From positions 11,613 to 75,612 of the forward strand of contig JACPCX010000179.1 of assembly GCA_016184305.1 (NCBI GenBank): a stretch of DNA of 64,000 nucleotides, written 5' to 3'. Below the pieces are notes generated by a model. That model was not told the DNA's origin. It was given only the letters and a program-made list of their open reading frames with translations, and did no database searches. Below are positions 1-64,000 of this stretch, piece by piece. The DNA comes from Candidatus Rokuibacteriota bacterium (GTDB taxonomy: Bacteria; Methylomirabilota; Methylomirabilia; Rokubacteriales; CSP1-6). The position numbers and the translations under genes are program-made. Positions within the stretch are counted from its first letter, which is position 1, and the number at the start of each line of letters is the position of its first letter.

Positions 1-4032
<4,032 letters not shown>

Positions 4033-4037
4033 TGAGT

Positions 4038-4096
4038 CGCGAGCCGCAGCCGGAGGCGAGGCGAGCGGAGACGGAGATCCCCCGAGCGGAGCGAGG
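4038..4096 (+). repeat. Family B repeat, inverted relative to the copy at 3128-3187
   Basis: CGCGAGCCGCAGCCGGAGGCGAGGCGAGCGG+AGACGGAGATCCCCCGAGCGGAGCGAGG lies in the kdsA-kdsD spacer. It is a near-exact reverse complement of 3128-3187. Confidence 0.9.
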
Positions 4097-4105
4097 ACGT
4101 TCCTG

Positions 4106-5077
4106 ATGGACAGGGACAGGCTCCTGAGGCTCGCCGACCGGGTCCTGCGCATGGAGGCCTCGGGCATCCTCGCCCTCTGCGCCAGGCTCGACGACCGGTT
4201 CGTGACCGCCGTGGAGCTGCTCCGCGGCTGCCGCGGACGCGCCATCGTGACGGGCATGGGGAAATCGGGGCACGTGGGTCGCAAGGTCGCCGCCACGCTG
4301 GCGAGCACGGGCACGCCGGCCTACTTCCTCCATCCCGCCGAGGGCGTGCACGGTGACATCGGGATGGTGGCGCGGGACGATGTGGTCCTGGCCCTGTCCA
4401 ACTCCGGGGAGACGGATGAGCTGCTGGCGGTGCTCCCGCTGCTCAAGCGGCTGGCGGTGCCGCTGATCCTCCTCACGGGCAGCCCGTCCTCGACCCTCGC
4501 CCGCCAGTCCGACGTGGTGCTCGACGTGGGCGTCAGCGAGGAGGCCTGCCCCATGAATCTCGCGCCCACCTCGAGCACGACCGCCGCGCTCGCCATGGGG
4601 GATGCGCTCGCCATGGCGCTCCTCGATCTGCGCGGGCTCCGCCCGGAGGACTATGCCGCGCTCCACCCGGCAGGCAGCCTCGGCTGGAAGGCGCTGTTCA
4701 AGGTGAGTGACCTCATGCACGCGGGCGAGGCGGTGCCGGTGGTCTCGGAGAGCAGCACGATGAAGGACGCCATCGCCGAGATGACCGCCAAGCGGCTCGG
4801 GATGACGACGGTGGTGGACGGTCGGGGACGGCTCCTGGGCGTGCTCACCGACGGCGACCTGCGGCGTCAGCAGCTCCTGGGCGGCTCGATTCTCGAGCGC
4901 CCCGTCGCCGAGTGCATGACGCGGGATCCCAAGCGCATCGCCGGCGACGACCTGGCGGCCAAGGCCCTCTCGGTGATGGAGGCCCACGCCATCACGAGCC
5001 TCGTGATCGCCGACGAGGCGAACCGGCCCGCCGGCGTCATCCACCTGCACGACATCCTTCGCGCCAAGATCGTGTGA
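4106..5077 (+). CDS. kdsD: arabinose-5-phosphate isomerase (SIS domain plus two CBS domains)
   Basis: MDRDRLL... start. SIS motif VTGMGKSGHVGRK, with a CBS pair at the C-terminus. Confidence 0.9.
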   Translation: MDRDRLLRLADRVLRMEASGILALCARLDDRFVTAVELLRGCRGRAIVTGMGKSGHVGRKVAATLASTGTPAYFLHPAEGVHGDIGMVARDDVVLALSNSGETDELLAVLPLLKRLAVPLILLTGSPSSTLARQSDVVLDVGVSEEACPMNLAPTSSTTAALAMGDALAMALLDLRGLRPEDYAALHPAGSLGWKALFKVSDLMHAGEAVPVVSESSTMKDAIAEMTAKRLGMTTVVDGRGRLLGVLTDGDLRRQQLLGGSILERPVAECMTRDPKRIAGDDLAAKALSVMEAHAITSLVIADEANRPAGVIHLHDILRAKIV

Positions 5078-5595
5078 GGACCCCCTCGGCTCGCGCCGCG
5101 CGCATCCGCCTCCTGGTCCTCGATGTGGATGGCGTCCTCACCGACGGCGGGCTCCTCTATGGCGTCGGCGGCGAGGAGATCAAGCGCTTCGACGTCCATG
5201 ACGGCTGGGCGCTTCAGGCCGCCCTCGGGGCCGGGCTCGAGGTCGGGGTGATCTCCGGGCGCGCGTCGGGCGCGGTATCGCGCCGGATGGCCGAGCTCGG
5301 CATTCGCGAGGTCCATCAGGGGGTCGCGAACAAGTCGGAGTGTTTGCTGCAAATGATGGCGCGGCTCGGAATCAAGCCGGCGGACGTCGCGGTGATGGGC
5401 GATGACCTGCCGGACCTGCCTCTGATGAAGTCGGTGGGGCTCGCGCTGGCGCCGGCCAACGCTGTTCCCGAGCTCCGGCGCGCCGCCCACTGGGTGTCGC
5501 GCCGGCGGGGTGGGGAGGGCGCGGTCCGGGAGGCCATCGAGATGATTCTGGAGGTCCGGAAGGCCTGGCCGCCCCCGGCGCTCGAAGGCCGCTGA
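5074..5595 (+). CDS. kdsC: KDO-8-phosphate phosphatase (HAD family)
   Basis: GTG 5074 overlaps the kdsD stop. LVLDVDGVLTDG and GDDLPDLP HAD motifs. Confidence 0.85.
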   Translation: MRTPSARAARIRLLVLDVDGVLTDGGLLYGVGGEEIKRFDVHDGWALQAALGAGLEVGVISGRASGAVSRRMAELGIREVHQGVANKSECLLQMMARLGIKPADVAVMGDDLPDLPLMKSVGLALAPANAVPELRRAAHWVSRRRGGEGAVREAIEMILEVRKAWPPPALEGR

Positions 5596-5646
5596 GGGTC
5601 TCAGGCGGCCTTTCTTCATTGCCGCCCTAGGGGGGGCTGTGCTAGC

Positions 5647-6252
5647 GTGGTACTGAAATTGCATACCCAGCGATTTTCGCGCTATATCCTGGTCGGTGTC
5701 GCGCTGTTCGTGGTCGCCATCGCGACCGTCCTCGTCGTGAGAGGACGGGCGACGAGGACGCAGCGGCCCGAGATCGGCGCCACGACGGCTGACTACCGGA
5801 TCAAGGAAGTGCATTTGCAGGAGGAGTCGCGGGACGGCATGCGGTGGCAGCTCGACGCCGATCAGGCGGAGGCCTACGAGCAGCAGGGCAAGACGATGCT
5901 CCGGAAGGTGACGATCCGGATCCAGGAGCCGCAGCGGAGCTGGACGGTCACGGGTGACGAGGGAGAGCTGGCGCACGAGACGAAGAACGTGGAGCTCAGG
6001 GGGAACGTGGTGCTGATCTCGAGCGATGGACTCCGCCTGGAGACGACGCGGCTGCGGTGGGACGCGGCGCAGCAGCGCGCCTGGACGGACGACCCCGTCA
6101 CCGTGTTCCGCCCGGGTGCGGTGGTCAAGGGCCTGGGGCTCGACGCGCGCGTGGGTGCGCAGCACACGGAGATCAAGGGGCGGCTCCGGGCGACGTTCGG
6201 GAAGGGCCCGGCCGAGCCGGCAGCGCCGGTGACGGCGGGAGCCCGGCGGTGA
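5647..6252 (+). CDS. lptC: LPS export system protein LptC
   Basis: N-terminal TM anchor followed by a beta-jellyroll-like sequence. Position between kdsC and lptA matches the usual gene order. Confidence 0.75.
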   Translation: MVLKLHTQRFSRYILVGVALFVVAIATVLVVRGRATRTQRPEIGATTADYRIKEVHLQEESRDGMRWQLDADQAEAYEQQGKTMLRKVTIRIQEPQRSWTVTGDEGELAHETKNVELRGNVVLISSDGLRLETTRLRWDAAQQRAWTDDPVTVFRPGAVVKGLGLDARVGAQHTEIKGRLRATFGKGPAEPAAPVTAGARR

Positions 6253-6884
6253 GGCGGACGATGGCGGTGCTCGGGGCATGCGTCGTGCTCTTCGGGCTCC
6301 TCCCGGCTCTCGGTGAGGCCCAGAGCAGCCAGGGGCGGCGGCGGCCCACGCAGAGCGCGACGCCGAGGCAAAGGCCGGCGGAGGCGAAGCCCGCCCAGGC
6401 GGACGCCCCATCCGCCAAGCGGCGCGGGGACGACACGAGCGCACCGCTGACGGTGGACGCCGACCGGCTCGAGTCCATGCAGAAGGAAGGGCTCGTCATC
6501 TTCACGGGCAGCGTGATCGCCCGGCAGAACACCGCCACCCAGTATGCCGACCGGATGGAGGTCTATCTGGACGCCAGCGGCGAGCGGATCGCCCGCACCG
6601 TGTCCACCGGGAGCGTCCGGATCATCACGAAGGACTGCCGGACGGGGACGGCGAAGCGGGCCGAGTACTACGACGCCGAGCAGCGGGTGGTGCTCATCGG
6701 GGATGCGCGGGTGTGGCAGGAGGAGAACGTCGTCACCGGCGAGCGCATCACGATCTTCCTCGCCGAGGACCGCAGCGTGGTGGAGGGCGGCAAGCAGGAG
6801 CGGGTGAAGGCCGTGTTCTACCCGAAACGCGAGGGCCCGCAGGGCGGCGACGCCAAGGCGGGCCCCCGCGCTCCGTGCCCGTGA
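6249..6884 (+). CDS. lptA: LPS transport periplasmic protein LptA (OstA-like)
   Basis: Signal peptide [25 protein letters not shown], then an OstA-like repeat (DADRLE...VIFTGSV...A...Y). An alternative ATG start is at 6261. Confidence 0.8.
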
Positions 6885-7606
6885 TGGAGGGACTCATCGC
6901 CCAAGGCCTGGTGAAGCGCTTTCGCAACCGCCTCGTGGTGGACGGCGTCAGCCTCGACATCCACCGCGGGGAAGTGGTGGGGCTCCTGGGCCCCAACGGG
7001 GCGGGGAAGACGACGTCGTTCTACATGATCGTGGGGCTCCTGCGGCCCGAGGGCGGCCGCATCTTCCTCGAGGGCCAGGAGATCACCGACCTGCCCATGT
7101 ACCTGCGCTGCCGGAAGGGGATGGGCTACCTGCCCCAGGAATCGTCCGTGTTCCGCAAGCTCACGGTGGAGGAGAACCTCCTGGCCATCCTCGAGACCAT
7201 GGACCTGTCCGCGCAGGAGCGCGCTGCCCGGCTCCGGGTGCTGCTCGCCGAGCTCGACCTGACCCCGCTGGCGCGGCACAAAGCCTACACGCTGTCCGGC
7301 GGCGAGCGCCGGCGGCTCGAGATCACGAGGGCTCTCGTCACGAACCCGCGCTACCTCCTGCTCGACGAGCCCTTCACCGGGATCGACCCCATCGCCATCG
7401 GCGACATCCAGGAGATCGTCGCGCGGCTCAAGGAGCGCGGGATCGGCGTGCTCATCACCGACCACAACGTGCGGGAGACGCTCGCGATCACCGATCGCGC
7501 GTACATCCTGTACCACGGCCGCATCCTGGCGTCGGGGACCGCCACCGAGCTCGCCAGCAACCCGAAGGCCCGGGAGATCTACCTCGGGGAGAAGTTCTCG
7601 CTGTGA
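6884..7606 (+). CDS. lptB: LPS export ABC transporter ATP-binding protein
   Basis: ATG overlaps the lptA TGA. Walker [10 protein letters not shown], signature LSGGERRR and Walker B LLLDEP. Confidence 0.92.
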
Positions 7607-7622
7607 CGGCCGGGCGGAGCAC

Positions 7623-9080
7623 GTGACCATGCGACTGTCCCTCCGGCAGACTCAGCGCGTCGTCATGACGCCGCTCCTGCAGCAGGCGATCCAGCTCCTG
7701 CAGCTCTCGACGCTCGAGCTGAAGGAGGTCGTGGAGGAGGAGCTGCGGGACAACCCGCTGCTGGAGGAGGTGCCCACGGACGGCACGGACACCACGGCGG
7801 AGGCGCCCTCGGAGGACCTGGCTGACGCCCCGCCCGGTCCGACGACGAACGAGCCCGTTCCCAGTGAGAGTTCCGCCGTGGACCAGGAGCGGACCGACGA
7901 CCTGCCCTTCGACCTCACCTCGGCCGTCTTCGACCAGCCCGACGAGCGGACGCCGGTCTCCACCGAGGAGCGGGAGGAGCTGCCGTTCGAGAATCTCGGG
8001 CGGAGCGATGCATCGCTGGACGAGCACCTCAACGAGCAGCTCAGGCTCGCCGTCGCTGAGCCTGACGAGGTGGCGGTCGGGGAGGCCATCATCGGCAACC
8101 TGGACGAGGACGGGTACCTGCGGGCCGAGATCGCGGAGATCGCCGCGCTCACGGGCCGGCCGGCCGAGCTGGTCGAGACGATGCTGGGGCTCATCCAGAC
8201 CTTCGACCCCACCGGGGTCGCCGCGCGGAGTATCCAGGAGTGCCTGCTGCTGCAGCTCCGGGCCGACCCGGAGCCCGATCCCGTCTCGGTGGAGATCGTC
8301 GAGCGCCACATGGACGATCTCGAGCGCCGGCGCTATGCCGACATCGCCCGCGCGTTCAAGCTCCCGCTGGACCGCATCATGGAGTCGGTGGAGGAGATCC
8401 AGGGGCTCGAGCCGAAGCCCGGGCGCCGGTTCGCGGTGGCCGACCAGCGCTACATCGCGCCCGACGTGACCATCGAGAAGATCGGCGGCGACTACCTCGT
8501 GATCCTCAACGAGGACGGCATCCCGCGGCTGCGCGTCAACGCGCTCTACCGGTCGCTGCTACGGGGCTCGGCGGGGGAGGACAGGCAGTTCGTGGAGCAG
8601 AAGCTCCGCTCGGCCGTGTGGCTCATCAAGAGCGTCGAGCAGCGGCAGCGGACGCTTCGCAAGGTCGCGACAAGCCTCGTGAAGTTCCAGCGCGACTTCC
8701 TCGACAAGGGGGTGCCGCACCTGCGACCGCTGGCGTTGCGCGACGTGGGCGAGGACATCGGGATGCACGAGTCGACGATCAGCCGGGTCACGACCAACAA
8801 GTACGTGCAGACCCCGCAGGGGCTCTTCGAGCTCAAGTACTTCTTCCACAGCGGCATCGCGTCCATCAACGGGGACGTGGTGTCCTCCGTGTCGGTGAAG
8901 AAGATGATCCAGGACATGGCGGCCGCCGAGGACCCGGGCAAGCCGCTCTCCGACCAGGACGTCGCCCGCGAGCTCCACGCCAAGGGGCTGACCATCGCAC
9001 GCCGGACCGTCGCCAAGTACCGCGAGGAGCTGGGGATCCTTCCGTCGCACCAGCGCCGGCTGGCACGCCGGAAACGGTAG
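7623..9080 (+). CDS. rpoN: RNA polymerase sigma-54 factor
   Basis: N-terminal LQQAIQLLQLS region, acidic linker, and C-terminal RpoN box ARRTVAKYR. Confidence 0.95.
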   Translation: MTMRLSLRQTQRVVMTPLLQQAIQLLQLSTLELKEVVEEELRDNPLLEEVPTDGTDTTAEAPSEDLADAPPGPTTNEPVPSESSAVDQERTDDLPFDLTSAVFDQPDERTPVSTEEREELPFENLGRSDASLDEHLNEQLRLAVAEPDEVAVGEAIIGNLDEDGYLRAEIAEIAALTGRPAELVETMLGLIQTFDPTGVAARSIQECLLLQLRADPEPDPVSVEIVERHMDDLERRRYADIARAFKLPLDRIMESVEEIQGLEPKPGRRFAVADQRYIAPDVTIEKIGGDYLVILNEDGIPRLRVNALYRSLLRGSAGEDRQFVEQKLRSAVWLIKSVEQRQRTLRKVATSLVKFQRDFLDKGVPHLRPLALRDVGEDIGMHESTISRVTTNKYVQTPQGLFELKYFFHSGIASINGDVVSSVSVKKMIQDMAAAEDPGKPLSDQDVARELHAKGLTIARRTVAKYREELGILPSHQRRLARRKR

Positions 9081-9095
9081 CGCGGAGGCGCAACC

Positions 9096-9629
9096 ATGGA
9101 TGTGATCATCAGCACGCGGGGTCTCACCATCTCGAAGACGTACAAGGACGCGCTCACCCAGAAGATCCACAAGCTCACCCGCCTGCTGCCGACGCTGATC
9201 GAGGCGAAGATCGTGCTCTCCAAGGAGAAGCACCGGCGCACGGCGGCGCTCACGCTCGTGGGGAAGCGCCGGAACCTGCGCAGCGAGGAGACCGCCGAGG
9301 ACCTCGCGGTGGCGGTGGACCAGGCGATCGCGGCGCTGACCCGCCAGGTGCGCGAGACCAAGGACCGGGTCCGGAGCCACAGCAAAGGCCGACGGACGGC
9401 CCCGGAGGCCGCGGCCCCGGCTCCTGCGGCAGCGCCGGCCCCGGGGCCCGAGGGCGATCTGGTGGTGCGGCAGGTGTCGGCCAAGCCCATGTCCGTGGAG
9501 GAGGCGGTGGAGCAGTTCCGGCTTCGCCGCGACCCGTTCCTGGTCTTCACCAATGCGGGCACGGACTCCGTGAACGTGCTCTACCGCCGGAAGGGCGGAG
9601 ACCTCGGGCTCATCGAGCCCGTGCCGTGA
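9096..9629 (+). CDS. hpf: ribosome hibernation promoting factor (long HPF, S30AE family)
   Basis: GGAGG lies 7 nt upstream. S30AE N-domain plus a C-terminal dimerisation-like domain (KPMSVEEAVEQF...FLVF). Standard position after rpoN. Confidence 0.9.
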   Translation: MDVIISTRGLTISKTYKDALTQKIHKLTRLLPTLIEAKIVLSKEKHRRTAALTLVGKRRNLRSEETAEDLAVAVDQAIAALTRQVRETKDRVRSHSKGRRTAPEAAAPAPAAAPAPGPEGDLVVRQVSAKPMSVEEAVEQFRLRRDPFLVFTNAGTDSVNVLYRRKGGDLGLIEPVP

Positions 9630-10519
9630 CGCAGGTGCGTCCGCCCGCGGTCGACCACTCCGTGCGCTTCGTGATCATCACGGGGCTCTCCGGCGCGGGG
9701 AAAAGCTACGCGATCAAATGCCTGGAGGACCTCGGGTACTTCTGCGTCGACAACCTTCCGACGACCCTGATCCCCACCTTCGCCGCGCTCTGCGCGCAAT
9801 CGAGCCGCGAGATCAAGAAGATCGCCCTGGGCGTGGACGTGCGGGAGGGGGAGTACCTGGCCCACCTGCTGGAGATCCTCGCCGAGCTGCGCGGCACGGG
9901 GCACGTCCCGGAGGTGCTCTTCCTCGAGGCCGCCGACGAGGCGCTCGTGCGCCGCTACCACGAGACGCGCCGGCGCCACCCGCTGGCTGGCGACGGCAGC
10001 GTGCTGGACGGCATCCGCGCCGAGCGGAAGGCGCTGGCCCACCTCCGCGAGATCGCGGACCGCATCATCGATACCTCCGAGCTCAGCGTGCACCAGCTGA
10101 AGGAGCACCTGGTGGAGGCGTATTCCACCGGGCGGGACGGGGGCGCGCTGGCGGTCTCTCTGATCTCCTTCGGATACAAGCACGGCATCCCCTACGACGC
10201 CGACCTCGTGTTCGACGTCCGGTTTCTGCCGAACCCGCACTTCGTCGAGACCCTGCGCGCGCTCGACGGGCGCGACGCGCCGGTCGCGGAGTTCGTCTTC
10301 TCCCACCTGGAGAGCCGGGAGCTCCTGGCCCGGTTGCAGGAGCTCGTGCGGTTCCTCCTGCCGCTGTACCAGCGGGAGGGCAAGGCGTACCTGAGCGTCG
10401 CCGTCGGGTGCACGGGCGGGCGTCACCGCTCCGTGGCGCTGGTGGAGGCGCTGCGGGGTTTCCTCGAGGATCTCGGCTACCCGCCGACCGTCCGGCACCG
10501 AGACCTCGGCCGTGAATGA
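9626..10519 (+). CDS. rapZ: RNase adapter / nucleotide-binding protein RapZ (YvcJ family)
   Basis: GTG overlaps the hpf TGA. P-loop GLSGAGKS. C-terminal CTGGRHRSV motif. Confidence 0.9.
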   Translation: MTQVRPPAVDHSVRFVIITGLSGAGKSYAIKCLEDLGYFCVDNLPTTLIPTFAALCAQSSREIKKIALGVDVREGEYLAHLLEILAELRGTGHVPEVLFLEAADEALVRRYHETRRRHPLAGDGSVLDGIRAERKALAHLREIADRIIDTSELSVHQLKEHLVEAYSTGRDGGALAVSLISFGYKHGIPYDADLVFDVRFLPNPHFVETLRALDGRDAPVAEFVFSHLESRELLARLQELVRFLLPLYQREGKAYLSVAVGCTGGRHRSVALVEALRGFLEDLGYPPTVRHRDLGRE

Positions 10520-12617
10520 GCGGCTGCGCTTCATCTTCGGCGTCCACAACCACCAGCCCGTCGGGAACTTCGATGCCGTCATCGCCGAGGCGGTGGCGTC
10601 CGCGTACCACCCGTTCTTCGAGAGCCTGGCGCGCGCCACGGACCTTCCGGCCACCGTCCACTGCTCCGGCGGCCTGCTGGGCTGGATGCGGGAGCGTGCG
10701 GCGCCCACCTTCGACCTGCTGGGAGAGCTGGCGGCCTCCGGCCGGGTGGAGCTGCTGACCGGTGGCTTCTACGAGCCGATCCTCCCCATGGTCCCCGACC
10801 GGGACAAGGTCGGGCAGATCGGGCAGCTGAGCGAGTTCCTGCGGGAGAACTTCGGGGTCCGGCCTCGGGGGCTGTGGCTCGCCGAGCGGGTGTGGGAGCC
10901 CCACCTGCCGAAGGCCTTGTCCGAGGCCGGGGTCGAGTTCGTCGTGGTGGACGATCACCACTTCGCGCTGGCGGGGCTCGATCCCGAGACGCTGGGCGGC
11001 TACTACCTCACGGAGGAGCAGGGCGCGCGGCTGGCGATCTTCCCCATCAGCGAGCGGCTGCGCTACCTGATCCCCTTCGCGGAGCCCGCCGAGGCGCTCC
11101 GGTACCTCGAGGGGCGAGGCGGGGCGGGGAGCGTGACGCTGGTGGACGACGGCGAGAAGTTCGGGGTGTGGCCCGGCACGCATCGCCTCGTCTACGAGGA
11201 GGGCTGGCTCGCGCGCTTCTTCGACGCGCTCCGCGCGGCGCCGTGGCTCGATGTCTCCTCCTTCTCGAGGGTGCTGGACACGACGCGACCCCGCGGGCGC
11301 GTCTACCTGCCGACGGCCTCGTACAGCGAGATGGGGGACTGGGCGCTGCCGGCCGCGGCCGCCGAGGAGCTGGAGGAGATCCGCCAGCGGCTGAGGGCCC
11401 TGCCGGACGGCGAGCGGCTCTCACGCCTGCTCCGCGGGGGGCTGTGGCGGACCTTCCTGGTGAAGTACCCCGAGGTGGCCGACGCGTACTGGAAGATGGT
11501 CGATCTGTCGGGGCGGATCGAGCACGGGCTGCGGGTCCGTCCAGGGGACACCGATCTCCTCGCCGCCCGTGACTGTCTGTGGCGCGGCCAGGCGAACGAC
11601 GCCTACTGGCACGGCGTCTTCGGCGGATGCTATCTGCCGCATCTGCGCCGCGCCGTCCGCTCGGCGCTGATCGCGGCGGAGAGGCGCGTGGCCGCCGGCG
11701 ACGGCGGGCCGGCCCTGCGCTGGGAGGTCCGCGACCGGAACGGCGACGGGTGCATGGAGGTGCGCGTCTGCACGCCCGAGCTCACCGTGACCCTGTGCCC
11801 CGAATCCGGGGGGGCGCTCACCGAGCTGGCCTACCTGCCGCTCGCGATCGACCTCGCGGATGTGCTGACGCGGCGGCGTGAGGCGTATCACGGTCGCATC
11901 AAGGAGACCGAGGCGGCGCAGGGGGATGCCGGGGGGGGCGCGCTGAGCATCCACGAGCGCCTGGACGCGAAGGAGACCGGACTCACCCGGCTCCTCGAGT
12001 ACGACGCCTTCCGTCGCGCCTCGCTGCTGGACGGGCTCTATCCCGAGGCCGGGGCGCTGGACGCGCTCTCCCCGTGGGACGCGGCGCGCCTCGCCGGTCC
12101 GGCGCTCCGGATGGCGCACGCGGTCCGCGAAACCGATGGGGAGATCCGCGTGGTGTTCGGTCCCACGCTGGTGGAAGCCCTGCCGCTCCGGATCGAGAAG
12201 GCAGTCGCCGTCCACGGAGCAGGCGCGCGGCTGTCGGTCCGCTACCGGCTCGAGTGGGCGGGTGACGAGGCGCTGGTGGGGCGCTGGGGCGTGCAGCTCA
12301 ATCTGGCGCTCACCGCGGGGGACGCCCCGGGCCGCTACTACCGGTTGCCGGGGCGGCCCTCGCTCGGGAGCCGCGGGACGGCGGCGGGGCAGCGGGGCTT
12401 CGCCCTGGTGGACGAATGGCTGGGCGGCGAGGTGAGCCTGCACTGGGCCGTTCCCGCCGACGTGGGCTGGGCCCCCGTGGAAACCGTGTCGATCTCCGAG
12501 GCAGGATTCGAGCGCATCTATCAGGGGTCGTCGATCCTGCTGGCCTGGCCCGTGAGGCTCGCGCGCGGGGGGATCTGGGAGCTCGCGCTCGACGTCGTCG
12601 TGCGCGCGGTGGTCTGA
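10512..12617 (+). CDS. glycoside hydrolase family 57 protein (alpha-amylase / 4-alpha-glucanotransferase-like)
   Basis: GTG start overlaps the rapZ stop by 8 nt. N-terminal FGVHNHQPVGNF is typical of GH57. Length 701 aa. Confidence 0.8.
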   Translation: MNERLRFIFGVHNHQPVGNFDAVIAEAVASAYHPFFESLARATDLPATVHCSGGLLGWMRERAAPTFDLLGELAASGRVELLTGGFYEPILPMVPDRDKVGQIGQLSEFLRENFGVRPRGLWLAERVWEPHLPKALSEAGVEFVVVDDHHFALAGLDPETLGGYYLTEEQGARLAIFPISERLRYLIPFAEPAEALRYLEGRGGAGSVTLVDDGEKFGVWPGTHRLVYEEGWLARFFDALRAAPWLDVSSFSRVLDTTRPRGRVYLPTASYSEMGDWALPAAAAEELEEIRQRLRALPDGERLSRLLRGGLWRTFLVKYPEVADAYWKMVDLSGRIEHGLRVRPGDTDLLAARDCLWRGQANDAYWHGVFGGCYLPHLRRAVRSALIAAERRVAAGDGGPALRWEVRDRNGDGCMEVRVCTPELTVTLCPESGGALTELAYLPLAIDLADVLTRRREAYHGRIKETEAAQGDAGGGALSIHERLDAKETGLTRLLEYDAFRRASLLDGLYPEAGALDALSPWDAARLAGPALRMAHAVRETDGEIRVVFGPTLVEALPLRIEKAVAVHGAGARLSVRYRLEWAGDEALVGRWGVQLNLALTAGDAPGRYYRLPGRPSLGSRGTAAGQRGFALVDEWLGGEVSLHWAVPADVGWAPVETVSISEAGFERIYQGSSILLAWPVRLARGGIWELALDVVVRAVV

Positions 12618-12635
12618 CGGCCGCCTGGATTTCGC

Positions 12636-12664
12636 TTGAGGGCCGCTCGTCGGTGTGCTAACGT
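12636..12664 (+). promoter_or_regulatory. candidate sigma-70 type promoter for metK (TTGAGG-17-TAACGT)
   Basis: -35 at 12636-12641 and -10 at 12659-12664 with a 17-nt spacer, in the 93-bp spacer upstream of metK. Motif match only. Confidence 0.3.
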
Positions 12665-12710
12665 GGCGTCGCTGCGAACAAAAACGACGATTCCGCCAGG
12701 GAGGGAAGCG

Positions 12711-15189
<2,479 letters not shown>

Positions 15190-15230
15190 GTCCGGCCCCG
15201 AGCACGGGCCGAGCGAGGAGCACAGAGGCC

Positions 15231-17957
15231 ATGGCGCACCGTCCTCGACCGGGAGTCTGGATCCTCCTCGCCCTCCTGGCGCTGGCGCTCGTCGGCCAGG
15301 CGGTCCCGCTCTACACGGACTGGCTCTGGTTCCACGAGGTCGGCTTCCCGCAGGTCTTCACGACCATGCTCGCGGTGCGAGGCTGGCTCGTGCTGGGCCT
15401 GGGGGCGGCCGTCTTCATCTTCCTCTTCGCCAACCTCTGGGTCGCGGCCCGCACCGCGCCTCCTGACGTGCTCTGGGAGCTCGAGGACCAGCTCGGACTG
15501 CCCGGGCGGGCGGTGCTGGAGCCCCTGGTGCGGCGACTGCTGGTGCCCGTCATCTCGGTCATCGCGCTCATGTCCGGGGCGCGGGCCAGCGGCGAGTGGG
15601 ACACCCTGCTCCAGTATCTCAACGCGACCCCCTTCGGCCGGACCGACCCGCTCTTCAACCGCGACATCGGCTTCTACGTCTTCCAGCTGCCATTGTGGCG
15701 GCTCCTGTACGGCTGGACGATCGCCCTGTGCATCGGGACGCTGGTGCTCACGGCTGCCGTGTACGTGCTCCAGCGGAGCGTGGTGCTCACAGCCCGCGGC
15801 CCGCGGCTTGCTGGCGGCGCGCGGACGCATCTCCTGGGCCTGGGCGCGCTCCTGCTCGTGGTGCGTGGGGTGGGGTTTTGGCTCGACCGGTACGACCTCC
15901 TCTACTCCCCGCGCGGCTTCACCTTCGGCGCCTCCTACACCGACGTGAACGCCTCGCTCCCCGTCCTCCAGGTGCTGGCGGTGCTCGCCGTTCTCTGCGC
16001 GGTCGCGTGCGCCGTGCAGACGCGCCGGCCGGGCTGGCTCTTCCTCGTCGCGGGGCTGGTGGTGCTCGGCGTCGTGTGGATCGGGGGCCTCGGCGTCTAC
16101 CCGGCGCTCCTCCAGCGCTTCCGGGTGACGCCCAACGAGCTGGTCGCCGAGGGTCCCTATATCAAGCACAGCATCCGCATGACGCGGGACGCCTACGGGC
16201 TCGACCGGGTCCAGGAGAAGGACTTCCCGGCGGAGGAGAACCTCAACGCGGCCGCGCTCGAGCGGAACAACCTCACGATCAAGAATATCCGGCTCTGGGA
16301 CCACCGGCCGCTGCTGACGACCTACGGGCAGCTGCAGGAGATCCGCACCTACTACAAGTTCCTCGACGTGGACAACGACCGGTACCTGATCGGCGGTGAG
16401 TACCGCCAGGTCATGCTCTCGCCGCGCGAGCTGTCGTACAAGCACCTGCCCGGTCAGGGGCAGAGCTGGATCAACGAGCACCTGACCTACACGCACGGCT
16501 ACGGCCTCGTCGTGGGCCCCGTGAACCGCATCAGCCCCGAGGGGCTGCCGGAGTTCTTCGTGAAGGACATTCCGCCGGTGGCGAGCGGCTTCCCGAAGAT
16601 CACGCGGCCGGAGATGTACTACGGCGAGTCGGGCAACGAGTACGTCTTCGTGCGGACCAAGTCGCAGGAGCTCGACTACCCGTCGGGCGATCAGAACGTG
16701 TACGGGGTGTACGCGGGGCGCGGGGGGATCGTCGTCGACTCGCTGCTGAAGAAGATCGGCTTCGCGGCCCGGTTCGGGGAAATCAAGGTGCTGCTCTCCG
16801 ACGACCTGACGAGCGAGAGCCGCGTCATGATCTACCGGGAGATCGGAGCCCGGGTCCGCCAGGCGGCCCCGTTCCTCCGCTTCGACCGCGACCCGTACCT
16901 GGTGGTGACCGAGGACGGCCGCCTGGTCTGGATGATCGACGGCTACACGACGAGCGACCGCTATCCCTACGCCCAGCCCGTGCGGGGGATGGGGAACTAC
17001 ATCCGGAACTCGGTGAAGGCGACGGTGGACGCCTTCCACGGGACCGTGACCTACTACATCGCCGATGCCCAGGATCCCGTGATCCGGACCTGGGCGAAGG
17101 CGTTCCCGGGGCTCCTGAAGCCGCTCGCGCAGATGCCCACGGACTTGCAGGCGCACGTGCGGTACCCGGAGGACCTCTTCACGATCCAGGCGCAGATGTA
17201 CGCGACGTATCACATGGAGGATCCGCAGGTCTTCTACAACAAGGAGGACCTGTGGACCATCCCCCGGCGCCAGCAGGACGCGCGCACGGCGTCCGAGATG
17301 GAGCCCTACTACACCATCATGCGGCTGCCGGGAGAGCCCCGGGAGGAGTTCGTGCTCCTCAACGGGTTCAACCCGAGCCGCCGTGACAACATGATCGCCA
17401 TCATGGCGGCGCGCTCGGACGCGCCGAACTACGGGAGCCTCCTGGTCTACATGTTCCCGAAGCAGAAGCTCGTCTACGGCCCGCGCCAGATCGACGCGCG
17501 GATTGACCAGGACGGGGTGATCTCGCAGCAGCTCTCGCTGTGGAACCAGCAGGGCTCGCGGGTGCTCCGCGGATCGCTCCTGGCCATCCCCATCGACCAG
17601 TCGCTCGTCTACGTCCAGCCGCTCTACCTCGCGGCGACGGAGCAGGGGTCGCTGCCGGAGCTCCGGCGCGTCATCGTCGCCTACGGCAACCAGATCGCGA
17701 TGGAGCCCACGCTCGAGCAGTCGCTCGGGCGGATCTTCGGGGCCCGCGTGCGCGGCGACGAGCCGGGGCCGCGGCCACGCGAGACGGTCGCGGCGGGCCC
17801 CCCGCTCCTCGACACCGCGCTCCGCGCCGTCGCGCAGCGGGCGTGGGAGACGTGGCAGAAGGCCCAGGAAGCGCTCCGCCGGGGCGACTGGTCCGGCTAC
17901 GGCCAGGAGCAGAAACGGCTGGAGGAGACGCTGCGCCAGCTGCGCGAAGGCCGGTAG
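15231..17957 (+). CDS. UPF0182 family integral membrane protein
   Basis: About 908 aa. Multi-TM N-terminal third (LYTDWLWFHEVGF) followed by a large soluble region, typical of UPF0182. The ORF-track entry 13989..17957 is an upstream read-through. Confidence 0.8.
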   Translation: MAHRPRPGVWILLALLALALVGQAVPLYTDWLWFHEVGFPQVFTTMLAVRGWLVLGLGAAVFIFLFANLWVAARTAPPDVLWELEDQLGLPGRAVLEPLVRRLLVPVISVIALMSGARASGEWDTLLQYLNATPFGRTDPLFNRDIGFYVFQLPLWRLLYGWTIALCIGTLVLTAAVYVLQRSVVLTARGPRLAGGARTHLLGLGALLLVVRGVGFWLDRYDLLYSPRGFTFGASYTDVNASLPVLQVLAVLAVLCAVACAVQTRRPGWLFLVAGLVVLGVVWIGGLGVYPALLQRFRVTPNELVAEGPYIKHSIRMTRDAYGLDRVQEKDFPAEENLNAAALERNNLTIKNIRLWDHRPLLTTYGQLQEIRTYYKFLDVDNDRYLIGGEYRQVMLSPRELSYKHLPGQGQSWINEHLTYTHGYGLVVGPVNRISPEGLPEFFVKDIPPVASGFPKITRPEMYYGESGNEYVFVRTKSQELDYPSGDQNVYGVYAGRGGIVVDSLLKKIGFAARFGEIKVLLSDDLTSESRVMIYREIGARVRQAAPFLRFDRDPYLVVTEDGRLVWMIDGYTTSDRYPYAQPVRGMGNYIRNSVKATVDAFHGTVTYYIADAQDPVIRTWAKAFPGLLKPLAQMPTDLQAHVRYPEDLFTIQAQMYATYHMEDPQVFYNKEDLWTIPRRQQDARTASEMEPYYTIMRLPGEPREEFVLLNGFNPSRRDNMIAIMAARSDAPNYGSLLVYMFPKQKLVYGPRQIDARIDQDGVISQQLSLWNQQGSRVLRGSLLAIPIDQSLVYVQPLYLAATEQGSLPELRRVIVAYGNQIAMEPTLEQSLGRIFGARVRGDEPGPRPRETVAAGPPLLDTALRAVAQRAWETWQKAQEALRRGDWSGYGQEQKRLEETLRQLREGR

Positions 17958-18165
17958 CAGGCGGCTCGAGCAGGCTGCTCAAAACGGTCCAGATGCGAGG
18001 CGGCGCCCGACGGCCGCACGCGAGGCGTACTCCGCATGGCGAGCCGAGCCGGAGGCGAGGTGAGCGGATCGGGAGATCCGGGCGAGCGTGAGCGAGCCAC
18101 GTTGAGCGTGCGGCCGAGGGCGCCGTACCTCCGCAGATGGGCCTTTTTCAGCAGCCTGCCTGCTA
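17955..18165. terminator. 211-bp imperfect palindrome between convergent genes; probable bidirectional intrinsic terminator
   Basis: Arms 17955-18021 and 18106-18165 are reverse complements with a few mismatches or indels (TAGCAGGC...GCCTGCTA). A T5 run at 18144-18148 follows the right arm on the plus strand, and a T4 run follows on the minus strand. Both stop codons sit at the palindrome tips. Confidence 0.5.
18039..18097 (+). repeat. Family B repeat, diverged copy in the loop of the palindrome
   Basis: GCGAGCCGAGCCGGAGGCGAGGTGAGCGGATCGGGAGATCCGGGCGAGCGTGAGCGAGC aligns with 4038-4096. It contains the perfect hairpin CGGATC-ggga-GATCCG. Confidence 0.7.
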
Positions 18166-20475
18166 GGTCCGGGCCCGGAGGAAGAGCGCGGTGCCCAGCC
18201 CCGCGAAGACGATGTTGGCCGTCCAGGCGGCGACGATGGGGGGCAGGAGATCGGCCTTGGCGAAGGCCAGCGCCATGGAGTGGACGACCCAGTAGCCCAC
18301 CGAGATGATCACCGCGAGGCCGATGCCGACCGCACGGCCGCCGCTGCGCGGGGCGACCAGGGCGAAGGGGATTGCCACCAGCGCCATGATGACGTGGACC
18401 AGCGGGAAGGACAGCTTCGAGTACATCTCCCCCATGTACTTGCCCACGTGGTGGCCGCTCTCCTGAAGTCTCCCGACGTAGCTCCTGAGCTCACGGAAGC
18501 TCATGCCCTCGGGCGGCTTCTGGACCCTGGTGAAGTCATCGATACTCTCCGGCATCTGCGCCGTGGTGCGCGTGAAGGGCGTGGACTGGACGCGGTGCTG
18601 CTCGGAGATCTCGCGCAGCACGCCGTCCGAGAGCTCCCACGCGCCGCCGCGCCACCGGGCCTTCTTCGTGTCGAGGCGGGTGGTGAGGCGGAAGCTCGGG
18701 TCGATCTCGAGGACGAGCAGGCCCTCGATGGACTGCTCCACCGGGTCCAGCAGCTCCATGCGGAAGAAGCGCGTGTCCGACGAGCGGTACCAGATCTGGT
18801 TCCGCTTCTGCAGGTGCCGCGGCAAGCCCCCGCGGATCTTGACGCGGTCCACCTCCTCCGCCCGCGTATTGATGCCCGGCAGCAGGACCTCCTGGAAGAC
18901 CCCGGCCCCGAGGCTCAGCGCGACGGTCAGCAACAGGACGGGCACGCTGACGCGATACAGGCTGACGCCGGCGGACTTCAACGCGTCGAGCTCGTGCTGG
19001 CGGGTCAGGGAGAGGAAGAGGAAGACGGTGGCCATGAGCACCACGATGGGCAGCCCGTCGTAGAGCGCGCCCGGCAGGCGATAGGCGAAGTGCTGGAGGA
19101 TGTGGGTGAAGGGAGGCTTGATCCGCAGAAAGCGGTCTAGCGTCTGGAGAAGGTCCACGATGACGAACAGGACCGCGCCAATCCCCAAGCCGATTCCCAG
19201 GAGCTTCACGTACTCCCTGAGGAGGTACCGGTCGATCAGGAACGTCGAGCCGCGCGACTTGCGGAACGGGGCTGCGCCGCGGCCCGTGGCGCTTGGGGCC
19301 GGGACCTGACGCCGGGGGCTCGGGAGGCGGTCGCGCACACGCCAGAGGGTATGCACCCAGGCGGTGGGCGTGGTCACGGTGGTGGAGCGAAGCAGGATGG
19401 CGCCCACCAGCAAGAAGAGAAGGTTGGGGAGCCAGACCGCGGACCACGCGGGCAGGCGCCCGCGCATGGCCATGCCTTCCAGCGACGTGAAGACGACGTA
19501 GTAGAACATGACGATGGCGAGGCTCGAGGCCAGCGCCACGCCCCGGCCGCCGCGATGGGCACGAACGGCGAGCGGGAAGCCCACCATGGCGAACACGAGG
19601 GATGCGACGGGCAGCGCGAAGCGCTTGTGGAGCTCCACGAAGTACGGCGCCGAGATCTGGCCGTGGCGCTCCAGGTCCGCTGCGCGCGCCCGCAGGGCGC
19701 CCAGGGCGAGGTCGCGCTCCGGCCTCTCCGACTGGGCGGCCGCCGCCAGGGGGGACTCGAGCGGCAGGTTCATGTCGTAGAGGCTGAAGGCGGTGAAGCG
19801 GGCCCGCCGCGCGTCCGCGACGTCCGTCTCGCTGACCTGGCCGTCGAGGAAGCGCAAGGTGATGCGCCCGTGCGCCTCGTCGGTGAGCAGTCGGCCCTCG
19901 CGGGCCACGATGATCCGCGACAGCGCCGGGTTGCGCTCGTCGGCGACGAGGAGCCCCTTGAGCGCGAGCTGGGAGGCGCTGATCTCCTGGACGTAGATCG
20001 TGAACTGGCCGAAGGACGCGCTGAACGTCCGCTCCTTGATTCCGGTGGTGGCGCGCGACTGGAGGATCGCGAAGAGCTGGCGCTGGAAGGCCCCGTTGGC
20101 CCACGGACTCACGACCAGGGTCAACGCCGCCGAGGCCAGCGTCACGAGCAGCGCTGCCACGAGGAACGGACGGAAGAGGCGGAGCGGACTCACGCCGGAC
20201 GCCTTGAGTGCGGCGACCTCGAGGTCCCCGGCGAGGCGCCCGCCCGCCAGCAGAACGGCCACGAGGAGTGCCATGGGGAAGGTGAGGGCGAGGAACGATG
20301 GCAGCATGAAGACGAGGAGCGAGAGAACCAGGTGGAAGGGCACGCCCTTGGTGATGACGAGATCCGTCAGGTGGTAGATGCGGTCGATGACCAGGAAGAA
20401 GGTGAAGACCGCCACGCCCATGACGAACGGCGCGAGGAGCTCCTTCAGGACGTAGCGGTCGAGAATGCGGGTCAT
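18163..20475 (-). CDS. lptFG: LPS export permease with LptF-like and LptG-like halves in one 770-aa reading frame
   Basis: MTRILDRYVLKELL... (LptF-type) and ...STFLIDRYLLREYVKLL... (LptG-type) are joined with no stop codon. The ORF-track entry extending to 21282 is an upstream read-through. Confidence 0.8.
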   Translation of the reverse strand: MTRILDRYVLKELLAPFVMGVAVFTFFLVIDRIYHLTDLVITKGVPFHLVLSLLVFMLPSFLALTFPMALLVAVLLAGGRLAGDLEVAALKASGVSPLRLFRPFLVAALLVTLASAALTLVVSPWANGAFQRQLFAILQSRATTGIKERTFSASFGQFTIYVQEISASQLALKGLLVADERNPALSRIIVAREGRLLTDEAHGRITLRFLDGQVSETDVADARRARFTAFSLYDMNLPLESPLAAAAQSERPERDLALGALRARAADLERHGQISAPYFVELHKRFALPVASLVFAMVGFPLAVRAHRGGRGVALASSLAIVMFYYVVFTSLEGMAMRGRLPAWSAVWLPNLLFLLVGAILLRSTTVTTPTAWVHTLWRVRDRLPSPRRQVPAPSATGRGAAPFRKSRGSTFLIDRYLLREYVKLLGIGLGIGAVLFVIVDLLQTLDRFLRIKPPFTHILQHFAYRLPGALYDGLPIVVLMATVFLFLSLTRQHELDALKSAGVSLYRVSVPVLLLTVALSLGAGVFQEVLLPGINTRAEEVDRVKIRGGLPRHLQKRNQIWYRSSDTRFFRMELLDPVEQSIEGLLVLEIDPSFRLTTRLDTKKARWRGGAWELSDGVLREISEQHRVQSTPFTRTTAQMPESIDDFTRVQKPPEGMSFRELRSYVGRLQESGHHVGKYMGEMYSKLSFPLVHVIMALVAIPFALVAPRSGGRAVGIGLAVIISVGYWVVHSMALAFAKADLLPPIVAAWTANIVFAGLGTALFLRART

Positions 20476-20499
20476 GCCCTCCCATTGTACGATAGCCGC

Positions 20500-21561
20500 G
20501 TGAGAGCCCGAGGGGCCTGTGCGACGGCAATGCTGTGGGCGCTGGCCCTCGTGACGCCGGATGCTCTCGCGCGCGATCGCCTCGAGCAATTCCAGGAGAT
20601 CGTCGGGCGCGCGAGCGGGTCCACCGTGGAGAGGCTGGCTCCGGCGCTCTATGCGCTCGTGGACGAGGAGATCCTCGAGAACATGACGAGCGGAGGGGTC
20701 TTCGCCTCCGAGGCATTCATCCAGGAGCGGCTGGACGGGTTCAGCGGGACCTGGGGTGGCGCGGACTTCCGGGTGCGGCGGCTGCCGGGCCCGGCCCCGT
20801 CGGGCCCGGCGCGAGGCGAGACGACGATCGCGCTCTACTCGATGGAAGGTCTGGAGGGCTCGGGGTCGGTCAGGGTGTTCGGCTCGGGCGGGGATGGCGC
20901 TGTCCTGCTCCGGAGCCTCACCCACGAGGGGACGCCCGAGGTCCACGAGTGGCCGCCAGCCGCCGGCGGGTCGCTCCAGTTCGCGGTGAGCTGGGTCGGG
21001 GGAGCTCTCGGGCGCGGTGGCCGGATGCTCCGCGTGGAGGTGTGGCGCCGGCACGCCGCCGGCATCTCGCGCGTCTGGAGCACGGCCGTCGACGCTCCGG
21101 ACGGCCTCGTGGCCTCCGACGTTCGGATCACGCGTGGGGAGATCGCGCTGCGGTACGAGGCGCGGTACCCGGGATGGAAGCCCGGCTGCGAGGGACAGAC
21201 GGAGCACGAGGACCTGTACCGCGTCGGGCCGTCCGGGGACGGGGTGCGGCTCGTGCGGCGCCGGGTGGTCAGCGGGTGGCACCGGGAGCTGTGGCAGACC
21301 GTGACGCGATTCTTCGACGCGCTCGACCGCCGGGACAGCCGCGTGCTCGCCGAGCTCGTGCCGGACGCGTCGGTGCGGGCGCGGATCCCGCGAGCGCTGG
21401 TGCCGGAGCCGGCATGCGAGGGGCGCCCGCAGGAGTCGCCGGCGACCGCGATCATCGCCGCCACGGAGGAGGGTGAGCGCCGGCGGACGCCGTGGTCGCT
21501 CTGGTGGCGCCAGATCCCCGGAGGGTGGCGCCTGAGCGGGGCGGCCCCCGTGCTAGAATGA
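20500..21561 (+). CDS. hypothetical secreted protein
   Basis: GTG 20500 gives a signal-like VRARGACATAMLWALALVTPDALA (alternative ATG at 20530). GC3-rich frame with no recognisable domain. Divergent from lptFG with only a 24-bp spacer. Confidence 0.5.
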   Translation: MRARGACATAMLWALALVTPDALARDRLEQFQEIVGRASGSTVERLAPALYALVDEEILENMTSGGVFASEAFIQERLDGFSGTWGGADFRVRRLPGPAPSGPARGETTIALYSMEGLEGSGSVRVFGSGGDGAVLLRSLTHEGTPEVHEWPPAAGGSLQFAVSWVGGALGRGGRMLRVEVWRRHAAGISRVWSTAVDAPDGLVASDVRITRGEIALRYEARYPGWKPGCEGQTEHEDLYRVGPSGDGVRLVRRRVVSGWHRELWQTVTRFFDALDRRDSRVLAELVPDASVRARIPRALVPEPACEGRPQESPATAIIAATEEGERRRTPWSLWWRQIPGGWRLSGAAPVLE

Positions 21562-21570
21562 GACCCCGCC

Positions 21571-24189
21571 ATGACGGACATCTCGGACCGCTACGATCCT
21601 CGCCACGTGGAGGCGCGCTGGTACCGCGAGTGGGAGGAGCGGGGGTACTTCCACGCGGACGCCGCGTCGCCCAAGAAGCCCTACTCGATCGTGATCCCTC
21701 CCCCGAACGTGACAGGCTCACTGCACTGGGGGCATGCCCTCAACAACACGCTCCAGGACATCCTGATCCGGTACAAGCGGATGGACGGGTACAACGCGCT
21801 CTGGCTTCCCGGCACCGACCACGCGGGGATCGCCACCCAGTACGTCGTGGAGCGCCAGCTGGCCGCCGAGGGGAAGACCAAGGAGGACCTGGGGCGCGAG
21901 GCCTTCCTCGCGCGGGTGTGGAAGTGGAAGGACGAGTCGGGCGGCATCATCATCAACCAGCTCAAGCGCCTGGGCGCCTCCTGCGACTGGCGGCGGGAGC
22001 GCTTCACCATGGACGCCGGGCTGTCGACGGCGGTGCGCGAGGTCTTCGTCCGCCTCTGGGAAGAGGGGCTCGTCTACCAGGGCGACTACATCGTCAACTG
22101 GTGCCCGCGGTGCCAGACCGTCCTCTCCGATCTCGAGGTCGAGCGCGAGGAGCGGGACGCGGAGTTCGTCTATATCAGGTACGGTCCCCTCACGCTGGGG
22201 ACGGTGCGCCCGGAGACGAAGCTCGGCGACACGGCGCTCGCCGTCCACCCGAAGGACAAGCGCTACGCCAAGTATGTGGGGAAGACCCTGGACGTCCCCT
22301 CGGTGGATGGCCTCATCCGGATGGTGGTGGTGGCCGACGCGGCCGTGGATCCCAGATTCGGCACCGGCGTCATCAAGGTGACGCCGGGACACGATCCCGT
22401 GGACTTCGAGATCGGCCGGCGCCACAACCTGCCCACACGGACCGTCATCGGCTTCGACGCGAAGATGACGGCGCTGGCGGGCCGGTACGCCGGGCTCGAC
22501 CGCTTCGAATGCCGGAAGCGGATCGTGGAGGACATGCAGGCGCTGGGGCTGATCGAGCGGATCGAGCCGTACCGCCACGCCGTCGGTGTCTGCTACCGCT
22601 GCAAGACGGTCGTGGAGCCCCTGATCTCCACGCAGTGGTACGTGCGGACGAAGCCGCTGGCGGACGCCGCCATCAAGGCGGTGCGCAGCGGCCGCATCCG
22701 GATCGTGCCGCGCGCCTGGACGAAGACCTACTACCACTGGATGGAGAACATCCGTGACTGGGCGATCTCGCGCCAGCTCTGGTGGGGGCACCGGATCCCG
22801 GCCTGGTACTGCGACGCCGAGGGGACCGTCCACGTCTCGCGCACCGATCTGCCGGCGTGTCCCGGGTGCGGCGGCGCGCTGCGACAGGACAGCGACGTGC
22901 TCGACACATGGTTCTCCTCCGGTCTCTGGCCCTTCTCGACGCTCGGCTGGCCCGAGCAGACGGAGGATCTGCGGACGTTCTACCCGACCGCCTGTCTCGC
23001 CACCGGGTTCGACATCCTGTTCTTCTGGGTGGCCCGGATGGCCATGCTCGGGATCAAGTTCATGGGGGACGTGCCCTTCCGGGACGTCTACATCCATGCG
23101 CTGGTGCGGGACGCCGAGGGCGCCAAGATGTCGAAGTCGAAGGGCAACGTCGCGGACCCGCTCATGGTCATGGAGAAGTACGGGACCGACGCCTTCCGGT
23201 TCACCCTGGCGGCGCTTGCCGCGCAGGGGCGCGACATCCGGATGTCCGAGGACCGGATCGAGGGCTACCGGAACTTCGCCAACAAGATCTGGAACGCCGC
23301 GCGGCTGGTGCTCACCAACCTGGACGGCTACGACCCGAGGCTGGCGAAGAAGGGGACGCCGTCGGTGGCCGACCGGTGGATCACGAGCCGGCTCCAGGCG
23401 GCGACGAAGAGCGTGCGTCGGGCGCTGGACACCTACCGGTTCAACGACGCCGCCTCGGCCGTCTACCAGTTCCTGTGGCACGAATTCTGTGACTGGTACC
23501 TGGAGATCGCCAAGCAGCGGCTCTACCAGACGGTCGATCCCGCGGCCCGGGCGGTGACGCAGCGAACCCTCGTGGAGACCCTCGAGGCCACGCTCAGGCT
23601 CCTGCACCCGTTCATGCCGTTCATCTCCGAGGAGATCTGGCAGCGGCTGCCCCACGCGGGGCCGTCGGTGATGATCGCGCCGTTCCCGAGGGCCCGCGGC
23701 CGCGCCCACGACGCTGCGGCCGAGGCCCGCATGGCCGCGGTCATCGCCATCGTGAGCGGCGTCCGGAACGTCCGGAGCGAGAGCCGCATCCCGCCCGGAA
23801 CGGAGCTGCGCGCCACCGTGCGGCCCGGTGCCGGGAGCGACGTCGAGGCGCTCCGGGAGGCCGCGTCCTTGATGGGAACGCTGGCCCGCGCGGCGATCAC
23901 GGTGGACCCTGCGGCCTCTCGGCCGGCCCACTCGGCGGTCGCCGTGGCCGATGGCTGCGAGGTGTATGTGGAGCTCGAGGGCGTGGTGGACCTGGGCGCG
24001 GAGCGCCAGCGCGTCCTCAAGGAGATCGACAGGGCGAGCCGCGAGATCACGTTCTTCGAAGGGAAACTGTCGCGACAGGACTTCGTCGAGCGCGCCCCGG
24101 CCGACGTGGTGGCGCGGGAGCGCGACCGCCTGGCCGCGACGCGCGCGGTGCTCGACAAGCTCACGGCGGGGCTCAAGGCGCTCGAGTGA
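21571..24189 (+). CDS. valS: valine--tRNA ligase
   Basis: HIGH-type motif SLHWGH, KMSKS motif, and a C-terminal coiled coil. 872 aa. Confidence 0.95.
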   Translation: MTDISDRYDPRHVEARWYREWEERGYFHADAASPKKPYSIVIPPPNVTGSLHWGHALNNTLQDILIRYKRMDGYNALWLPGTDHAGIATQYVVERQLAAEGKTKEDLGREAFLARVWKWKDESGGIIINQLKRLGASCDWRRERFTMDAGLSTAVREVFVRLWEEGLVYQGDYIVNWCPRCQTVLSDLEVEREERDAEFVYIRYGPLTLGTVRPETKLGDTALAVHPKDKRYAKYVGKTLDVPSVDGLIRMVVVADAAVDPRFGTGVIKVTPGHDPVDFEIGRRHNLPTRTVIGFDAKMTALAGRYAGLDRFECRKRIVEDMQALGLIERIEPYRHAVGVCYRCKTVVEPLISTQWYVRTKPLADAAIKAVRSGRIRIVPRAWTKTYYHWMENIRDWAISRQLWWGHRIPAWYCDAEGTVHVSRTDLPACPGCGGALRQDSDVLDTWFSSGLWPFSTLGWPEQTEDLRTFYPTACLATGFDILFFWVARMAMLGIKFMGDVPFRDVYIHALVRDAEGAKMSKSKGNVADPLMVMEKYGTDAFRFTLAALAAQGRDIRMSEDRIEGYRNFANKIWNAARLVLTNLDGYDPRLAKKGTPSVADRWITSRLQAATKSVRRALDTYRFNDAASAVYQFLWHEFCDWYLEIAKQRLYQTVDPAARAVTQRTLVETLEATLRLLHPFMPFISEEIWQRLPHAGPSVMIAPFPRARGRAHDAAAEARMAAVIAIVSGVRNVRSESRIPPGTELRATVRPGAGSDVEALREAASLMGTLARAAITVDPAASRPAHSAVAVADGCEVYVELEGVVDLGAERQRVLKEIDRASREITFFEGKLSRQDFVERAPADVVARERDRLAATRAVLDKLTAGLKALE

Positions 24190-24956
24190 GAGCCCCCCCC
24201 GCGGTTTCGGGACCGCACCTGGTGCGCTGGGTGGTTCGGGAGCTCGACACGGTGGACTCGACCCAGGCCGAGCTCGGCCGGCTGGCTCGGGCGGGGGCCC
24301 CGGAGGGCATGGCCGTCACGGCGCTTCACCAGGTGGCCGGGCGGGGCCGGTGGAGTCGCTCCTGGTGGGACACTCCGGGTGAGAGCCTGCTGGCCTCGAT
24401 TCTTCTCCGGCCACCCATCCCGCCGAGCCGGGCGCCCCAGCTCACGCTGGTGGCCGTGGTGGCCGTGGTGGAGGCGCTCCAGGCCGCCGCGGGCGTGGCG
24501 GCGAGGATTCGCTGGCCGAACGACGTGATGGCGGCTGGCCGGAAGCTCTGCGGGATCCTGGCGGAAGCCTCGTCGGGGGCCGACGGCGGGCTCCATCACG
24601 TGCTCCTGGGAATCGGGATCAACGTGAACCAGACGGCCTTTCCTCCCGAGCTCGCCGATCGCGCGACCTCACTCCGGCTCCTGGCGGCCGCCCCGCAAGA
24701 GCGCGCGGCAGTGCTCGCGAGCCTGCTCGATGCGCTCGGACGCTGGTACGGGGTGTATCTTCGCGCCGGCCTGGGGCCGGTGCGGGAGGCGTGGCGCGCC
24801 GCGAGCGCCACGCTCGGCGAGCGGCTCGCGATGCCCGACGGGCGCGCGGGCGTGGCCGTGGACCTGGACGAGGAGGGGTCGCTCGTGGTGCGGACGGACG
24901 ACGGCGGGCTCGCGCGGGTGTCATCCGGGGAGATCGTCAGTGCTGCTGCTCCTTGA
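24186..24956 (+). CDS. birA: biotin--[acetyl-CoA-carboxylase] ligase (no N-terminal HTH domain)
   Basis: GTG overlaps the valS TGA. QVAGRGRWSRSW matches the GRGRxxRxW biotin-binding motif. Confidence 0.85.
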   Translation: MRAPPAVSGPHLVRWVVRELDTVDSTQAELGRLARAGAPEGMAVTALHQVAGRGRWSRSWWDTPGESLLASILLRPPIPPSRAPQLTLVAVVAVVEALQAAAGVAARIRWPNDVMAAGRKLCGILAEASSGADGGLHHVLLGIGINVNQTAFPPELADRATSLRLLAAAPQERAAVLASLLDALGRWYGVYLRAGLGPVREAWRAASATLGERLAMPDGRAGVAVDLDEEGSLVVRTDDGGLARVSSGEIVSAAAP

Positions 24957-25707
24957 GGTCGGCAACACCAACACGGGCGTCGGCGTGGTCGACGGGAGCC
25001 GCCTCGTGGCGTCCTGGCGGCTCACCAGCCGGCGCGAGCAGACATCCGATGAGTACGGCATCTTCATCCAGAGCCTCCTCGCCTCCCGCGCGATCGAGCC
25101 GCGGGAGGTCACCGCGGTGGCCATCTCGAACGTCGTCCCGCCGGTGCAGCAGACGCTGGAGTGGATGTGCGAGGGGTACTTCGGCGTCCGGCCGTTCACG
25201 GTGCAGCCGGGGGTCAACGTGCCGCTCGCGTTCAACGTCGACAACCCGGGGGAGGTGGGCGCCGACCGGGTCTGCAATGCGGTCGCGGCCGTGGCGCTGT
25301 ACGGGGCTCCCGTCATCGTGGTCGACTTCGGCACGGCGACCAACTTCGACTGCGTGGACGAGCGCGGCGAGTTCGTCGGGGGCGCCATCGCTCCCGGGCT
25401 CGTGACGGCGGCGGAGGCGCTGGTCTCCCGCGCCGCGCGACTGTCCCGGGTGGAGCTCGTGGCGCCGCCGACGGCCATCGGCCGCAACACGAGGACCAAT
25501 ATCCAGTCGGGCGTCGTGCTGGGCTACGCGGGGCTCGTGGACGGGCTCATCGAGCGGATGCGCCGCGAGCTGACGGGCGACGTGAAGGTGGTGGGCACGG
25601 GTGGGCTCGCCGCGCAGATGCGGGAAGTGGCCGCGAGTATCCAGACGGTGAACCCGACGCTGCGTCTGGAGGGGCTGCGCATGATCTGGGAGCGCGCGCA
25701 GGGTTGA
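24940..25707 (+). CDS. coaX: type III pantothenate kinase
   Basis: VLLLLEVGNTNTGVG N-terminus and later DFGTATNFD. Overlaps the birA 3' end by 17 nt. Confidence 0.88.
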   Translation: MLLLLEVGNTNTGVGVVDGSRLVASWRLTSRREQTSDEYGIFIQSLLASRAIEPREVTAVAISNVVPPVQQTLEWMCEGYFGVRPFTVQPGVNVPLAFNVDNPGEVGADRVCNAVAAVALYGAPVIVVDFGTATNFDCVDERGEFVGGAIAPGLVTAAEALVSRAARLSRVELVAPPTAIGRNTRTNIQSGVVLGYAGLVDGLIERMRRELTGDVKVVGTGGLAAQMREVAASIQTVNPTLRLEGLRMIWERAQG

Positions 25708-25732
25708 CAGGCTCAGGGGGGGTCCGTATACT
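25704..25732 (+). promoter_or_regulatory. candidate sigma-70 promoter TTGACA-17-TATACT upstream of the IMPDH-like gene
   Basis: -35 TTGACA at 25704-25709 (overlapping the coaX stop), a 17-nt spacer, and -10 TATACT at 25727-25732. It lies in a locally low-GC 130-bp spacer. Confidence 0.45.
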
Positions 25733-25838
25733 GACCGCTAGATACAGTATGACTTGGCAGAACACTCTCTAAATATCGGGTGTGGCGCCGCCGCCGGGGC
25801 GCTCGCCCGGCCCCGGCTACCCGAAGGGGGACCACGGC

Positions 25839-26999
25839 ATGGGGATGTGGGTCGGTCGCGGCCGGAAGGCTCGGGCGGCGTATGGCTTCGATGACATCGC
25901 CCTCGTTCCCGGGGCGGTGACGATCAATCCCAACGAGGTGGACATCTCGTGGGATCTCTGCGGTCGACGCTTCGAGATCCCCGTCATCGCCGCGGCCATG
26001 GACGGCGTCGTGAGCCCGGCACTGGCCATGGAAATGGGCCGGCTCGGGGGCTTGGCGGTGCTGAACCTCGAAGGCATCTTCTCCCGCTACGAGAATCCCG
26101 AGGATGTCCTCGACCGCATCACCTCCGCCAGCCTGGAAGAGGCCACCAAGATCATCCAGGGAATCTACGGCGAGCCCATCAAGGAAGATCTGATCCACAA
26201 ACGCATCACGGAGATCAAGAAGGGGGGCGGGCCGGTCGTCGTCTCGTCCATCCCCCAGCGCGCCGAGCGCTTTGCGAAGATCGCCGAGGACGCGGGCGCG
26301 GACTTCTTCGTGGTCCAGTCCACGGTCACGACAGCGCGGCACATCGCCACCGAGTACCCCCCGGTGGACCTGCGGAAGCTCAAGAAGAACCTCTCCATCC
26401 CTCTCATCGTCGGCAACACGGTGACCTACGAGGCCTGCCTCGAGCTCATGGACTGCGGCGTGGACGCGCTGCTGATCGGCGTGGGGCCTGGGGCGGCATG
26501 CACCAGCCGCGAGGTGCTGGGCCTCGGCGTGCCGCAGGTGACCGCGACCGCGGACTCGGCCGCGGCGCGCGATTTCTACTACAAACGGACCGGGCGGTAC
26601 GTGCCAATCATCACGGACGGCGGCATGACCACCGGCGGGGACATCTGCAAGGCGCTGGCCTCGGGCGCGGATGCGGTGATGATCGGCTCCGCCTTCGCCC
26701 GCGCCCATGAGGCGCCGGGCCGGGGCTACCACTGGGGGATGGCGACTCCCCACTCGAACCTGCCGCGCGGCACGCGCATCCGTGTCGGCGTCGCCGGCCC
26801 CCTGGAGCAGATCCTCTTCGGGCCCGCCTTCACCGAGGACGGCACGCTCAACCTCGTGGGAGCCATCCGGACATGCATGGGCTCCGTGGGTGCGGCCACG
26901 ATCCGGGAGCTCCAGCAGACCGAGTTGATCATCGCACCCTCGATCAAGACCGAGGGCAAGGTGTTCCAGCGCGCCCAGAAGCTGGGCTCCCCTCGCTGA
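25839..26999 (+). CDS. IMP dehydrogenase family protein lacking the CBS subdomain (GuaB3-like)
   Basis: RBS GAAGGGGGA. FDDIALVPG N-terminus and catalytic-loop-like GVGPGAACTSREVLGLGVPQ. About 386 aa, with no CBS insert. Confidence 0.8.
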   Translation: MGMWVGRGRKARAAYGFDDIALVPGAVTINPNEVDISWDLCGRRFEIPVIAAAMDGVVSPALAMEMGRLGGLAVLNLEGIFSRYENPEDVLDRITSASLEEATKIIQGIYGEPIKEDLIHKRITEIKKGGGPVVVSSIPQRAERFAKIAEDAGADFFVVQSTVTTARHIATEYPPVDLRKLKKNLSIPLIVGNTVTYEACLELMDCGVDALLIGVGPGAACTSREVLGLGVPQVTATADSAAARDFYYKRTGRYVPIITDGGMTTGGDICKALASGADAVMIGSAFARAHEAPGRGYHWGMATPHSNLPRGTRIRVGVAGPLEQILFGPAFTEDGTLNLVGAIRTCMGSVGAATIRELQQTELIIAPSIKTEGKVFQRAQKLGSPR

Positions 27000-27057
27000 C
27001 GCGCAGGCGCGGCCTGCCGCCACGGGTCCCGCCCGCAGGGCTCCGCCTGCGTCGGCG

Positions 27058-27300
27058 CCCCGATGAGCGCTTGCGCGAAGAGGCCCAACCGCAACCCGTG
27101 ATCATCCACATTCAAGCGAGATGGTCAGACCCCCGCAGGGGCGAAGAGGCCGAACCGCAACCCGAAATGATCCACGTTCAACCGAGATGGTCAGAGCGCC
27201 AACGGCCCGAAGAGGCCCCAAGGTTGACCCGACGCCCCGATGAGCGCTTGCGCGAAGAGGCCCAACCGCGAGGCGAAGTCATCCACGTTCAAGCGAGATA
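27058..27300 (+). repeat. Family A structured repeat: four tandem copies ending at the guaA start codon
   Basis: Units at about 27058-27122, 27123-27188, 27189-27234 (short) and 27235-27300. They share the CGAAGAGGCC.AACCGC...CCACRTTCAASCGAGAT core and a hairpin whose sequence co-varies between copies. Confidence 0.9.
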
Positions 27301-27301
27301 A

Positions 27302-28843
27302 ATGGACAAGATCGCGATCCTCGACTTCGGCGCCCAGTACACCCAGCTGATTGCCCGCCGGATCCGTGAGATGAGTGTCTACTCGGAGATCATCGCGTGC
27401 ACCCATCCTGTCGAGGAGGTGCTGGCCGGCGGCTACAAGGGGATCGTGCTGTCTGGCGGCCCGTCCAGCGTGTACGAGGACGGGGCGCCCCTGCCCGACC
27501 GGAAGCTCTTCGAGGCGGGCATCCCGATCCTGGGTATCTGCTACGGCATGCAGGCCATGGCGTATCTCCTGGGCGGCCACGTGGTCCCGGCCGAGCGCCG
27601 CGAATACGGTGGCGCCGAGCTCACGCTGGAGGGCACGGGGGAGCTCCTGGACGGAATCGTCCCGGAACGCGGCAACCGGATCACGGTGTGGATGAGCCAC
27701 GGGGACACGGTCATGCGGCCGCCCAGGGGGTTCACGCGGCTGGCATCCACGGCCAACTGCCCGGTGGCGGCCATGTCCGATCCGCGGCGCCGGCTCTTCG
27801 CGGTGCAATTTCACCCGGAGGTGGCCCACACTCCGCAGGGCAAGACGGTGCTGAGCAATTTCCTCCGCGCATGCGGCGTTGCTCGCGACTGGTCCATGGC
27901 CTCCTTCGTGGACTCGGCCATCGAGACGGTCCGCCGGACGGTGGGGAGCGATCAGGTGCTGTGCGCCCTGTCGGGCGGGGTGGACTCCTCGGTGGTGGCG
28001 GTCCTGGTGCACAAGGCGGTCGGGGAGCAGCTGACGTGCCTGTTTGTCGACAATGGGCTGCTCCGGAAGGGAGAGGCCGAGGCCGTTGTCGAGACGTTCC
28101 GTGATGCCTTCAAGATCAAGCTCATCCATGTGAATGCAACCGGCCGGTTTCGCGAACGACTTCGTGGCGTCATCGACCCCGAAACCAAGCGAAAGCGGAT
28201 CGGGGCCGAGTTCATTGCGGTGTTCGAGGAAGAGGCGCGGAGGCTCGGGCACATCCCGTGGCTGGCCCAGGGCACCCTCTATCCCGACGTGATCGAATCG
28301 GTATCCTTCAAGGGGCCGTCGGCGACCATCAAGACCCACCACAACGTGGGCGGGCTGCCGACCCGGATGCAGTTCAGGCTCGTGGAGCCGCTCCGGGAGC
28401 TGTTCAAGGACGAGGTGCGGGGGGTGGGGGCGCTGCTTGGCCTGCCCCCCGAGATCATCTGGCGTCAGCCCTTCCCGGGGCCGGGGCTCGCGATCCGCGT
28501 GCTGGGCGAGGTCACCGAGGAGCGGCTCGTCCTCCTGCGGGAGGCGGATGCGGTAGTGCAGGAGGAGGTGCGTGCGGCAGGACTCGAGCGCGAGCTGTGG
28601 CAGGCCTTCGCCGTGCTGCTGCCGATCCGCACGGTGGGGGTCATGGGCGACTTCCGCACCTATGCCCAGGTCATCGCGCTACGGGCGGTGATGAGTCAGG
28701 ACGCGATGACGGCGGACTGGGCGCACCTGCCCTACGATCTCCTCGGGAAGATCTCGAGCCGCATCATCAACGAGGTGAAGGGCGTCAACCGGGTGGTGTT
28801 CGATATCTCGTCGAAGCCCCCCAGCACCATCGAGTGGGAATAA
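27302..28843 (+). CDS. guaA: GMP synthase (glutamine-hydrolysing)
   Basis: [23 protein letters not shown], the ATP-PPase motif SGGVDSS, and a C-terminal PPSTIEWE. Confidence 0.95.
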
Positions 28844-28877
28844 GCTCGATGAACGCCGCGCGGGGAGCCTGACCGAC

Positions 28878-31800
28878 ATGGGTGGCGCCGACTTCGTTCA
28901 CCTCCACGTCCACTCCGAGTACAGCCTCCTGGACGGGGCCGCCCAGCTCGAGAAGCTCGTCGAGAAGGCCAAGGCGCTCGAGTTCCCGGCGATCGCGCTG
29001 ACGGACCACGGCAACCTCTTCGGCGCCATCGACTTCTACGCCGCCTGCCGGAAGGCCGGGATCAAGCCCATCGTGGGCTCGGAGCTGTACGTGGCGCCTG
29101 GCAGCCGGTTCGAGCGCTCGCCGCAGGATGGGGGCTACGAGGGCGCGAGTCACTGCACGGTCCTGGTGCGTAACGAGACGGGCTACCGCAACCTGATCAA
29201 GCTCGTGTCCAAGGCCTACCTCGAGGGTTTCTATTACAAGCCGCGCGTGGACCGGGAGCTCCTGGCCCAGCACGCGGATGGTCTGCTGGTGCTCTCGGGA
29301 TGCCTGAACTCCGAGGTGAGCAAGCTCCTCTCGAGCGGCGAGGACGCCAAGGCGCGGCAGGTGGCCGGCTGGTACCAGGACGTCTTCGGACGGGACCACT
29401 ACTTCATGGAGTTGCAGTCCCACGGGATCGAGGAGCAGCAGAGGGTGACCGAGGGCACGCTCCGCATCGCCCGGGCGCTCGGCGCCCCCGTGTGCGGGAC
29501 CAACGACTCGCACTACCTCGAGGCCACGCACTCCCGCGCCCACGAGGCGCTCCTGTGCATCCAGACCGGCACCACCATGAGCGACCCGAACCGGTGGCGC
29601 TTCTCCACCGAGGAGTTCTACCTCAAGTCGGCCGAGGAGATGCGCCGGGTCTTCCGGGACCTGCCCGAGGCCTGCGCCAATACCCTGGCCGTGGCCGAGC
29701 GATGCAACCTGGAGCTCGCCTTCGGCACGTTCCACCTGCCGCAGTACCAGGTGCCCGGGGGGCACACGCTCGACTCGTACCTCGAGCACCTGGCGATGGA
29801 GGGCATGACGCAGCGCTACGGCGCTTCGCCCCCCGACGCGGTGATGGAGCGGCTGCGCTACGAGCTCGGCGTGATCTCCCGCATGGGCTTCTCGGGCTAC
29901 TTTCTCGTGGTGTGGGACTTCATCGCCTACGCCCGCCGCCAGGGAATCGCGGTGGGGCCGGGGCGCGGCTCGTCGGCCGGGTCCCTGGTGGCGTACTGCC
30001 TCGGGATCACGAGCGTGGACCCGATCCGCTACGGCCTCCTCTTCGAGCGCTTCCTGAACCCCGAGCGCATCTCCATGCCGGACATGGACATCGACTTCGC
30101 CGACGACCGGCGTGACGAGGTCATCCGGTACGTGGTGGAGCGCTACGGGGCCGACCGCGTGGCGCACATCATCACCTTCGGCACCATGGGCGCCAAGGCC
30201 GTGATCCGCGACGTGGGGCGGGTGCTCGGCTTCTCCTACGGGGACGCGGACCGCCTCGCGAAGCTCGTGCCCGGCTTTCCGCTCAACATCACGCTCGACG
30301 ACTCGCTGGAAAAGTCGCCGGAGCTGGCGCAGATTGTGAAGCAGGACCCGCGGGTGGGGGAGCTGTGGGGGGTGGCCAAGGCGCTCGAGGGGTGCACGCG
30401 GCACGCCTCGGTGCACGCCTCGGCGGTGGTCATCTCGGATGAGCCCCTCATGGACAGGGTGCCGCTCTACAAGGACCCCAAGCGGCCCGAGCTGATCACC
30501 GGCTTCGCCATGGGCCCCATCGAGAAGCTCGGGCTGCTCAAGATGGACTTCCTCGGGCTCAAGACGCTTACCGTGATCACCGGCGCCGTCCAGCTCGTGA
30601 AGGAATCGCGCGGCGTCCTCCTCGATCCCGACGCCTTTCCCATCGACGACGCCCGGACGTACCAGCTCCTGAGCGAGGCGCGGACGCTCGGAGTGTTCCA
30701 GCTGGAATCGCCGGGGATGCGGGACGCGCTACAGAAGCTCCGCCCCGAGCACATCGAGGACCTGATCGCCATGGTGGCGCTCTACCGCCCGGGCCCCATG
30801 GACCTGATCCCGGACTTCGTCAACCGGAAGCACGGGCGTGCGCCCATCACCTACGAGCACCCGGCGATGGAGGAGCACCTCAAGGCCACCTACGGGATCA
30901 TGGTCTACCAGGAGCAGGTGATGCGCCTCGCCGCCGAGCTGGCCGGCTTTTCCCTGGGCCAGGCCGACACGCTCCGCAAGGCCATGGGGAAGAAGGATCG
31001 CGAGCTGATGGCGCAGCAGCGCGAGCAGTTCATCGCCGGGTGTCGCGCCAAGAAGATGGACGCGCGAAAGGCGGAGCGCATCTGGGAGCTGATCGAGAAG
31101 TTCGCGGGGTACGGCTTCAACCGGTGCTTGACCGCGGATACCCAGATCGAGATGAGCAATGGGATCCGAAAGCCCATCACGCAGGTGCGGTCCGGAGACA
31201 TGGTGCTGACGAAGGACGGGCCGTTCAGGGCGCTGGGGGTCCGCCCGAGCGGGGTCCGCGCCGTCGGACGGCTGCGCCTCGCCAACGGCATGGCCATCCG
31301 GTGCACACCGGATCACCCGATCTTCACCCAGCGTGGCTGGGTGAACGCCGAGGACGTGACGCCGGAGGATTTCATCGCGGTGGCGCGCAAGCTGCCGTCG
31401 GGACGTGAAAGCGTTTCGCCCGAGCGCCCCGCGCTGCTGGGTTATGCCCTGTCGGAAGGGTGCATGGGGTACGCCGGCCACTTCTACCTGTACTCGACCG
31501 TCGCCGACGAGATCGAGGACATGCGTCGCACTCTCGCGGTATTCGCGAACACGCTTCCACGCGTCGAGTACCGCTCCCACGACAAGGCGTCCTCGGTGCG
31601 TCCCGTGCGTATCGATCGGAAGGTGCCCTCGGCGGCGGTTCGGTTCCTGTTCGAGGAATGCGGCCTCCAGTGGAAGGGGGCTCTCGACAAGCGCGTGCCG
31701 GCGCTGGTGGATCGCTGGGACCGAGACGCAGTGGCGGTCCTGGTCGGGAAGCTGTTCCAGGGGGACGGATGCGTCCATCGAAAGACGCGCTCGGTCTTCT

Positions 31801-33692
31801 ACGCAACGTCCTCCGAAGGGCTGGCTCGAGATGTCCAGCGGCTCTTGCTCAAGCTGGGCATCTCGTCGACGACCCACACGAAGAGTTTCAAATACCGCGG
31901 CGGCCGGCGCGTCGGCTACACGGTAAGCCTCACGGGGGGGCGACGCACGTTCACTCGATTTCATGACCTCGTGGGCCCTCATCTGGTCGGCGCCAAGCGA
32001 GTCGCCCTCGCGACGCTGGCCGCTTCCTACGCCGGGACCAAGCCGCTTCTGGCTCGGGGACCTGTGGATGTGATTCCCTGGGTCCTGTGTCGGGAGCCCC
32101 TGAGAGAGGCGGTGCGCAAACGATTTCCGAGCCTGAGGGCCGGCAGCCGGGTTCTGGGAGTGGGGTGGCGCCTGTTCTTCGACGATGAGCGGCGGCGGGG
32201 CATCCGGCGGGACACAGTCGCACACCTGGCGCGGCAACTGGACGCCCCGGCGCTCGACGCGCTGGCGGAGGCTTCCGTCGGCTGGTCACGGCCGAGGGGG
32301 TTTGTGGTCGAGAGCTCGGAGCCGACCTACGACTTCGAGGTGCCCGGCGCCAGGAGCTTCATCGCGAATGGTATTGCCGTCCACAACTCACACGCCGCGT
32401 GCTACGCCTTCGTGGCGTACCAGACCGCGTACCTCAAGGCCAACTACCCGGTGGAGTTCATGGCGGCGCTGCTCACCTCGGAAATGGACAAGACGGACAA
32501 GATCGTCCAGCACATGGACGAGTGCCGGGCCATGGGGCTCACGGTGGCGCCGCCCGACGTGAACACCTCGGGCGCGCGGTTCGCGGTCTCGGCGGAGACG
32601 ATCCGCTTCGGGCTGGCGGCCATCAAGAACGTGGGGGCCTCCGCCATCGAGTCCATCGTCCGCAACCGGGCCGGTGAGGGGCCCTTTGCCTCGCTCGCCG
32701 ACTTCTGCATCCGGGCGGATCTCCGGCTCATCAACCGGCGCGTGAGCGAGAGCCTGATCAAGGCCGGGGCGTTCGACTCGCTGGGCGGGACTCGGGCTGG
32801 CCTGCTGGCCTCGCTCGACCAGACGATGGAAGCCGGTCAGCGGCGGCAGCGGGACCGGGACGAGGGCCAGGCATCCCTCTTCGACGCCCCGGCGGGGCCG
32901 CCGACGGCGGACGGCAGCGGGGGCCGAGGGCGCGCGGGGATGACTCCCGGGGCGCCGCAACGCGACATGCCGGAGTGGCCGGCGGAGCAGCTGCTGGGTT
33001 ACGAGAAGGACGTCCTGGGCTTCTACCTGTCAGGACATCCCCTGGAGCGCTACCGTGAGACGGCCCGAGACCTGGGCACAGCCTCTGCGGCTGACATCGC
33101 GTCGCGGCCGGTGGCCTCTCGCGTCGCGCTCCTCGGCCAGATCGGCGCCGTCCGGGAGCGCGCGACCAAGAGCGGCAACCGCATGGCCTTCGCCACGCTC
33201 GATGTGGCCGATGGCGCGGTGTCCCTGACGGTGTTCCCGGAGGCCTTCAAGAGTTGCGGCGCGGCGCTGGGGACCCCGGGCCCGGTGATCGTCAAGGGGC
33301 GCATCGATGAGACAGACAAGGGGAGGGTCATCCTGGTGGAAGAGATCGCGCCGCTCCCATCGGTGCTCCAGGGCGGTGGCGGTGGCACAAGGTCAACGGC
33401 CGGGCGCGCCACGGCCGGGGACGGGAGCGGAGCGCGGCGGCACGTGCATGCGTGCAGGATCCGGCTGCGCGCCGAGGCGCCGGAGGTCGACGCGCTGCTC
33501 GGCTCGCTGAGGCAGATCTGCCAGGAGCATCGGGGGAGGACGCCGCTCTTCGTCCACGTCCTGCTGCCGGAGCAGGAGGTCGTCGTCAAGGCGAGCGGGT
33601 ACCCGGTCGAGCCCGGTCCCGAGCTCGTCGAGAAGATCGAGCGGCTCCTGGGGCCGGACGCCGTCACCGTCGAGTATGCCGGACGAGCTTGA
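28878..33692 (+). CDS. dnaE: DNA polymerase III alpha subunit, interrupted in frame by an intein
   Basis: PHP domain [15 protein letters not shown]. Polymerase core motif ...KFAGYGFNR / [21 protein letters not shown] is split by 421 extra residues. 1604 aa in total. Confidence 0.93.
31125..32387 (+). mobile_element. DnaE intein (421 aa) with a LAGLIDADG homing-endonuclease domain
   Basis: Starts with Cys ([10 protein letters not shown]), has block B CTPDHP, and ends IAVHN followed by Ser+1. Two LAGLIDADG-like motifs ([24 protein letters not shown]). Confidence 0.85.
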
Positions 33693-34629
33693 GTTCGAGA
33701 AACCGATCCTGGAGCTGGAGAACCGGATCGCCGAGATCCGCGCCGCCGAGGGCGAGGCGGCCTCTCGCGACGCGATCGGCAAGCTCGAGGAACGGCTGCG
33801 GCGCCTGCAGCAGAAGGTGTACGGGAGCCTCACTGCCTGGCAGCGGGCGCAGCTCGCCCGGCACCCGAAGCGCCCGCACGCGCTGGACCTGTTCCGCCTG
33901 CTCCTGACCGACTTCGTCGAGCTCCACGGCGATCGTGTCTTCGGCGACGACATGGCGATCGTCGGCGGGCTGGCCGGCTTCGAGGGGGAGCCCGTGGTCG
34001 TGGTCGGGCACCAGAAGGGACGTGACACGCGGGAGAACATCGCCCGCAACTTCGGGATGCCGCACCCCGAGGGCTACCGGAAGGCGTTGAGGCTCATGCA
34101 GCTCGCCGAGAAGTTCGGCAAGCCGGTGATCACCTTCATCGATACGCCCGGCGCGTATCCGGGACTCGGCGCGGAGGAGCGGGGCCAGGCGGAGGCCATC
34201 GCCCGCAATCTCCGGGAGATGGCAGGGCTGCGCACCCCGATCATCTCCGTGGTGACGGGAGAGGGAGGCAGCGGCGGGGCGCTGGCCATCGGGGTCGCGA
34301 ACCGCGTCCTCATGTTCGAGCACGCCATCTACTCCGTCATCTCGCCCGAGGGGTGCGCGGCCATCCTCTGGGGCGACGCCTCCAAGGCCCCGGAGGCGGC
34401 CCGGCTCATGCGCACCACGGCCCCGGATCTCCAGCGGCTCGGCATCATCGACGGCGTCGTCCCCGAGCCCGTGGGGGGCGCCCACAGGAACTGGGAGGAG
34501 GCGGCCGGCAACCTTCGCACGGCGCTCCGCGAGCACTTGCGGCAGCTCAGGCCCAGGAGCCCCGACGAGCTGGTCCAGGACCGCTACGAGAAGTTCCGGC
34601 GCATCGGCGTCTTCGACGAACCGGCCTGA
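33676..34629 (+). CDS. accA: acetyl-CoA carboxylase carboxyltransferase alpha subunit
   Basis: [30 protein letters not shown] and [10 protein letters not shown] motifs. Overlaps the dnaE end by 17 nt. Confidence 0.93.
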
Positions 34630-34684
34630 ACGCCCGAAGTTTGACACCTCGCTGGGCCGGTGTTACCGTAAGCCCCAGGAATTT

Positions 34685-36037
34685 ATGCTCAAACTCCATC
34701 TCATCACCTACGGCTGCCAGATGAACGAGTATGACTCCGAACGGGTGGCCGGGCTGCTGAAGCATGCGCGCTACGAGCTCACCGAATCCCCCGAGGCGGC
34801 GGACCTGATCCTGCTCAACACCTGCTCCATCCGCGAGCGAGCCGAGGAGAAGGTCTTCTCCCAGCTCGGATCGCTGAGACGGCTCAAGAGCGCCAACCCG
34901 GATCTCCTGATCGGCGTGATGGGGTGCATGGCGCAGCTCCAGTCGGGGGGGATCCAGGAGCGGGCGCCCTTCGTGGATCTGGTCTTCGGCTCCCCCGCGA
35001 TCGCGCGGGTCGGGGAACTCGTGGCGCGCGCCCGAGCCGAGCGGCGTCCGGTCATCGAGACGGGGGAAGGGCCCCTTGTGAAGATCGCCCCTCCGCCCGA
35101 TGGGACGAGGCGCCTGAAGGCGTTCGTGACGATCATGGAGGGCTGTGAGAAGCACTGCACCTTCTGCGTTGTGCCGACGACGCGGGGCCGGGAGCGAAGC
35201 CACCCGCCGGAGTCCGTGCTGGAGGAGATCCGCGGCCTCGCCGCGCGCGGCTGCCGCGAGGTCACGCTCCTCGGGCAGACGGTGAACGCCTACGGGCGCG
35301 ACCTCGCGCCGCCCACCGACCTGGCCGACCTCCTCGCGCGGGTGAACGCGATCGCGGGCATCGAGCGGATCCGGTTCACGACGTCCAACCCGTACAACCT
35401 CAACCGCCGGCTGATGCGCGCGATCCGCGAGGTCCCGAAGGTAGTGGAGTACCTGCACCTGCCGCTGCAGTCGGGCTCCGACCGGATCCTCGAGCGCATG
35501 AACCGGGGCTATACCCGCGCCCGCTACCTCGAGCTGATCGCCGAGGTCGAGGAGACCGTGCCGGGCATCGCGCTGTCCACCGACCTCATCGTGGGGTTTC
35601 CGGGGGAGACGGACGAAGACTTCCAGCAGACCGTGGACGTGGTGGAGCGGTTGCGCTACGACAACGTCTTCGCGTTCCGGTACTCGCGCCGGCCCGGCAC
35701 GCCCGCCGCCGAGATGCCCGACCAGGTGCCGGACGCCATCAAGGCGAGCCGGAATACGCGCATCCTCACGGTCGCGACCCGCGTGGCAGCCGAGCGCAGC
35801 CGCGCCCTGGAGGGGCGCGTGCTGCCGATCCTGGCGGATGGCCTCTCCCGGAAGAACGCGCGAGAGGCGACGGGCCGCACCCGGTGCAACCGCGTGGTGA
35901 ACTTCGATCCCGAGGGCCAGGACCTCTTCGGCGAGGTGGTTCCCGTCCTCATCACCCAGGCCCTGCCTCACAGCCTGCGCGGAGCGCTGGCCGGCCGGGA
36001 GGCCGTTCTGCAGGCCGCGGGGATGCAGCCGGCGTAG
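34685..36037 (+). CDS. miaB: tRNA-2-methylthio-N6-dimethylallyladenosine synthase
   Basis: UPF0004 N-domain ITYGCQMNEYDSE, radical SAM motif CEKHCTFCVVP, and a TRAM C-terminus. Confidence 0.9.
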   Translation: MLKLHLITYGCQMNEYDSERVAGLLKHARYELTESPEAADLILLNTCSIRERAEEKVFSQLGSLRRLKSANPDLLIGVMGCMAQLQSGGIQERAPFVDLVFGSPAIARVGELVARARAERRPVIETGEGPLVKIAPPPDGTRRLKAFVTIMEGCEKHCTFCVVPTTRGRERSHPPESVLEEIRGLAARGCREVTLLGQTVNAYGRDLAPPTDLADLLARVNAIAGIERIRFTTSNPYNLNRRLMRAIREVPKVVEYLHLPLQSGSDRILERMNRGYTRARYLELIAEVEETVPGIALSTDLIVGFPGETDEDFQQTVDVVERLRYDNVFAFRYSRRPGTPAAEMPDQVPDAIKASRNTRILTVATRVAAERSRALEGRVLPILADGLSRKNAREATGRTRCNRVVNFDPEGQDLFGEVVPVLITQALPHSLRGALAGREAVLQAAGMQPA

Positions 36038-36051
36038 GAGGGAGGAGCGCG

Positions 36052-36579
36052 ATGTGGCTCGAGATGAAGGTGAAGGGACTGGCCCTGGATCCGCTCTCCA
36101 ACCTGCCGATCCTGATCCTCCGCGACGAGGAGGAGAAGCGCTCGCTTCCCATCTGGGTGGGGCTCGCGGAGGCCAACGCCATCGCGCTGGAGCTCGAGAA
36201 GATCCCGACGCCGCGGCCCATGACCCACGACCTGATCAAGAGCATTCTCGAGGCGCTGCGCGCGCGCGTGATCAAGGTCGTGGTGAACGACCTGCGCGAC
36301 AACACCTTCTTCGCGGTCATCCATCTGCAGCTCGGCTCCACCGAGATCACGGTGGACTCGCGCCCCTCCGACGCCATCGCCCTGGCCCTGCGGGTGGCCG
36401 CCCCCATCTTCGTGGAGGAGGAGGTCGTCCTCAAGGCGCAGACCGCGGAGGTCGCCAGGGAGGGCGAGGCGGCTCCCGCCAAGGCTGAGGACCAGGAGAA
36501 GGTGAAGGAGTGGCTCGACTCGATCACGCCTGGGGACTTCATGGAGCGCGGCAAAGAGCCGGGCGGCCCGGTCGAGTAG
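36052..36579 (+). CDS. bifunctional nuclease family protein (DUF151/BFN domain)
   Basis: GGAGGGAGGAG RBS. PILILRDEEEKRSLPIWVG..EA.AI and RPMTHDL motifs typical of DUF151. Confidence 0.75.
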   Translation: MWLEMKVKGLALDPLSNLPILILRDEEEKRSLPIWVGLAEANAIALELEKIPTPRPMTHDLIKSILEALRARVIKVVVNDLRDNTFFAVIHLQLGSTEITVDSRPSDAIALALRVAAPIFVEEEVVLKAQTAEVAREGEAAPAKAEDQEKVKEWLDSITPGDFMERGKEPGGPVE

Positions 36580-36582
36580 TGA

Positions 36583-37722
36583 ATGCGGGTCGGACTGTTC
36601 ACCAACAACTACCTGCCCTTCCGGGGCGGGGTCGCCACCTCCGTCGAGACGCTCCGCGAGGGGCTTGAGGTCCTCGGGCACCGCACCTGGGTCTTCGCGC
36701 CGGCCCCCTCGGCCAGAGTGGAGGACCCGCCACGGGTCTTCCGGTACCGGTCGATCCCCGCGCCCACCTATCCCGGCTTCGCCCTGCCGCTGCCGTTCTC
36801 GCCGCGCCTCGCGCGGACGGCGCGCGGACTCGACCTCGAGGTCATCCACGCGCAGCATCCGTTCCTTCTTGGGGTGACGGCGCGGCGGCTCGCCCGCCGG
36901 CAGGACATCCCGCTCGTCTTCACCTACCACACGCGCTACGAGAAGTACGCGCACTACGTGCCCCTGCCGCAGCGCCTGGTGGCCGCGCTGGCGGTGCGGC
37001 TCTCCTGCCGGTTCGCGAACGCGGCGGACCTGGTGGTGGCGCCGTCGGCGGGGATCGCCGAGATGCTCCACGCACGCGGCGTCGCGGCGCCCGTGGCCGT
37101 GGTGCCCACGGGAGTCCCGGTGGACCGCTTCGCGCCGGGAGATCGCGTCGCCGCGCGCCGGAGGCTCGGGCTGCCGGCGGACGGGCCGCTCTGCCTCTAC
37201 GTGGGGCGGCTGGACCGGGAGAAGAACGTGGACCGGGTGATCGCCGCCTTCGGCTCGATTGCCGGGGCGGTGTCGGCGGTCCGGCTCTCCCTCGTGGGGC
37301 AGGGCAGTCACGCGCAGGCGCTTCGACGGATCGCCGAGGCGAGTCCGGCCTGCGAACGGATCCACTTCCACGGGGGGGTGGCGCGCGACGACCTCCCACC
37401 TTACTATCAGGCCGCCGACCTGTTCCTCTTCGCGTCCGAGACGGAGACCCAGGGGCTCGTTCTCGCCGAGGCGCACGCCTGCGGGCTCGCCGCCGTGGCT
37501 GTGCGCGCCTCGGGCGTCGAGGAGGTCGTCGTGGACGGGGAGACGGGTGTCCTCACCAAGCCGGATGCCGGCGACCTGGCAGACGCGGCCATCGCGCTCC
37601 TGCTGGAGCCCGAGCGGCGCCGCGCGATGGGACAGGCGGCGCGTGTCGTGGCGGAGCGGTCGTTCTCGGCATCCGTCCAGGTCGCGGCGATGGCGGCCGA
37701 ATACGCGCGTCTGTTGCGATGA
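36583..37722 (+). CDS. glycosyltransferase family 4 (GT-B fold)
   Basis: MRVGLFTNNYLPFRGGVATSV N-terminus. C-terminal E(x7)E-like region FASETETQGLVLAEAHACGL. Confidence 0.75.
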   Translation: MRVGLFTNNYLPFRGGVATSVETLREGLEVLGHRTWVFAPAPSARVEDPPRVFRYRSIPAPTYPGFALPLPFSPRLARTARGLDLEVIHAQHPFLLGVTARRLARRQDIPLVFTYHTRYEKYAHYVPLPQRLVAALAVRLSCRFANAADLVVAPSAGIAEMLHARGVAAPVAVVPTGVPVDRFAPGDRVAARRRLGLPADGPLCLYVGRLDREKNVDRVIAAFGSIAGAVSAVRLSLVGQGSHAQALRRIAEASPACERIHFHGGVARDDLPPYYQAADLFLFASETETQGLVLAEAHACGLAAVAVRASGVEEVVVDGETGVLTKPDAGDLADAAIALLLEPERRRAMGQAARVVAERSFSASVQVAAMAAEYARLLR

Positions 37723-37976
37723 ACGGACGGGAGCTGAGACTGGTGCTGCGGTCGGAGTGGGACGGCAGCGCCGGCCCCTCGGGGCGCAGCGGGCTCCTGG
37801 CCGGCGACGAGCGGGTGCGCACTCTTCTGCGGGTTCTGCTCACCTATCCGGAGGTATGCTACATTCTGCCCGATCGCATTCGCCTCGAACCCTCGGCGGA
37901 TCCTCGCTTGCTGGAGACCATCACGCGCTTCCTCGCGCGCCAGTCCTGGCTGGTGACGACCGTCAGCGTCCGATGA
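37719..37976 (+). CDS. hypothetical small protein (85 aa)
   Basis: ATGA overlap with the glycosyltransferase stop and acceptable GC3. No recognisable domain. Confidence 0.35.
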   Translation: MNGRELRLVLRSEWDGSAGPSGRSGLLAGDERVRTLLRVLLTYPEVCYILPDRIRLEPSADPRLLETITRFLARQSWLVTTVSVR

Positions 37977-38011
37977 GCGGCGGCAGCGAAACGGCCACGG
38001 TGACAACGGCA

Positions 38012-38087
38012 CCCCGATGAGCGCTTGCGCGAAGAGGCCATCCCGCAACGTGAAGTCATCCACATTCAGGCGAGACGGACGATGTGG
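38012..38087 (+). repeat. Family A structured repeat: single copy plus an extra hairpin upstream of the PaaA-like gene
   Basis: CCCCGATGAGCGCTTGCGCGAAGAGGCC...GTCATCCACATTCAGGCGAGAC. CCACAT (38060-38065) pairs with ATGTGG (38082-38087), just before the GGAGAGGAG RBS. Confidence 0.85.
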
Positions 38088-38100
38088 AGAGGAGACGCAC

Positions 38101-38925
38101 ATGAGCGAGCAGGACGCCGAGGTGCGGCTGCTGCAGAGGATCCGGGCGGGGGAGCGCATCGAGTCGTCCGGCGAGATGACCGAGGAGTACCGCCGCAACG
38201 TGATCCACCTGATGACCATGCAGGCCGACTCCGAGCTCGCCGGCGCCTTCGGCTACGTGCCGTGGATCATGAAGGCGCCGACCATCGAGGAGAAACACGT
38301 GGTGGCGCAGATCGTGAGGGACGAGGTCCGCCACGCGCACGTGATGTACGGGCTGCTGGAGGATCTGGGAGTTGACGTGGGGACCCACATCGCCCGGCAC
38401 GACTTCACCCTCCGGCTCGACGACGCGGCCGCCGACATCGGCACCCAGCGAGTGGCCGACGACAAACGCGTGAACATCTTCTACTACCCCATCGACCGCT
38501 GGGCCGACTTCGTATTCTTCAACTTCTGCATGGACCGCGGGGCGGGCCATCAGCTCGAGGACGTGCGGCAGTGCTCCTACGGGCCGTGGGCGCGGGCCAT
38601 CGAGGGCATCTTCAAGGAAGAGAAGATGCACATCCGCCACGGCGAGCTATGGGTGCAGCGCCTGGGCGCCGATCCGGTGACGCGCCCGGAGGCACAGGCG
38701 ACGCTGGGCAAGTGGTACGTGCGGACGATGAACATCTTCGGACGCCCCGGATCGCCGCGCAATGCGCTGTACCGGAAGTACGGCCTGAAGCTCCGCGATA
38801 ACGACGAGGTGCGGCAGGGGTTCGCCCGCGAGGTCAAGGAGCTGGTCGAGGCCGCCGGGCTCAAGGCGCCCGAGTGGACGCCTGCGTGGGACCGCCTCCC
38901 GGAAGAGGCGCAGATTCCGGGATGA
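38101..38925 (+). CDS. PaaA/PaaC-like ferritin-fold di-iron oxygenase subunit (1,2-phenylacetyl-CoA epoxidase subunit A family)
   Basis: GGAGAGGAG lies 8 nt upstream. Di-iron type ExxH motifs (RDEVRHAH, EEKMHIRH). The ORF-track start at 38017 lies inside the repeat and is less likely. Confidence 0.7.
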   Translation: MSEQDAEVRLLQRIRAGERIESSGEMTEEYRRNVIHLMTMQADSELAGAFGYVPWIMKAPTIEEKHVVAQIVRDEVRHAHVMYGLLEDLGVDVGTHIARHDFTLRLDDAAADIGTQRVADDKRVNIFYYPIDRWADFVFFNFCMDRGAGHQLEDVRQCSYGPWARAIEGIFKEEKMHIRHGELWVQRLGADPVTRPEAQATLGKWYVRTMNIFGRPGSPRNALYRKYGLKLRDNDEVRQGFAREVKELVEAAGLKAPEWTPAWDRLPEEAQIPG

Positions 38926-38994
38926 CCCCCCTCGGGCGTATGACAAAGATCATCGCGTCGATGGCATGACACCCTCAGGCTTCCGCGGAGATTC

Positions 38995-39642
38995 GTGAGG
39001 GCCAGCGCGGTACGGACGGCCGTGGCGGGTCTCGCGCTCCTCACGGGCGTGGCTCTCGCCGCTGCGGCGTCGCCGCAGCAGGTGAAGGTCGTCATCGAGC
39101 TCCGCCAGCAGGGACGGGCGAGCCAGCAGGGAGTCCAGGCCTCCGGCGGGGTCATGGTCCGGCAGCGGTCCACGCGCGCGGGCGGGTCGGTCGCCGTGGA
39201 GGACACGACGACCACGACGACGCGCTCGTCGGGGATCTTCCTCGTGGTGCAGGACGGCGGGTCGGGGACCATGGTGGTGGCGCAGGAGGTGCCGTACCCG
39301 CAGCTCGCGTACTTCTTCGACTACGCGGCGGGGAAGGGGTATGTCGCCCAGGGGGTGGCATGGCAGCGGCTGGGCACGGGCTTGACCGTGAGGCCCACCG
39401 TGCTGCCGCGAGGCCAGATCCGGCTCACGGTGACTCCGTGGCTGAGCTACGTGACGGCGGGCGGCGGAGGCAGCATCGAGCTGGTGGAGGCGGCGACGGA
39501 GCTGGTGGTGGCCGCCGGTGCGAAGGTCCAGCTCGGCGGGGCGGCGACGGCGCTTCACGCCGTGACCCGCCAGGTTCTCGGGTACCGGGAGGAGCGGAGC
39601 GCGGGGGAGACAGGCATCTTCCTCACGGCGACGCTCCAGTGA
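38995..39642 (+). CDS. hypothetical exported protein, possibly with a secretin-like beta domain
   Basis: GTG start with GGAG upstream. Signal peptide MRASAVRTAVAGLALLTGVALAAAA. C-terminal pattern LTVRPTVLPRGQIRLTVTPWLSYV resembles secretin-domain strands, a weak call from memory. Confidence 0.5.
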   Translation: MRASAVRTAVAGLALLTGVALAAAASPQQVKVVIELRQQGRASQQGVQASGGVMVRQRSTRAGGSVAVEDTTTTTTRSSGIFLVVQDGGSGTMVVAQEVPYPQLAYFFDYAAGKGYVAQGVAWQRLGTGLTVRPTVLPRGQIRLTVTPWLSYVTAGGGGSIELVEAATELVVAAGAKVQLGGAATALHAVTRQVLGYREERSAGETGIFLTATLQ

Positions 39643-39690
39643 TCAGCAGGCGACGGGGGGCAGCGGCCCCCACACTCTAAGGAGGCGGCC

Positions 39691-40878
39691 ATGGGCGCAA
39701 GGGTTTTCGTGATGCTCTGGGCTCTCATCCTGGTGCTCGGCGTTCCCCTCGGGGCCGGCGCCCAGGAGTACCGCATCGGGTTCGTGGCGGCCATCACCGG
39801 CCCGGCCTCGTCGCTCGGCGTGCCGGAGCGCGACCTCGCTCAGCTCGTCCAGAAGGAGTGGGACGCCAAGGGGGGCATCGCGGGGCCCGACGGCAAGAGG
39901 TACCCCGTGAAGATCATCATCCACGACGACGAGTCCAAGGCCGACACCACCGTGCGGAGCGTGAAGAAGCTCATCGGCGAGGACAAGGTCCACGTCGTGA
40001 TCGCCTCCAGCCAGAGTCCCACCAGCCTGGCCGTCATCCCGGTGGCCACCGAGGCTGCCGTACCGCTGATCTCCATGGCCTCCAGCCACGCCATCGTGAC
40101 CCCGATCAAGGAGCGCTTCTGGATCTTCAAGACCCCGCAGTCCAACATCCACGTGGCCCTGCACCAGGTGAAGTACCTGAAGGCCAAGGGGTTCAAGAAG
40201 GTGGCGAGCCTCTACGTCAACGACGCCTTCGGCGACGACTCGCGGCGGGGACTGGCGCAGATCCTCCAGGGCACGGGGATCGAGGTCGCGTACGAGGACA
40301 AGTTCGAGCAGCGCGACACGGACATGACCCCCCAGCTCACGAAGGCGAAGGCCAGCGGGGCGCAGGCGCTCATCATCCATGCCATCGGGCCCTCCTCGGT
40401 CCTCATCACGCGCCAGGCGAAGGACCTGGGGCTGACGCTGCCGATCGTCCACAACCACGGCATCGGCACGAAGTTCTTCATCCAGCAGAGCGGCCCGGCC
40501 GCGGAAGGGGTGATCTTCCCCATCGGCAAGCTCCTGGTCGCCGAGCAGCTCCCCGACGCCGATCCCCAGAAGAAGGCGCTCCTGGACTTCGTGCGCTTCT
40601 ACGAGACCCCGCAGCGCCCGCGCAGCACCTTCGCCGGCCATGCCTGGGACGCGCTCCAGATCGCCGGCATGGCGCTCGGCAAGGTGGCCCCGGGGACGCC
40701 CACCAAGGAGATCTACGCGAAGATCCGCGACGGGATCGAGGGCGTGAAGAACTTCGCGGGCACGGGCGGCATCTTCAACATGTCGGCCGAGGACCATGTC
40801 GGGCTTGACGAGCGCTCCATGGTGCTCGTGCGGATCGAGGGCGGGGACTGGAAGCATTTCCCGCCCGAGAAGTGGTAG
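39691..40878 (+). CDS. ABC transporter substrate-binding protein (branched-chain amino acid / LivK family)
   Basis: GGAGG RBS, signal peptide, and YRIGFVAAITGPASSLG typical of type I periplasmic binding proteins. Confidence 0.85.
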   Translation: MGARVFVMLWALILVLGVPLGAGAQEYRIGFVAAITGPASSLGVPERDLAQLVQKEWDAKGGIAGPDGKRYPVKIIIHDDESKADTTVRSVKKLIGEDKVHVVIASSQSPTSLAVIPVATEAAVPLISMASSHAIVTPIKERFWIFKTPQSNIHVALHQVKYLKAKGFKKVASLYVNDAFGDDSRRGLAQILQGTGIEVAYEDKFEQRDTDMTPQLTKAKASGAQALIIHAIGPSSVLITRQAKDLGLTLPIVHNHGIGTKFFIQQSGPAAEGVIFPIGKLLVAEQLPDADPQKKALLDFVRFYETPQRPRSTFAGHAWDALQIAGMALGKVAPGTPTKEIYAKIRDGIEGVKNFAGTGGIFNMSAEDHVGLDERSMVLVRIEGGDWKHFPPEKW

Positions 40879-41753
40879 ACCAGCTCCTTCAGCTCAGCCT
40901 CAGCGGGCTCGCGACCGGGAGCATCTACGCTCTCATCGCCCTGGGCTTCGTGACGATCTACAACGTCACGGGGATCATCAACTTCGCCCAGGGGGAGTTC
41001 GCGATGCTCGGCGCCATGGCGCTCATCGCCCTGGGCCCGCTGGGGCTGCCGCTCCCTCTGGCCATCGCGGCGGCCGTCGGGCTCGTGACTCTCGTGGGCG
41101 CCGGGATGGAGCGGCTCACCATCCACCCGGCGCGGCGGGCCTCGACGGTCACGCTGATCATCATCACCATCGGCGTGGATATCGCCCTTCGGGGGCTGGG
41201 GCTGCTGCTCTGGGGCACCGACCCGTACACGATCGCGCCGTTTACCCCGGGGCCGCCGGTCCGAGTGGGCGCGGCGGTGATCACGCGGCAGGGGCTGTGG
41301 ATCCTGGGCACCACGGCCGCCCTCCTCGTGGTGCTGTGGCTCTTCTTCATGTACTCGTACCGCGGCAAGGTGCTCCGCGCCTGCGCGATCAACCCGCTCT
41401 CGGCGCGCCTGTCGGGCATCCGGCCGGATCGGATGTCGCTGGTGGCCTTCTCGCTGTCGGCCGGGCTGGGCGCCATCGGCGGGATCGTCATGGCGCCTGT
41501 GACGCTGGCCTCCTATGACATGGGGCTGTCGCTCGGTCTCCGCGGCTTCGTCGCCGCCATCATGGGCGGACTCACCAATCCGGCAGGCGCCGTGGTGGGG
41601 GCGCTGCTCCTCGCCGTGCTCGAGAACATCGCGGCGGGCGTCTTCAGGGCGGCGTACAAAGAGGCCGTCGCCTTCCTCGTGCTCTTCCTGATCCTGCTCG
41701 TGCGGCCCCAGGGGATCTTCGGGCCCGGCGGCGCGGCTCGCGGCGGGCTGTGA
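40872..41753 (+). CDS. livH: branched-chain amino acid ABC transporter permease (LivH family)
   Basis: LSGLATGSIYALIALGFVTIYNVTGIINFAQGEF. Multi-TM. Confidence 0.85.
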   Translation: MVDQLLQLSLSGLATGSIYALIALGFVTIYNVTGIINFAQGEFAMLGAMALIALGPLGLPLPLAIAAAVGLVTLVGAGMERLTIHPARRASTVTLIIITIGVDIALRGLGLLLWGTDPYTIAPFTPGPPVRVGAAVITRQGLWILGTTAALLVVLWLFFMYSYRGKVLRACAINPLSARLSGIRPDRMSLVAFSLSAGLGAIGGIVMAPVTLASYDMGLSLGLRGFVAAIMGGLTNPAGAVVGALLLAVLENIAAGVFRAAYKEAVAFLVLFLILLVRPQGIFGPGGAARGGL

Positions 41754-42736
41754 GGGGCAGCGTCGCGTTGCGGGTCCTCGTGGCCTGCGCCGTCCTGGCG
41801 GCGCTGCCGCTCTGGGTCCGCACGCCGTCGTACCTGGACGTGCTCATCTACTGCGGCATCTACTCCGTCGTGACCACCGGGCTCTGCCTCTTGACAGGGT
41901 ACGCGGGCCAGGTCTCTCTGGGGCAGGCGGCGTTCTACGGCCTCGGCGCCTACGCCTCGGCGATCCTCACGACCAAGGCGGGGCTGCCGGGCGGGCTGGC
42001 CCTCGTGCTGGGGCTCGTGGTGACGGCGGCGGCCGCGTACCTCATCGGCATTCCCATCCTGAAGCTCCGGGGCCACTACCTCGCCATGGCCACGCTGGCC
42101 TTCGGGATCCTCATGTATCTCGCGTTCGTGGAGTTCCGCGACCTGACGGGAGGGCCCTCGGGGATTCCGGGCATTCCGGCGCTCTCGCTCTTCGGGGTGC
42201 GCTTCGACACGGACCTCAAGCGGTACTACCTCACGACCGGGGCAGCGCTGCTCACGCTCCTCGTCGCGCGCAACGTGATCGACTCCCGCATCGGGCGGGC
42301 GCTGCGGGCGCTGCATGGCAGCGAGGTCGCCGCCGAGACGCTGGGCGTGAACACGACGCGCGCGAAGCTGCAGGTGTTCGCGCTGTCGGCGGCCATGGCG
42401 AGCCTCGCGGGGAGCCTCTACGCCCACCACCTGGGGCTGGTGAGCCCTCCCGCGTTCGGGTTCGTGGTCTCGGTGGAGTTCCTCGTCATGGCCGCGGTGG
42501 GGGGGCTCGCGAGCATCTGGGGGGCGCCCTTCGGGGCGGCGGGGATCACGATCCTCACCGAGGCGATCCGGCGGCTCATGCCGCTCCTCCTCTCCGGTGC
42601 CTCCGGCGAGCACGAGGTCATCGCCTACGGAATCATCCTCGTCCTGATCATGATCTTCATGCCCGAGGGGCTGGTGGCGGGGGTCGGCGCCGCGATCCGA
42701 GCCGGCAGGCGCGCGGGAGCGGCCTCGCGTGGCTGA
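41750..42736 (+). CDS. livM: branched-chain amino acid ABC transporter permease (LivM family)
   Basis: LLTGYAGQVSLGQAAFYGLGAY motif. Overlaps livH by 4 nt. Confidence 0.85.
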   Translation: MRGSVALRVLVACAVLAALPLWVRTPSYLDVLIYCGIYSVVTTGLCLLTGYAGQVSLGQAAFYGLGAYASAILTTKAGLPGGLALVLGLVVTAAAAYLIGIPILKLRGHYLAMATLAFGILMYLAFVEFRDLTGGPSGIPGIPALSLFGVRFDTDLKRYYLTTGAALLTLLVARNVIDSRIGRALRALHGSEVAAETLGVNTTRAKLQVFALSAAMASLAGSLYAHHLGLVSPPAFGFVVSVEFLVMAAVGGLASIWGAPFGAAGITILTEAIRRLMPLLLSGASGEHEVIAYGIILVLIMIFMPEGLVAGVGAAIRAGRRAGAASRG

Positions 42737-43502
42737 GCGGCTGCTGGAGGTGTCGAGCGCGAGGAAGCGGTTCGGCGGCGTGGTCGCCGTGGCCGGGGTC
42801 TCCTTTGGCGTCAAGGAGGGACAGGTCCGTGCCCTGATCGGCCCCAACGGCGCGGGAAAGACGACCCTCTTCAACCTCATCACGGGCCTCATGCCGCTGG
42901 ACCACGGGGAGATCAGCTTCCGGGGTGAGCCGCTCAACGGGCTCGGGACCTGGGAGCGGGCGCGCCGCGGGATCGCCCGGACGTTCCAGAACCTGCAGGT
43001 CTTCGGCAACATGTCGGTGTGGGAGAACGTGATGGTGGGGCGCCACCGCACCGGGCGGGCGGGGCTGCTGGACGCGGCCTTCGTGAGCCCGCGGGCCCGG
43101 CGCGAGGAGCGGCTGATCCGGGAGCGGGCGCTTCAGGAGCTCACCTTCGTCGGGCTCGAGGCGCGGCGAGACGATCCCGCGGCCAGCCTGCCCTTCGGGC
43201 AGCAGCGCCTGCTGGAAATCGCGCGCTGCCTGGCGGCCGAGCCCACGCTGCTCCTCCTGGACGAGCCGGCGGCGGGGCTGCACGGGGGCGAGTCGGAGCG
43301 GCTGGGGGAGCTGATCCTCGAGATCCGACGGCGCGGGATCACGGTGCTGCTGGTGGAGCACCTGATGGACCTCGTCATGCGGATCTCCGATGAAGTGACG
43401 GTGCTCAACTACGGCGAGGTGCTGGCCGAGGGCCCCCCCGCTGCGATCCAGAGCGACCCGGCCGTCATCGAGGCCTATCTCGGAGTGGATGCCGATGCTT
43501 GA
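42729..43502 (+). CDS. livG: ABC transporter ATP-binding protein (LivG family)
   Basis: Walker [20 protein letters not shown], and C-terminal VIEAYLG. Confidence 0.88.
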   Translation: MAERLLEVSSARKRFGGVVAVAGVSFGVKEGQVRALIGPNGAGKTTLFNLITGLMPLDHGEISFRGEPLNGLGTWERARRGIARTFQNLQVFGNMSVWENVMVGRHRTGRAGLLDAAFVSPRARREERLIRERALQELTFVGLEARRDDPAASLPFGQQRLLEIARCLAAEPTLLLLDEPAAGLHGGESERLGELILEIRRRGITVLLVEHLMDLVMRISDEVTVLNYGEVLAEGPPAAIQSDPAVIEAYLGVDADA

Positions 43503-44226
43503 GGTGACGGGCCTCTCGGTCGCCTACGGAGCCATCCAGGCGCTGCGGGGCGTCAGCCTGCGCGTCGAGAAGGGCTCGGTGGTCGCACTCATCGGGGCCA
43601 ACGGGGCAGGGAAGACGACGCTTCTCCGGGCGATCTCGGGGCTGCTGGCCCCGCGCGAGGGGGGCATCCGCTTCGACGGCCGGGAGATCGAGGGACTCCG
43701 GGCCGAGGAGATCGTCCGGCTGGGGATCTCGCAGGCCGCGGAGGGACGCCAGAACTTCTCGGGCCTCTCCGTGCGGGACAACCTCCTGGTGGGTGCGTTC
43801 CCCGTGTACCGATTCGGCGCCCGGCAGCGCATCGAGGCCGACATGGAGCGGGTCTTCGACATCTTTCCCCGGCTTCGGGAGCGCGCGGCGCAGCTGGCGG
43901 GCACGCTGTCCGGCGGCGAGCAGCAGATGCTCGCCATCGGCCGGGTGCTCATGGCCCGCCCGCGACTCGTCCTTCTGGATGAGCCTTCCCTGGGGCTGGC
44001 CCCGCGGATCGTCGCCGAGATCCTCGACCAGATCGGTAAGCTGCGGCAGGCCGGCACCACCGTGCTCCTCGTGGAGCAGAACGCCCGCGGGGCGCTCGGC
44101 ATCGCCGATCGCGCCTACGTGCTCGAGTCCGGCCGGGTGGTCCTCGAGGGCGACGCCCGGGCGCTCAGGCAGGATCCCCGGGTGCAGAGCGCCTACCTCG
44201 GGCGCTCGTGGCAGGAGAGCGCATGA
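43489..44226 (+). CDS. livF: ABC transporter ATP-binding protein (LivF family)
   Basis: Walker A GANGAGKTT, LSGGEQQMLAIGR, and LLDEPSLGLAP. Confidence 0.88.
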   Translation: MPMLEVTGLSVAYGAIQALRGVSLRVEKGSVVALIGANGAGKTTLLRAISGLLAPREGGIRFDGREIEGLRAEEIVRLGISQAAEGRQNFSGLSVRDNLLVGAFPVYRFGARQRIEADMERVFDIFPRLRERAAQLAGTLSGGEQQMLAIGRVLMARPRLVLLDEPSLGLAPRIVAEILDQIGKLRQAGTTVLLVEQNARGALGIADRAYVLESGRVVLEGDARALRQDPRVQSAYLGRSWQESA

Positions 44227-44702
44227 CGCGTCGCGATGCGTCGGGCGTCCCCGCCGCGCTCAAGGCGCGGCTCGAGAGCGAGCCCTGGGCGCATGCGCTC
44301 GGCGTCGAGTTCGAGGAGATCGGCCCCGGCTACTGCCGGGTGGCGCTCACGCTGCAGCCGCATATGCTGAACTACCTGGGCTACCCTCACGGCGGGGTGA
44401 TCTTCTCCCTGGCCGATGTGGCCTTCGGCGCCGCCTGCAACTCTCACGGCGAAACCGCCGTCGCGCTCACCATGACCATCACCTTCCTGGCGACGGTGGC
44501 GCCGGGCTCCCGCCTCATCGCCGAGGGTCAGGAGCGCAGGCAGGGGCGGCGCGCGGGGTTCTACGACATCCGGGTCCGCACCGCCGGCGGCGCGCCCGTG
44601 GCATCCGTGAGCTGTCTCTCCCACCGGGTGACGAAACGAGCGGTGAGCCCGTGGAGCACGCAGTCACCTTCCACTGGGCCAGGCGCTACCCGTACCCCAT
44701 GA
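44223..44702 (+). CDS. PaaI-family hotdog-fold acyl-CoA thioesterase
   Basis: ATGA overlap with livF. HMLNYLGYPHGGVIFSLADVAFGAA matches the PaaI/4HBT-II signature. Confidence 0.75.
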   Translation: MTRRDASGVPAALKARLESEPWAHALGVEFEEIGPGYCRVALTLQPHMLNYLGYPHGGVIFSLADVAFGAACNSHGETAVALTMTITFLATVAPGSRLIAEGQERRQGRRAGFYDIRVRTAGGAPVASVSCLSHRVTKRAVSPWSTQSPSTGPGATRTP

Positions 44703-44742
44703 TACTCTTCCGCTCGGAAGCCCCCCCCGGCAGCATGGACGC

Positions 44743-44952
44743 TCCGATGAGGGCCGAAGGCCCGAAGAGGCCGAACCGCCACCCGTGATCCTCCACGTTC
44801 AACCGAGACAATCCGATGAGGGCCGAAGGCCCGAAGAGGCCGAACCGCCACCCGTGATCCTCCACGTTCAACCGAGACAATCCGATGAGGCCCGAAGGCC
44901 CGAAGAGGCCGAACCGCCACCCGTGATCCTCCACGTTCAACCGAGACGATAA
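44743..44952 (+). repeat. Family A structured repeat: three near-identical 69-nt tandem copies ending at the hyuA start codon
   Basis: Units start at 44743, 44812 and 44881 (period exactly 69). Only about 1 substitution plus a different 3' tail in the third copy. The array ends ...CGAGACGATAA followed by ATG. Confidence 0.95.
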
Positions 44953-47025
44953 ATGTCCCAGTACCGCATCGGGTTCGACGTCGGCGGAACGTTCACGGAC
45001 TTCGTGCTCCAGACGCCCACGGGCGATCTGCACACCGCCAAGCGGCTGACGACTTACCCCGATCCCTCGGAGGCCTGCCTCGCCGGCCTCGACGACGTGC
45101 TGGCTCGCGCGGACTGCGCCTGGGCGCAACTCGGACAGGCTGTCCACGGCACCACCATCGGGTCCAATCTGGTCATCGAGCGCAAGGGGCGCGATGTCGC
45201 GCTGATCACGACGCGGGGTTTCCGCGACGTGCTGATCATCGGGCGCTCCAAGCGGTACCAGGTCTACGACCTCCAGATCGAGAAGCCCAGGCCCCTCATC
45301 CCGCGCCGGCTGATCGCCGAGGTTCCAGAGCGCATGCTGGCGGACGGCGCGGTGCTCGAGGCGCTCGACGAGACCGAGGCCCGTCGGGTCATCCGCGCGC
45401 TGCTGGCGCGAGGAGTGAGGACGCTCGCGATATGCCTGCTCCACGCCTATGTCAATCCCGCCCACGAGCGACGCCTCGCCGAGCTCGTCGCCGAGGAGGC
45501 GCCGGGGATGGTCGTGAGCCTCTCCCACGAGGTGTCGCCGACCTTCAGGGAGTACGAGCGCACCAGCACGACGGTGGTCAACGCGTACATCATGGGCGCC
45601 ATCCGGGACTACCTGGCGAGCCTGCGCGGGGAGATGGGACGGCGCGGATACGCGGGGCGGCTGTTCATCATGCAGTCCTCGGGGGGCATCGCCACGGCCG
45701 AGGCCATGGAGCGCTACCCGGTGCGGATGATCGAGTCGGGGCCGGCGGCCGGCACGCTCATGGCGGCCGCCTACGGCGAGCTTGCGGGCCGGCGGGACCT
45801 GATCGCCTTCGACATGGGCGGAACGACGGCCAAGCTCGCGCTCGTCCATGGTGGCCGCCCGCTCATGACCTCGCTCTTCGAGCTCCACCGCGTGGGCGGG
45901 GCGGCCGGGAGCGGACTGCCCATGAACATCCAGGCCCTCGACCTGGTGGAGATCGGGGCAGGTGGAGGATCCATCGCCACGGCGCGGCTCGGCGTGGTCG
46001 CGGTGGGGCCGGAGAGCGCGTCGTCCACGCCCGGCCCGGCCTGCTACGCGCGAGGAGGGCTTCTGCCCACGGTCACGGATGCCAATCTGGTCCTGGGCTA
46101 CCTCAACCCCGACCGCTTCGCCGGCGGGACGATGACGCTCGACGTGGCGAACGCCCGGCGCGCCATCGAGGAGCGTGTCGCCCGACCCCTGGGCCTCACC
46201 CTCTCCGAGGCGGCGTGGGGGATCCATCTGGTGGTCAACAGCAATATGGAGCTTGCGACGCGCGTGGTGTCCATCGAGCGGGGGCATGACCCCCGCGACC
46301 TCACGCTGGTCGCCTTTGGCGGCTCGGGGCCTGTCCACGGCTGCCGGCTCGCCCAGGCCCTCCGGATCCCGCGGGCCATCTTGCCGGCGGCCGCAGGGGT
46401 GACGGCGGCGCTGGGGCTCTTGTCGGCCGAGGTCAAGTTCGACGTGGCCCGGAGCTACGTGCGGCGGCTCGACGCCGTGGATCTCCGCCACCTCAACACC
46501 ATCTACGGCGACATGGAGGCCCAGGCGCTCCAGGTGGTCCGCCAGTCCGCGGTGGAAGGGGAGATGGCGATACAGCGGACCGCCGACCTGCGCTACGTGG
46601 GGCAGGGGTACGAGCTCAACGTGCCGGTGCCGCCGGGCATGCTGGACGAGCGTGAGCTCGCGAGGGTCCGAGAGGCCTTCGACGAGGCCTACCAGGTGCG
46701 CTACGGCGTGGCGGCCCCTCGCGAGCCGGTCGAGGCGGTGACCTGGAAGCTGACCGGCCTGGGCGCCGGACCCCGGCTCACGCTGGCGCCCGCGCCGCGC
46801 ATGGGGCGCGCGGACGTGGCGCTCGCCGGCCGGCGCCAGGCCTACTTCCCCGAGAAGGCCGGCTACGTCGACACACCGGTATACGACCGCTACCGCCTCC
46901 CGGCGGGCGCCGAGATCGCGGGGCCGGCCATCGTGGAGGAGCGGGAGTCCACCACGGTGCTTCCGCCGGGCTGCGGCGCCCGGGTGGACGACTGGGGCAG
47001 CCTCATCGTGGAGGTGGGCTCGTGA
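44953..47025 (+). CDS. hyuA: hydantoinase/oxoprolinase family protein, A (beta-type) subunit
   Basis: YRIGFDVGGTFTDFV N-terminus and a second ATPase-fold motif AFDMGGTTAK. 690 aa. Confidence 0.88.
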   Translation: MSQYRIGFDVGGTFTDFVLQTPTGDLHTAKRLTTYPDPSEACLAGLDDVLARADCAWAQLGQAVHGTTIGSNLVIERKGRDVALITTRGFRDVLIIGRSKRYQVYDLQIEKPRPLIPRRLIAEVPERMLADGAVLEALDETEARRVIRALLARGVRTLAICLLHAYVNPAHERRLAELVAEEAPGMVVSLSHEVSPTFREYERTSTTVVNAYIMGAIRDYLASLRGEMGRRGYAGRLFIMQSSGGIATAEAMERYPVRMIESGPAAGTLMAAAYGELAGRRDLIAFDMGGTTAKLALVHGGRPLMTSLFELHRVGGAAGSGLPMNIQALDLVEIGAGGGSIATARLGVVAVGPESASSTPGPACYARGGLLPTVTDANLVLGYLNPDRFAGGTMTLDVANARRAIEERVARPLGLTLSEAAWGIHLVVNSNMELATRVVSIERGHDPRDLTLVAFGGSGPVHGCRLAQALRIPRAILPAAAGVTAALGLLSAEVKFDVARSYVRRLDAVDLRHLNTIYGDMEAQALQVVRQSAVEGEMAIQRTADLRYVGQGYELNVPVPPGMLDERELARVREAFDEAYQVRYGVAAPREPVEAVTWKLTGLGAGPRLTLAPAPRMGRADVALAGRRQAYFPEKAGYVDTPVYDRYRLPAGAEIAGPAIVEERESTTVLPPGCGARVDDWGSLIVEVGS

Positions 47026-48740
47026 CGGTGGCCGTGAACCCGCTGACGCTGTCGGTGATCTGGGGAGCGCTCCAGTCCATCGCCGTCGAGATCGGCACCA
47101 CGGTCCACAAGACCGCCTACTCCGAGCAGGCGCGCGAGGGACAGGACTTCTCGGTCGCGGTCTTCGATCCCCGGGGACGGATGGTGGCCCAGGGCCCGTA
47201 CAGCCCGGGCCACATGGGCGCCATGTCCTTCGCCGTGAAGAACGCGCTCGCCGTTCACCCGGTCGAGACGCTCAGGCCGGGGGATGCCATCCTGCTCAAT
47301 GACCCGCTCCTTGGCTCGGGCCACTTCCCCGACTTCTTCATCACGCAGCCGGCCTTCCTGGACGGGCGGCTCATCGGCTTCGTGGTCAATATCCTCCACC
47401 ACACGGACGTCGGAGGCCAGCGGCCGGGTAGCCAGGGGGTGGTGGGGATCTTCGACTACTACCAGGAGGGCTTGCGGATCACGCCCACCAAGGCCTGGAG
47501 CGAGTACCGGGAGAACGAGGCCGTGGTGGGCATCATTGCCGCCAATACGCGAACCCCCGAAAAGGTGCTGGGCGATCTCCGCGCTCAGCGGAGCGCGCTT
47601 CGCGTGGGCGAGCAGCGCCTCGTGGAGCTGGCCGAGCGCTACGGGTCCGATACGCTCGTCGCGGCCATGGAGGAGATTCTCAGCCGAACCGAGTCAAGCA
47701 TGCGATCGGCCATCCAGAACATCCCGGATGGCGTCTATGCGTTCGAGGACTTCATGGACGACTACGGGCCTGGGACGCCGCCGGTCCGGGTGGCGGTGAC
47801 GGTGACGGTCCAGGGAGACGATCTGCTGGTGGACTTTGCGGGCTCCAGCCCTCAGACGCCTTCGGGACTCAACTCCTATATCAACTACACCCGCTCTTAC
47901 TCCTACGCCGCCATCAAGTGCCTCACCGATCCCCTGGGGCCCATGAACGAGGGCGCACTCCGGCCGATCCGCGTCGAAGCCCCGCTCGGCTCGTTCCTGA
48001 ATCCCCGCCCTCCCGCGGGCGGAGGGCCTCGGGCCGTCATCTGCTACCGGATCTTCGAGGCGGTGATCGGGGCCCTGGCCTCAGCCTTGCCCGACCGTGT
48101 GGCCGCGGCCTCGTCCCACATGGCGAACCCGACATTCGGCGGCTACGACCCCGCGCGAAAGCGGCGCTTCGTGGCCTACGAGCTGGTGCTGGGGGGCACG
48201 GGGGCGAGAGCCGGGAGGGACGGGGTGGAGGCCATGTGCGCGGCCTTCAACGCCTCCAACATCCCCGTGGAGGCGCAGGAGCAGAACCATCCGATCATCG
48301 TGGAACGCTTCGAGCTCATCCCCGACTCGGCGGGGCCGGGCAGGTTCCGAGGCGGCTGCGGCATCCGGCGGGACATGAAGTTCCTGGCCGAGGACGGCAA
48401 GCTCACCAACCTCTCCGAGCGGCAGCGCTTCGCCCCGTGGGGGCTGTTCGGGGGAAAGAGCGGACGCCTCGCCCGGACCGTGGTCAATCCCGGTGCCGGC
48501 GAGCGCGTGGTGCACGGGAAGACCTCCGAGGACTTCGACTGCGGTGACGTGATCTCGTTCCAGCTCTCGGGCTCCGGCGGGTACGGCAATCCCCTCGAGC
48601 GCGACCCGGCGCGCGTGCTGGACGACGTGCTGGACGGCTACGTGAGTCTCGAGCAGGCGCGGACCGGGTACGGCGTGGTGATCGATCCGGCGACGATGGC
48701 GCTGGACGCGAGGGCGACGGAGGTGCTGAGAGATGGCTAA
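47022..48740 (+). CDS. hyuB: hydantoinase B/oxoprolinase family protein
   Basis: 4-nt overlap with hyuA. NPLTLSVIWGALQSIAVEIG and NDPLLGSGHFPD motifs. Confidence 0.88.
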   Translation: MTVAVNPLTLSVIWGALQSIAVEIGTTVHKTAYSEQAREGQDFSVAVFDPRGRMVAQGPYSPGHMGAMSFAVKNALAVHPVETLRPGDAILLNDPLLGSGHFPDFFITQPAFLDGRLIGFVVNILHHTDVGGQRPGSQGVVGIFDYYQEGLRITPTKAWSEYRENEAVVGIIAANTRTPEKVLGDLRAQRSALRVGEQRLVELAERYGSDTLVAAMEEILSRTESSMRSAIQNIPDGVYAFEDFMDDYGPGTPPVRVAVTVTVQGDDLLVDFAGSSPQTPSGLNSYINYTRSYSYAAIKCLTDPLGPMNEGALRPIRVEAPLGSFLNPRPPAGGGPRAVICYRIFEAVIGALASALPDRVAAASSHMANPTFGGYDPARKRRFVAYELVLGGTGARAGRDGVEAMCAAFNASNIPVEAQEQNHPIIVERFELIPDSAGPGRFRGGCGIRRDMKFLAEDGKLTNLSERQRFAPWGLFGGKSGRLARTVVNPGAGERVVHGKTSEDFDCGDVISFQLSGSGGYGNPLERDPARVLDDVLDGYVSLEQARTGYGVVIDPATMALDARATEVLRDG

Positions 48741-48971
48741 TCTCTGGCGGACCGGGCTCCTGGGGGCGGTGGCGGCGGCTTCCTCGGGCTCGCGGGGCCG
48801 GCCCCGGCCGCGGAGGACAGGCCGCGCCAGGGTGGCGAGCTGCTCTTCATCATGCCGGCGGCCGACCCGCCGTCCTACGACGCCCACCGCGAGGACACCG
48901 TCGCGGTGATCCAGGCGGCGGCCCCTCACCACCTCAACCATCAGCCGGACACTGTCTGGCTGGCCGAGTAG
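48734..48971 (+). pseudogene. remnant of an ABC substrate-binding protein gene (family 5-like N-terminus), frameshifted and truncated
   Basis: Signal-like MANLWRTGLLGAVAAA lies in one frame. AEDRPRQGGELLFIMPAADPPSYDAHREDTVAVIQ lies in another and stops at TAG 48969-48971 after about 75 codons. Confidence 0.35.
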
Positions 48972-48983
48972 GAGGTTCGCTCC

Positions 48984-49442
48984 ATGACGTACCAGCCACG
49001 CGGCCGGCACTTCGAGGACTTCAAGGTCGGCGAGGTCATCGAGACCTCCGCCCGCACCATCAACCCCGCCGATGTCACCCTCTTCGCGGGGCTCTCTGGG
49101 GACTACAACCCGCTCCACACCGACGAGGAGACGGCGAAGAGGACGCCCTTCGGCTCCCGCATCGCCCACGGCATGCTGACGGTATCCATCTCCACGGGGC
49201 AGCAGAACCTCACGGGCCTCTTCGAGGGCACGACGCTGGCGCTGCTCGGGATGGACAGGCTGCGCTTCACCGGTCCGGTGAAGTTCGGCGACACGATCCA
49301 CACCGAGATGACGGTGCGCGAGGTGAAGGAGTCGTCCAGGCCCGACCGGGGCACGGTGCTGCTGGACGTGGCCGTCAAGAACCAGCGCGGCGACACCGTC
49401 GCCACCTGGGACCAGGCGGTCCTGATGCGGAGGAGAGGCTAA
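48984..49442 (+). CDS. MaoC-like (R)-specific enoyl-CoA hydratase / dehydratase
   Basis: AGGAGG RBS. FAGLSGDYNPLHTDEE hydratase-2 motif. Confidence 0.85.
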   Translation: MTYQPRGRHFEDFKVGEVIETSARTINPADVTLFAGLSGDYNPLHTDEETAKRTPFGSRIAHGMLTVSISTGQQNLTGLFEGTTLALLGMDRLRFTGPVKFGDTIHTEMTVREVKESSRPDRGTVLLDVAVKNQRGDTVATWDQAVLMRRRG

Positions 49443-50075
49443 TGCGCTTCAACGGGAAGGTCGTGCTGGTCACGGGAGCGGGGGCCGGCATCGGCGAGGC
49501 GACGTCACGGCGGTTCGCGCTGGAGGGCGCCCGGGTCGCGGTCAACGACGCCAACGCGGCCGGGGCGGAGCGCGTGGCGAAGGAGATCGGCGGCGAGGCC
49601 ATGGCGGTGCCCGGGGACGTCACGAAGACGGCGGAGGTCGCGGCCATGGTGACGCGGGTTGAACGTGAACCTGAAGGGCACCTTCCTTCCCGCGCAGGCC
49701 GTCCTGCCGGGGATGCGGGAGCGCGGGTGGGGGCGCGTCATCACGACGTCCTCCATCGGCTCGCTGGGCAATATCGGCCAGGCCAACTACGCCGCGTCCA
49801 AGGCAGGGGTGATCGGGCTCACCAAGACGCTGGCGCTCGAGTACGCGAAGTACGGCGTCACGGTGAACTGCATCGCGCCCGGCGCCACCATGACGAGCAT
49901 GCTGGCGGGGGTGCCCGACAAGATCAAGGAACAGATCATCGCCAAGATCCCGGTGGGGCGCATCGCCGACCCCTCGGAGATCGCCGCCGTGCACTGCTTC
50001 CTGGCCTCCGACGAGGCGGCCTTCATCACGGGGCAGGTGCTCTTCGTCGACGGCGGCATGACCGTCGGGATATAG
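49442..50075 (+). pseudogene. short-chain dehydrogenase/reductase (FabG-like) with an internal deletion and frameshift
   Basis: N-part GKVVLVTGAGAGIGEA ends about 49655. C-part VNLKGTF...YAASKAG...FVDGG continues in another frame (49659..50075). The NNAG-motif region is absent. Confidence 0.7.
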
Positions 50076-50087
50076 GGGGACACTCCT

Positions 50088-51283
50088 ATGCGCAAGGTGG
50101 CGCTGGTGGGAGCGGGCGTGACGAAGTTCGGGGTCCGCAAGGCGACCTATCGCGATCTCATCTGGGAGGCCGGCAAGGCCTGCTTCGACTCGGTGCCGTC
50201 GGTCAAGCCGCGCGACCTCGAGGGTCTCGTGGTCGGCTCGGTGATGCCCGAGCGCACGGCGTTCCAGAGTCACATCTCCTCGCTCGCCGCCGAGGCCCTC
50301 GGGATCACGCCCAGCGCGCTGTCGGCGCGCACCGAGCACATGTGCGCCTCGGGCACCGTCGGCATCCGCTACGCCTATGCCTTCATCGCCGCCGGGCTCG
50401 CCGACCTGGTGATGGTCCTCGGCGTCGAGAAGCTCAATCAGCCGGCCGCGGAGGAGGCCATCCTCAACATGGGCACAGGCGTGGACCGCGACTGGGAGGC
50501 CTGCTACGGACTGACGGCGCCACCCTGCTTCGCGCTGGCGGCCCAGAAGCACATGGCGCAGTACGGCACCACGGAGGAGCAGCTGGGCCTCGTGGGCGTC
50601 AAGAACCACGCCCATGCCAGCAAGAACCCGAATGCCCACTTCCAGAAGGGGGTCACGCTGGAGCAGGTGATGGGCTCGCGGATGATCGCCTCGCCGCTCC
50701 GGCTCTTCATGTGCTCCCCCATCACGGACGGGGCTGCCGCGGTGATCCTCGCCTCCGAGGAGCGGGCCCGGGACCTCACGGACTGCCCCGTGTGGATCCT
50801 TGGCACGGGTCAGGCGCTGGACGGCTTCACGCTCACCTCGCTGCATGAGGACTATGCCCACTGGCCCGCCATGAAGCGGGCGTCGCAGTCGGCCTATCGC
50901 ATGGCAGGCATCGGCCCCGCGGATGTGGACCTGGCCGAGGTGCACGACTGCTTCGCGATTGCCGAGATCATCGCCTACGAGGAGCTGGGCTTCTGCCAGA
51001 AGGGCGAGGGCGGGCCCTTCGTGGCAACGGGGCGCTCCGACTATGGTGGGGATGTGGTGGTGAACCCGGTGGGGATGTGGTGGTGAACCCGAGAGGCGGG
51101 CTCATGGGCTGCGGCCACCCACTCGGGGCCACGGGCGTGGCCCAGGCCGCCGAGGTCTACGCCCAGCTCCGTGGCGAGGCGGGGCCGCGCCAGGTGGCCG
51201 ACGCCGCGATCGGGCTCACCCACAACAATAGCGGGATGGGGGAGCACGTGGTGATGATCTATGGCCGCGAGGCCGCGTCATGA
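50088..51283 (+). pseudogene. thiolase-like (SCP-x/archaeal type) acetyl-CoA C-acyltransferase, frameshifted by a 23-bp tandem duplication
   Basis: Active-site region EHMCASG. ORF 50088..51086 stops right after the duplication. The C-terminal [17 protein letters not shown]... continues in ORF 51077..51283. Confidence 0.7.
51045..51090 (+). repeat. perfect 23-bp tandem duplication (GGTGGGGATGTGGTGGTGAACCC x2)
   Basis: 51045-51067 is identical to 51068-51090. Confidence 0.95.
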
Positions 51284-51720
51284 GCTACTTCCGCGCCACC
51301 GACCCGTTTCCGCTCGAGTCGGCGGACCAGAACAAGCTGCACGAGTTCTACGAGTACCTGGCAGCCAACCGCCTGGTGACGACCGCGTGCCGGCACTGCC
51401 GGCGGCTGTCCTGGCCACCGCGCGGCTTCTGTCCCGAGTGTGTGTCCGACGACATCGAGTGGGTGGACCTGCCCCACGACGGGACCGTGCACGGCTTCAG
51501 CGTCCAGGAAACCGGAGTACCGGCAGGCTTCCAGGCGCCGATCTGCTTCGCCATCGTGAAGGTCGGCGGGCTCCGGATCTTTGGCCCCATCCTGGGGGCG
51601 GACCCGGCGACGCTCCGCGTCGGCGCGACGGTCCGCTTCGACCCGATTCGCGTGGCGGACGATTCCAGGGGCGGCGCGCGGCACCTCGTGGCCTTCCGGT
51701 CCGCGGCGAGCGACGCATGA
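51280..51720 (+). CDS. Zn-ribbon / OB-fold protein (DUF35), the usual partner of SCP-x type thiolases
   Basis: ATGA overlap with the thiolase. [18 protein letters not shown] rubredoxin-like zinc ribbon. Confidence 0.8.
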
Positions 51721-52130
51721 GACCGCTCAAGGTCCTGGTCGCGAAGCCCGGGCTCGACGGTCACGACCGGGGAGCCAAGGTGGTGGCCCAGGCCCTTCGG
51801 GACGCGGGGATGGAGGTGATCTACACGGGACTCAAGCGCAGCCCCGAGGAGATCGTGGCCGGGGCGGTGCAGGAGGACGTGGACGTCGTGGGGCTCTCCA
51901 TCCTGTCGGGGGCGCACACCCTGCTCTGCGAGCGGGTGGTCCGCGGGCTCAGGGCCGCGGGGGCCGGGGGCATCAGGGTCGCGGTGGGCGGCACCATCCC
52001 TCAGGCCGAGGTGGCGACACTGCAGGCGGCAGGCGCATGGGCCGTGTTCCCCATGGGGACGCCGCTGCCCGCGATCGTCGAGGCATTCCAGCAACTCGGC
52101 CCGGCTGCGGATCCGGCCGCCACCCGCTGA
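51717..52130 (+). CDS. cobalamin-binding small subunit of an acyl-CoA mutase (methylmalonyl-CoA mutase C-terminal domain family)
   Basis: ATGA overlap with the DUF35 gene. KPGLDGHDRGAKVV carries the DxHxxG B12-binding motif. Confidence 0.85.
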   Translation: MRPLKVLVAKPGLDGHDRGAKVVAQALRDAGMEVIYTGLKRSPEEIVAGAVQEDVDVVGLSILSGAHTLLCERVVRGLRAAGAGGIRVAVGGTIPQAEVATLQAAGAWAVFPMGTPLPAIVEAFQQLGPAADPAATR

Positions 52131-52141
52131 GGAGGATGCAC

Positions 52142-53755
52142 ATGGCGAGGGAGAAGAAGATCACGGACGTGGTGCTGCACTCGGGGCTCCCCGTGAAGCC
52201 GGTATACGGCCCCGTGGATCTCGCCGGCTTCGATCCGGCCCGCGAGCTCGGCGCGCCGGGCGAGTACCCCTTCACGCGCGGGATCCATCCGGAGATGTAC
52301 CGAGCGCGGTTGTGGACGATGCGCCAGTACGTCGGCTTCGGGACGCCGGGAGAGACCAACGGCCGCTTCAAGTACCTGATGGCCCATGGACAGGATGCCC
52401 TGAACGTGGCCTTCGATCTGCCGACCCAGCTCGGGCTCGACTCCGACGACCCCCGCGCTGCGGGTGAGGTCGGGCGCGTGGGCATGGCCATCGACAGCCT
52501 GGCCGACATGGAGGAGGCCTTCGATGGCATCGCCGCCGACCGCGTGAGCGTGTCCTTCACCATCAACTCCGTGGCCGCCATCATCCAGGCCATGTACATG
52601 GTCGTCGCCGAGAAGCAGGGAATCGGCTGGGACCGCATCGTGACCACGCCGCAGAACGACATCCTGAAGGAGTTCGTGGCGCGCGGCACCTGGGTGTACC
52701 CGGTGGAGCCCTCGCTGCGGCTCGTGGCCGATCTCGCCGAGTTCTGCGCCCGGCGCGCGCCGCGCGTCAACCCCATCTCCGTCTGCGGCTACCACATCCG
52801 GGAGGCCGGCTGCACCCCGGCGCAGGAGATGGCCTATGGGCTCGCCATCGTGGCGGCCTACACGGAGCTGCTCCTTCGCCGCGGGCTCGACGTGGACGAC
52901 TTCGCGCCGCGGCTGTCGTTCAACTTCACCTGCTGGGGGAAGATCTTCGAGGAGGTGGCGAAGTTCCGGGCCGGCCGCCGGCTCTACGCCCGGATGATGA
53001 AGGAGCGCTTCGGCGCGAGGAACCCCAAGAGCATGATGTTCCGCTCGCTGATCGGCGGCGGGGGCTCGGCCTTCACCGTGCAGGAGCCGGAGAACAACAT
53101 CGTCCGCGGCGCCTATCTCGCGCTGACGGCGGCGCTCTCGGGCGCCCAGACCATGGCACTGCCCACCTACGACGAGGCCTACACCATCCCGTCGTCGAAG
53201 GCCCAGCTCATCGCCCTCCGGACGATGCAGATCTGCGCCGAGGAGAGCGGGGTCGCGGACACGGTGGATCCGCTGGGCGGCTCGTACTACGTCGAGGCGC
53301 TGACCACCGAGATGGAGCGGAAGATCCTGGAAGAGATGGCCCACGTGGAGACGCTCGGCGGCATCGTCGAGGCGGTCAAGTCCGGGGCGATCCAGGCCGA
53401 GGTCGCCCGCCAGGCGTACCTCTTCGAGCAGAAGCTCCTGTCGGGCGAGATCCCCAAGGTCGCCGTCAATCGCCACGTCGCGCCCGGCGCCGAGAGCCAG
53501 GGCCGGGATCTCGAGCTCTATCGCGTCGATCCCCGCGCCGCCGAGGCGCAGCTGGCCACGCTCGAGCGGCTCAGGCGGGAGCGCGACCCCCGCGCGGTAT
53601 CCCGGGCCCTGTCGCGGCTGCGAGACGAGGCCCGGGGCCCGGGAAATCTCATGGAGCCCATCCTCGACGCGGTACGTGCCTACGCGACGCTTGGTGAGAT
53701 GGCGGGCGCGCTCAAGGAGGTCTTCGGCGAGCACAAGGAGCCGGTGAGGTTCTGA
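52142..53755 (+). CDS. acyl-CoA mutase large (catalytic, TIM-barrel) subunit
   Basis: GAGGAGG RBS. YPFTRGIHPEMYRARLWTMRQYVGFGT and NVAFDLPTQLGLDSD are typical of the methylmalonyl-CoA mutase family. Confidence 0.88.
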   Translation: MAREKKITDVVLHSGLPVKPVYGPVDLAGFDPARELGAPGEYPFTRGIHPEMYRARLWTMRQYVGFGTPGETNGRFKYLMAHGQDALNVAFDLPTQLGLDSDDPRAAGEVGRVGMAIDSLADMEEAFDGIAADRVSVSFTINSVAAIIQAMYMVVAEKQGIGWDRIVTTPQNDILKEFVARGTWVYPVEPSLRLVADLAEFCARRAPRVNPISVCGYHIREAGCTPAQEMAYGLAIVAAYTELLLRRGLDVDDFAPRLSFNFTCWGKIFEEVAKFRAGRRLYARMMKERFGARNPKSMMFRSLIGGGGSAFTVQEPENNIVRGAYLALTAALSGAQTMALPTYDEAYTIPSSKAQLIALRTMQICAEESGVADTVDPLGGSYYVEALTTEMERKILEEMAHVETLGGIVEAVKSGAIQAEVARQAYLFEQKLLSGEIPKVAVNRHVAPGAESQGRDLELYRVDPRAAEAQLATLERLRRERDPRAVSRALSRLRDEARGPGNLMEPILDAVRAYATLGEMAGALKEVFGEHKEPVRF

Positions 53756-53799
53756 CGCATGTCGCTCTTCTCGGGTGTGCGCGCGGAGAAGGTAGCCCT

Positions 53800-56145
53800 G
53801 TGAGCTTCGACATCATCGGCAAGGCGACCCCGAAGCGAGACGGCCTCGACAAGGTCATGGGCCGCACCCAGTACCTGCACGACATGACGCTCCCGCGCAT
53901 GGCCCACGGGGCGATCCTGAGGACCCAGTTCCCGCATGCGCGGATCGTGAGCATCGACACCACGCGCGCGGAGCGCCTCCCCGGGGTCATCGGGGTGATC
54001 ACGGCCGACACGGTCGAGCAGCGCTTGTTCGGCTATGCCAAGGACCATCGGGCACTCAAGGGCGGCCCCGGGAACCGCAAGGTCCGCTGCATCCGGGACG
54101 AGATCGCGGCGGTGGCGGCCGAGACGGAGGAGATCGCCCAGGAAGCCCTCACCCTCATCGACGTGGAGTACGAGGAATTGCCCGCGGTATTCGACCCGGA
54201 ATCGGCCCTCCGGCCCGGAGCGCCCCTGGTCCACGAGGAACTGGGCACGAACCTGGTGAATCTCCGCTACCAGTTCTCCCACGGGGACGTGGAGGGCGGG
54301 TTCGCGCGGGCGGCGGCGGTGGTCGAAGGGACGTACCGGTTGAACTACGTGACCACGGCCTGCCTCGGCACCATGGTCGCCATCGCGTCCTGGGGAGCGG
54401 ACGGCGCGCTCACCATGTGGACGACGAGCCAGGTGCCCTTCCTCTATCAGCGGGACCTGGGCGAGGCGCTCGGCATCGGCGGCGATCGGATCCGGGTGAT
54501 GCAGCCGCCCGTCGGCGGGAACTTCGGCCGCGGGCTCGACCTCTACCCCATCGACATCATCGCGGCCCTCCTGGCCCGCCACGTGCGGCGGCCGGTGAAG
54601 ATCGCCTTCGAGCGGCTGGAGGAGTTCATCGCGAGCCCCACGCGCGAGCCCTGCCTGATCCACCTCCGGTCGGCGGCGGACGCCGAGGGGCGACTGCTGG
54701 CGCGGGAGGCGCGCGTCGTCATCGACAATGGCGGTTACGTCTCCTGGGGCTCGACGACGCCTTACGTGATGCTCTCCACCACGGCGGGCCTCTACCGCTG
54801 CCCGGCCTTGCGCTTCGACACGACCATCGTCTACACGAACAACCCGTACTCGGGCTCCATGCGTGGCTACGGCAACCTCGAGGCCACCTTCGCCATCGAG
54901 GCGCAGATGGACGACCTCGCCGAGACGCTGGGCCTCGACCGCGTGGAGATCCGGCGGCGCAATGCCACCCGCTCCGGCGACGTCAATCCGCAGGGCAACG
55001 TGATCACCTCCTGCGCCATGACCGAGTGCCTGGACACCGTGGAGAAGGCGATCGCCCGGACCGTCACCGGACCCGCGCGCCCGGGGTGGAAGCGCGGGGT
55101 GGGCTACGCGGCCATGTTCCACGTGGCGGGCGGCGCCCGCGTGTACCGCTCCGACGGGTGCGGGGCCATCCTCAAGCTGGACGACTTCGGCACGGTGACG
55201 CTGCTGACGGGCGCCAGCGAGATCGGGCAGGGGTCGGAGACCGTGCTCGCCATGATCGTGGCCGAGGAGCTGGGCATCCCGCTCGATCGCCTGGCGGTGA
55301 TCAACAGCGACACCTCCGTGAAGCCGTGGGACGTGGGCGTGCACGCCAGCCGCACGACCTTCATCGCGGGCAACGCGGCGCTCCAGGCCGCGCGCTCGCT
55401 CAAGACGAGACTGCTCGCCATGGCGGCGGAGGTGATGGACGAGAAGGCGGAGGAGCTGGAGCTCGTCGCGGGGCGGGTCCGGGTGAAGGGCCGTCCGGAG
55501 CGAGGCATGGAGTACGACCGCGTGGTCCGCGCGGGTCACTTCCGCCAGGGCGGCCAGGTGCTCGTCGCCGAGGCCTTCTACGACCCGCCCAGCGAGATGC
55601 TGTCGAAGGACCTCCGGGGAAACGTCTCGGCCACCTACGGCTTCGCGGCCCAGGCGGCGCTCGTGGAGGTGAGCGAGGAGACCGGCGAGGTGCGGGTGCT
55701 CAAGATCATCTCCGCCCACGACGTGGGCCGGGCGCTCAATCCGATGGCCGCCGAGGGGCAGATCCACGGTGGGATCCACATGGGGCTTGGCTACGCGCTC
55801 TCCGAGGAGCTGATCATCCGAGGGGGGCAGGTGCTCAATCCGCAGTTCATGGAGTACGCGCTGTTCCCCGCGTCGGACATGCCGGAGATCGACGTGCACC
55901 TGATCGAGACGGTGGACGAGCACGGCCCCTTCGGGGCCAAGGGGCTGGGCGAGTCGGGAGTGATCCCGGTGTCCGCGGCCATCGCCAACGCGGTCAAGGA
56001 TGCCACCGGGGTGCGTTTCACCGAGCTGCCCATGACCCCCCAGCGCGTGTATCAGGCGCTGGGGGCGGCGCATCGCGCAGAACGGGCGCCCCGCCACGTG
56101 GACTCCTCGACATTCGGGCCAGATGAAGACGGGAGTCTCGCATGA
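53800..56145 (+). CDS. molybdopterin-dependent hydroxylase large subunit (xanthine dehydrogenase / aldehyde oxidase / 4-hydroxybenzoyl-CoA reductase alpha family)
   Basis: GTG start with GGAGAAGG upstream. N-terminal IGKATPKRDGLDKVMGRTQY a/b-hammerhead domain and C-terminal GAKGLGESGVIPV. 781 aa. Confidence 0.85.
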   Translation: MSFDIIGKATPKRDGLDKVMGRTQYLHDMTLPRMAHGAILRTQFPHARIVSIDTTRAERLPGVIGVITADTVEQRLFGYAKDHRALKGGPGNRKVRCIRDEIAAVAAETEEIAQEALTLIDVEYEELPAVFDPESALRPGAPLVHEELGTNLVNLRYQFSHGDVEGGFARAAAVVEGTYRLNYVTTACLGTMVAIASWGADGALTMWTTSQVPFLYQRDLGEALGIGGDRIRVMQPPVGGNFGRGLDLYPIDIIAALLARHVRRPVKIAFERLEEFIASPTREPCLIHLRSAADAEGRLLAREARVVIDNGGYVSWGSTTPYVMLSTTAGLYRCPALRFDTTIVYTNNPYSGSMRGYGNLEATFAIEAQMDDLAETLGLDRVEIRRRNATRSGDVNPQGNVITSCAMTECLDTVEKAIARTVTGPARPGWKRGVGYAAMFHVAGGARVYRSDGCGAILKLDDFGTVTLLTGASEIGQGSETVLAMIVAEELGIPLDRLAVINSDTSVKPWDVGVHASRTTFIAGNAALQAARSLKTRLLAMAAEVMDEKAEELELVAGRVRVKGRPERGMEYDRVVRAGHFRQGGQVLVAEAFYDPPSEMLSKDLRGNVSATYGFAAQAALVEVSEETGEVRVLKIISAHDVGRALNPMAAEGQIHGGIHMGLGYALSEELIIRGGQVLNPQFMEYALFPASDMPEIDVHLIETVDEHGPFGAKGLGESGVIPVSAAIANAVKDATGVRFTELPMTPQRVYQALGAAHRAERAPRHVDSSTFGPDEDGSLA

Positions 56146-56248
56146 ACGCGCAGGCGCAGACCAGCACCCTCGCCGGGCGACGAGACGGAGGGTCACGGCG
56201 GACTCCTGTCCCGGGGCTCGCGCCCATGCTCACAGGGAGAATGAGCGC

Positions 56249-57409
56249 ATGATCCGCTTCACCGCCGAGCAGGAGGAGTTCAGGAAGACGGTGGCCCGCT
56301 TCGTGGATGGCGAGGTCGTGCCGGCCGCCGAGGCTGTGGATGACCGCGCGGAATTCCCCACGGCGCTCTTCCGGCGCCTCGGGGAGCTGGGGTACCTGGG
56401 GCTCCGCTACCCCGAGACCTATGGCGGGGCCGACGCCGACATGGTCACCTACTGTCTCTTCGCCGAGGAGCTGGCACGGGGGTCGCTCTCGCTGGCGGCC
56501 GTGGGCGCGATGCAGTCGCTCATGGGCACGCACTTCATCTACAAGTACGGCGGCGAGGCGCTGCGACAGCGCTATCTGGTGCCGGCGCTCCGGGGACAGC
56601 TCGTGGCGACCTTCGCGCTCACGGAGCCCGATGCGGGCTCGGACCTGGCGAGCATCACCACCCGGGCCGAGCGGCGCGGGGACGGCTGGGTCCTCCGCGG
56701 CCGCAAGACCTGGGTGACGAACGCGCCCGTGGCGGACGTGCTGACGGTGGCGGCGAAAACCTCTGCCGAGCGCGGCATGAAGAACATCGCGCTCTTCCTC
56801 CTGGACCGGGCGGCCATGCGCGGGATCTCGCTCGGAAAGAAGATCGACAAGATGTCGGTGCGCGCCTCCGAGACCGGCGAGATCGTGCTGGAGGACGTGG
56901 AGGTGCCGGCCGCGCACCTGCTGGGCGGGGAGACCGGCGGCGTCGAGAAGGTGGCCGGGGTCCTCGCCGAGATCCGGATCATGACCGCCGCGCTCTCCGT
57001 CGGGCTCGCGCGCGCGGCCTACCAGGCGGCGCTCGCGTACGCCCGCCAGCGGGTGGCCTTCGGCAAGCCCATCGTCGAGCACCAGGCGATTGCCTTCAAG
57101 CTGGCCGACATGCTCACCTCGATCCACGCCGCCACCCTCATGACGTATCAGGCGGCGGCGCGGCTGGACGCCGGGCGGCCGGTGGGCCGGGAGGCCGCCA
57201 TGACCAAGCTCTTCGCCTCGGAGATGGCCGTGCGGGTCACCGACGAGGCCGCGCGCGTGTTCGCCTCCTACGGCCTCGCCATGGAGTATCCGGCGCAGCG
57301 CTACTTCCGAGACGCCCGGTTCCTGCTGCCCGGCGGGGGCACCTCCGAGATCCTGCGCCTCATCATCGGGCGGGAGCTCGACTGGGATCGCGGAGGAGCC
57401 TTCGCGTGA
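56249..57409 (+). CDS. acyl-CoA dehydrogenase
   Basis: ALTEPDAGSD motif. QAIAFKLADM and the C-terminal YPAQRYFRDARFLLPGGGTSEI are typical of ACADs. Confidence 0.9.
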   Translation: MIRFTAEQEEFRKTVARFVDGEVVPAAEAVDDRAEFPTALFRRLGELGYLGLRYPETYGGADADMVTYCLFAEELARGSLSLAAVGAMQSLMGTHFIYKYGGEALRQRYLVPALRGQLVATFALTEPDAGSDLASITTRAERRGDGWVLRGRKTWVTNAPVADVLTVAAKTSAERGMKNIALFLLDRAAMRGISLGKKIDKMSVRASETGEIVLEDVEVPAAHLLGGETGGVEKVAGVLAEIRIMTAALSVGLARAAYQAALAYARQRVAFGKPIVEHQAIAFKLADMLTSIHAATLMTYQAAARLDAGRPVGREAAMTKLFASEMAVRVTDEAARVFASYGLAMEYPAQRYFRDARFLLPGGGTSEILRLIIGRELDWDRGGAFA

Positions 57410-58704
57410 GCCACCCGCCGGTGCCCATGTTCCAGCCCTCGGTGGAGGCCCGTCCGCGGGAGCAGCTGGAGGCGCTCCAGCTCGAGCGGATGCGCCGGAC
57501 ACTCGGCCTCATCAAGGAGAACGCCGCCTACCGCAACCGCATCGGCCGGGTGGATCCCGAGGCACTCCGCTCGGTCGCCGACTGGTCCCGGCTGCCCTTT
57601 CTCACCAAGGACGAGCTGCGCGATGCCTACCCGCTCGGCCTCTGCTGCGCCCCGCGGGGGGCGATCCAGCGCGTGCACATGTCCTCCGGGACCACCGGCA
57701 ACCCCATCGTCACCCCGTACACGCGCGCCGACATCGCCCAGTGGGGCGAGGTGATGGCCCGCTGCTACGTGGCGGCGGGCGTGACCTCGGCCGACATCGT
57801 CCAGATCACGCCCTCCTTCGGCCTGTTCACCGGGGGCTTCGGCTTCCACTACGGCGCCGAGCGGCTGGGCGTCATGGTGATCCCCGCGGGCGCCGGGCGC
57901 AGCGCCTTCCAGCTCAAGCTCATGAAGGACCTCGGGGCGACGGTGCTGGCCGGCATCGCGACCTACCCGCTCCGGCTCCTCGAGGTCGCGCGCGAGGCGC
58001 GGTTCAACCTGCGGGAGCTGCGGCTGCGCGTGGCCATCCTGGGATCGGAGATGTGGTCGGACGACCTGCGCTCCCTGATCGAGCACGAGCTCAACGTGGA
58101 GACCTTCGACATCATCGGGATGACGGAGAGCGGGGGGCCCGGGCTCGGCATCGACTGCCGCGCTCACGACGGGATCCATGTGTGGGAGGACCACTACTAC
58201 TGCGAGATCGTCGATCCCGAGAGCGGGGCGCTGCGCCCGGACGGGCAGGAGGGGGAGCTCGTGCTCTCCACGCTCACGCGCGAAGGGCTGCCCCTGGTCC
58301 GCTACCGGACCCACGACCTCACCCGCGTGGTGAGCCGCGCCGCCTGCGCCTGCGGGCGCACTCACGTCCGGCTCGCCCGCCTGCGCGGCCGCACCGACGA
58401 CATGGTGATCTTCCGGGGGGTCAACTTCTACCCCCGCCAGGTCGAGTCCCTCGTGCTGGGGCGGCCCGGAGTGAGCCACGAGTACCAGGTGCTCCTCGAG
58501 CGGGCCGCGGAGGGAGGGGACCGGATGCGCCTGCTCATCGAGGTGCGGCCCGGCTTCGACCCCGAGAGCGTCAAGGGGATCGAGCGGGACTTCAAGGATG
58601 TTCTCAACCTCACCCCGGAAGTGAGCATTCTCCAGGAAGGAGAGATCCCGCGCCCGCAGGGCAAGGCGGTACGGATCATGGACAACCGCGCGGCGGGCTC
58701 ATGA
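57406..58704 (+). CDS. paaK: phenylacetate--CoA ligase family protein
   Basis: GTGA overlap with the ACAD gene. LPFLTKDELRDAYP, SSGTTGNP and YRTHD motifs. Confidence 0.88.
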   Translation: MSHPPVPMFQPSVEARPREQLEALQLERMRRTLGLIKENAAYRNRIGRVDPEALRSVADWSRLPFLTKDELRDAYPLGLCCAPRGAIQRVHMSSGTTGNPIVTPYTRADIAQWGEVMARCYVAAGVTSADIVQITPSFGLFTGGFGFHYGAERLGVMVIPAGAGRSAFQLKLMKDLGATVLAGIATYPLRLLEVAREARFNLRELRLRVAILGSEMWSDDLRSLIEHELNVETFDIIGMTESGGPGLGIDCRAHDGIHVWEDHYYCEIVDPESGALRPDGQEGELVLSTLTREGLPLVRYRTHDLTRVVSRAACACGRTHVRLARLRGRTDDMVIFRGVNFYPRQVESLVLGRPGVSHEYQVLLERAAEGGDRMRLLIEVRPGFDPESVKGIERDFKDVLNLTPEVSILQEGEIPRPQGKAVRIMDNRAAGS

Positions 58705-58907
58705 GCGCCCTCGGCGCCCTCTTCTCCGCGATCCGGGTGGCCGTGCTCGGGGTGTCTCGCGAAACCCGGCCAAGCTTGGCCACGTCCTGCTCAAGCCTGC
58801 TCAAGAAAGTGCCGGGCGGGGGCTTTCCCGGTGAGGTCTTCGTCGTGAACCCGTCAGGCGGCGGCCCGCTTCCTGTACTTAACATAATACTGCTTATCAG
58901 ACTCTGA
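58701..58907 (+). pseudogene. 5' stub of a CoA-binding / ADP-forming acyl-CoA synthetase-type gene, with a 10-bp tandem duplication and early truncation
   Basis: ATGA overlap with paaK. IRVAVLGVSRETRP...KKVPGGGFPGEVFVVNP resembles the CoA-binding domain N-terminus. CCTGCTCAAG is duplicated (58786-58795 and 58796-58805). The ORF stops at 58907 inside an AT-rich patch. Confidence 0.45.
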
Positions 58908-58961
58908 GACGGGATGACTCGCCGCGGCAGACAGGCGCCGGGAGTGGGGGGATCAGGCCGA

Positions 58962-59615
58962 TTACTTCGGGAGGCTCTGGAGACTGGCGAGGCGGCTGCG
59001 GATATCGTCGGCGCGGCGGGTGTCCGGGCGCTCCTTGAGGAGACGGGCGTAGGTCTCACGTGCGGCCGCCGCGTTGCCCCCGAACTCCTGGACCCGCGCG
59101 AGGCCGAGGAGCCCCTCTTCGTAGAGGAAGTCCTTCGGGGAGAGCCCGGCCACCGCGGCCTGGAAGGCGATCTGGGCCTTGCCGTGATCCTTCTCGGCCT
59201 CCCACGAGTAGGCGATGCCGAGGGCGGCGAGACTTCTGAGCGTGCCCGCGGCGCCCTTGCCGATGGCGATCTGGTAGGCGCCGCGCGCGGGCCCGTACTG
59301 AGCGCCGTCGTAGCGGAGATTGCCGAGGCGATAGGCGGCCTCGGGGGCGCCGGAGAAGCGCGGGTGGTCGGCGAGAACTGCGTCGAGCGCTCGGATGGCC
59401 TTGTCGCGAGCGTCGGGGGCCGCCCCGGGGGATGCGGCGTGCCGGGCGAGATCGGCGGCGGCGGCGAGCGCCAGGCGCCCGCGCGATTCCTGGGCGCCGT
59501 ACCAGGTGTAGGCGCCGAAGGCGATGGCGCCGAGCCCGATCGCGGCCGCGAGCCCGGCGAGACCCCAGCGCGCGGCGCGCGAGTCGCCGAACCAGGTCAA
59601 GAGGAGATCGCGCAT
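58962..59615 (-). CDS. membrane-anchored tetratricopeptide-repeat protein (YfgM-like architecture)
   Basis: One N-terminal TM (WGLAGLAAAIGLGAIAFGAY) followed by TPR-like helices. Lies 5 nt downstream of the bactofilin gene. Confidence 0.6.
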   Translation of the reverse strand: MRDLLLTWFGDSRAARWGLAGLAAAIGLGAIAFGAYTWYGAQESRGRLALAAAADLARHAASPGAAPDARDKAIRALDAVLADHPRFSGAPEAAYRLGNLRYDGAQYGPARGAYQIAIGKGAAGTLRSLAALGIAYSWEAEKDHGKAQIAFQAAVAGLSPKDFLYEEGLLGLARVQEFGGNAAAARETYARLLKERPDTRRADDIRSRLASLQSLPK

Positions 59616-59620
59616 GGGGA

Positions 59621-60085
59621 TCAGCTGCCCGCCGGGGGCGCGGTGGAGCGGCTGGCCACGGCGGGTCGCTCCACCCAGATCTCGCCCTTGACGGAGGCCC
59701 CGTCGGCGGCGGAGAAGCTCCCCGTGCGGAGCGAGCCGGTGAGCACGCCCGAGGGGAGGATCTCGACGCGAGTCGCTGCGGAGAGGTTGCCGCGCACGGT
59801 GCCGCCGATCACGATGGCGGCGGCATCGATGTTGGCATCCACCTGCGCACCCTCCGCCACCAGCACCCGGCCGGTCACCTTGATCTCGCCCTCGAACTTG
59901 CCCAGGATGTGGAAGTCCCCTTCCCCGGCGACCTCGCCGCGGAACGACAGGCGGCTGCCGATGCCGGCGGCGGAGGGCCCGCTGCCGCTGTCGATGCGCC
60001 GCGGCGGCTGCATCTGCACGGTCTCGAGCTCGGGCGCCTCTCCGCTGAGGCCGAGGTAGCCGAGCGCAGCACGCATCATGCCCAT
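59621..60085 (-). CDS. bactofilin (polymer-forming cytoskeletal protein, DUF583)
   Basis: Repetitive beta-helix pattern G.F.G.I.V.G.V.V..GA.V.A.I.A...VI.G.V.GN. Confidence 0.8.
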   Translation of the reverse strand: MGMMRAALGYLGLSGEAPELETVQMQPPRRIDSGSGPSAAGIGSRLSFRGEVAGEGDFHILGKFEGEIKVTGRVLVAEGAQVDANIDAAAIVIGGTVRGNLSAATRVEILPSGVLTGSLRTGSFSAADGASVKGEIWVERPAVASRSTAPPAGS

Positions 60086-60177
60086 CGGTGGGCGCCGGTC
60101 GTGGGGCCGCTGCTGGTGTGGCTCACGTCCGTATGCTAGGCGGCCGGCCCCGGAGAGTCAAGGAAAGGACAAGGCCC

Positions 60178-60693
60178 GTGGCACAGCGCGCGCGATTCTG
60201 CATGGCCTGCGGCGCCCCGCTCACCGCCGTTCGCGAGGAGGGCCAGGTGCGGCGCCGATGCCGGCGCTGCGGCTGGACCTTCTACGACAACCCGGTGCCG
60301 GCGGTGCTCGGGATTGCCGAACGGGGACAGCGCGTGCTGCTGGCCCGCCGCGCCGCCCCTCCGCATCGCGGGACCTGGGACCTGCCGGGCGGCTTCCTCG
60401 AGGCCGGAGAGACGCCGGAGCGCGCGCTGATCCGCGAGCTGCGCGAGGAGCTCGGAGTCCGCGCGACGGCCGGCCGCCTCCTCGGTTTCTTCACCGATAC
60501 CTACGGCCCGGGCGGCATGCCGATCCTGGCGGCGGTGTACCGGGTGCGGCTGGCCGGCGAGCCACGGGCGATGAGTGATGTCTCGGAGCTGCGCTGGTTT
60601 CCCCGGCCCCGGCTGCCCCTCGGGGAGATCGCCTTCCCGGCCATGCGGCGCGCACTGGCCGCGTACGGGCGCGGTGCGCTCAGGTTGCCGTGA
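60178..60693 (+). CDS. NUDIX hydrolase with an N-terminal zinc ribbon
   Basis: CMACG...CRRCG zinc ribbon. Nudix box GGFLEAGETPERALIRELREELG. Start is GTG 60178 (alternative ATG at 60202). Confidence 0.8.
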   Translation: MAQRARFCMACGAPLTAVREEGQVRRRCRRCGWTFYDNPVPAVLGIAERGQRVLLARRAAPPHRGTWDLPGGFLEAGETPERALIRELREELGVRATAGRLLGFFTDTYGPGGMPILAAVYRVRLAGEPRAMSDVSELRWFPRPRLPLGEIAFPAMRRALAAYGRGALRLP

Positions 60694-62153
60694 GGGTGCT
60701 GCTCGTCTACTTCAATCCGGCCCGCGATCTCCTGCCGGCGCCGCCCATCGGGATGAGCTACGTGGCCGAGGCGACCCGTCGCGCCGGCCATGCGGTGCGG
60801 GTGCTGGACGGGCTCGGCCGCGAGCGGCCGCTTCACGACGTCCAGGAGGCGTTGCGGACCTTCGATCCTCAGGCGGTGGGTATCTCCGTGCGGAACATCG
60901 ACAACGTCGTCCGCCAGCGGCCGGCCTGGCATCTCGGCGAGCTGACTGCCGTCCTCGACACCATCCGCCGGCAATGCCCTGCCCTGATCGTCCTGGGCGG
61001 TCCGGCGATCTCCATCCTGGGCGCGACGGCCCTCAGCCGCCTCGACGCGGACTTCGCCGTGATTGGCGAGGGCGAGATGACCTTCCCGGCCCTCCTGGCG
61101 GCGATGGAGACCGGCGGGCGCCACGACAACATCGCCGGGCTCTGCTACCGCGACGCCGGCTCCGTGCGCTCGACGCCCCCCTCGCGCCTTCCCGTGTTCG
61201 GACCCTCCGGCATGGAGCGCTGGATCGACTGGTCCGCGTACGAGCGGCGCGGCGGCACCTGGGCCATCCAGACCAAGCGCGGCTGCCCGCTCCAGTGCAG
61301 CTACTGCGCCTACCCGGGGATCGAGGGGCGGACCTGCCGGATGCGCCAGGCGGCGGAGGTCGTGGACGAGATGGAGCACGTGATGAGGCGAGCCCATCCG
61401 CGCACGTTCGAGTTCGTGGACTCGACCTTCAACGTGCCCCCGGAGCACGCGGCCGGGATCTGCCGGGAGATCATCCGCCGCAGGCTCGAGGTGAACCTGA
61501 CGGCCATGGGCGTCAATCCGCTGGGCGTCTCCGCGTCGCTCTTCGGGCTCATGCGGCAGGCGGGCTTCAACTCCATGATGATCACCCCCGAGACGGCCAG
61601 CGACGTCATGCTCCGGAGCCTCCGGAAGGGATTCACGCGCGAGCACGTGCGCCGCACCGCGGAGCTGGCACGGGAGTGGGGCATCGCCAGCGCCTGGTTC
61701 TTCATGCTCGGGGGGCCGGGCGAGACCCGTGAGACGGTGGAGGAGACGGTCTCCTTCGTGGAGCGACACCTGAGCTGGGGCGGCTGCGTGTCGATCTTCA
61801 CGACGGGGATCCGCCTCCTGCCCGGCACCGAGCTCGCGCGCCGCGCCGTGGCCGAGGGGCATCTCGCGCCGGAACAGGACCTGGCGGAGCCGGCCTTCTA
61901 CCTCTCGCCGGAGGTGGACGAGGAGTGGATCCTCGCCCGCATCAACCGCGCCATCGGCCGCTGCCCGGCCGTCGTCCATGCCGCCGAGGAGGGCGCCTCG
62001 GCCTACGAGCGTGTCGTGGACCGGGCGCTCGGCCTGCTCGGCGTGGCTCCCCCGTACTGGCGCTTCCTGCCGCTGCTGCTCCGCGTGCCGCCGGTGCCCC
62101 TGCTGCGCCGCCGCCATCGGCCGCTCGAGGCCCGAAGGCCTACCGCGCGCTGA
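60690..62153 (+). CDS. B12-binding-domain radical SAM protein (class B)
   Basis: GTGA overlap with the NUDIX gene. N-terminal Rossmann-like VLLVYFNP...GISV. CxxxCxxC motif as CPLQCSYCAY. Confidence 0.85.
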   Translation: MRVLLVYFNPARDLLPAPPIGMSYVAEATRRAGHAVRVLDGLGRERPLHDVQEALRTFDPQAVGISVRNIDNVVRQRPAWHLGELTAVLDTIRRQCPALIVLGGPAISILGATALSRLDADFAVIGEGEMTFPALLAAMETGGRHDNIAGLCYRDAGSVRSTPPSRLPVFGPSGMERWIDWSAYERRGGTWAIQTKRGCPLQCSYCAYPGIEGRTCRMRQAAEVVDEMEHVMRRAHPRTFEFVDSTFNVPPEHAAGICREIIRRRLEVNLTAMGVNPLGVSASLFGLMRQAGFNSMMITPETASDVMLRSLRKGFTREHVRRTAELAREWGIASAWFFMLGGPGETRETVEETVSFVERHLSWGGCVSIFTTGIRLLPGTELARRAVAEGHLAPEQDLAEPAFYLSPEVDEEWILARINRAIGRCPAVVHAAEEGASAYERVVDRALGLLGVAPPYWRFLPLLLRVPPVPLLRRRHRPLEARRPTAR

Positions 62154-63132
62154 CCACCGTGGTGCAGGCGCTGCCGACCTTCGGCAGATTCTCGGGGCTC
62201 GCCCGTTCCCAGCGAAGGGCGATGCGGTCGCCGCGCGCGAAGGGACAGAAGGGATCGGCTGCCCCGAGGTCCCCCAGGAGGGCCCGCCGGCCGGCGCAGC
62301 CGCCCCCACACGGGCATCCCGCGCAAACCGGTGGCACCTGGCGGGCCGCCGTGAACTCAGCGGTCTCGGTGATCGACTCGCCGAGCGCCTCGAGGTCCGC
62401 GAGCCGGAGCCGGCTGTCCGGCCAGTAGGTGCACGGCAGGATCCTGCCGTCGGGGGCGACGCGCACCGTGGTGCGGCCACAACCCGGACCCCTGAAGCCC
62501 TCGAGGCCGAGGACGCCGGCCAGCACGGGCTCCGTCGTGGCCACGAGGCGGGTGCCGCCGGCGAGGTGCCGGAGGGCGTCCCAGAATTCCTCGTAGCTGA
62601 CGCTGAAGTGATCGCTCTTCGCGGGCTGGTAGACGTTCACGCGGAGGTTGGCGCCGACGGCCGCGGCCAGCCGTGCGAGCTCCACCAGCCGGAGGCGGTT
62701 CTCGCGCATCATCACCGCGGTCACCGTCACCGGGACGCCCAGCCCGCTCGTGCGCTCGAGAGTCTCCATGACAAGCCGCCAGTTGCCGCGCCCGCGGAAG
62801 CTGTCGTGCTCGCGCTCGGTGGGGAAGTCCAGCGAACACTCCACGCTGTGGAAGCGCTTGACGATCTCGTCGGGCAGCGACTGCACGCTGAGGCCGTTGG
62901 ACGTGATGCTCACCGGCAGGCCCCGCTCCCAGAGAGAGGTCAGGATCGCCCGGTACTCGGGGTGGAGGCCGTTCTCGCCGACGCCGAGGTTCACGGAGCG
63001 CACCGGCAGGCTCCCGCACGCGCGCTCGACGTCCCCGACGGTGAGCCGGTCGATGACCCTGTCCGGACGGTAGCAGTGGGCACAGCGGAGGTTGCACTCG
63101 TTGGTGAGGCCGATGCCGACCGAGAACCCCAT
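62140..63132 (-). CDS. radical SAM protein with a Cys-rich SPASM/twitch-like C-terminal domain
   Basis: ATG 63132 is preceded by GAGGGAGGG. CNLRCAHCY cluster. C-terminal CGRTTV...C.YW...CAGCPCGGGCAG...FCPF. The ORF-track start at 63210 (GTG) is possible but has no RBS. Confidence 0.8.
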   Translation of the reverse strand: MGFSVGIGLTNECNLRCAHCYRPDRVIDRLTVGDVERACGSLPVRSVNLGVGENGLHPEYRAILTSLWERGLPVSITSNGLSVQSLPDEIVKRFHSVECSLDFPTEREHDSFRGRGNWRLVMETLERTSGLGVPVTVTAVMMRENRLRLVELARLAAAVGANLRVNVYQPAKSDHFSVSYEEFWDALRHLAGGTRLVATTEPVLAGVLGLEGFRGPGCGRTTVRVAPDGRILPCTYWPDSRLRLADLEALGESITETAEFTAARQVPPVCAGCPCGGGCAGRRALLGDLGAADPFCPFARGDRIALRWERASPENLPKVGSACTTVVSAR

Positions 63133-63318
63133 GCCCACGAGCCCTCCCTCTCGCTCACGGGCGGCCGCGAGGCGCTGTCGCCGAATCAGGTGGCGCAACC
63201 AGTCTGACACGTCCCGCTTGCGAAGTTATCACAGCGGTGTCACATGTCGCACGGGGCTGGGAGAGCGCGGCGGGGCGCGGGATCGCGTGGCGGACGGACG
63301 CGGGGATACGGCTCGAAT

Positions 63319-63942
63319 CTAATCGTCGGCCAAGCGCACTCCAGACGAGGTCACGAGCACGGGGTGGCGCCCCCCATGCTCGAGGTGTTGCGGGAGCCTC
63401 CACTCATCGAGCACCGCCGGGATCCGGTCCGCCATGGTGGCGCCGTAGGAGTCCAGGAACTCCCTGGTGAAGACGACACGATGGACGATCCGGCCCTCGG
63501 CGGTGAGGATGACAAACGCCTGCCCTTCGCGGACGGGATCCCAGGACGCGATCACGGTGCAGTCGCGGAAATGATCCCGGAGATAGGTGTCGGCCTGACC
63601 CAGTGCCGTGGCGTTCGCGATGGGATGCTGGGGCGTGCCCGGGGAGAACGGCGCTTCCAGCCGGATGATGGAGTAGCCGATCGTCCGGAGCTCGTGGGCC
63701 GTGGCGTGGACCCCGCGGCGCTCGCTCCCCCGGCGCTCCGTGGACGTGGAGGCGGCGTGGCCACGCCGCCCGTTCCTGCGGCGGTCCGCGTGGCGGCGGT
63801 CCATCACGACGCTGACGTCGCCTTCCGGGAACTCGTGGGTGAGATGACCGAGCAGTTCCGCGCGCTCCCGTGCCACCACGAACAGAACTCGGGCCTTGCC
63901 CCCTGTTTTCTCCACCCGTCGCTGCGTCGAGGTGCCCACCAT
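63319..63942 (-). CDS. hypothetical protein
   Basis: 207-aa ORF with good GC3. Arg-rich low-complexity linker (DRRHADRRRNGRRG...ERRGSERRG) between two short globular parts. No domain recognised. Confidence 0.5.
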   Translation of the reverse strand: MVGTSTQRRVEKTGGKARVLFVVARERAELLGHLTHEFPEGDVSVVMDRRHADRRRNGRRGHAASTSTERRGSERRGVHATAHELRTIGYSIIRLEAPFSPGTPQHPIANATALGQADTYLRDHFRDCTVIASWDPVREGQAFVILTAEGRIVHRVVFTREFLDSYGATMADRIPAVLDEWRLPQHLEHGGRHPVLVTSSGVRLADD

Positions 63943-64000
63943 CGCTCCACTTGTACGCAGTTCTTGCAGATTTGATGCCGGACACCTGTGTTCCGTGAAA

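Follow-up and report, generated by a model that had tools for sequence, protein, structure and literature searches.

Mycobacterial interspersed repetitive units (MIRUs; Supply et al. 1997, as reviewed in PMC12548453 and PMC3184786) are the closest described counterparts of the repeat presented below. According to PMC3184786, they are elements of 40–100 bp that lie in polycistronic spacers, contain G-C-rich internal inverted repeats, have ORFs that overlap the adjacent genes and are associated with tetranucleotide direct repeats. A related arrangement has been engineered: in bicistronic designs (cited in PMC12548453), the gene of interest is preceded by a leader ORF that runs over its start. 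At the level of DNA, a close counterpart is the 35-bp REP of Pseudomonas putida and relatives, which for P. putida has the published consensus c-ggcctcTTCGCGGGtaaaCCCGCtCCtaCaggg (PMC11585281).

Here, a repeat family is described from a 64,000-nucleotide stretch of Candidatus Rokuibacteriota DNA, which is referred to as the window. The 302-bp spacer between an IMPDH-family ORF (stop at 26999) and guaA (start at 27302) holds four head-to-tail units, the third of which is a short variant. Further units precede a paaA-like gene and a hydantoinase A gene. The features are as follows:

27058–27122, + strand: unit A1, which starts with CCCCGATGAG and has the 3' box TCCACATTCAAGCGAGAT
27067–27076, + strand: hairpin of A1, GCG-cttg-CGC
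27076–27085, + strand: core of A1, CGAAGAGGCC
27123–27188, + strand: unit A2, 66 nt, with a junction of the read-through type (GGTCAGAC); core and 3' box present
27130–27141, + strand: hairpin of A2, CCCC(C)-gca-GGGG
27189–27234, + strand: unit A3, a short module with hairpin GCC-aac-GGC and core CGAAGAGGCC, its 3' box replaced by cCAAGGTTGAcccgacg
27235–27301, + strand: unit A4, ending in GAGATAA, with TAA (27299–27301) abutting the guaA ATG at 27302
27302–28843, + strand: guaA (GMP synthase), start codon in register with the end of the array
37968–38020, + strand: degenerate half-unit TCCGATGAGCGGCGGCAGCGAAACGG, in which TGA 37974–76 is the stop of the ORF at 37719–37976
38012–38076, + strand: unit B, a single copy upstream of the paaA-like ATG at 38101
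44743–44952, + strand: array C, three 69-bp units (44743–44811, 44812–44880 and 44881–44952)
56066–56130, + strand: relic of a decayed unit, 3' half only, upstream of an ORF starting at 56142

The initial annotation had reported eight copies in the window. This count is right (four in the guaA spacer, one near 38.0 kb and another three near 44.7 kb), the relic at 56066 being additional to it, and all coordinates and quoted arm sequences agree with the sequence, including the hairpins at 27067–76, 27130–41, 27198–206 and 27244–53. It is also borne out that guaA has no ordinary Shine-Dalgarno sequence, as unit A4 runs directly into the ATG. The end of array C (CGATAA) likewise abuts the hydantoinase A ATG at 44953, and the paaA-like gene after unit B retains its own Shine-Dalgarno sequence, GGAGAGGAGA. 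The guaA spacer was found to contain neither a promoter-like nor a terminator-like site. The A3-type short module is not peculiar to this locus and also occurs in other genomes (L001, L032, L048, L072, L082, L088, L095, L098 and L109).

The repeats are more than a chance pattern. Tandem Repeats Finder reports 27076–27218 (period 66, 81% matches) and 44743–44947 (period 69, 99% matches), and the units of array C are 99% identical to one another. The core, CGAAGAGGCCSAACCGC, is present in seven exact copies in the window, all on the + strand. At up to three mismatches it has 10 matches, compared with a mean of 1.0 in shuffled sequences, none of 100 of which reached 10. The 3' box occurs in six exact copies and one near copy. 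A covariance model of 103 related units gives the window copies scores of 79–86 bits (E about 1e-20). A further weak match to this model lies at 4982–5061 (11 bits, E 0.48), and two others, at 52872–52959 and 58229–58290, were rejected as their sequence looks like ordinary coding DNA.

Each unit is 62–69 bp long, stands singly or in head-to-tail arrays and can be divided into three parts. The first is CCG-ATGA-G followed by a G+C hairpin of 3–5 bp whose sequence is free. The second is the invariant, purine-rich core CGAAGAGGCC, followed by nAACCGC. The third is the 3' box TCCACRTTCARGCGAGATAA, which is less G+C-rich and ends at the next start codon. Across more than 100 copies neither the core nor the 3' box changes, in contrast to the remainder of the unit.

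A scan of a genome collection placed the window copies in a large family; it yielded 109 stretches among the matches listed, so that the counts which follow are lower bounds. At least 55 arrays with about 150 units are found in Candidatus Rokubacteria GWA2_70_23 and GWC2_70_16 and in Methylomirabilia MAGs. The full unit is present in at least 53 loci, which belong to these two, to other Methylomirabilota MAGs and to two MAGs that carry other labels (L045 and L099); the remaining matches listed are single chance matches in unrelated taxa. The covariance model finds at least 84 non-overlapping units in the scan loci, at 26–100 bits. Runs of N interrupt several arrays. Within an array the units are all direct repeats that point the same way as the downstream gene, and inverted pairs are absent. 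In about 44 of the approximately 55 arrays listed, a co-oriented long ORF with high third-position G+C starts no more than about 31 nt after the last 3' box, and none of them faces a demonstrably opposite gene start. On the upstream side, 19 of the arrays listed contain the stop of a long ORF on the same strand, and in another 18 such a stop lies 3–90 nt before the array. The downstream genes are functionally unrelated and include guaA, paaA, hydantoinase and transporter genes.

Copy number varies rapidly between relatives. Orthologous guaA sites hold no unit, one (L006, with flanks 95–98% identical), four (the window) or about eight (L032). Similarly, the hydantoinase site holds three units or two, L023 and L063 differ by two versus eight, and L059 and L107 by three versus two. 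In L110–L112 the order of the IMPDH-like gene and guaA is kept, the spacers are 6–65 nt and the element is absent; these empty junctions have diverged too far from the filled ones for a target duplication to be defined. Most arrays have ATGA at both ends, and the CCG before the first ATGA is invariant. Because of this invariant CCG, a simple duplication of an ATGA target does not fit.

This layout is that of a MIRU in several respects: direct repeats of 40–100 bp, single or in tandem; a position in the spacers of co-oriented polycistronic genes, oriented with transcription; a G+C-rich internal inverted repeat; ends of short ORFs that overlap the flanking stop or start by 4 nt (ATGA); and a copy number that differs among close relatives, with both filled and empty sites known. 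The differences are that the host phylum is Methylomirabilota and not Actinomycetota, that the Rokubacteria units have an invariant core, a 3' box and a hairpin of free sequence, that their junctions are of several types (read-through, ATGA, GTGA hop and abutting TAA), and that they have no definable target duplication. The likeness would thus be one of layout and working and not of sequence, and relatedness in sequence is not expected. As the host belongs to a different phylum, the element is not filed as a MIRU but only as working like one. These repeats are not described in the Rokubacteria genome paper or in the top matches of a full-text literature search. The family itself is new; its kind, the MIRU-like intercistronic repeat, is already known.

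The position of the units relative to stop and start codons is strikingly regular. Of the 39 gene starts listed that follow arrays, 28 have their ATG exactly 9 nt downstream of TCCACRTTCAR, and in 38 a stop overlaps (ATGA) or abuts (TAA before ATG) the start. By comparison, a stop is found at the start in 34% of 211 putative Shine-Dalgarno-led starts from the same loci (binomial p about 3e-17). ATGA starts account for 29 of the 39, versus 25% in the background. In our own reading of the 39 starts listed, 16 lack an immediately upstream stop and all of these are ATGA, while the non-ATGA starts have TAA or TAG within 1 nt in every case. At the other end, the TGA within the CCGATGAG of the first unit is the stop of a long upstream ORF in 19 of the arrays listed. 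The ORFs that open at unit ATGs have a modal length of 21–22 codons; of 87 such ORFs, 72 terminate in a stop lying over or directly beside another start. The period between units is divisible by three at 30 of 35 junctions without ATGA and is 2 mod 3 at 12 of 19 junctions with it.

In the window, connected chains of ORFs are present at all three loci, as checked by translation. Those of arrays A and C are:

27063–27101, + strand: first short ORF of the A array, encoding MSACAKRPNRNP; its ATG lies inside CCGATGAG and its stop is the TGA of a GTGA overlap
27098–27301, + strand: second ORF of the A array, whose GTG overlaps the previous stop; it runs through A1–A4 in the guaA frame and its TAA abuts the guaA ATG
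44747–44788, + strand: first short ORF of array C, encoding MRAEGPKRPNRHP and ending in a GTGA overlap
44785–44952, + strand: second ORF of array C, with an overlapping GTG start; it runs through the three units and its TAA abuts the ATG at 44953

At the paaA-like locus, the ATG at 37973 overlaps the TGA at 37974–76 and opens a 15-codon ORF that ends in the TGA at 38018–20. This stop is overlapped in turn (ATGA) by the ATG of unit B at 38017, which is in frame with the paaA-like ATG at 38101. The chains have gaps: some need a GTG or TTG start, the guaA chain leaves 60 nt after the upstream stop, and the single guaA unit of L006 has no ATG-led ORF ending at guaA. The open frame around the second ORF of the A array spans 26873–27301.

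The strict register with stops and starts and the genome-wide, copy-number-variable distribution point to a MIRU-like, REP-flavoured intercistronic repeat whose short ORFs would hand ribosomes to the next gene, and this is the explanation that we favor, with moderate confidence. The only regular stops are those that touch a start, namely ATGA or GTGA within arrays and ATGA or an abutting TAA at the downstream gene. A ribosome would enter from the end of the upstream gene or at a unit's own ATG, pass through one or a few short ORFs and be released exactly at the downstream start, where a separate Shine-Dalgarno sequence is usually missing. As the regular stops overlap or abut starts, the ribosome would be delivered to the downstream start codon. 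The repeat would thus be tolerated inside operons, with translation of the next gene not cut off. The hairpin and its flanks, which are REP-like, would probably be a DNA-level part that serves spread or array expansion, or else protection of mRNA 3' ends. We infer that the short ORFs are translated and couple translation, and that the element is mobile now or was so formerly. Engineered bicistronic designs are similar in that ribosomes reach the start through a short upstream ORF that ends at or across it, whatever the local structure or the Shine-Dalgarno strength. They differ in being synthetic, with a Shine-Dalgarno sequence inside the leader ORF, whereas the Rokubacteria element is natural, repeated and mostly without one.

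Control frames temper the argument from register, and codon-phase variability gives no more than a weak coding-like signal (0.83 versus 0.65–0.68 bits). The first stop stands in an ATGA/GTGA or stop-abutting-ATG context in 67% and 72% of cases in control frames versus 83% (Fisher p 0.03), and with ATG only the values are 47–51% in control frames versus 67%. The frame-specific relay signal is therefore weaker than first thought, and much of the stop/start signal stems from one conserved motif (GATGAG) and the shared descent of the copies. The result of the control frames lends weight to a competing explanation, that of a REP-type selfish or structural DNA repeat whose hairpin either is recognized in single-stranded DNA by an enzyme of the RAYT or IS200/IS605 type or stabilizes mRNA; the stop and start features would be by-products of the consensus sequence and of the positions at which insertion is tolerated. 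As a full account of the element we consider it unlikely. Its difficulty lies in the register itself, as the 9-nt spacing and an ATGA or abutting stop at 38 of 39 starts, versus 34%, are hard to obtain as by-products, and the link between period and junction type fits the keeping of frame.

The comparison with REPs cuts both ways. The 5' module of the unit, GAG with a G+C hairpin and CGAAGAGGCC, nearly equals the Pseudomonas putida REP on the other strand, and the Pseudomonas REPs in L087 show this likeness directly. Both are present in high copy (at least 53 loci and about 150 units here), extragenic and near gene ends, and both have a short G+C hairpin between GAG and CGAAGAGGCC; the Rokubacteria palindrome moreover covaries. 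REPs, however, occur in both orientations and in inverted pairs, while the Rokubacteria copies are all direct and on the coding strand, with no pairs of the BIME or REPIN type. The conserved 5' GTAG of REPs is not found, the motif being GATGAG, the hairpin sequence is not conserved, and the units add a 40-nt tail that ends at the start codon.

The hairpin has been argued to keep its pairing while its sequence is replaced, and the larger alignment upholds this. The three central pairs of the inner hairpin are C-G in 46, 50 and 74 of 103 units and G-C in 14, 25 and 5, respectively, with many two-sided C-G/G-C swaps; this covariation was reached by none of 500 shuffles. Within the 103 units the stems are G-C only and have no G-U intermediates, which is what DNA hairpins would show. 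The outer GATGA/TCATC helix, by comparison, is not supported: 47 of 99 units lack its central pair, and the remaining pairs hardly vary. These results rest on explicit pair counts and a covariance-model alignment; RNAalifold on a MAFFT alignment gave no structure because the hairpin length varies between units. The initial annotation had proposed a structured RNA or a REP/MITE-like DNA hairpin. Its RNA half is not supported, as the units fold no better than shuffles (z of -1.6 to +2.2 for single units and -0.1 for the whole guaA array), and its DNA-hairpin half fits better. A MITE, which has terminal inverted repeats and a target-site duplication, does not fit, as the unit ends (CCCCGATGAG and GCGAGATAA) are not complementary and the subterminal GATGA/TCATC arms fail the pairing test.

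Known RNA classes fare no better. As had been reported, no Rfam family matches, either in the whole window at gathering thresholds or in 26900–27400 at E up to 10. A metabolite riboswitch is unlikely because the downstream genes are functionally unrelated; in addition, the copies are tandem and near-identical. A hammerhead ribozyme has CUGANGA ... GAAA as its core, with an A15.1-U16.1 pair and three surrounding helices. The first-type units, CCGAUGAG-hairpin-CGAAG, place C at U4 and G at 15.1, and the internal units, GGUCAGAG or GGAGAGAG, have no 5' core; no partner for stem I or stem III was found, nor any Rfam hammerhead match at E up to 10. Judged from sequence alone, the flanks do not fit a k-turn or an integron attC site. 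Long-range pairings (CCGC/GCG, GAA/UUC and N9 hairpins such as ACGUGGA...UCCACGU) were seen by eye in a few copies only. A phage origin was also rejected, the three viral matches being chance coding sequences.

The invariance of CGAAGAGGCC and TCCACRTTCA is a feature for which the relay model gives no reason. It counts in favor of a cis-acting leader or intercistronic RNA element that controls or enables initiation itself, with no relay ORFs. Here, the AU-richer, unstructured 3' box could be a landing site for ribosomes independent of the Shine-Dalgarno sequence, with the core bound by a protein or rRNA; alternatively, processing at the unit could free the downstream cistron. The strand is always that of the downstream gene and the ATG distance is fixed, the two boxes stay constant across more than 100 copies of an otherwise variable unit, G+C in the final 23 nt ahead of the ATG is about 43% (counted), below the remainder of the unit, and the downstream genes mostly lack a Shine-Dalgarno sequence. 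In syntenic units from different species, the boxes show 2 differences in 100 nt versus 18 expected at the flanking third-position rate, a formally significant result that carries little weight because the loci were retrieved by a pattern demanding intact boxes. Against such an element stand the missing Rfam match, folding energies no better than those of shuffles, and support for a single short hairpin only, with G-C stems that pass through no G-U intermediates. Tandem, near-identical arrays of variable copy number before unrelated genes are also atypical of regulatory RNAs, and the stops tied to the start codon are left unexplained. We regard this explanation, too, as unlikely. A further reading is less probable still: the core (CGAAGAGGCC and nAACCGC) and the AU-richer 3' box would together be a transferable RNA module, able to recruit ribosomes or pass them on independently of a Shine-Dalgarno sequence, which a REP-like DNA mechanism copied before dozens of genes; the element would then be a mobile 'translation start cassette' and not a passive repeat. 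In the core, a stretch like a Shine-Dalgarno sequence precedes one that resembles the complement of the 3' strand in 16S helix 45, and such a module might contact the ribosome directly.

It is also conceivable, but highly improbable, that the units code for a basic repeat peptide with a function (...AKRPNRxxxSSTFKRD...), made as a small protein or added to the ends of the neighboring proteins. In the consensus unit, third-position G+C is highest in frame a, and several isolated variable sites are third codon positions (CCN, TCN, ACR and GAY). Unit B is in frame with paaA, and at a LivM-like locus in four MAGs the upstream ORF continues across the entire unit to a TAA, TGA or TAG beside the ATG that follows. 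The hairpin region, however, alters the peptide freely, with hairpin spacers of 8, 9, 10 and 11 nt coexisting, the frame used differs between arrays, and many units have in-frame stops. Variability by codon phase is only faintly coding-like, the difference in entropy being small (0.83 versus 0.65–0.68 bits, means from a per-position table). Rickettsia palindromic elements (RPE) are inserted within genes, and the translated protein includes them, while Correia/NEMIS elements have terminal inverted repeats and TA duplications. As in these families, small repeats would persist here through compatibility with the expression of the genes they touch, and at some Rokubacteria loci the upstream reading frame takes in the unit as a C-terminal tail. 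In-gene insertion, terminal inverted repeats and TA duplications are not seen in the Rokubacteria repeat.

If the MIRU-like relay is correct, the family would be a second, independent case of the MIRU strategy, in Rokubacteria, in which a small repeat colonizes operon junctions and is harmless or useful through the passing of ribosomes at overlapping stop and start codons. The hairpin with CGAAGAGGCC that it has in common with Pseudomonas REPs hints at shared mobilizing machinery. The arrays give rise to errors of annotation, among them spurious ORFs and wrongly placed starts or C-termini, and are a likely cause of assembly gaps; they also provide ready VNTR markers with which strains of an uncultured soil and aquifer lineage could be typed. 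With its several junction types, free hairpins and two invariant boxes, this large and varied family constitutes a natural mutational series that is suited to tests of termination-reinitiation and of Shine-Dalgarno-independent starts in high-G+C bacteria.

The 302-bp spacer between the IMPDH-family gene and guaA holds four head-to-tail units of a repeat that recurs elsewhere in the window. The initial annotation described this array as reaching the guaA ATG, and it does so; its hairpin and arm coordinates were checked against the sequence and are all correct.

Units and neighboring genes in the window
25782-26999: IMPDH-family gene, upstream of the guaA spacer
27058-27122: A1, full unit
27123-27188: A2, full unit
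27189-27234: A3, hairpin and core present, without the 3′ box
27235-27301: A4, full unit ending in GAGATAA, the TAA of which abuts the guaA ATG
27302-28843, plus strand: guaA, downstream of the spacer
37968-37995: degenerate half-unit, TCCGATGAGCGGCGGCAGCGAAACGG
38012-38076, same strand as the A units: B, single unit before a PaaA-family gene
44743-44952, same strand as the A units: C, array of three 69-bp units, 99% mutual identity
56066-56130: decayed relic of a unit, GGGCGCCCC fused straight to a 3′-box-like GCCACGTGGACTCCTCGACATTCGGGCCAGATGAAG, 20.9 bits by covariance model

Array C ends in CGATAA, which abuts the ATG of a hydantoinase A gene. ORF 37719-37976, which encodes 85 aa without a Pfam match, terminates at the TGA of the half-unit. 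The relic precedes an ORF that begins at 56142 and is equipped with a GGGAG Shine-Dalgarno of its own. The repeat is present far above chance expectation: the core has seven exact matches in the window, all on the plus strand, among ten at ≤3 mismatches, for which shuffles give a mean of 1.0 and 0/100 reach ten. Window copies score 79–86 bits with the covariance model. Separately, a perfect 23-bp tandem duplication at 51045-51091 (GGTGGGGATGTGGTGGTGAACCC twice; Tandem Repeats Finder score 94) is unrelated to this family.

An alignment of 103 non-redundant units gives the consensus gGGCGCCCCG-ATGA-G, hairpin, CGAAGAGGCC, nAaCCGC, nine variable nucleotides and TCnTCCACrTTCArGCGAGAt. The hairpin is real. 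Its three central pairs are C-G/G-C in 46/14, 50/25 and 74/5 units, with unpaired combinations almost absent; covariation is as high in 0/500 shuffles and collapses in slid controls, which upholds the earlier proposal that pairing is kept while the sequence swaps. As the stems have no G-U or A-U intermediates, this covariation cannot separate RNA from single-stranded DNA. The second helix suggested for the outer arms is not supported: its central pair is unpaired in 47/99 units and the remaining pairs are just conserved bases. Many arrays contain a short module of hairpin, core and nCGGTnG..GGGCGCCCCGATGAG, of which A3 is one example; other variants include units with deletions and a sub-family whose 3′ box is CCACAGTAAGG. 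In L021, L093, L039 and L047 (e.g. L021 minus strand 5457-5713), CCACAGTAAGG or CCACGGTAAGG replaces CCACRTTCARG, and this recurrence in several loci marks a variant lineage, not random decay. Units without hairpin and core in the GWC2_70_16 guaA array (L032 2415-2999; GGTCAAAGGCCCAACCGC...) resemble products of internal deletion between AGAG/AGAGG microhomologies.

The element is a genome-wide family in Rokubacteria. A pattern scan of one genome per species (CGAAGAGGCC-N18-22-CCACRTTCA) returned at least 109 stretches. Among the matches listed, those that also have the hairpin and GATGAG come from Candidatus Rokubacteria GWA2_70_23 and GWC2_70_16, other Methylomirabilota MAGs and two MAGs labelled as other than Methylomirabilota (L045, L099), and unrelated taxa show single matches without the remainder of the unit. 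The window is 95–98% identical to GWA2_70_23 contigs. No copy was found in viral contigs, and the earlier failure to name a family was borne out by Rfam, which gave no match in the window at gathering thresholds and none in the guaA array at E ≤ 10. Repeats are not mentioned in the main Rokubacteria genome paper. Runs of N interrupt several of the MAG arrays, suggesting that the repeats break assemblies.

Genomic context accounts best for the element, its invariant core and 3′ box apart. At the loci examined, array and downstream gene always share a strand. By our tally, a long ORF rich in third-position G+C begins within ~31 nt downstream of ~44 of ~55 arrays among the matches listed. The distance from TCCACRTTCAR to the ATG is exactly 9 nt in 28 of 39 starts and 5–14 nt in the rest; a few genes keep an AAGGAG-type Shine-Dalgarno ~20 nt downstream (L001, L007, L018, L020 and unit B). 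Such spacing could also belong to a self-sufficient translation-initiation RNA element, a reading that we consider unlikely; folding energies of single units and of the whole array are no better than those of shuffles. The core and the bases that follow it, at 27076-27094 and in all units, read GAAGAGG-CC-CAACCGCA, which may resemble a Shine-Dalgarno with, after it, a stretch complementary to the 3′ strand of helix 45 in 16S rRNA (E. coli ...CCUGCGGUUGGAUCACCUCCUUA). The genes that follow the arrays have unrelated functions (guaA, paaA, hydantoinase and ABC transport), making a metabolite riboswitch unlikely. As no promoter-like or terminator-like site was found in the guaA spacer, it is probably intercistronic. 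Some arrays sit in 5′ leaders, not between cistrons (L107 4280-4330, L059 1790-1822, L007 6530-6600 and L020 6224-6330). Two of these, L007 and L020, are preceded by good promoters of TTGACA/TATAAC type and retain a Shine-Dalgarno of their own. In L107 and L059, a −10-like box (TATGCT) stands 8 nt ahead of the unit ATG, and a leaderless short ORF could result.

On the basis of sequence, we lean toward a MIRU-like, REP-flavored intercistronic repeat that would keep downstream genes translated via relay ORFs, short frames with overlapping stop and start codons. A stop overlaps or abuts the ATG in 38/39 element-adjacent starts. At these same loci, 34% of 211 putative starts led by a Shine-Dalgarno have any such arrangement (ATGA 25%, abutting stop 0.5%; binomial p ~3e-17, still very small with orthologous loci counted once). 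Overlap as ATGA accounts for 29/39; in the abutting type, TAA, TAG or TGA precedes ATG. By our reading, all 16 starts that have no stop directly ahead of them are ATGA, and every non-ATGA start has a stop abutting or nearly abutting. At the other end, the first unit's TGA in CCGATGAG is the stop of a long upstream ORF in 19 arrays, and in 18 more, by our count, the nearest long same-strand ORF stops 3–90 nt upstream of the array. At a LivM-like locus, the upstream ORF stays open through the single unit; in four MAGs its stop (TAA, TGA or TAG) adjoins the next ATG, and in L052 it falls six nucleotides short of that ATG.

ORFs from unit ATGs have a modal length of 21–22 codons, and 72/87 end at a stop overlapping or abutting another start. 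The period is divisible by three at 30/35 junctions without ATGA and is 2 mod 3 at 12/19 junctions with ATGA, which places the TGA in frame. Connected chains occur at all three window loci; unit B shares its frame with paaA.

ORF chains in the window
A array: ATG27063 to TGA27101; overlapping GTG27098 to TAA27299-301, in the guaA frame, abutting ATG27302
B locus: stop of ORF 37719-37976 overlaps ATG37973, whose ORF runs to TGA38018-20, overlapping ATG38017 of unit B
C array: ATG44747 to TGA44788; GTG44785 to TAA44950-52, abutting ATG44953

The first stop lies in ATGA/GTGA or stop|ATG context in 83% of cases versus 67% and 72% in two control frames, and the ATG-only version gives 67% versus 47–51%. 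The 173 stop triplets inside units comprise 98 ATGA, 31 GTGA, 22 abutting ATG and 22 others, so that most of the register signal reflects the consensus (one GATGAG per unit) and shared descent, not many independent events. A plain REP-type DNA repeat with incidental coding features is, in our judgment, unlikely. Comparison of syntenic units across species gives 2 differences in 100 positions for the two boxes versus 18 expected from the flanking third-position rate, a test biased by retrieval with a pattern that needs intact boxes; the remainder has 39/190 differences versus 35 expected, which is the flanking rate. Variability by codon phase is slightly coding-like, a signal so weak that selection on the peptide itself is unlikely, and a functional peptide repeat is hardly credible.

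Copy number changes between orthologous loci. The guaA site has one unit in GWA2_70_23 (L006), four in the window and ~8 in GWC2_70_16 (L032); the hydantoinase site has 3 versus 2, and other pairs have 2 versus 8 and 3 versus 2. Three more distant relatives (GuaA 76–81% identical) keep the IMPDH-like–guaA order with spacers of 6–65 nt and no element; filled and empty sites therefore both exist, the latter too diverged to place insertion boundaries. Because the CCG ahead of the initial ATGA never varies, it belongs to the left end of the element, which is at odds with a simple duplication of ATGA. One element-free guaA spacer, on a related metagenome contig (L110 ~1420-1500), carries a different, CAGC/GTCAG-rich repeat (cagtcagcgatcagccgtcagacgctgacagccgacagctgatggctga). 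At 49659/49660, 102 bp (34 codons) present in GWA2_70_23 (L105 7282-7383) are missing from the window; the difference reads as coding, and the genomes are otherwise 96–98% identical there.

Of the original interpretation, the REP-like nature stands together with the hairpin; the second helix does not, and there is no sign of a riboswitch or ribozyme. The unit did not qualify as a hammerhead, riboswitch or MITE. Its GAG, hairpin and CGAAGAGGCC nearly match the P. putida REP, the consensus of which is published, read on the opposite strand (PMC11585281; L087). Pseudomonas REPs read GTGGGAGCGGGCGTGCCCGCGAAGAGGCCGG (L087, Pseudomonas sp. NPDC090592, e.g. minus strand around 5042), and the common GAG, G+C hairpin and CGAAGAGGCC could reflect shared mobilizing machinery or coincidence. 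Unlike Pseudomonas REPs, the Rokubacteria units never form inverted pairs and lack GTAG. We know of no RAYT for them.

Mycobacterial MIRUs, as two papers describe them (PMC12548453, PMC3184786), are 40–100-bp direct repeats of polycistronic spacers with G+C-rich internal inverted repeats and ORFs overlapping neighboring genes; insertion reportedly takes place at start codons, the MIRU ORF being coupled to the gene at −4 spacing. The Rokubacteria element has every one of these architectural features and, by this analogy, MIRUs are its nearest functional analogue. It is filed as MIRU-like in working, not as a MIRU, because the likeness is one of architecture and Rokubacteria belong to another phylum than mycobacteria. 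The element is a new family of a kind already known, and through the overlapping stop/start relay ORFs in its units, the genes downstream would stay translated.
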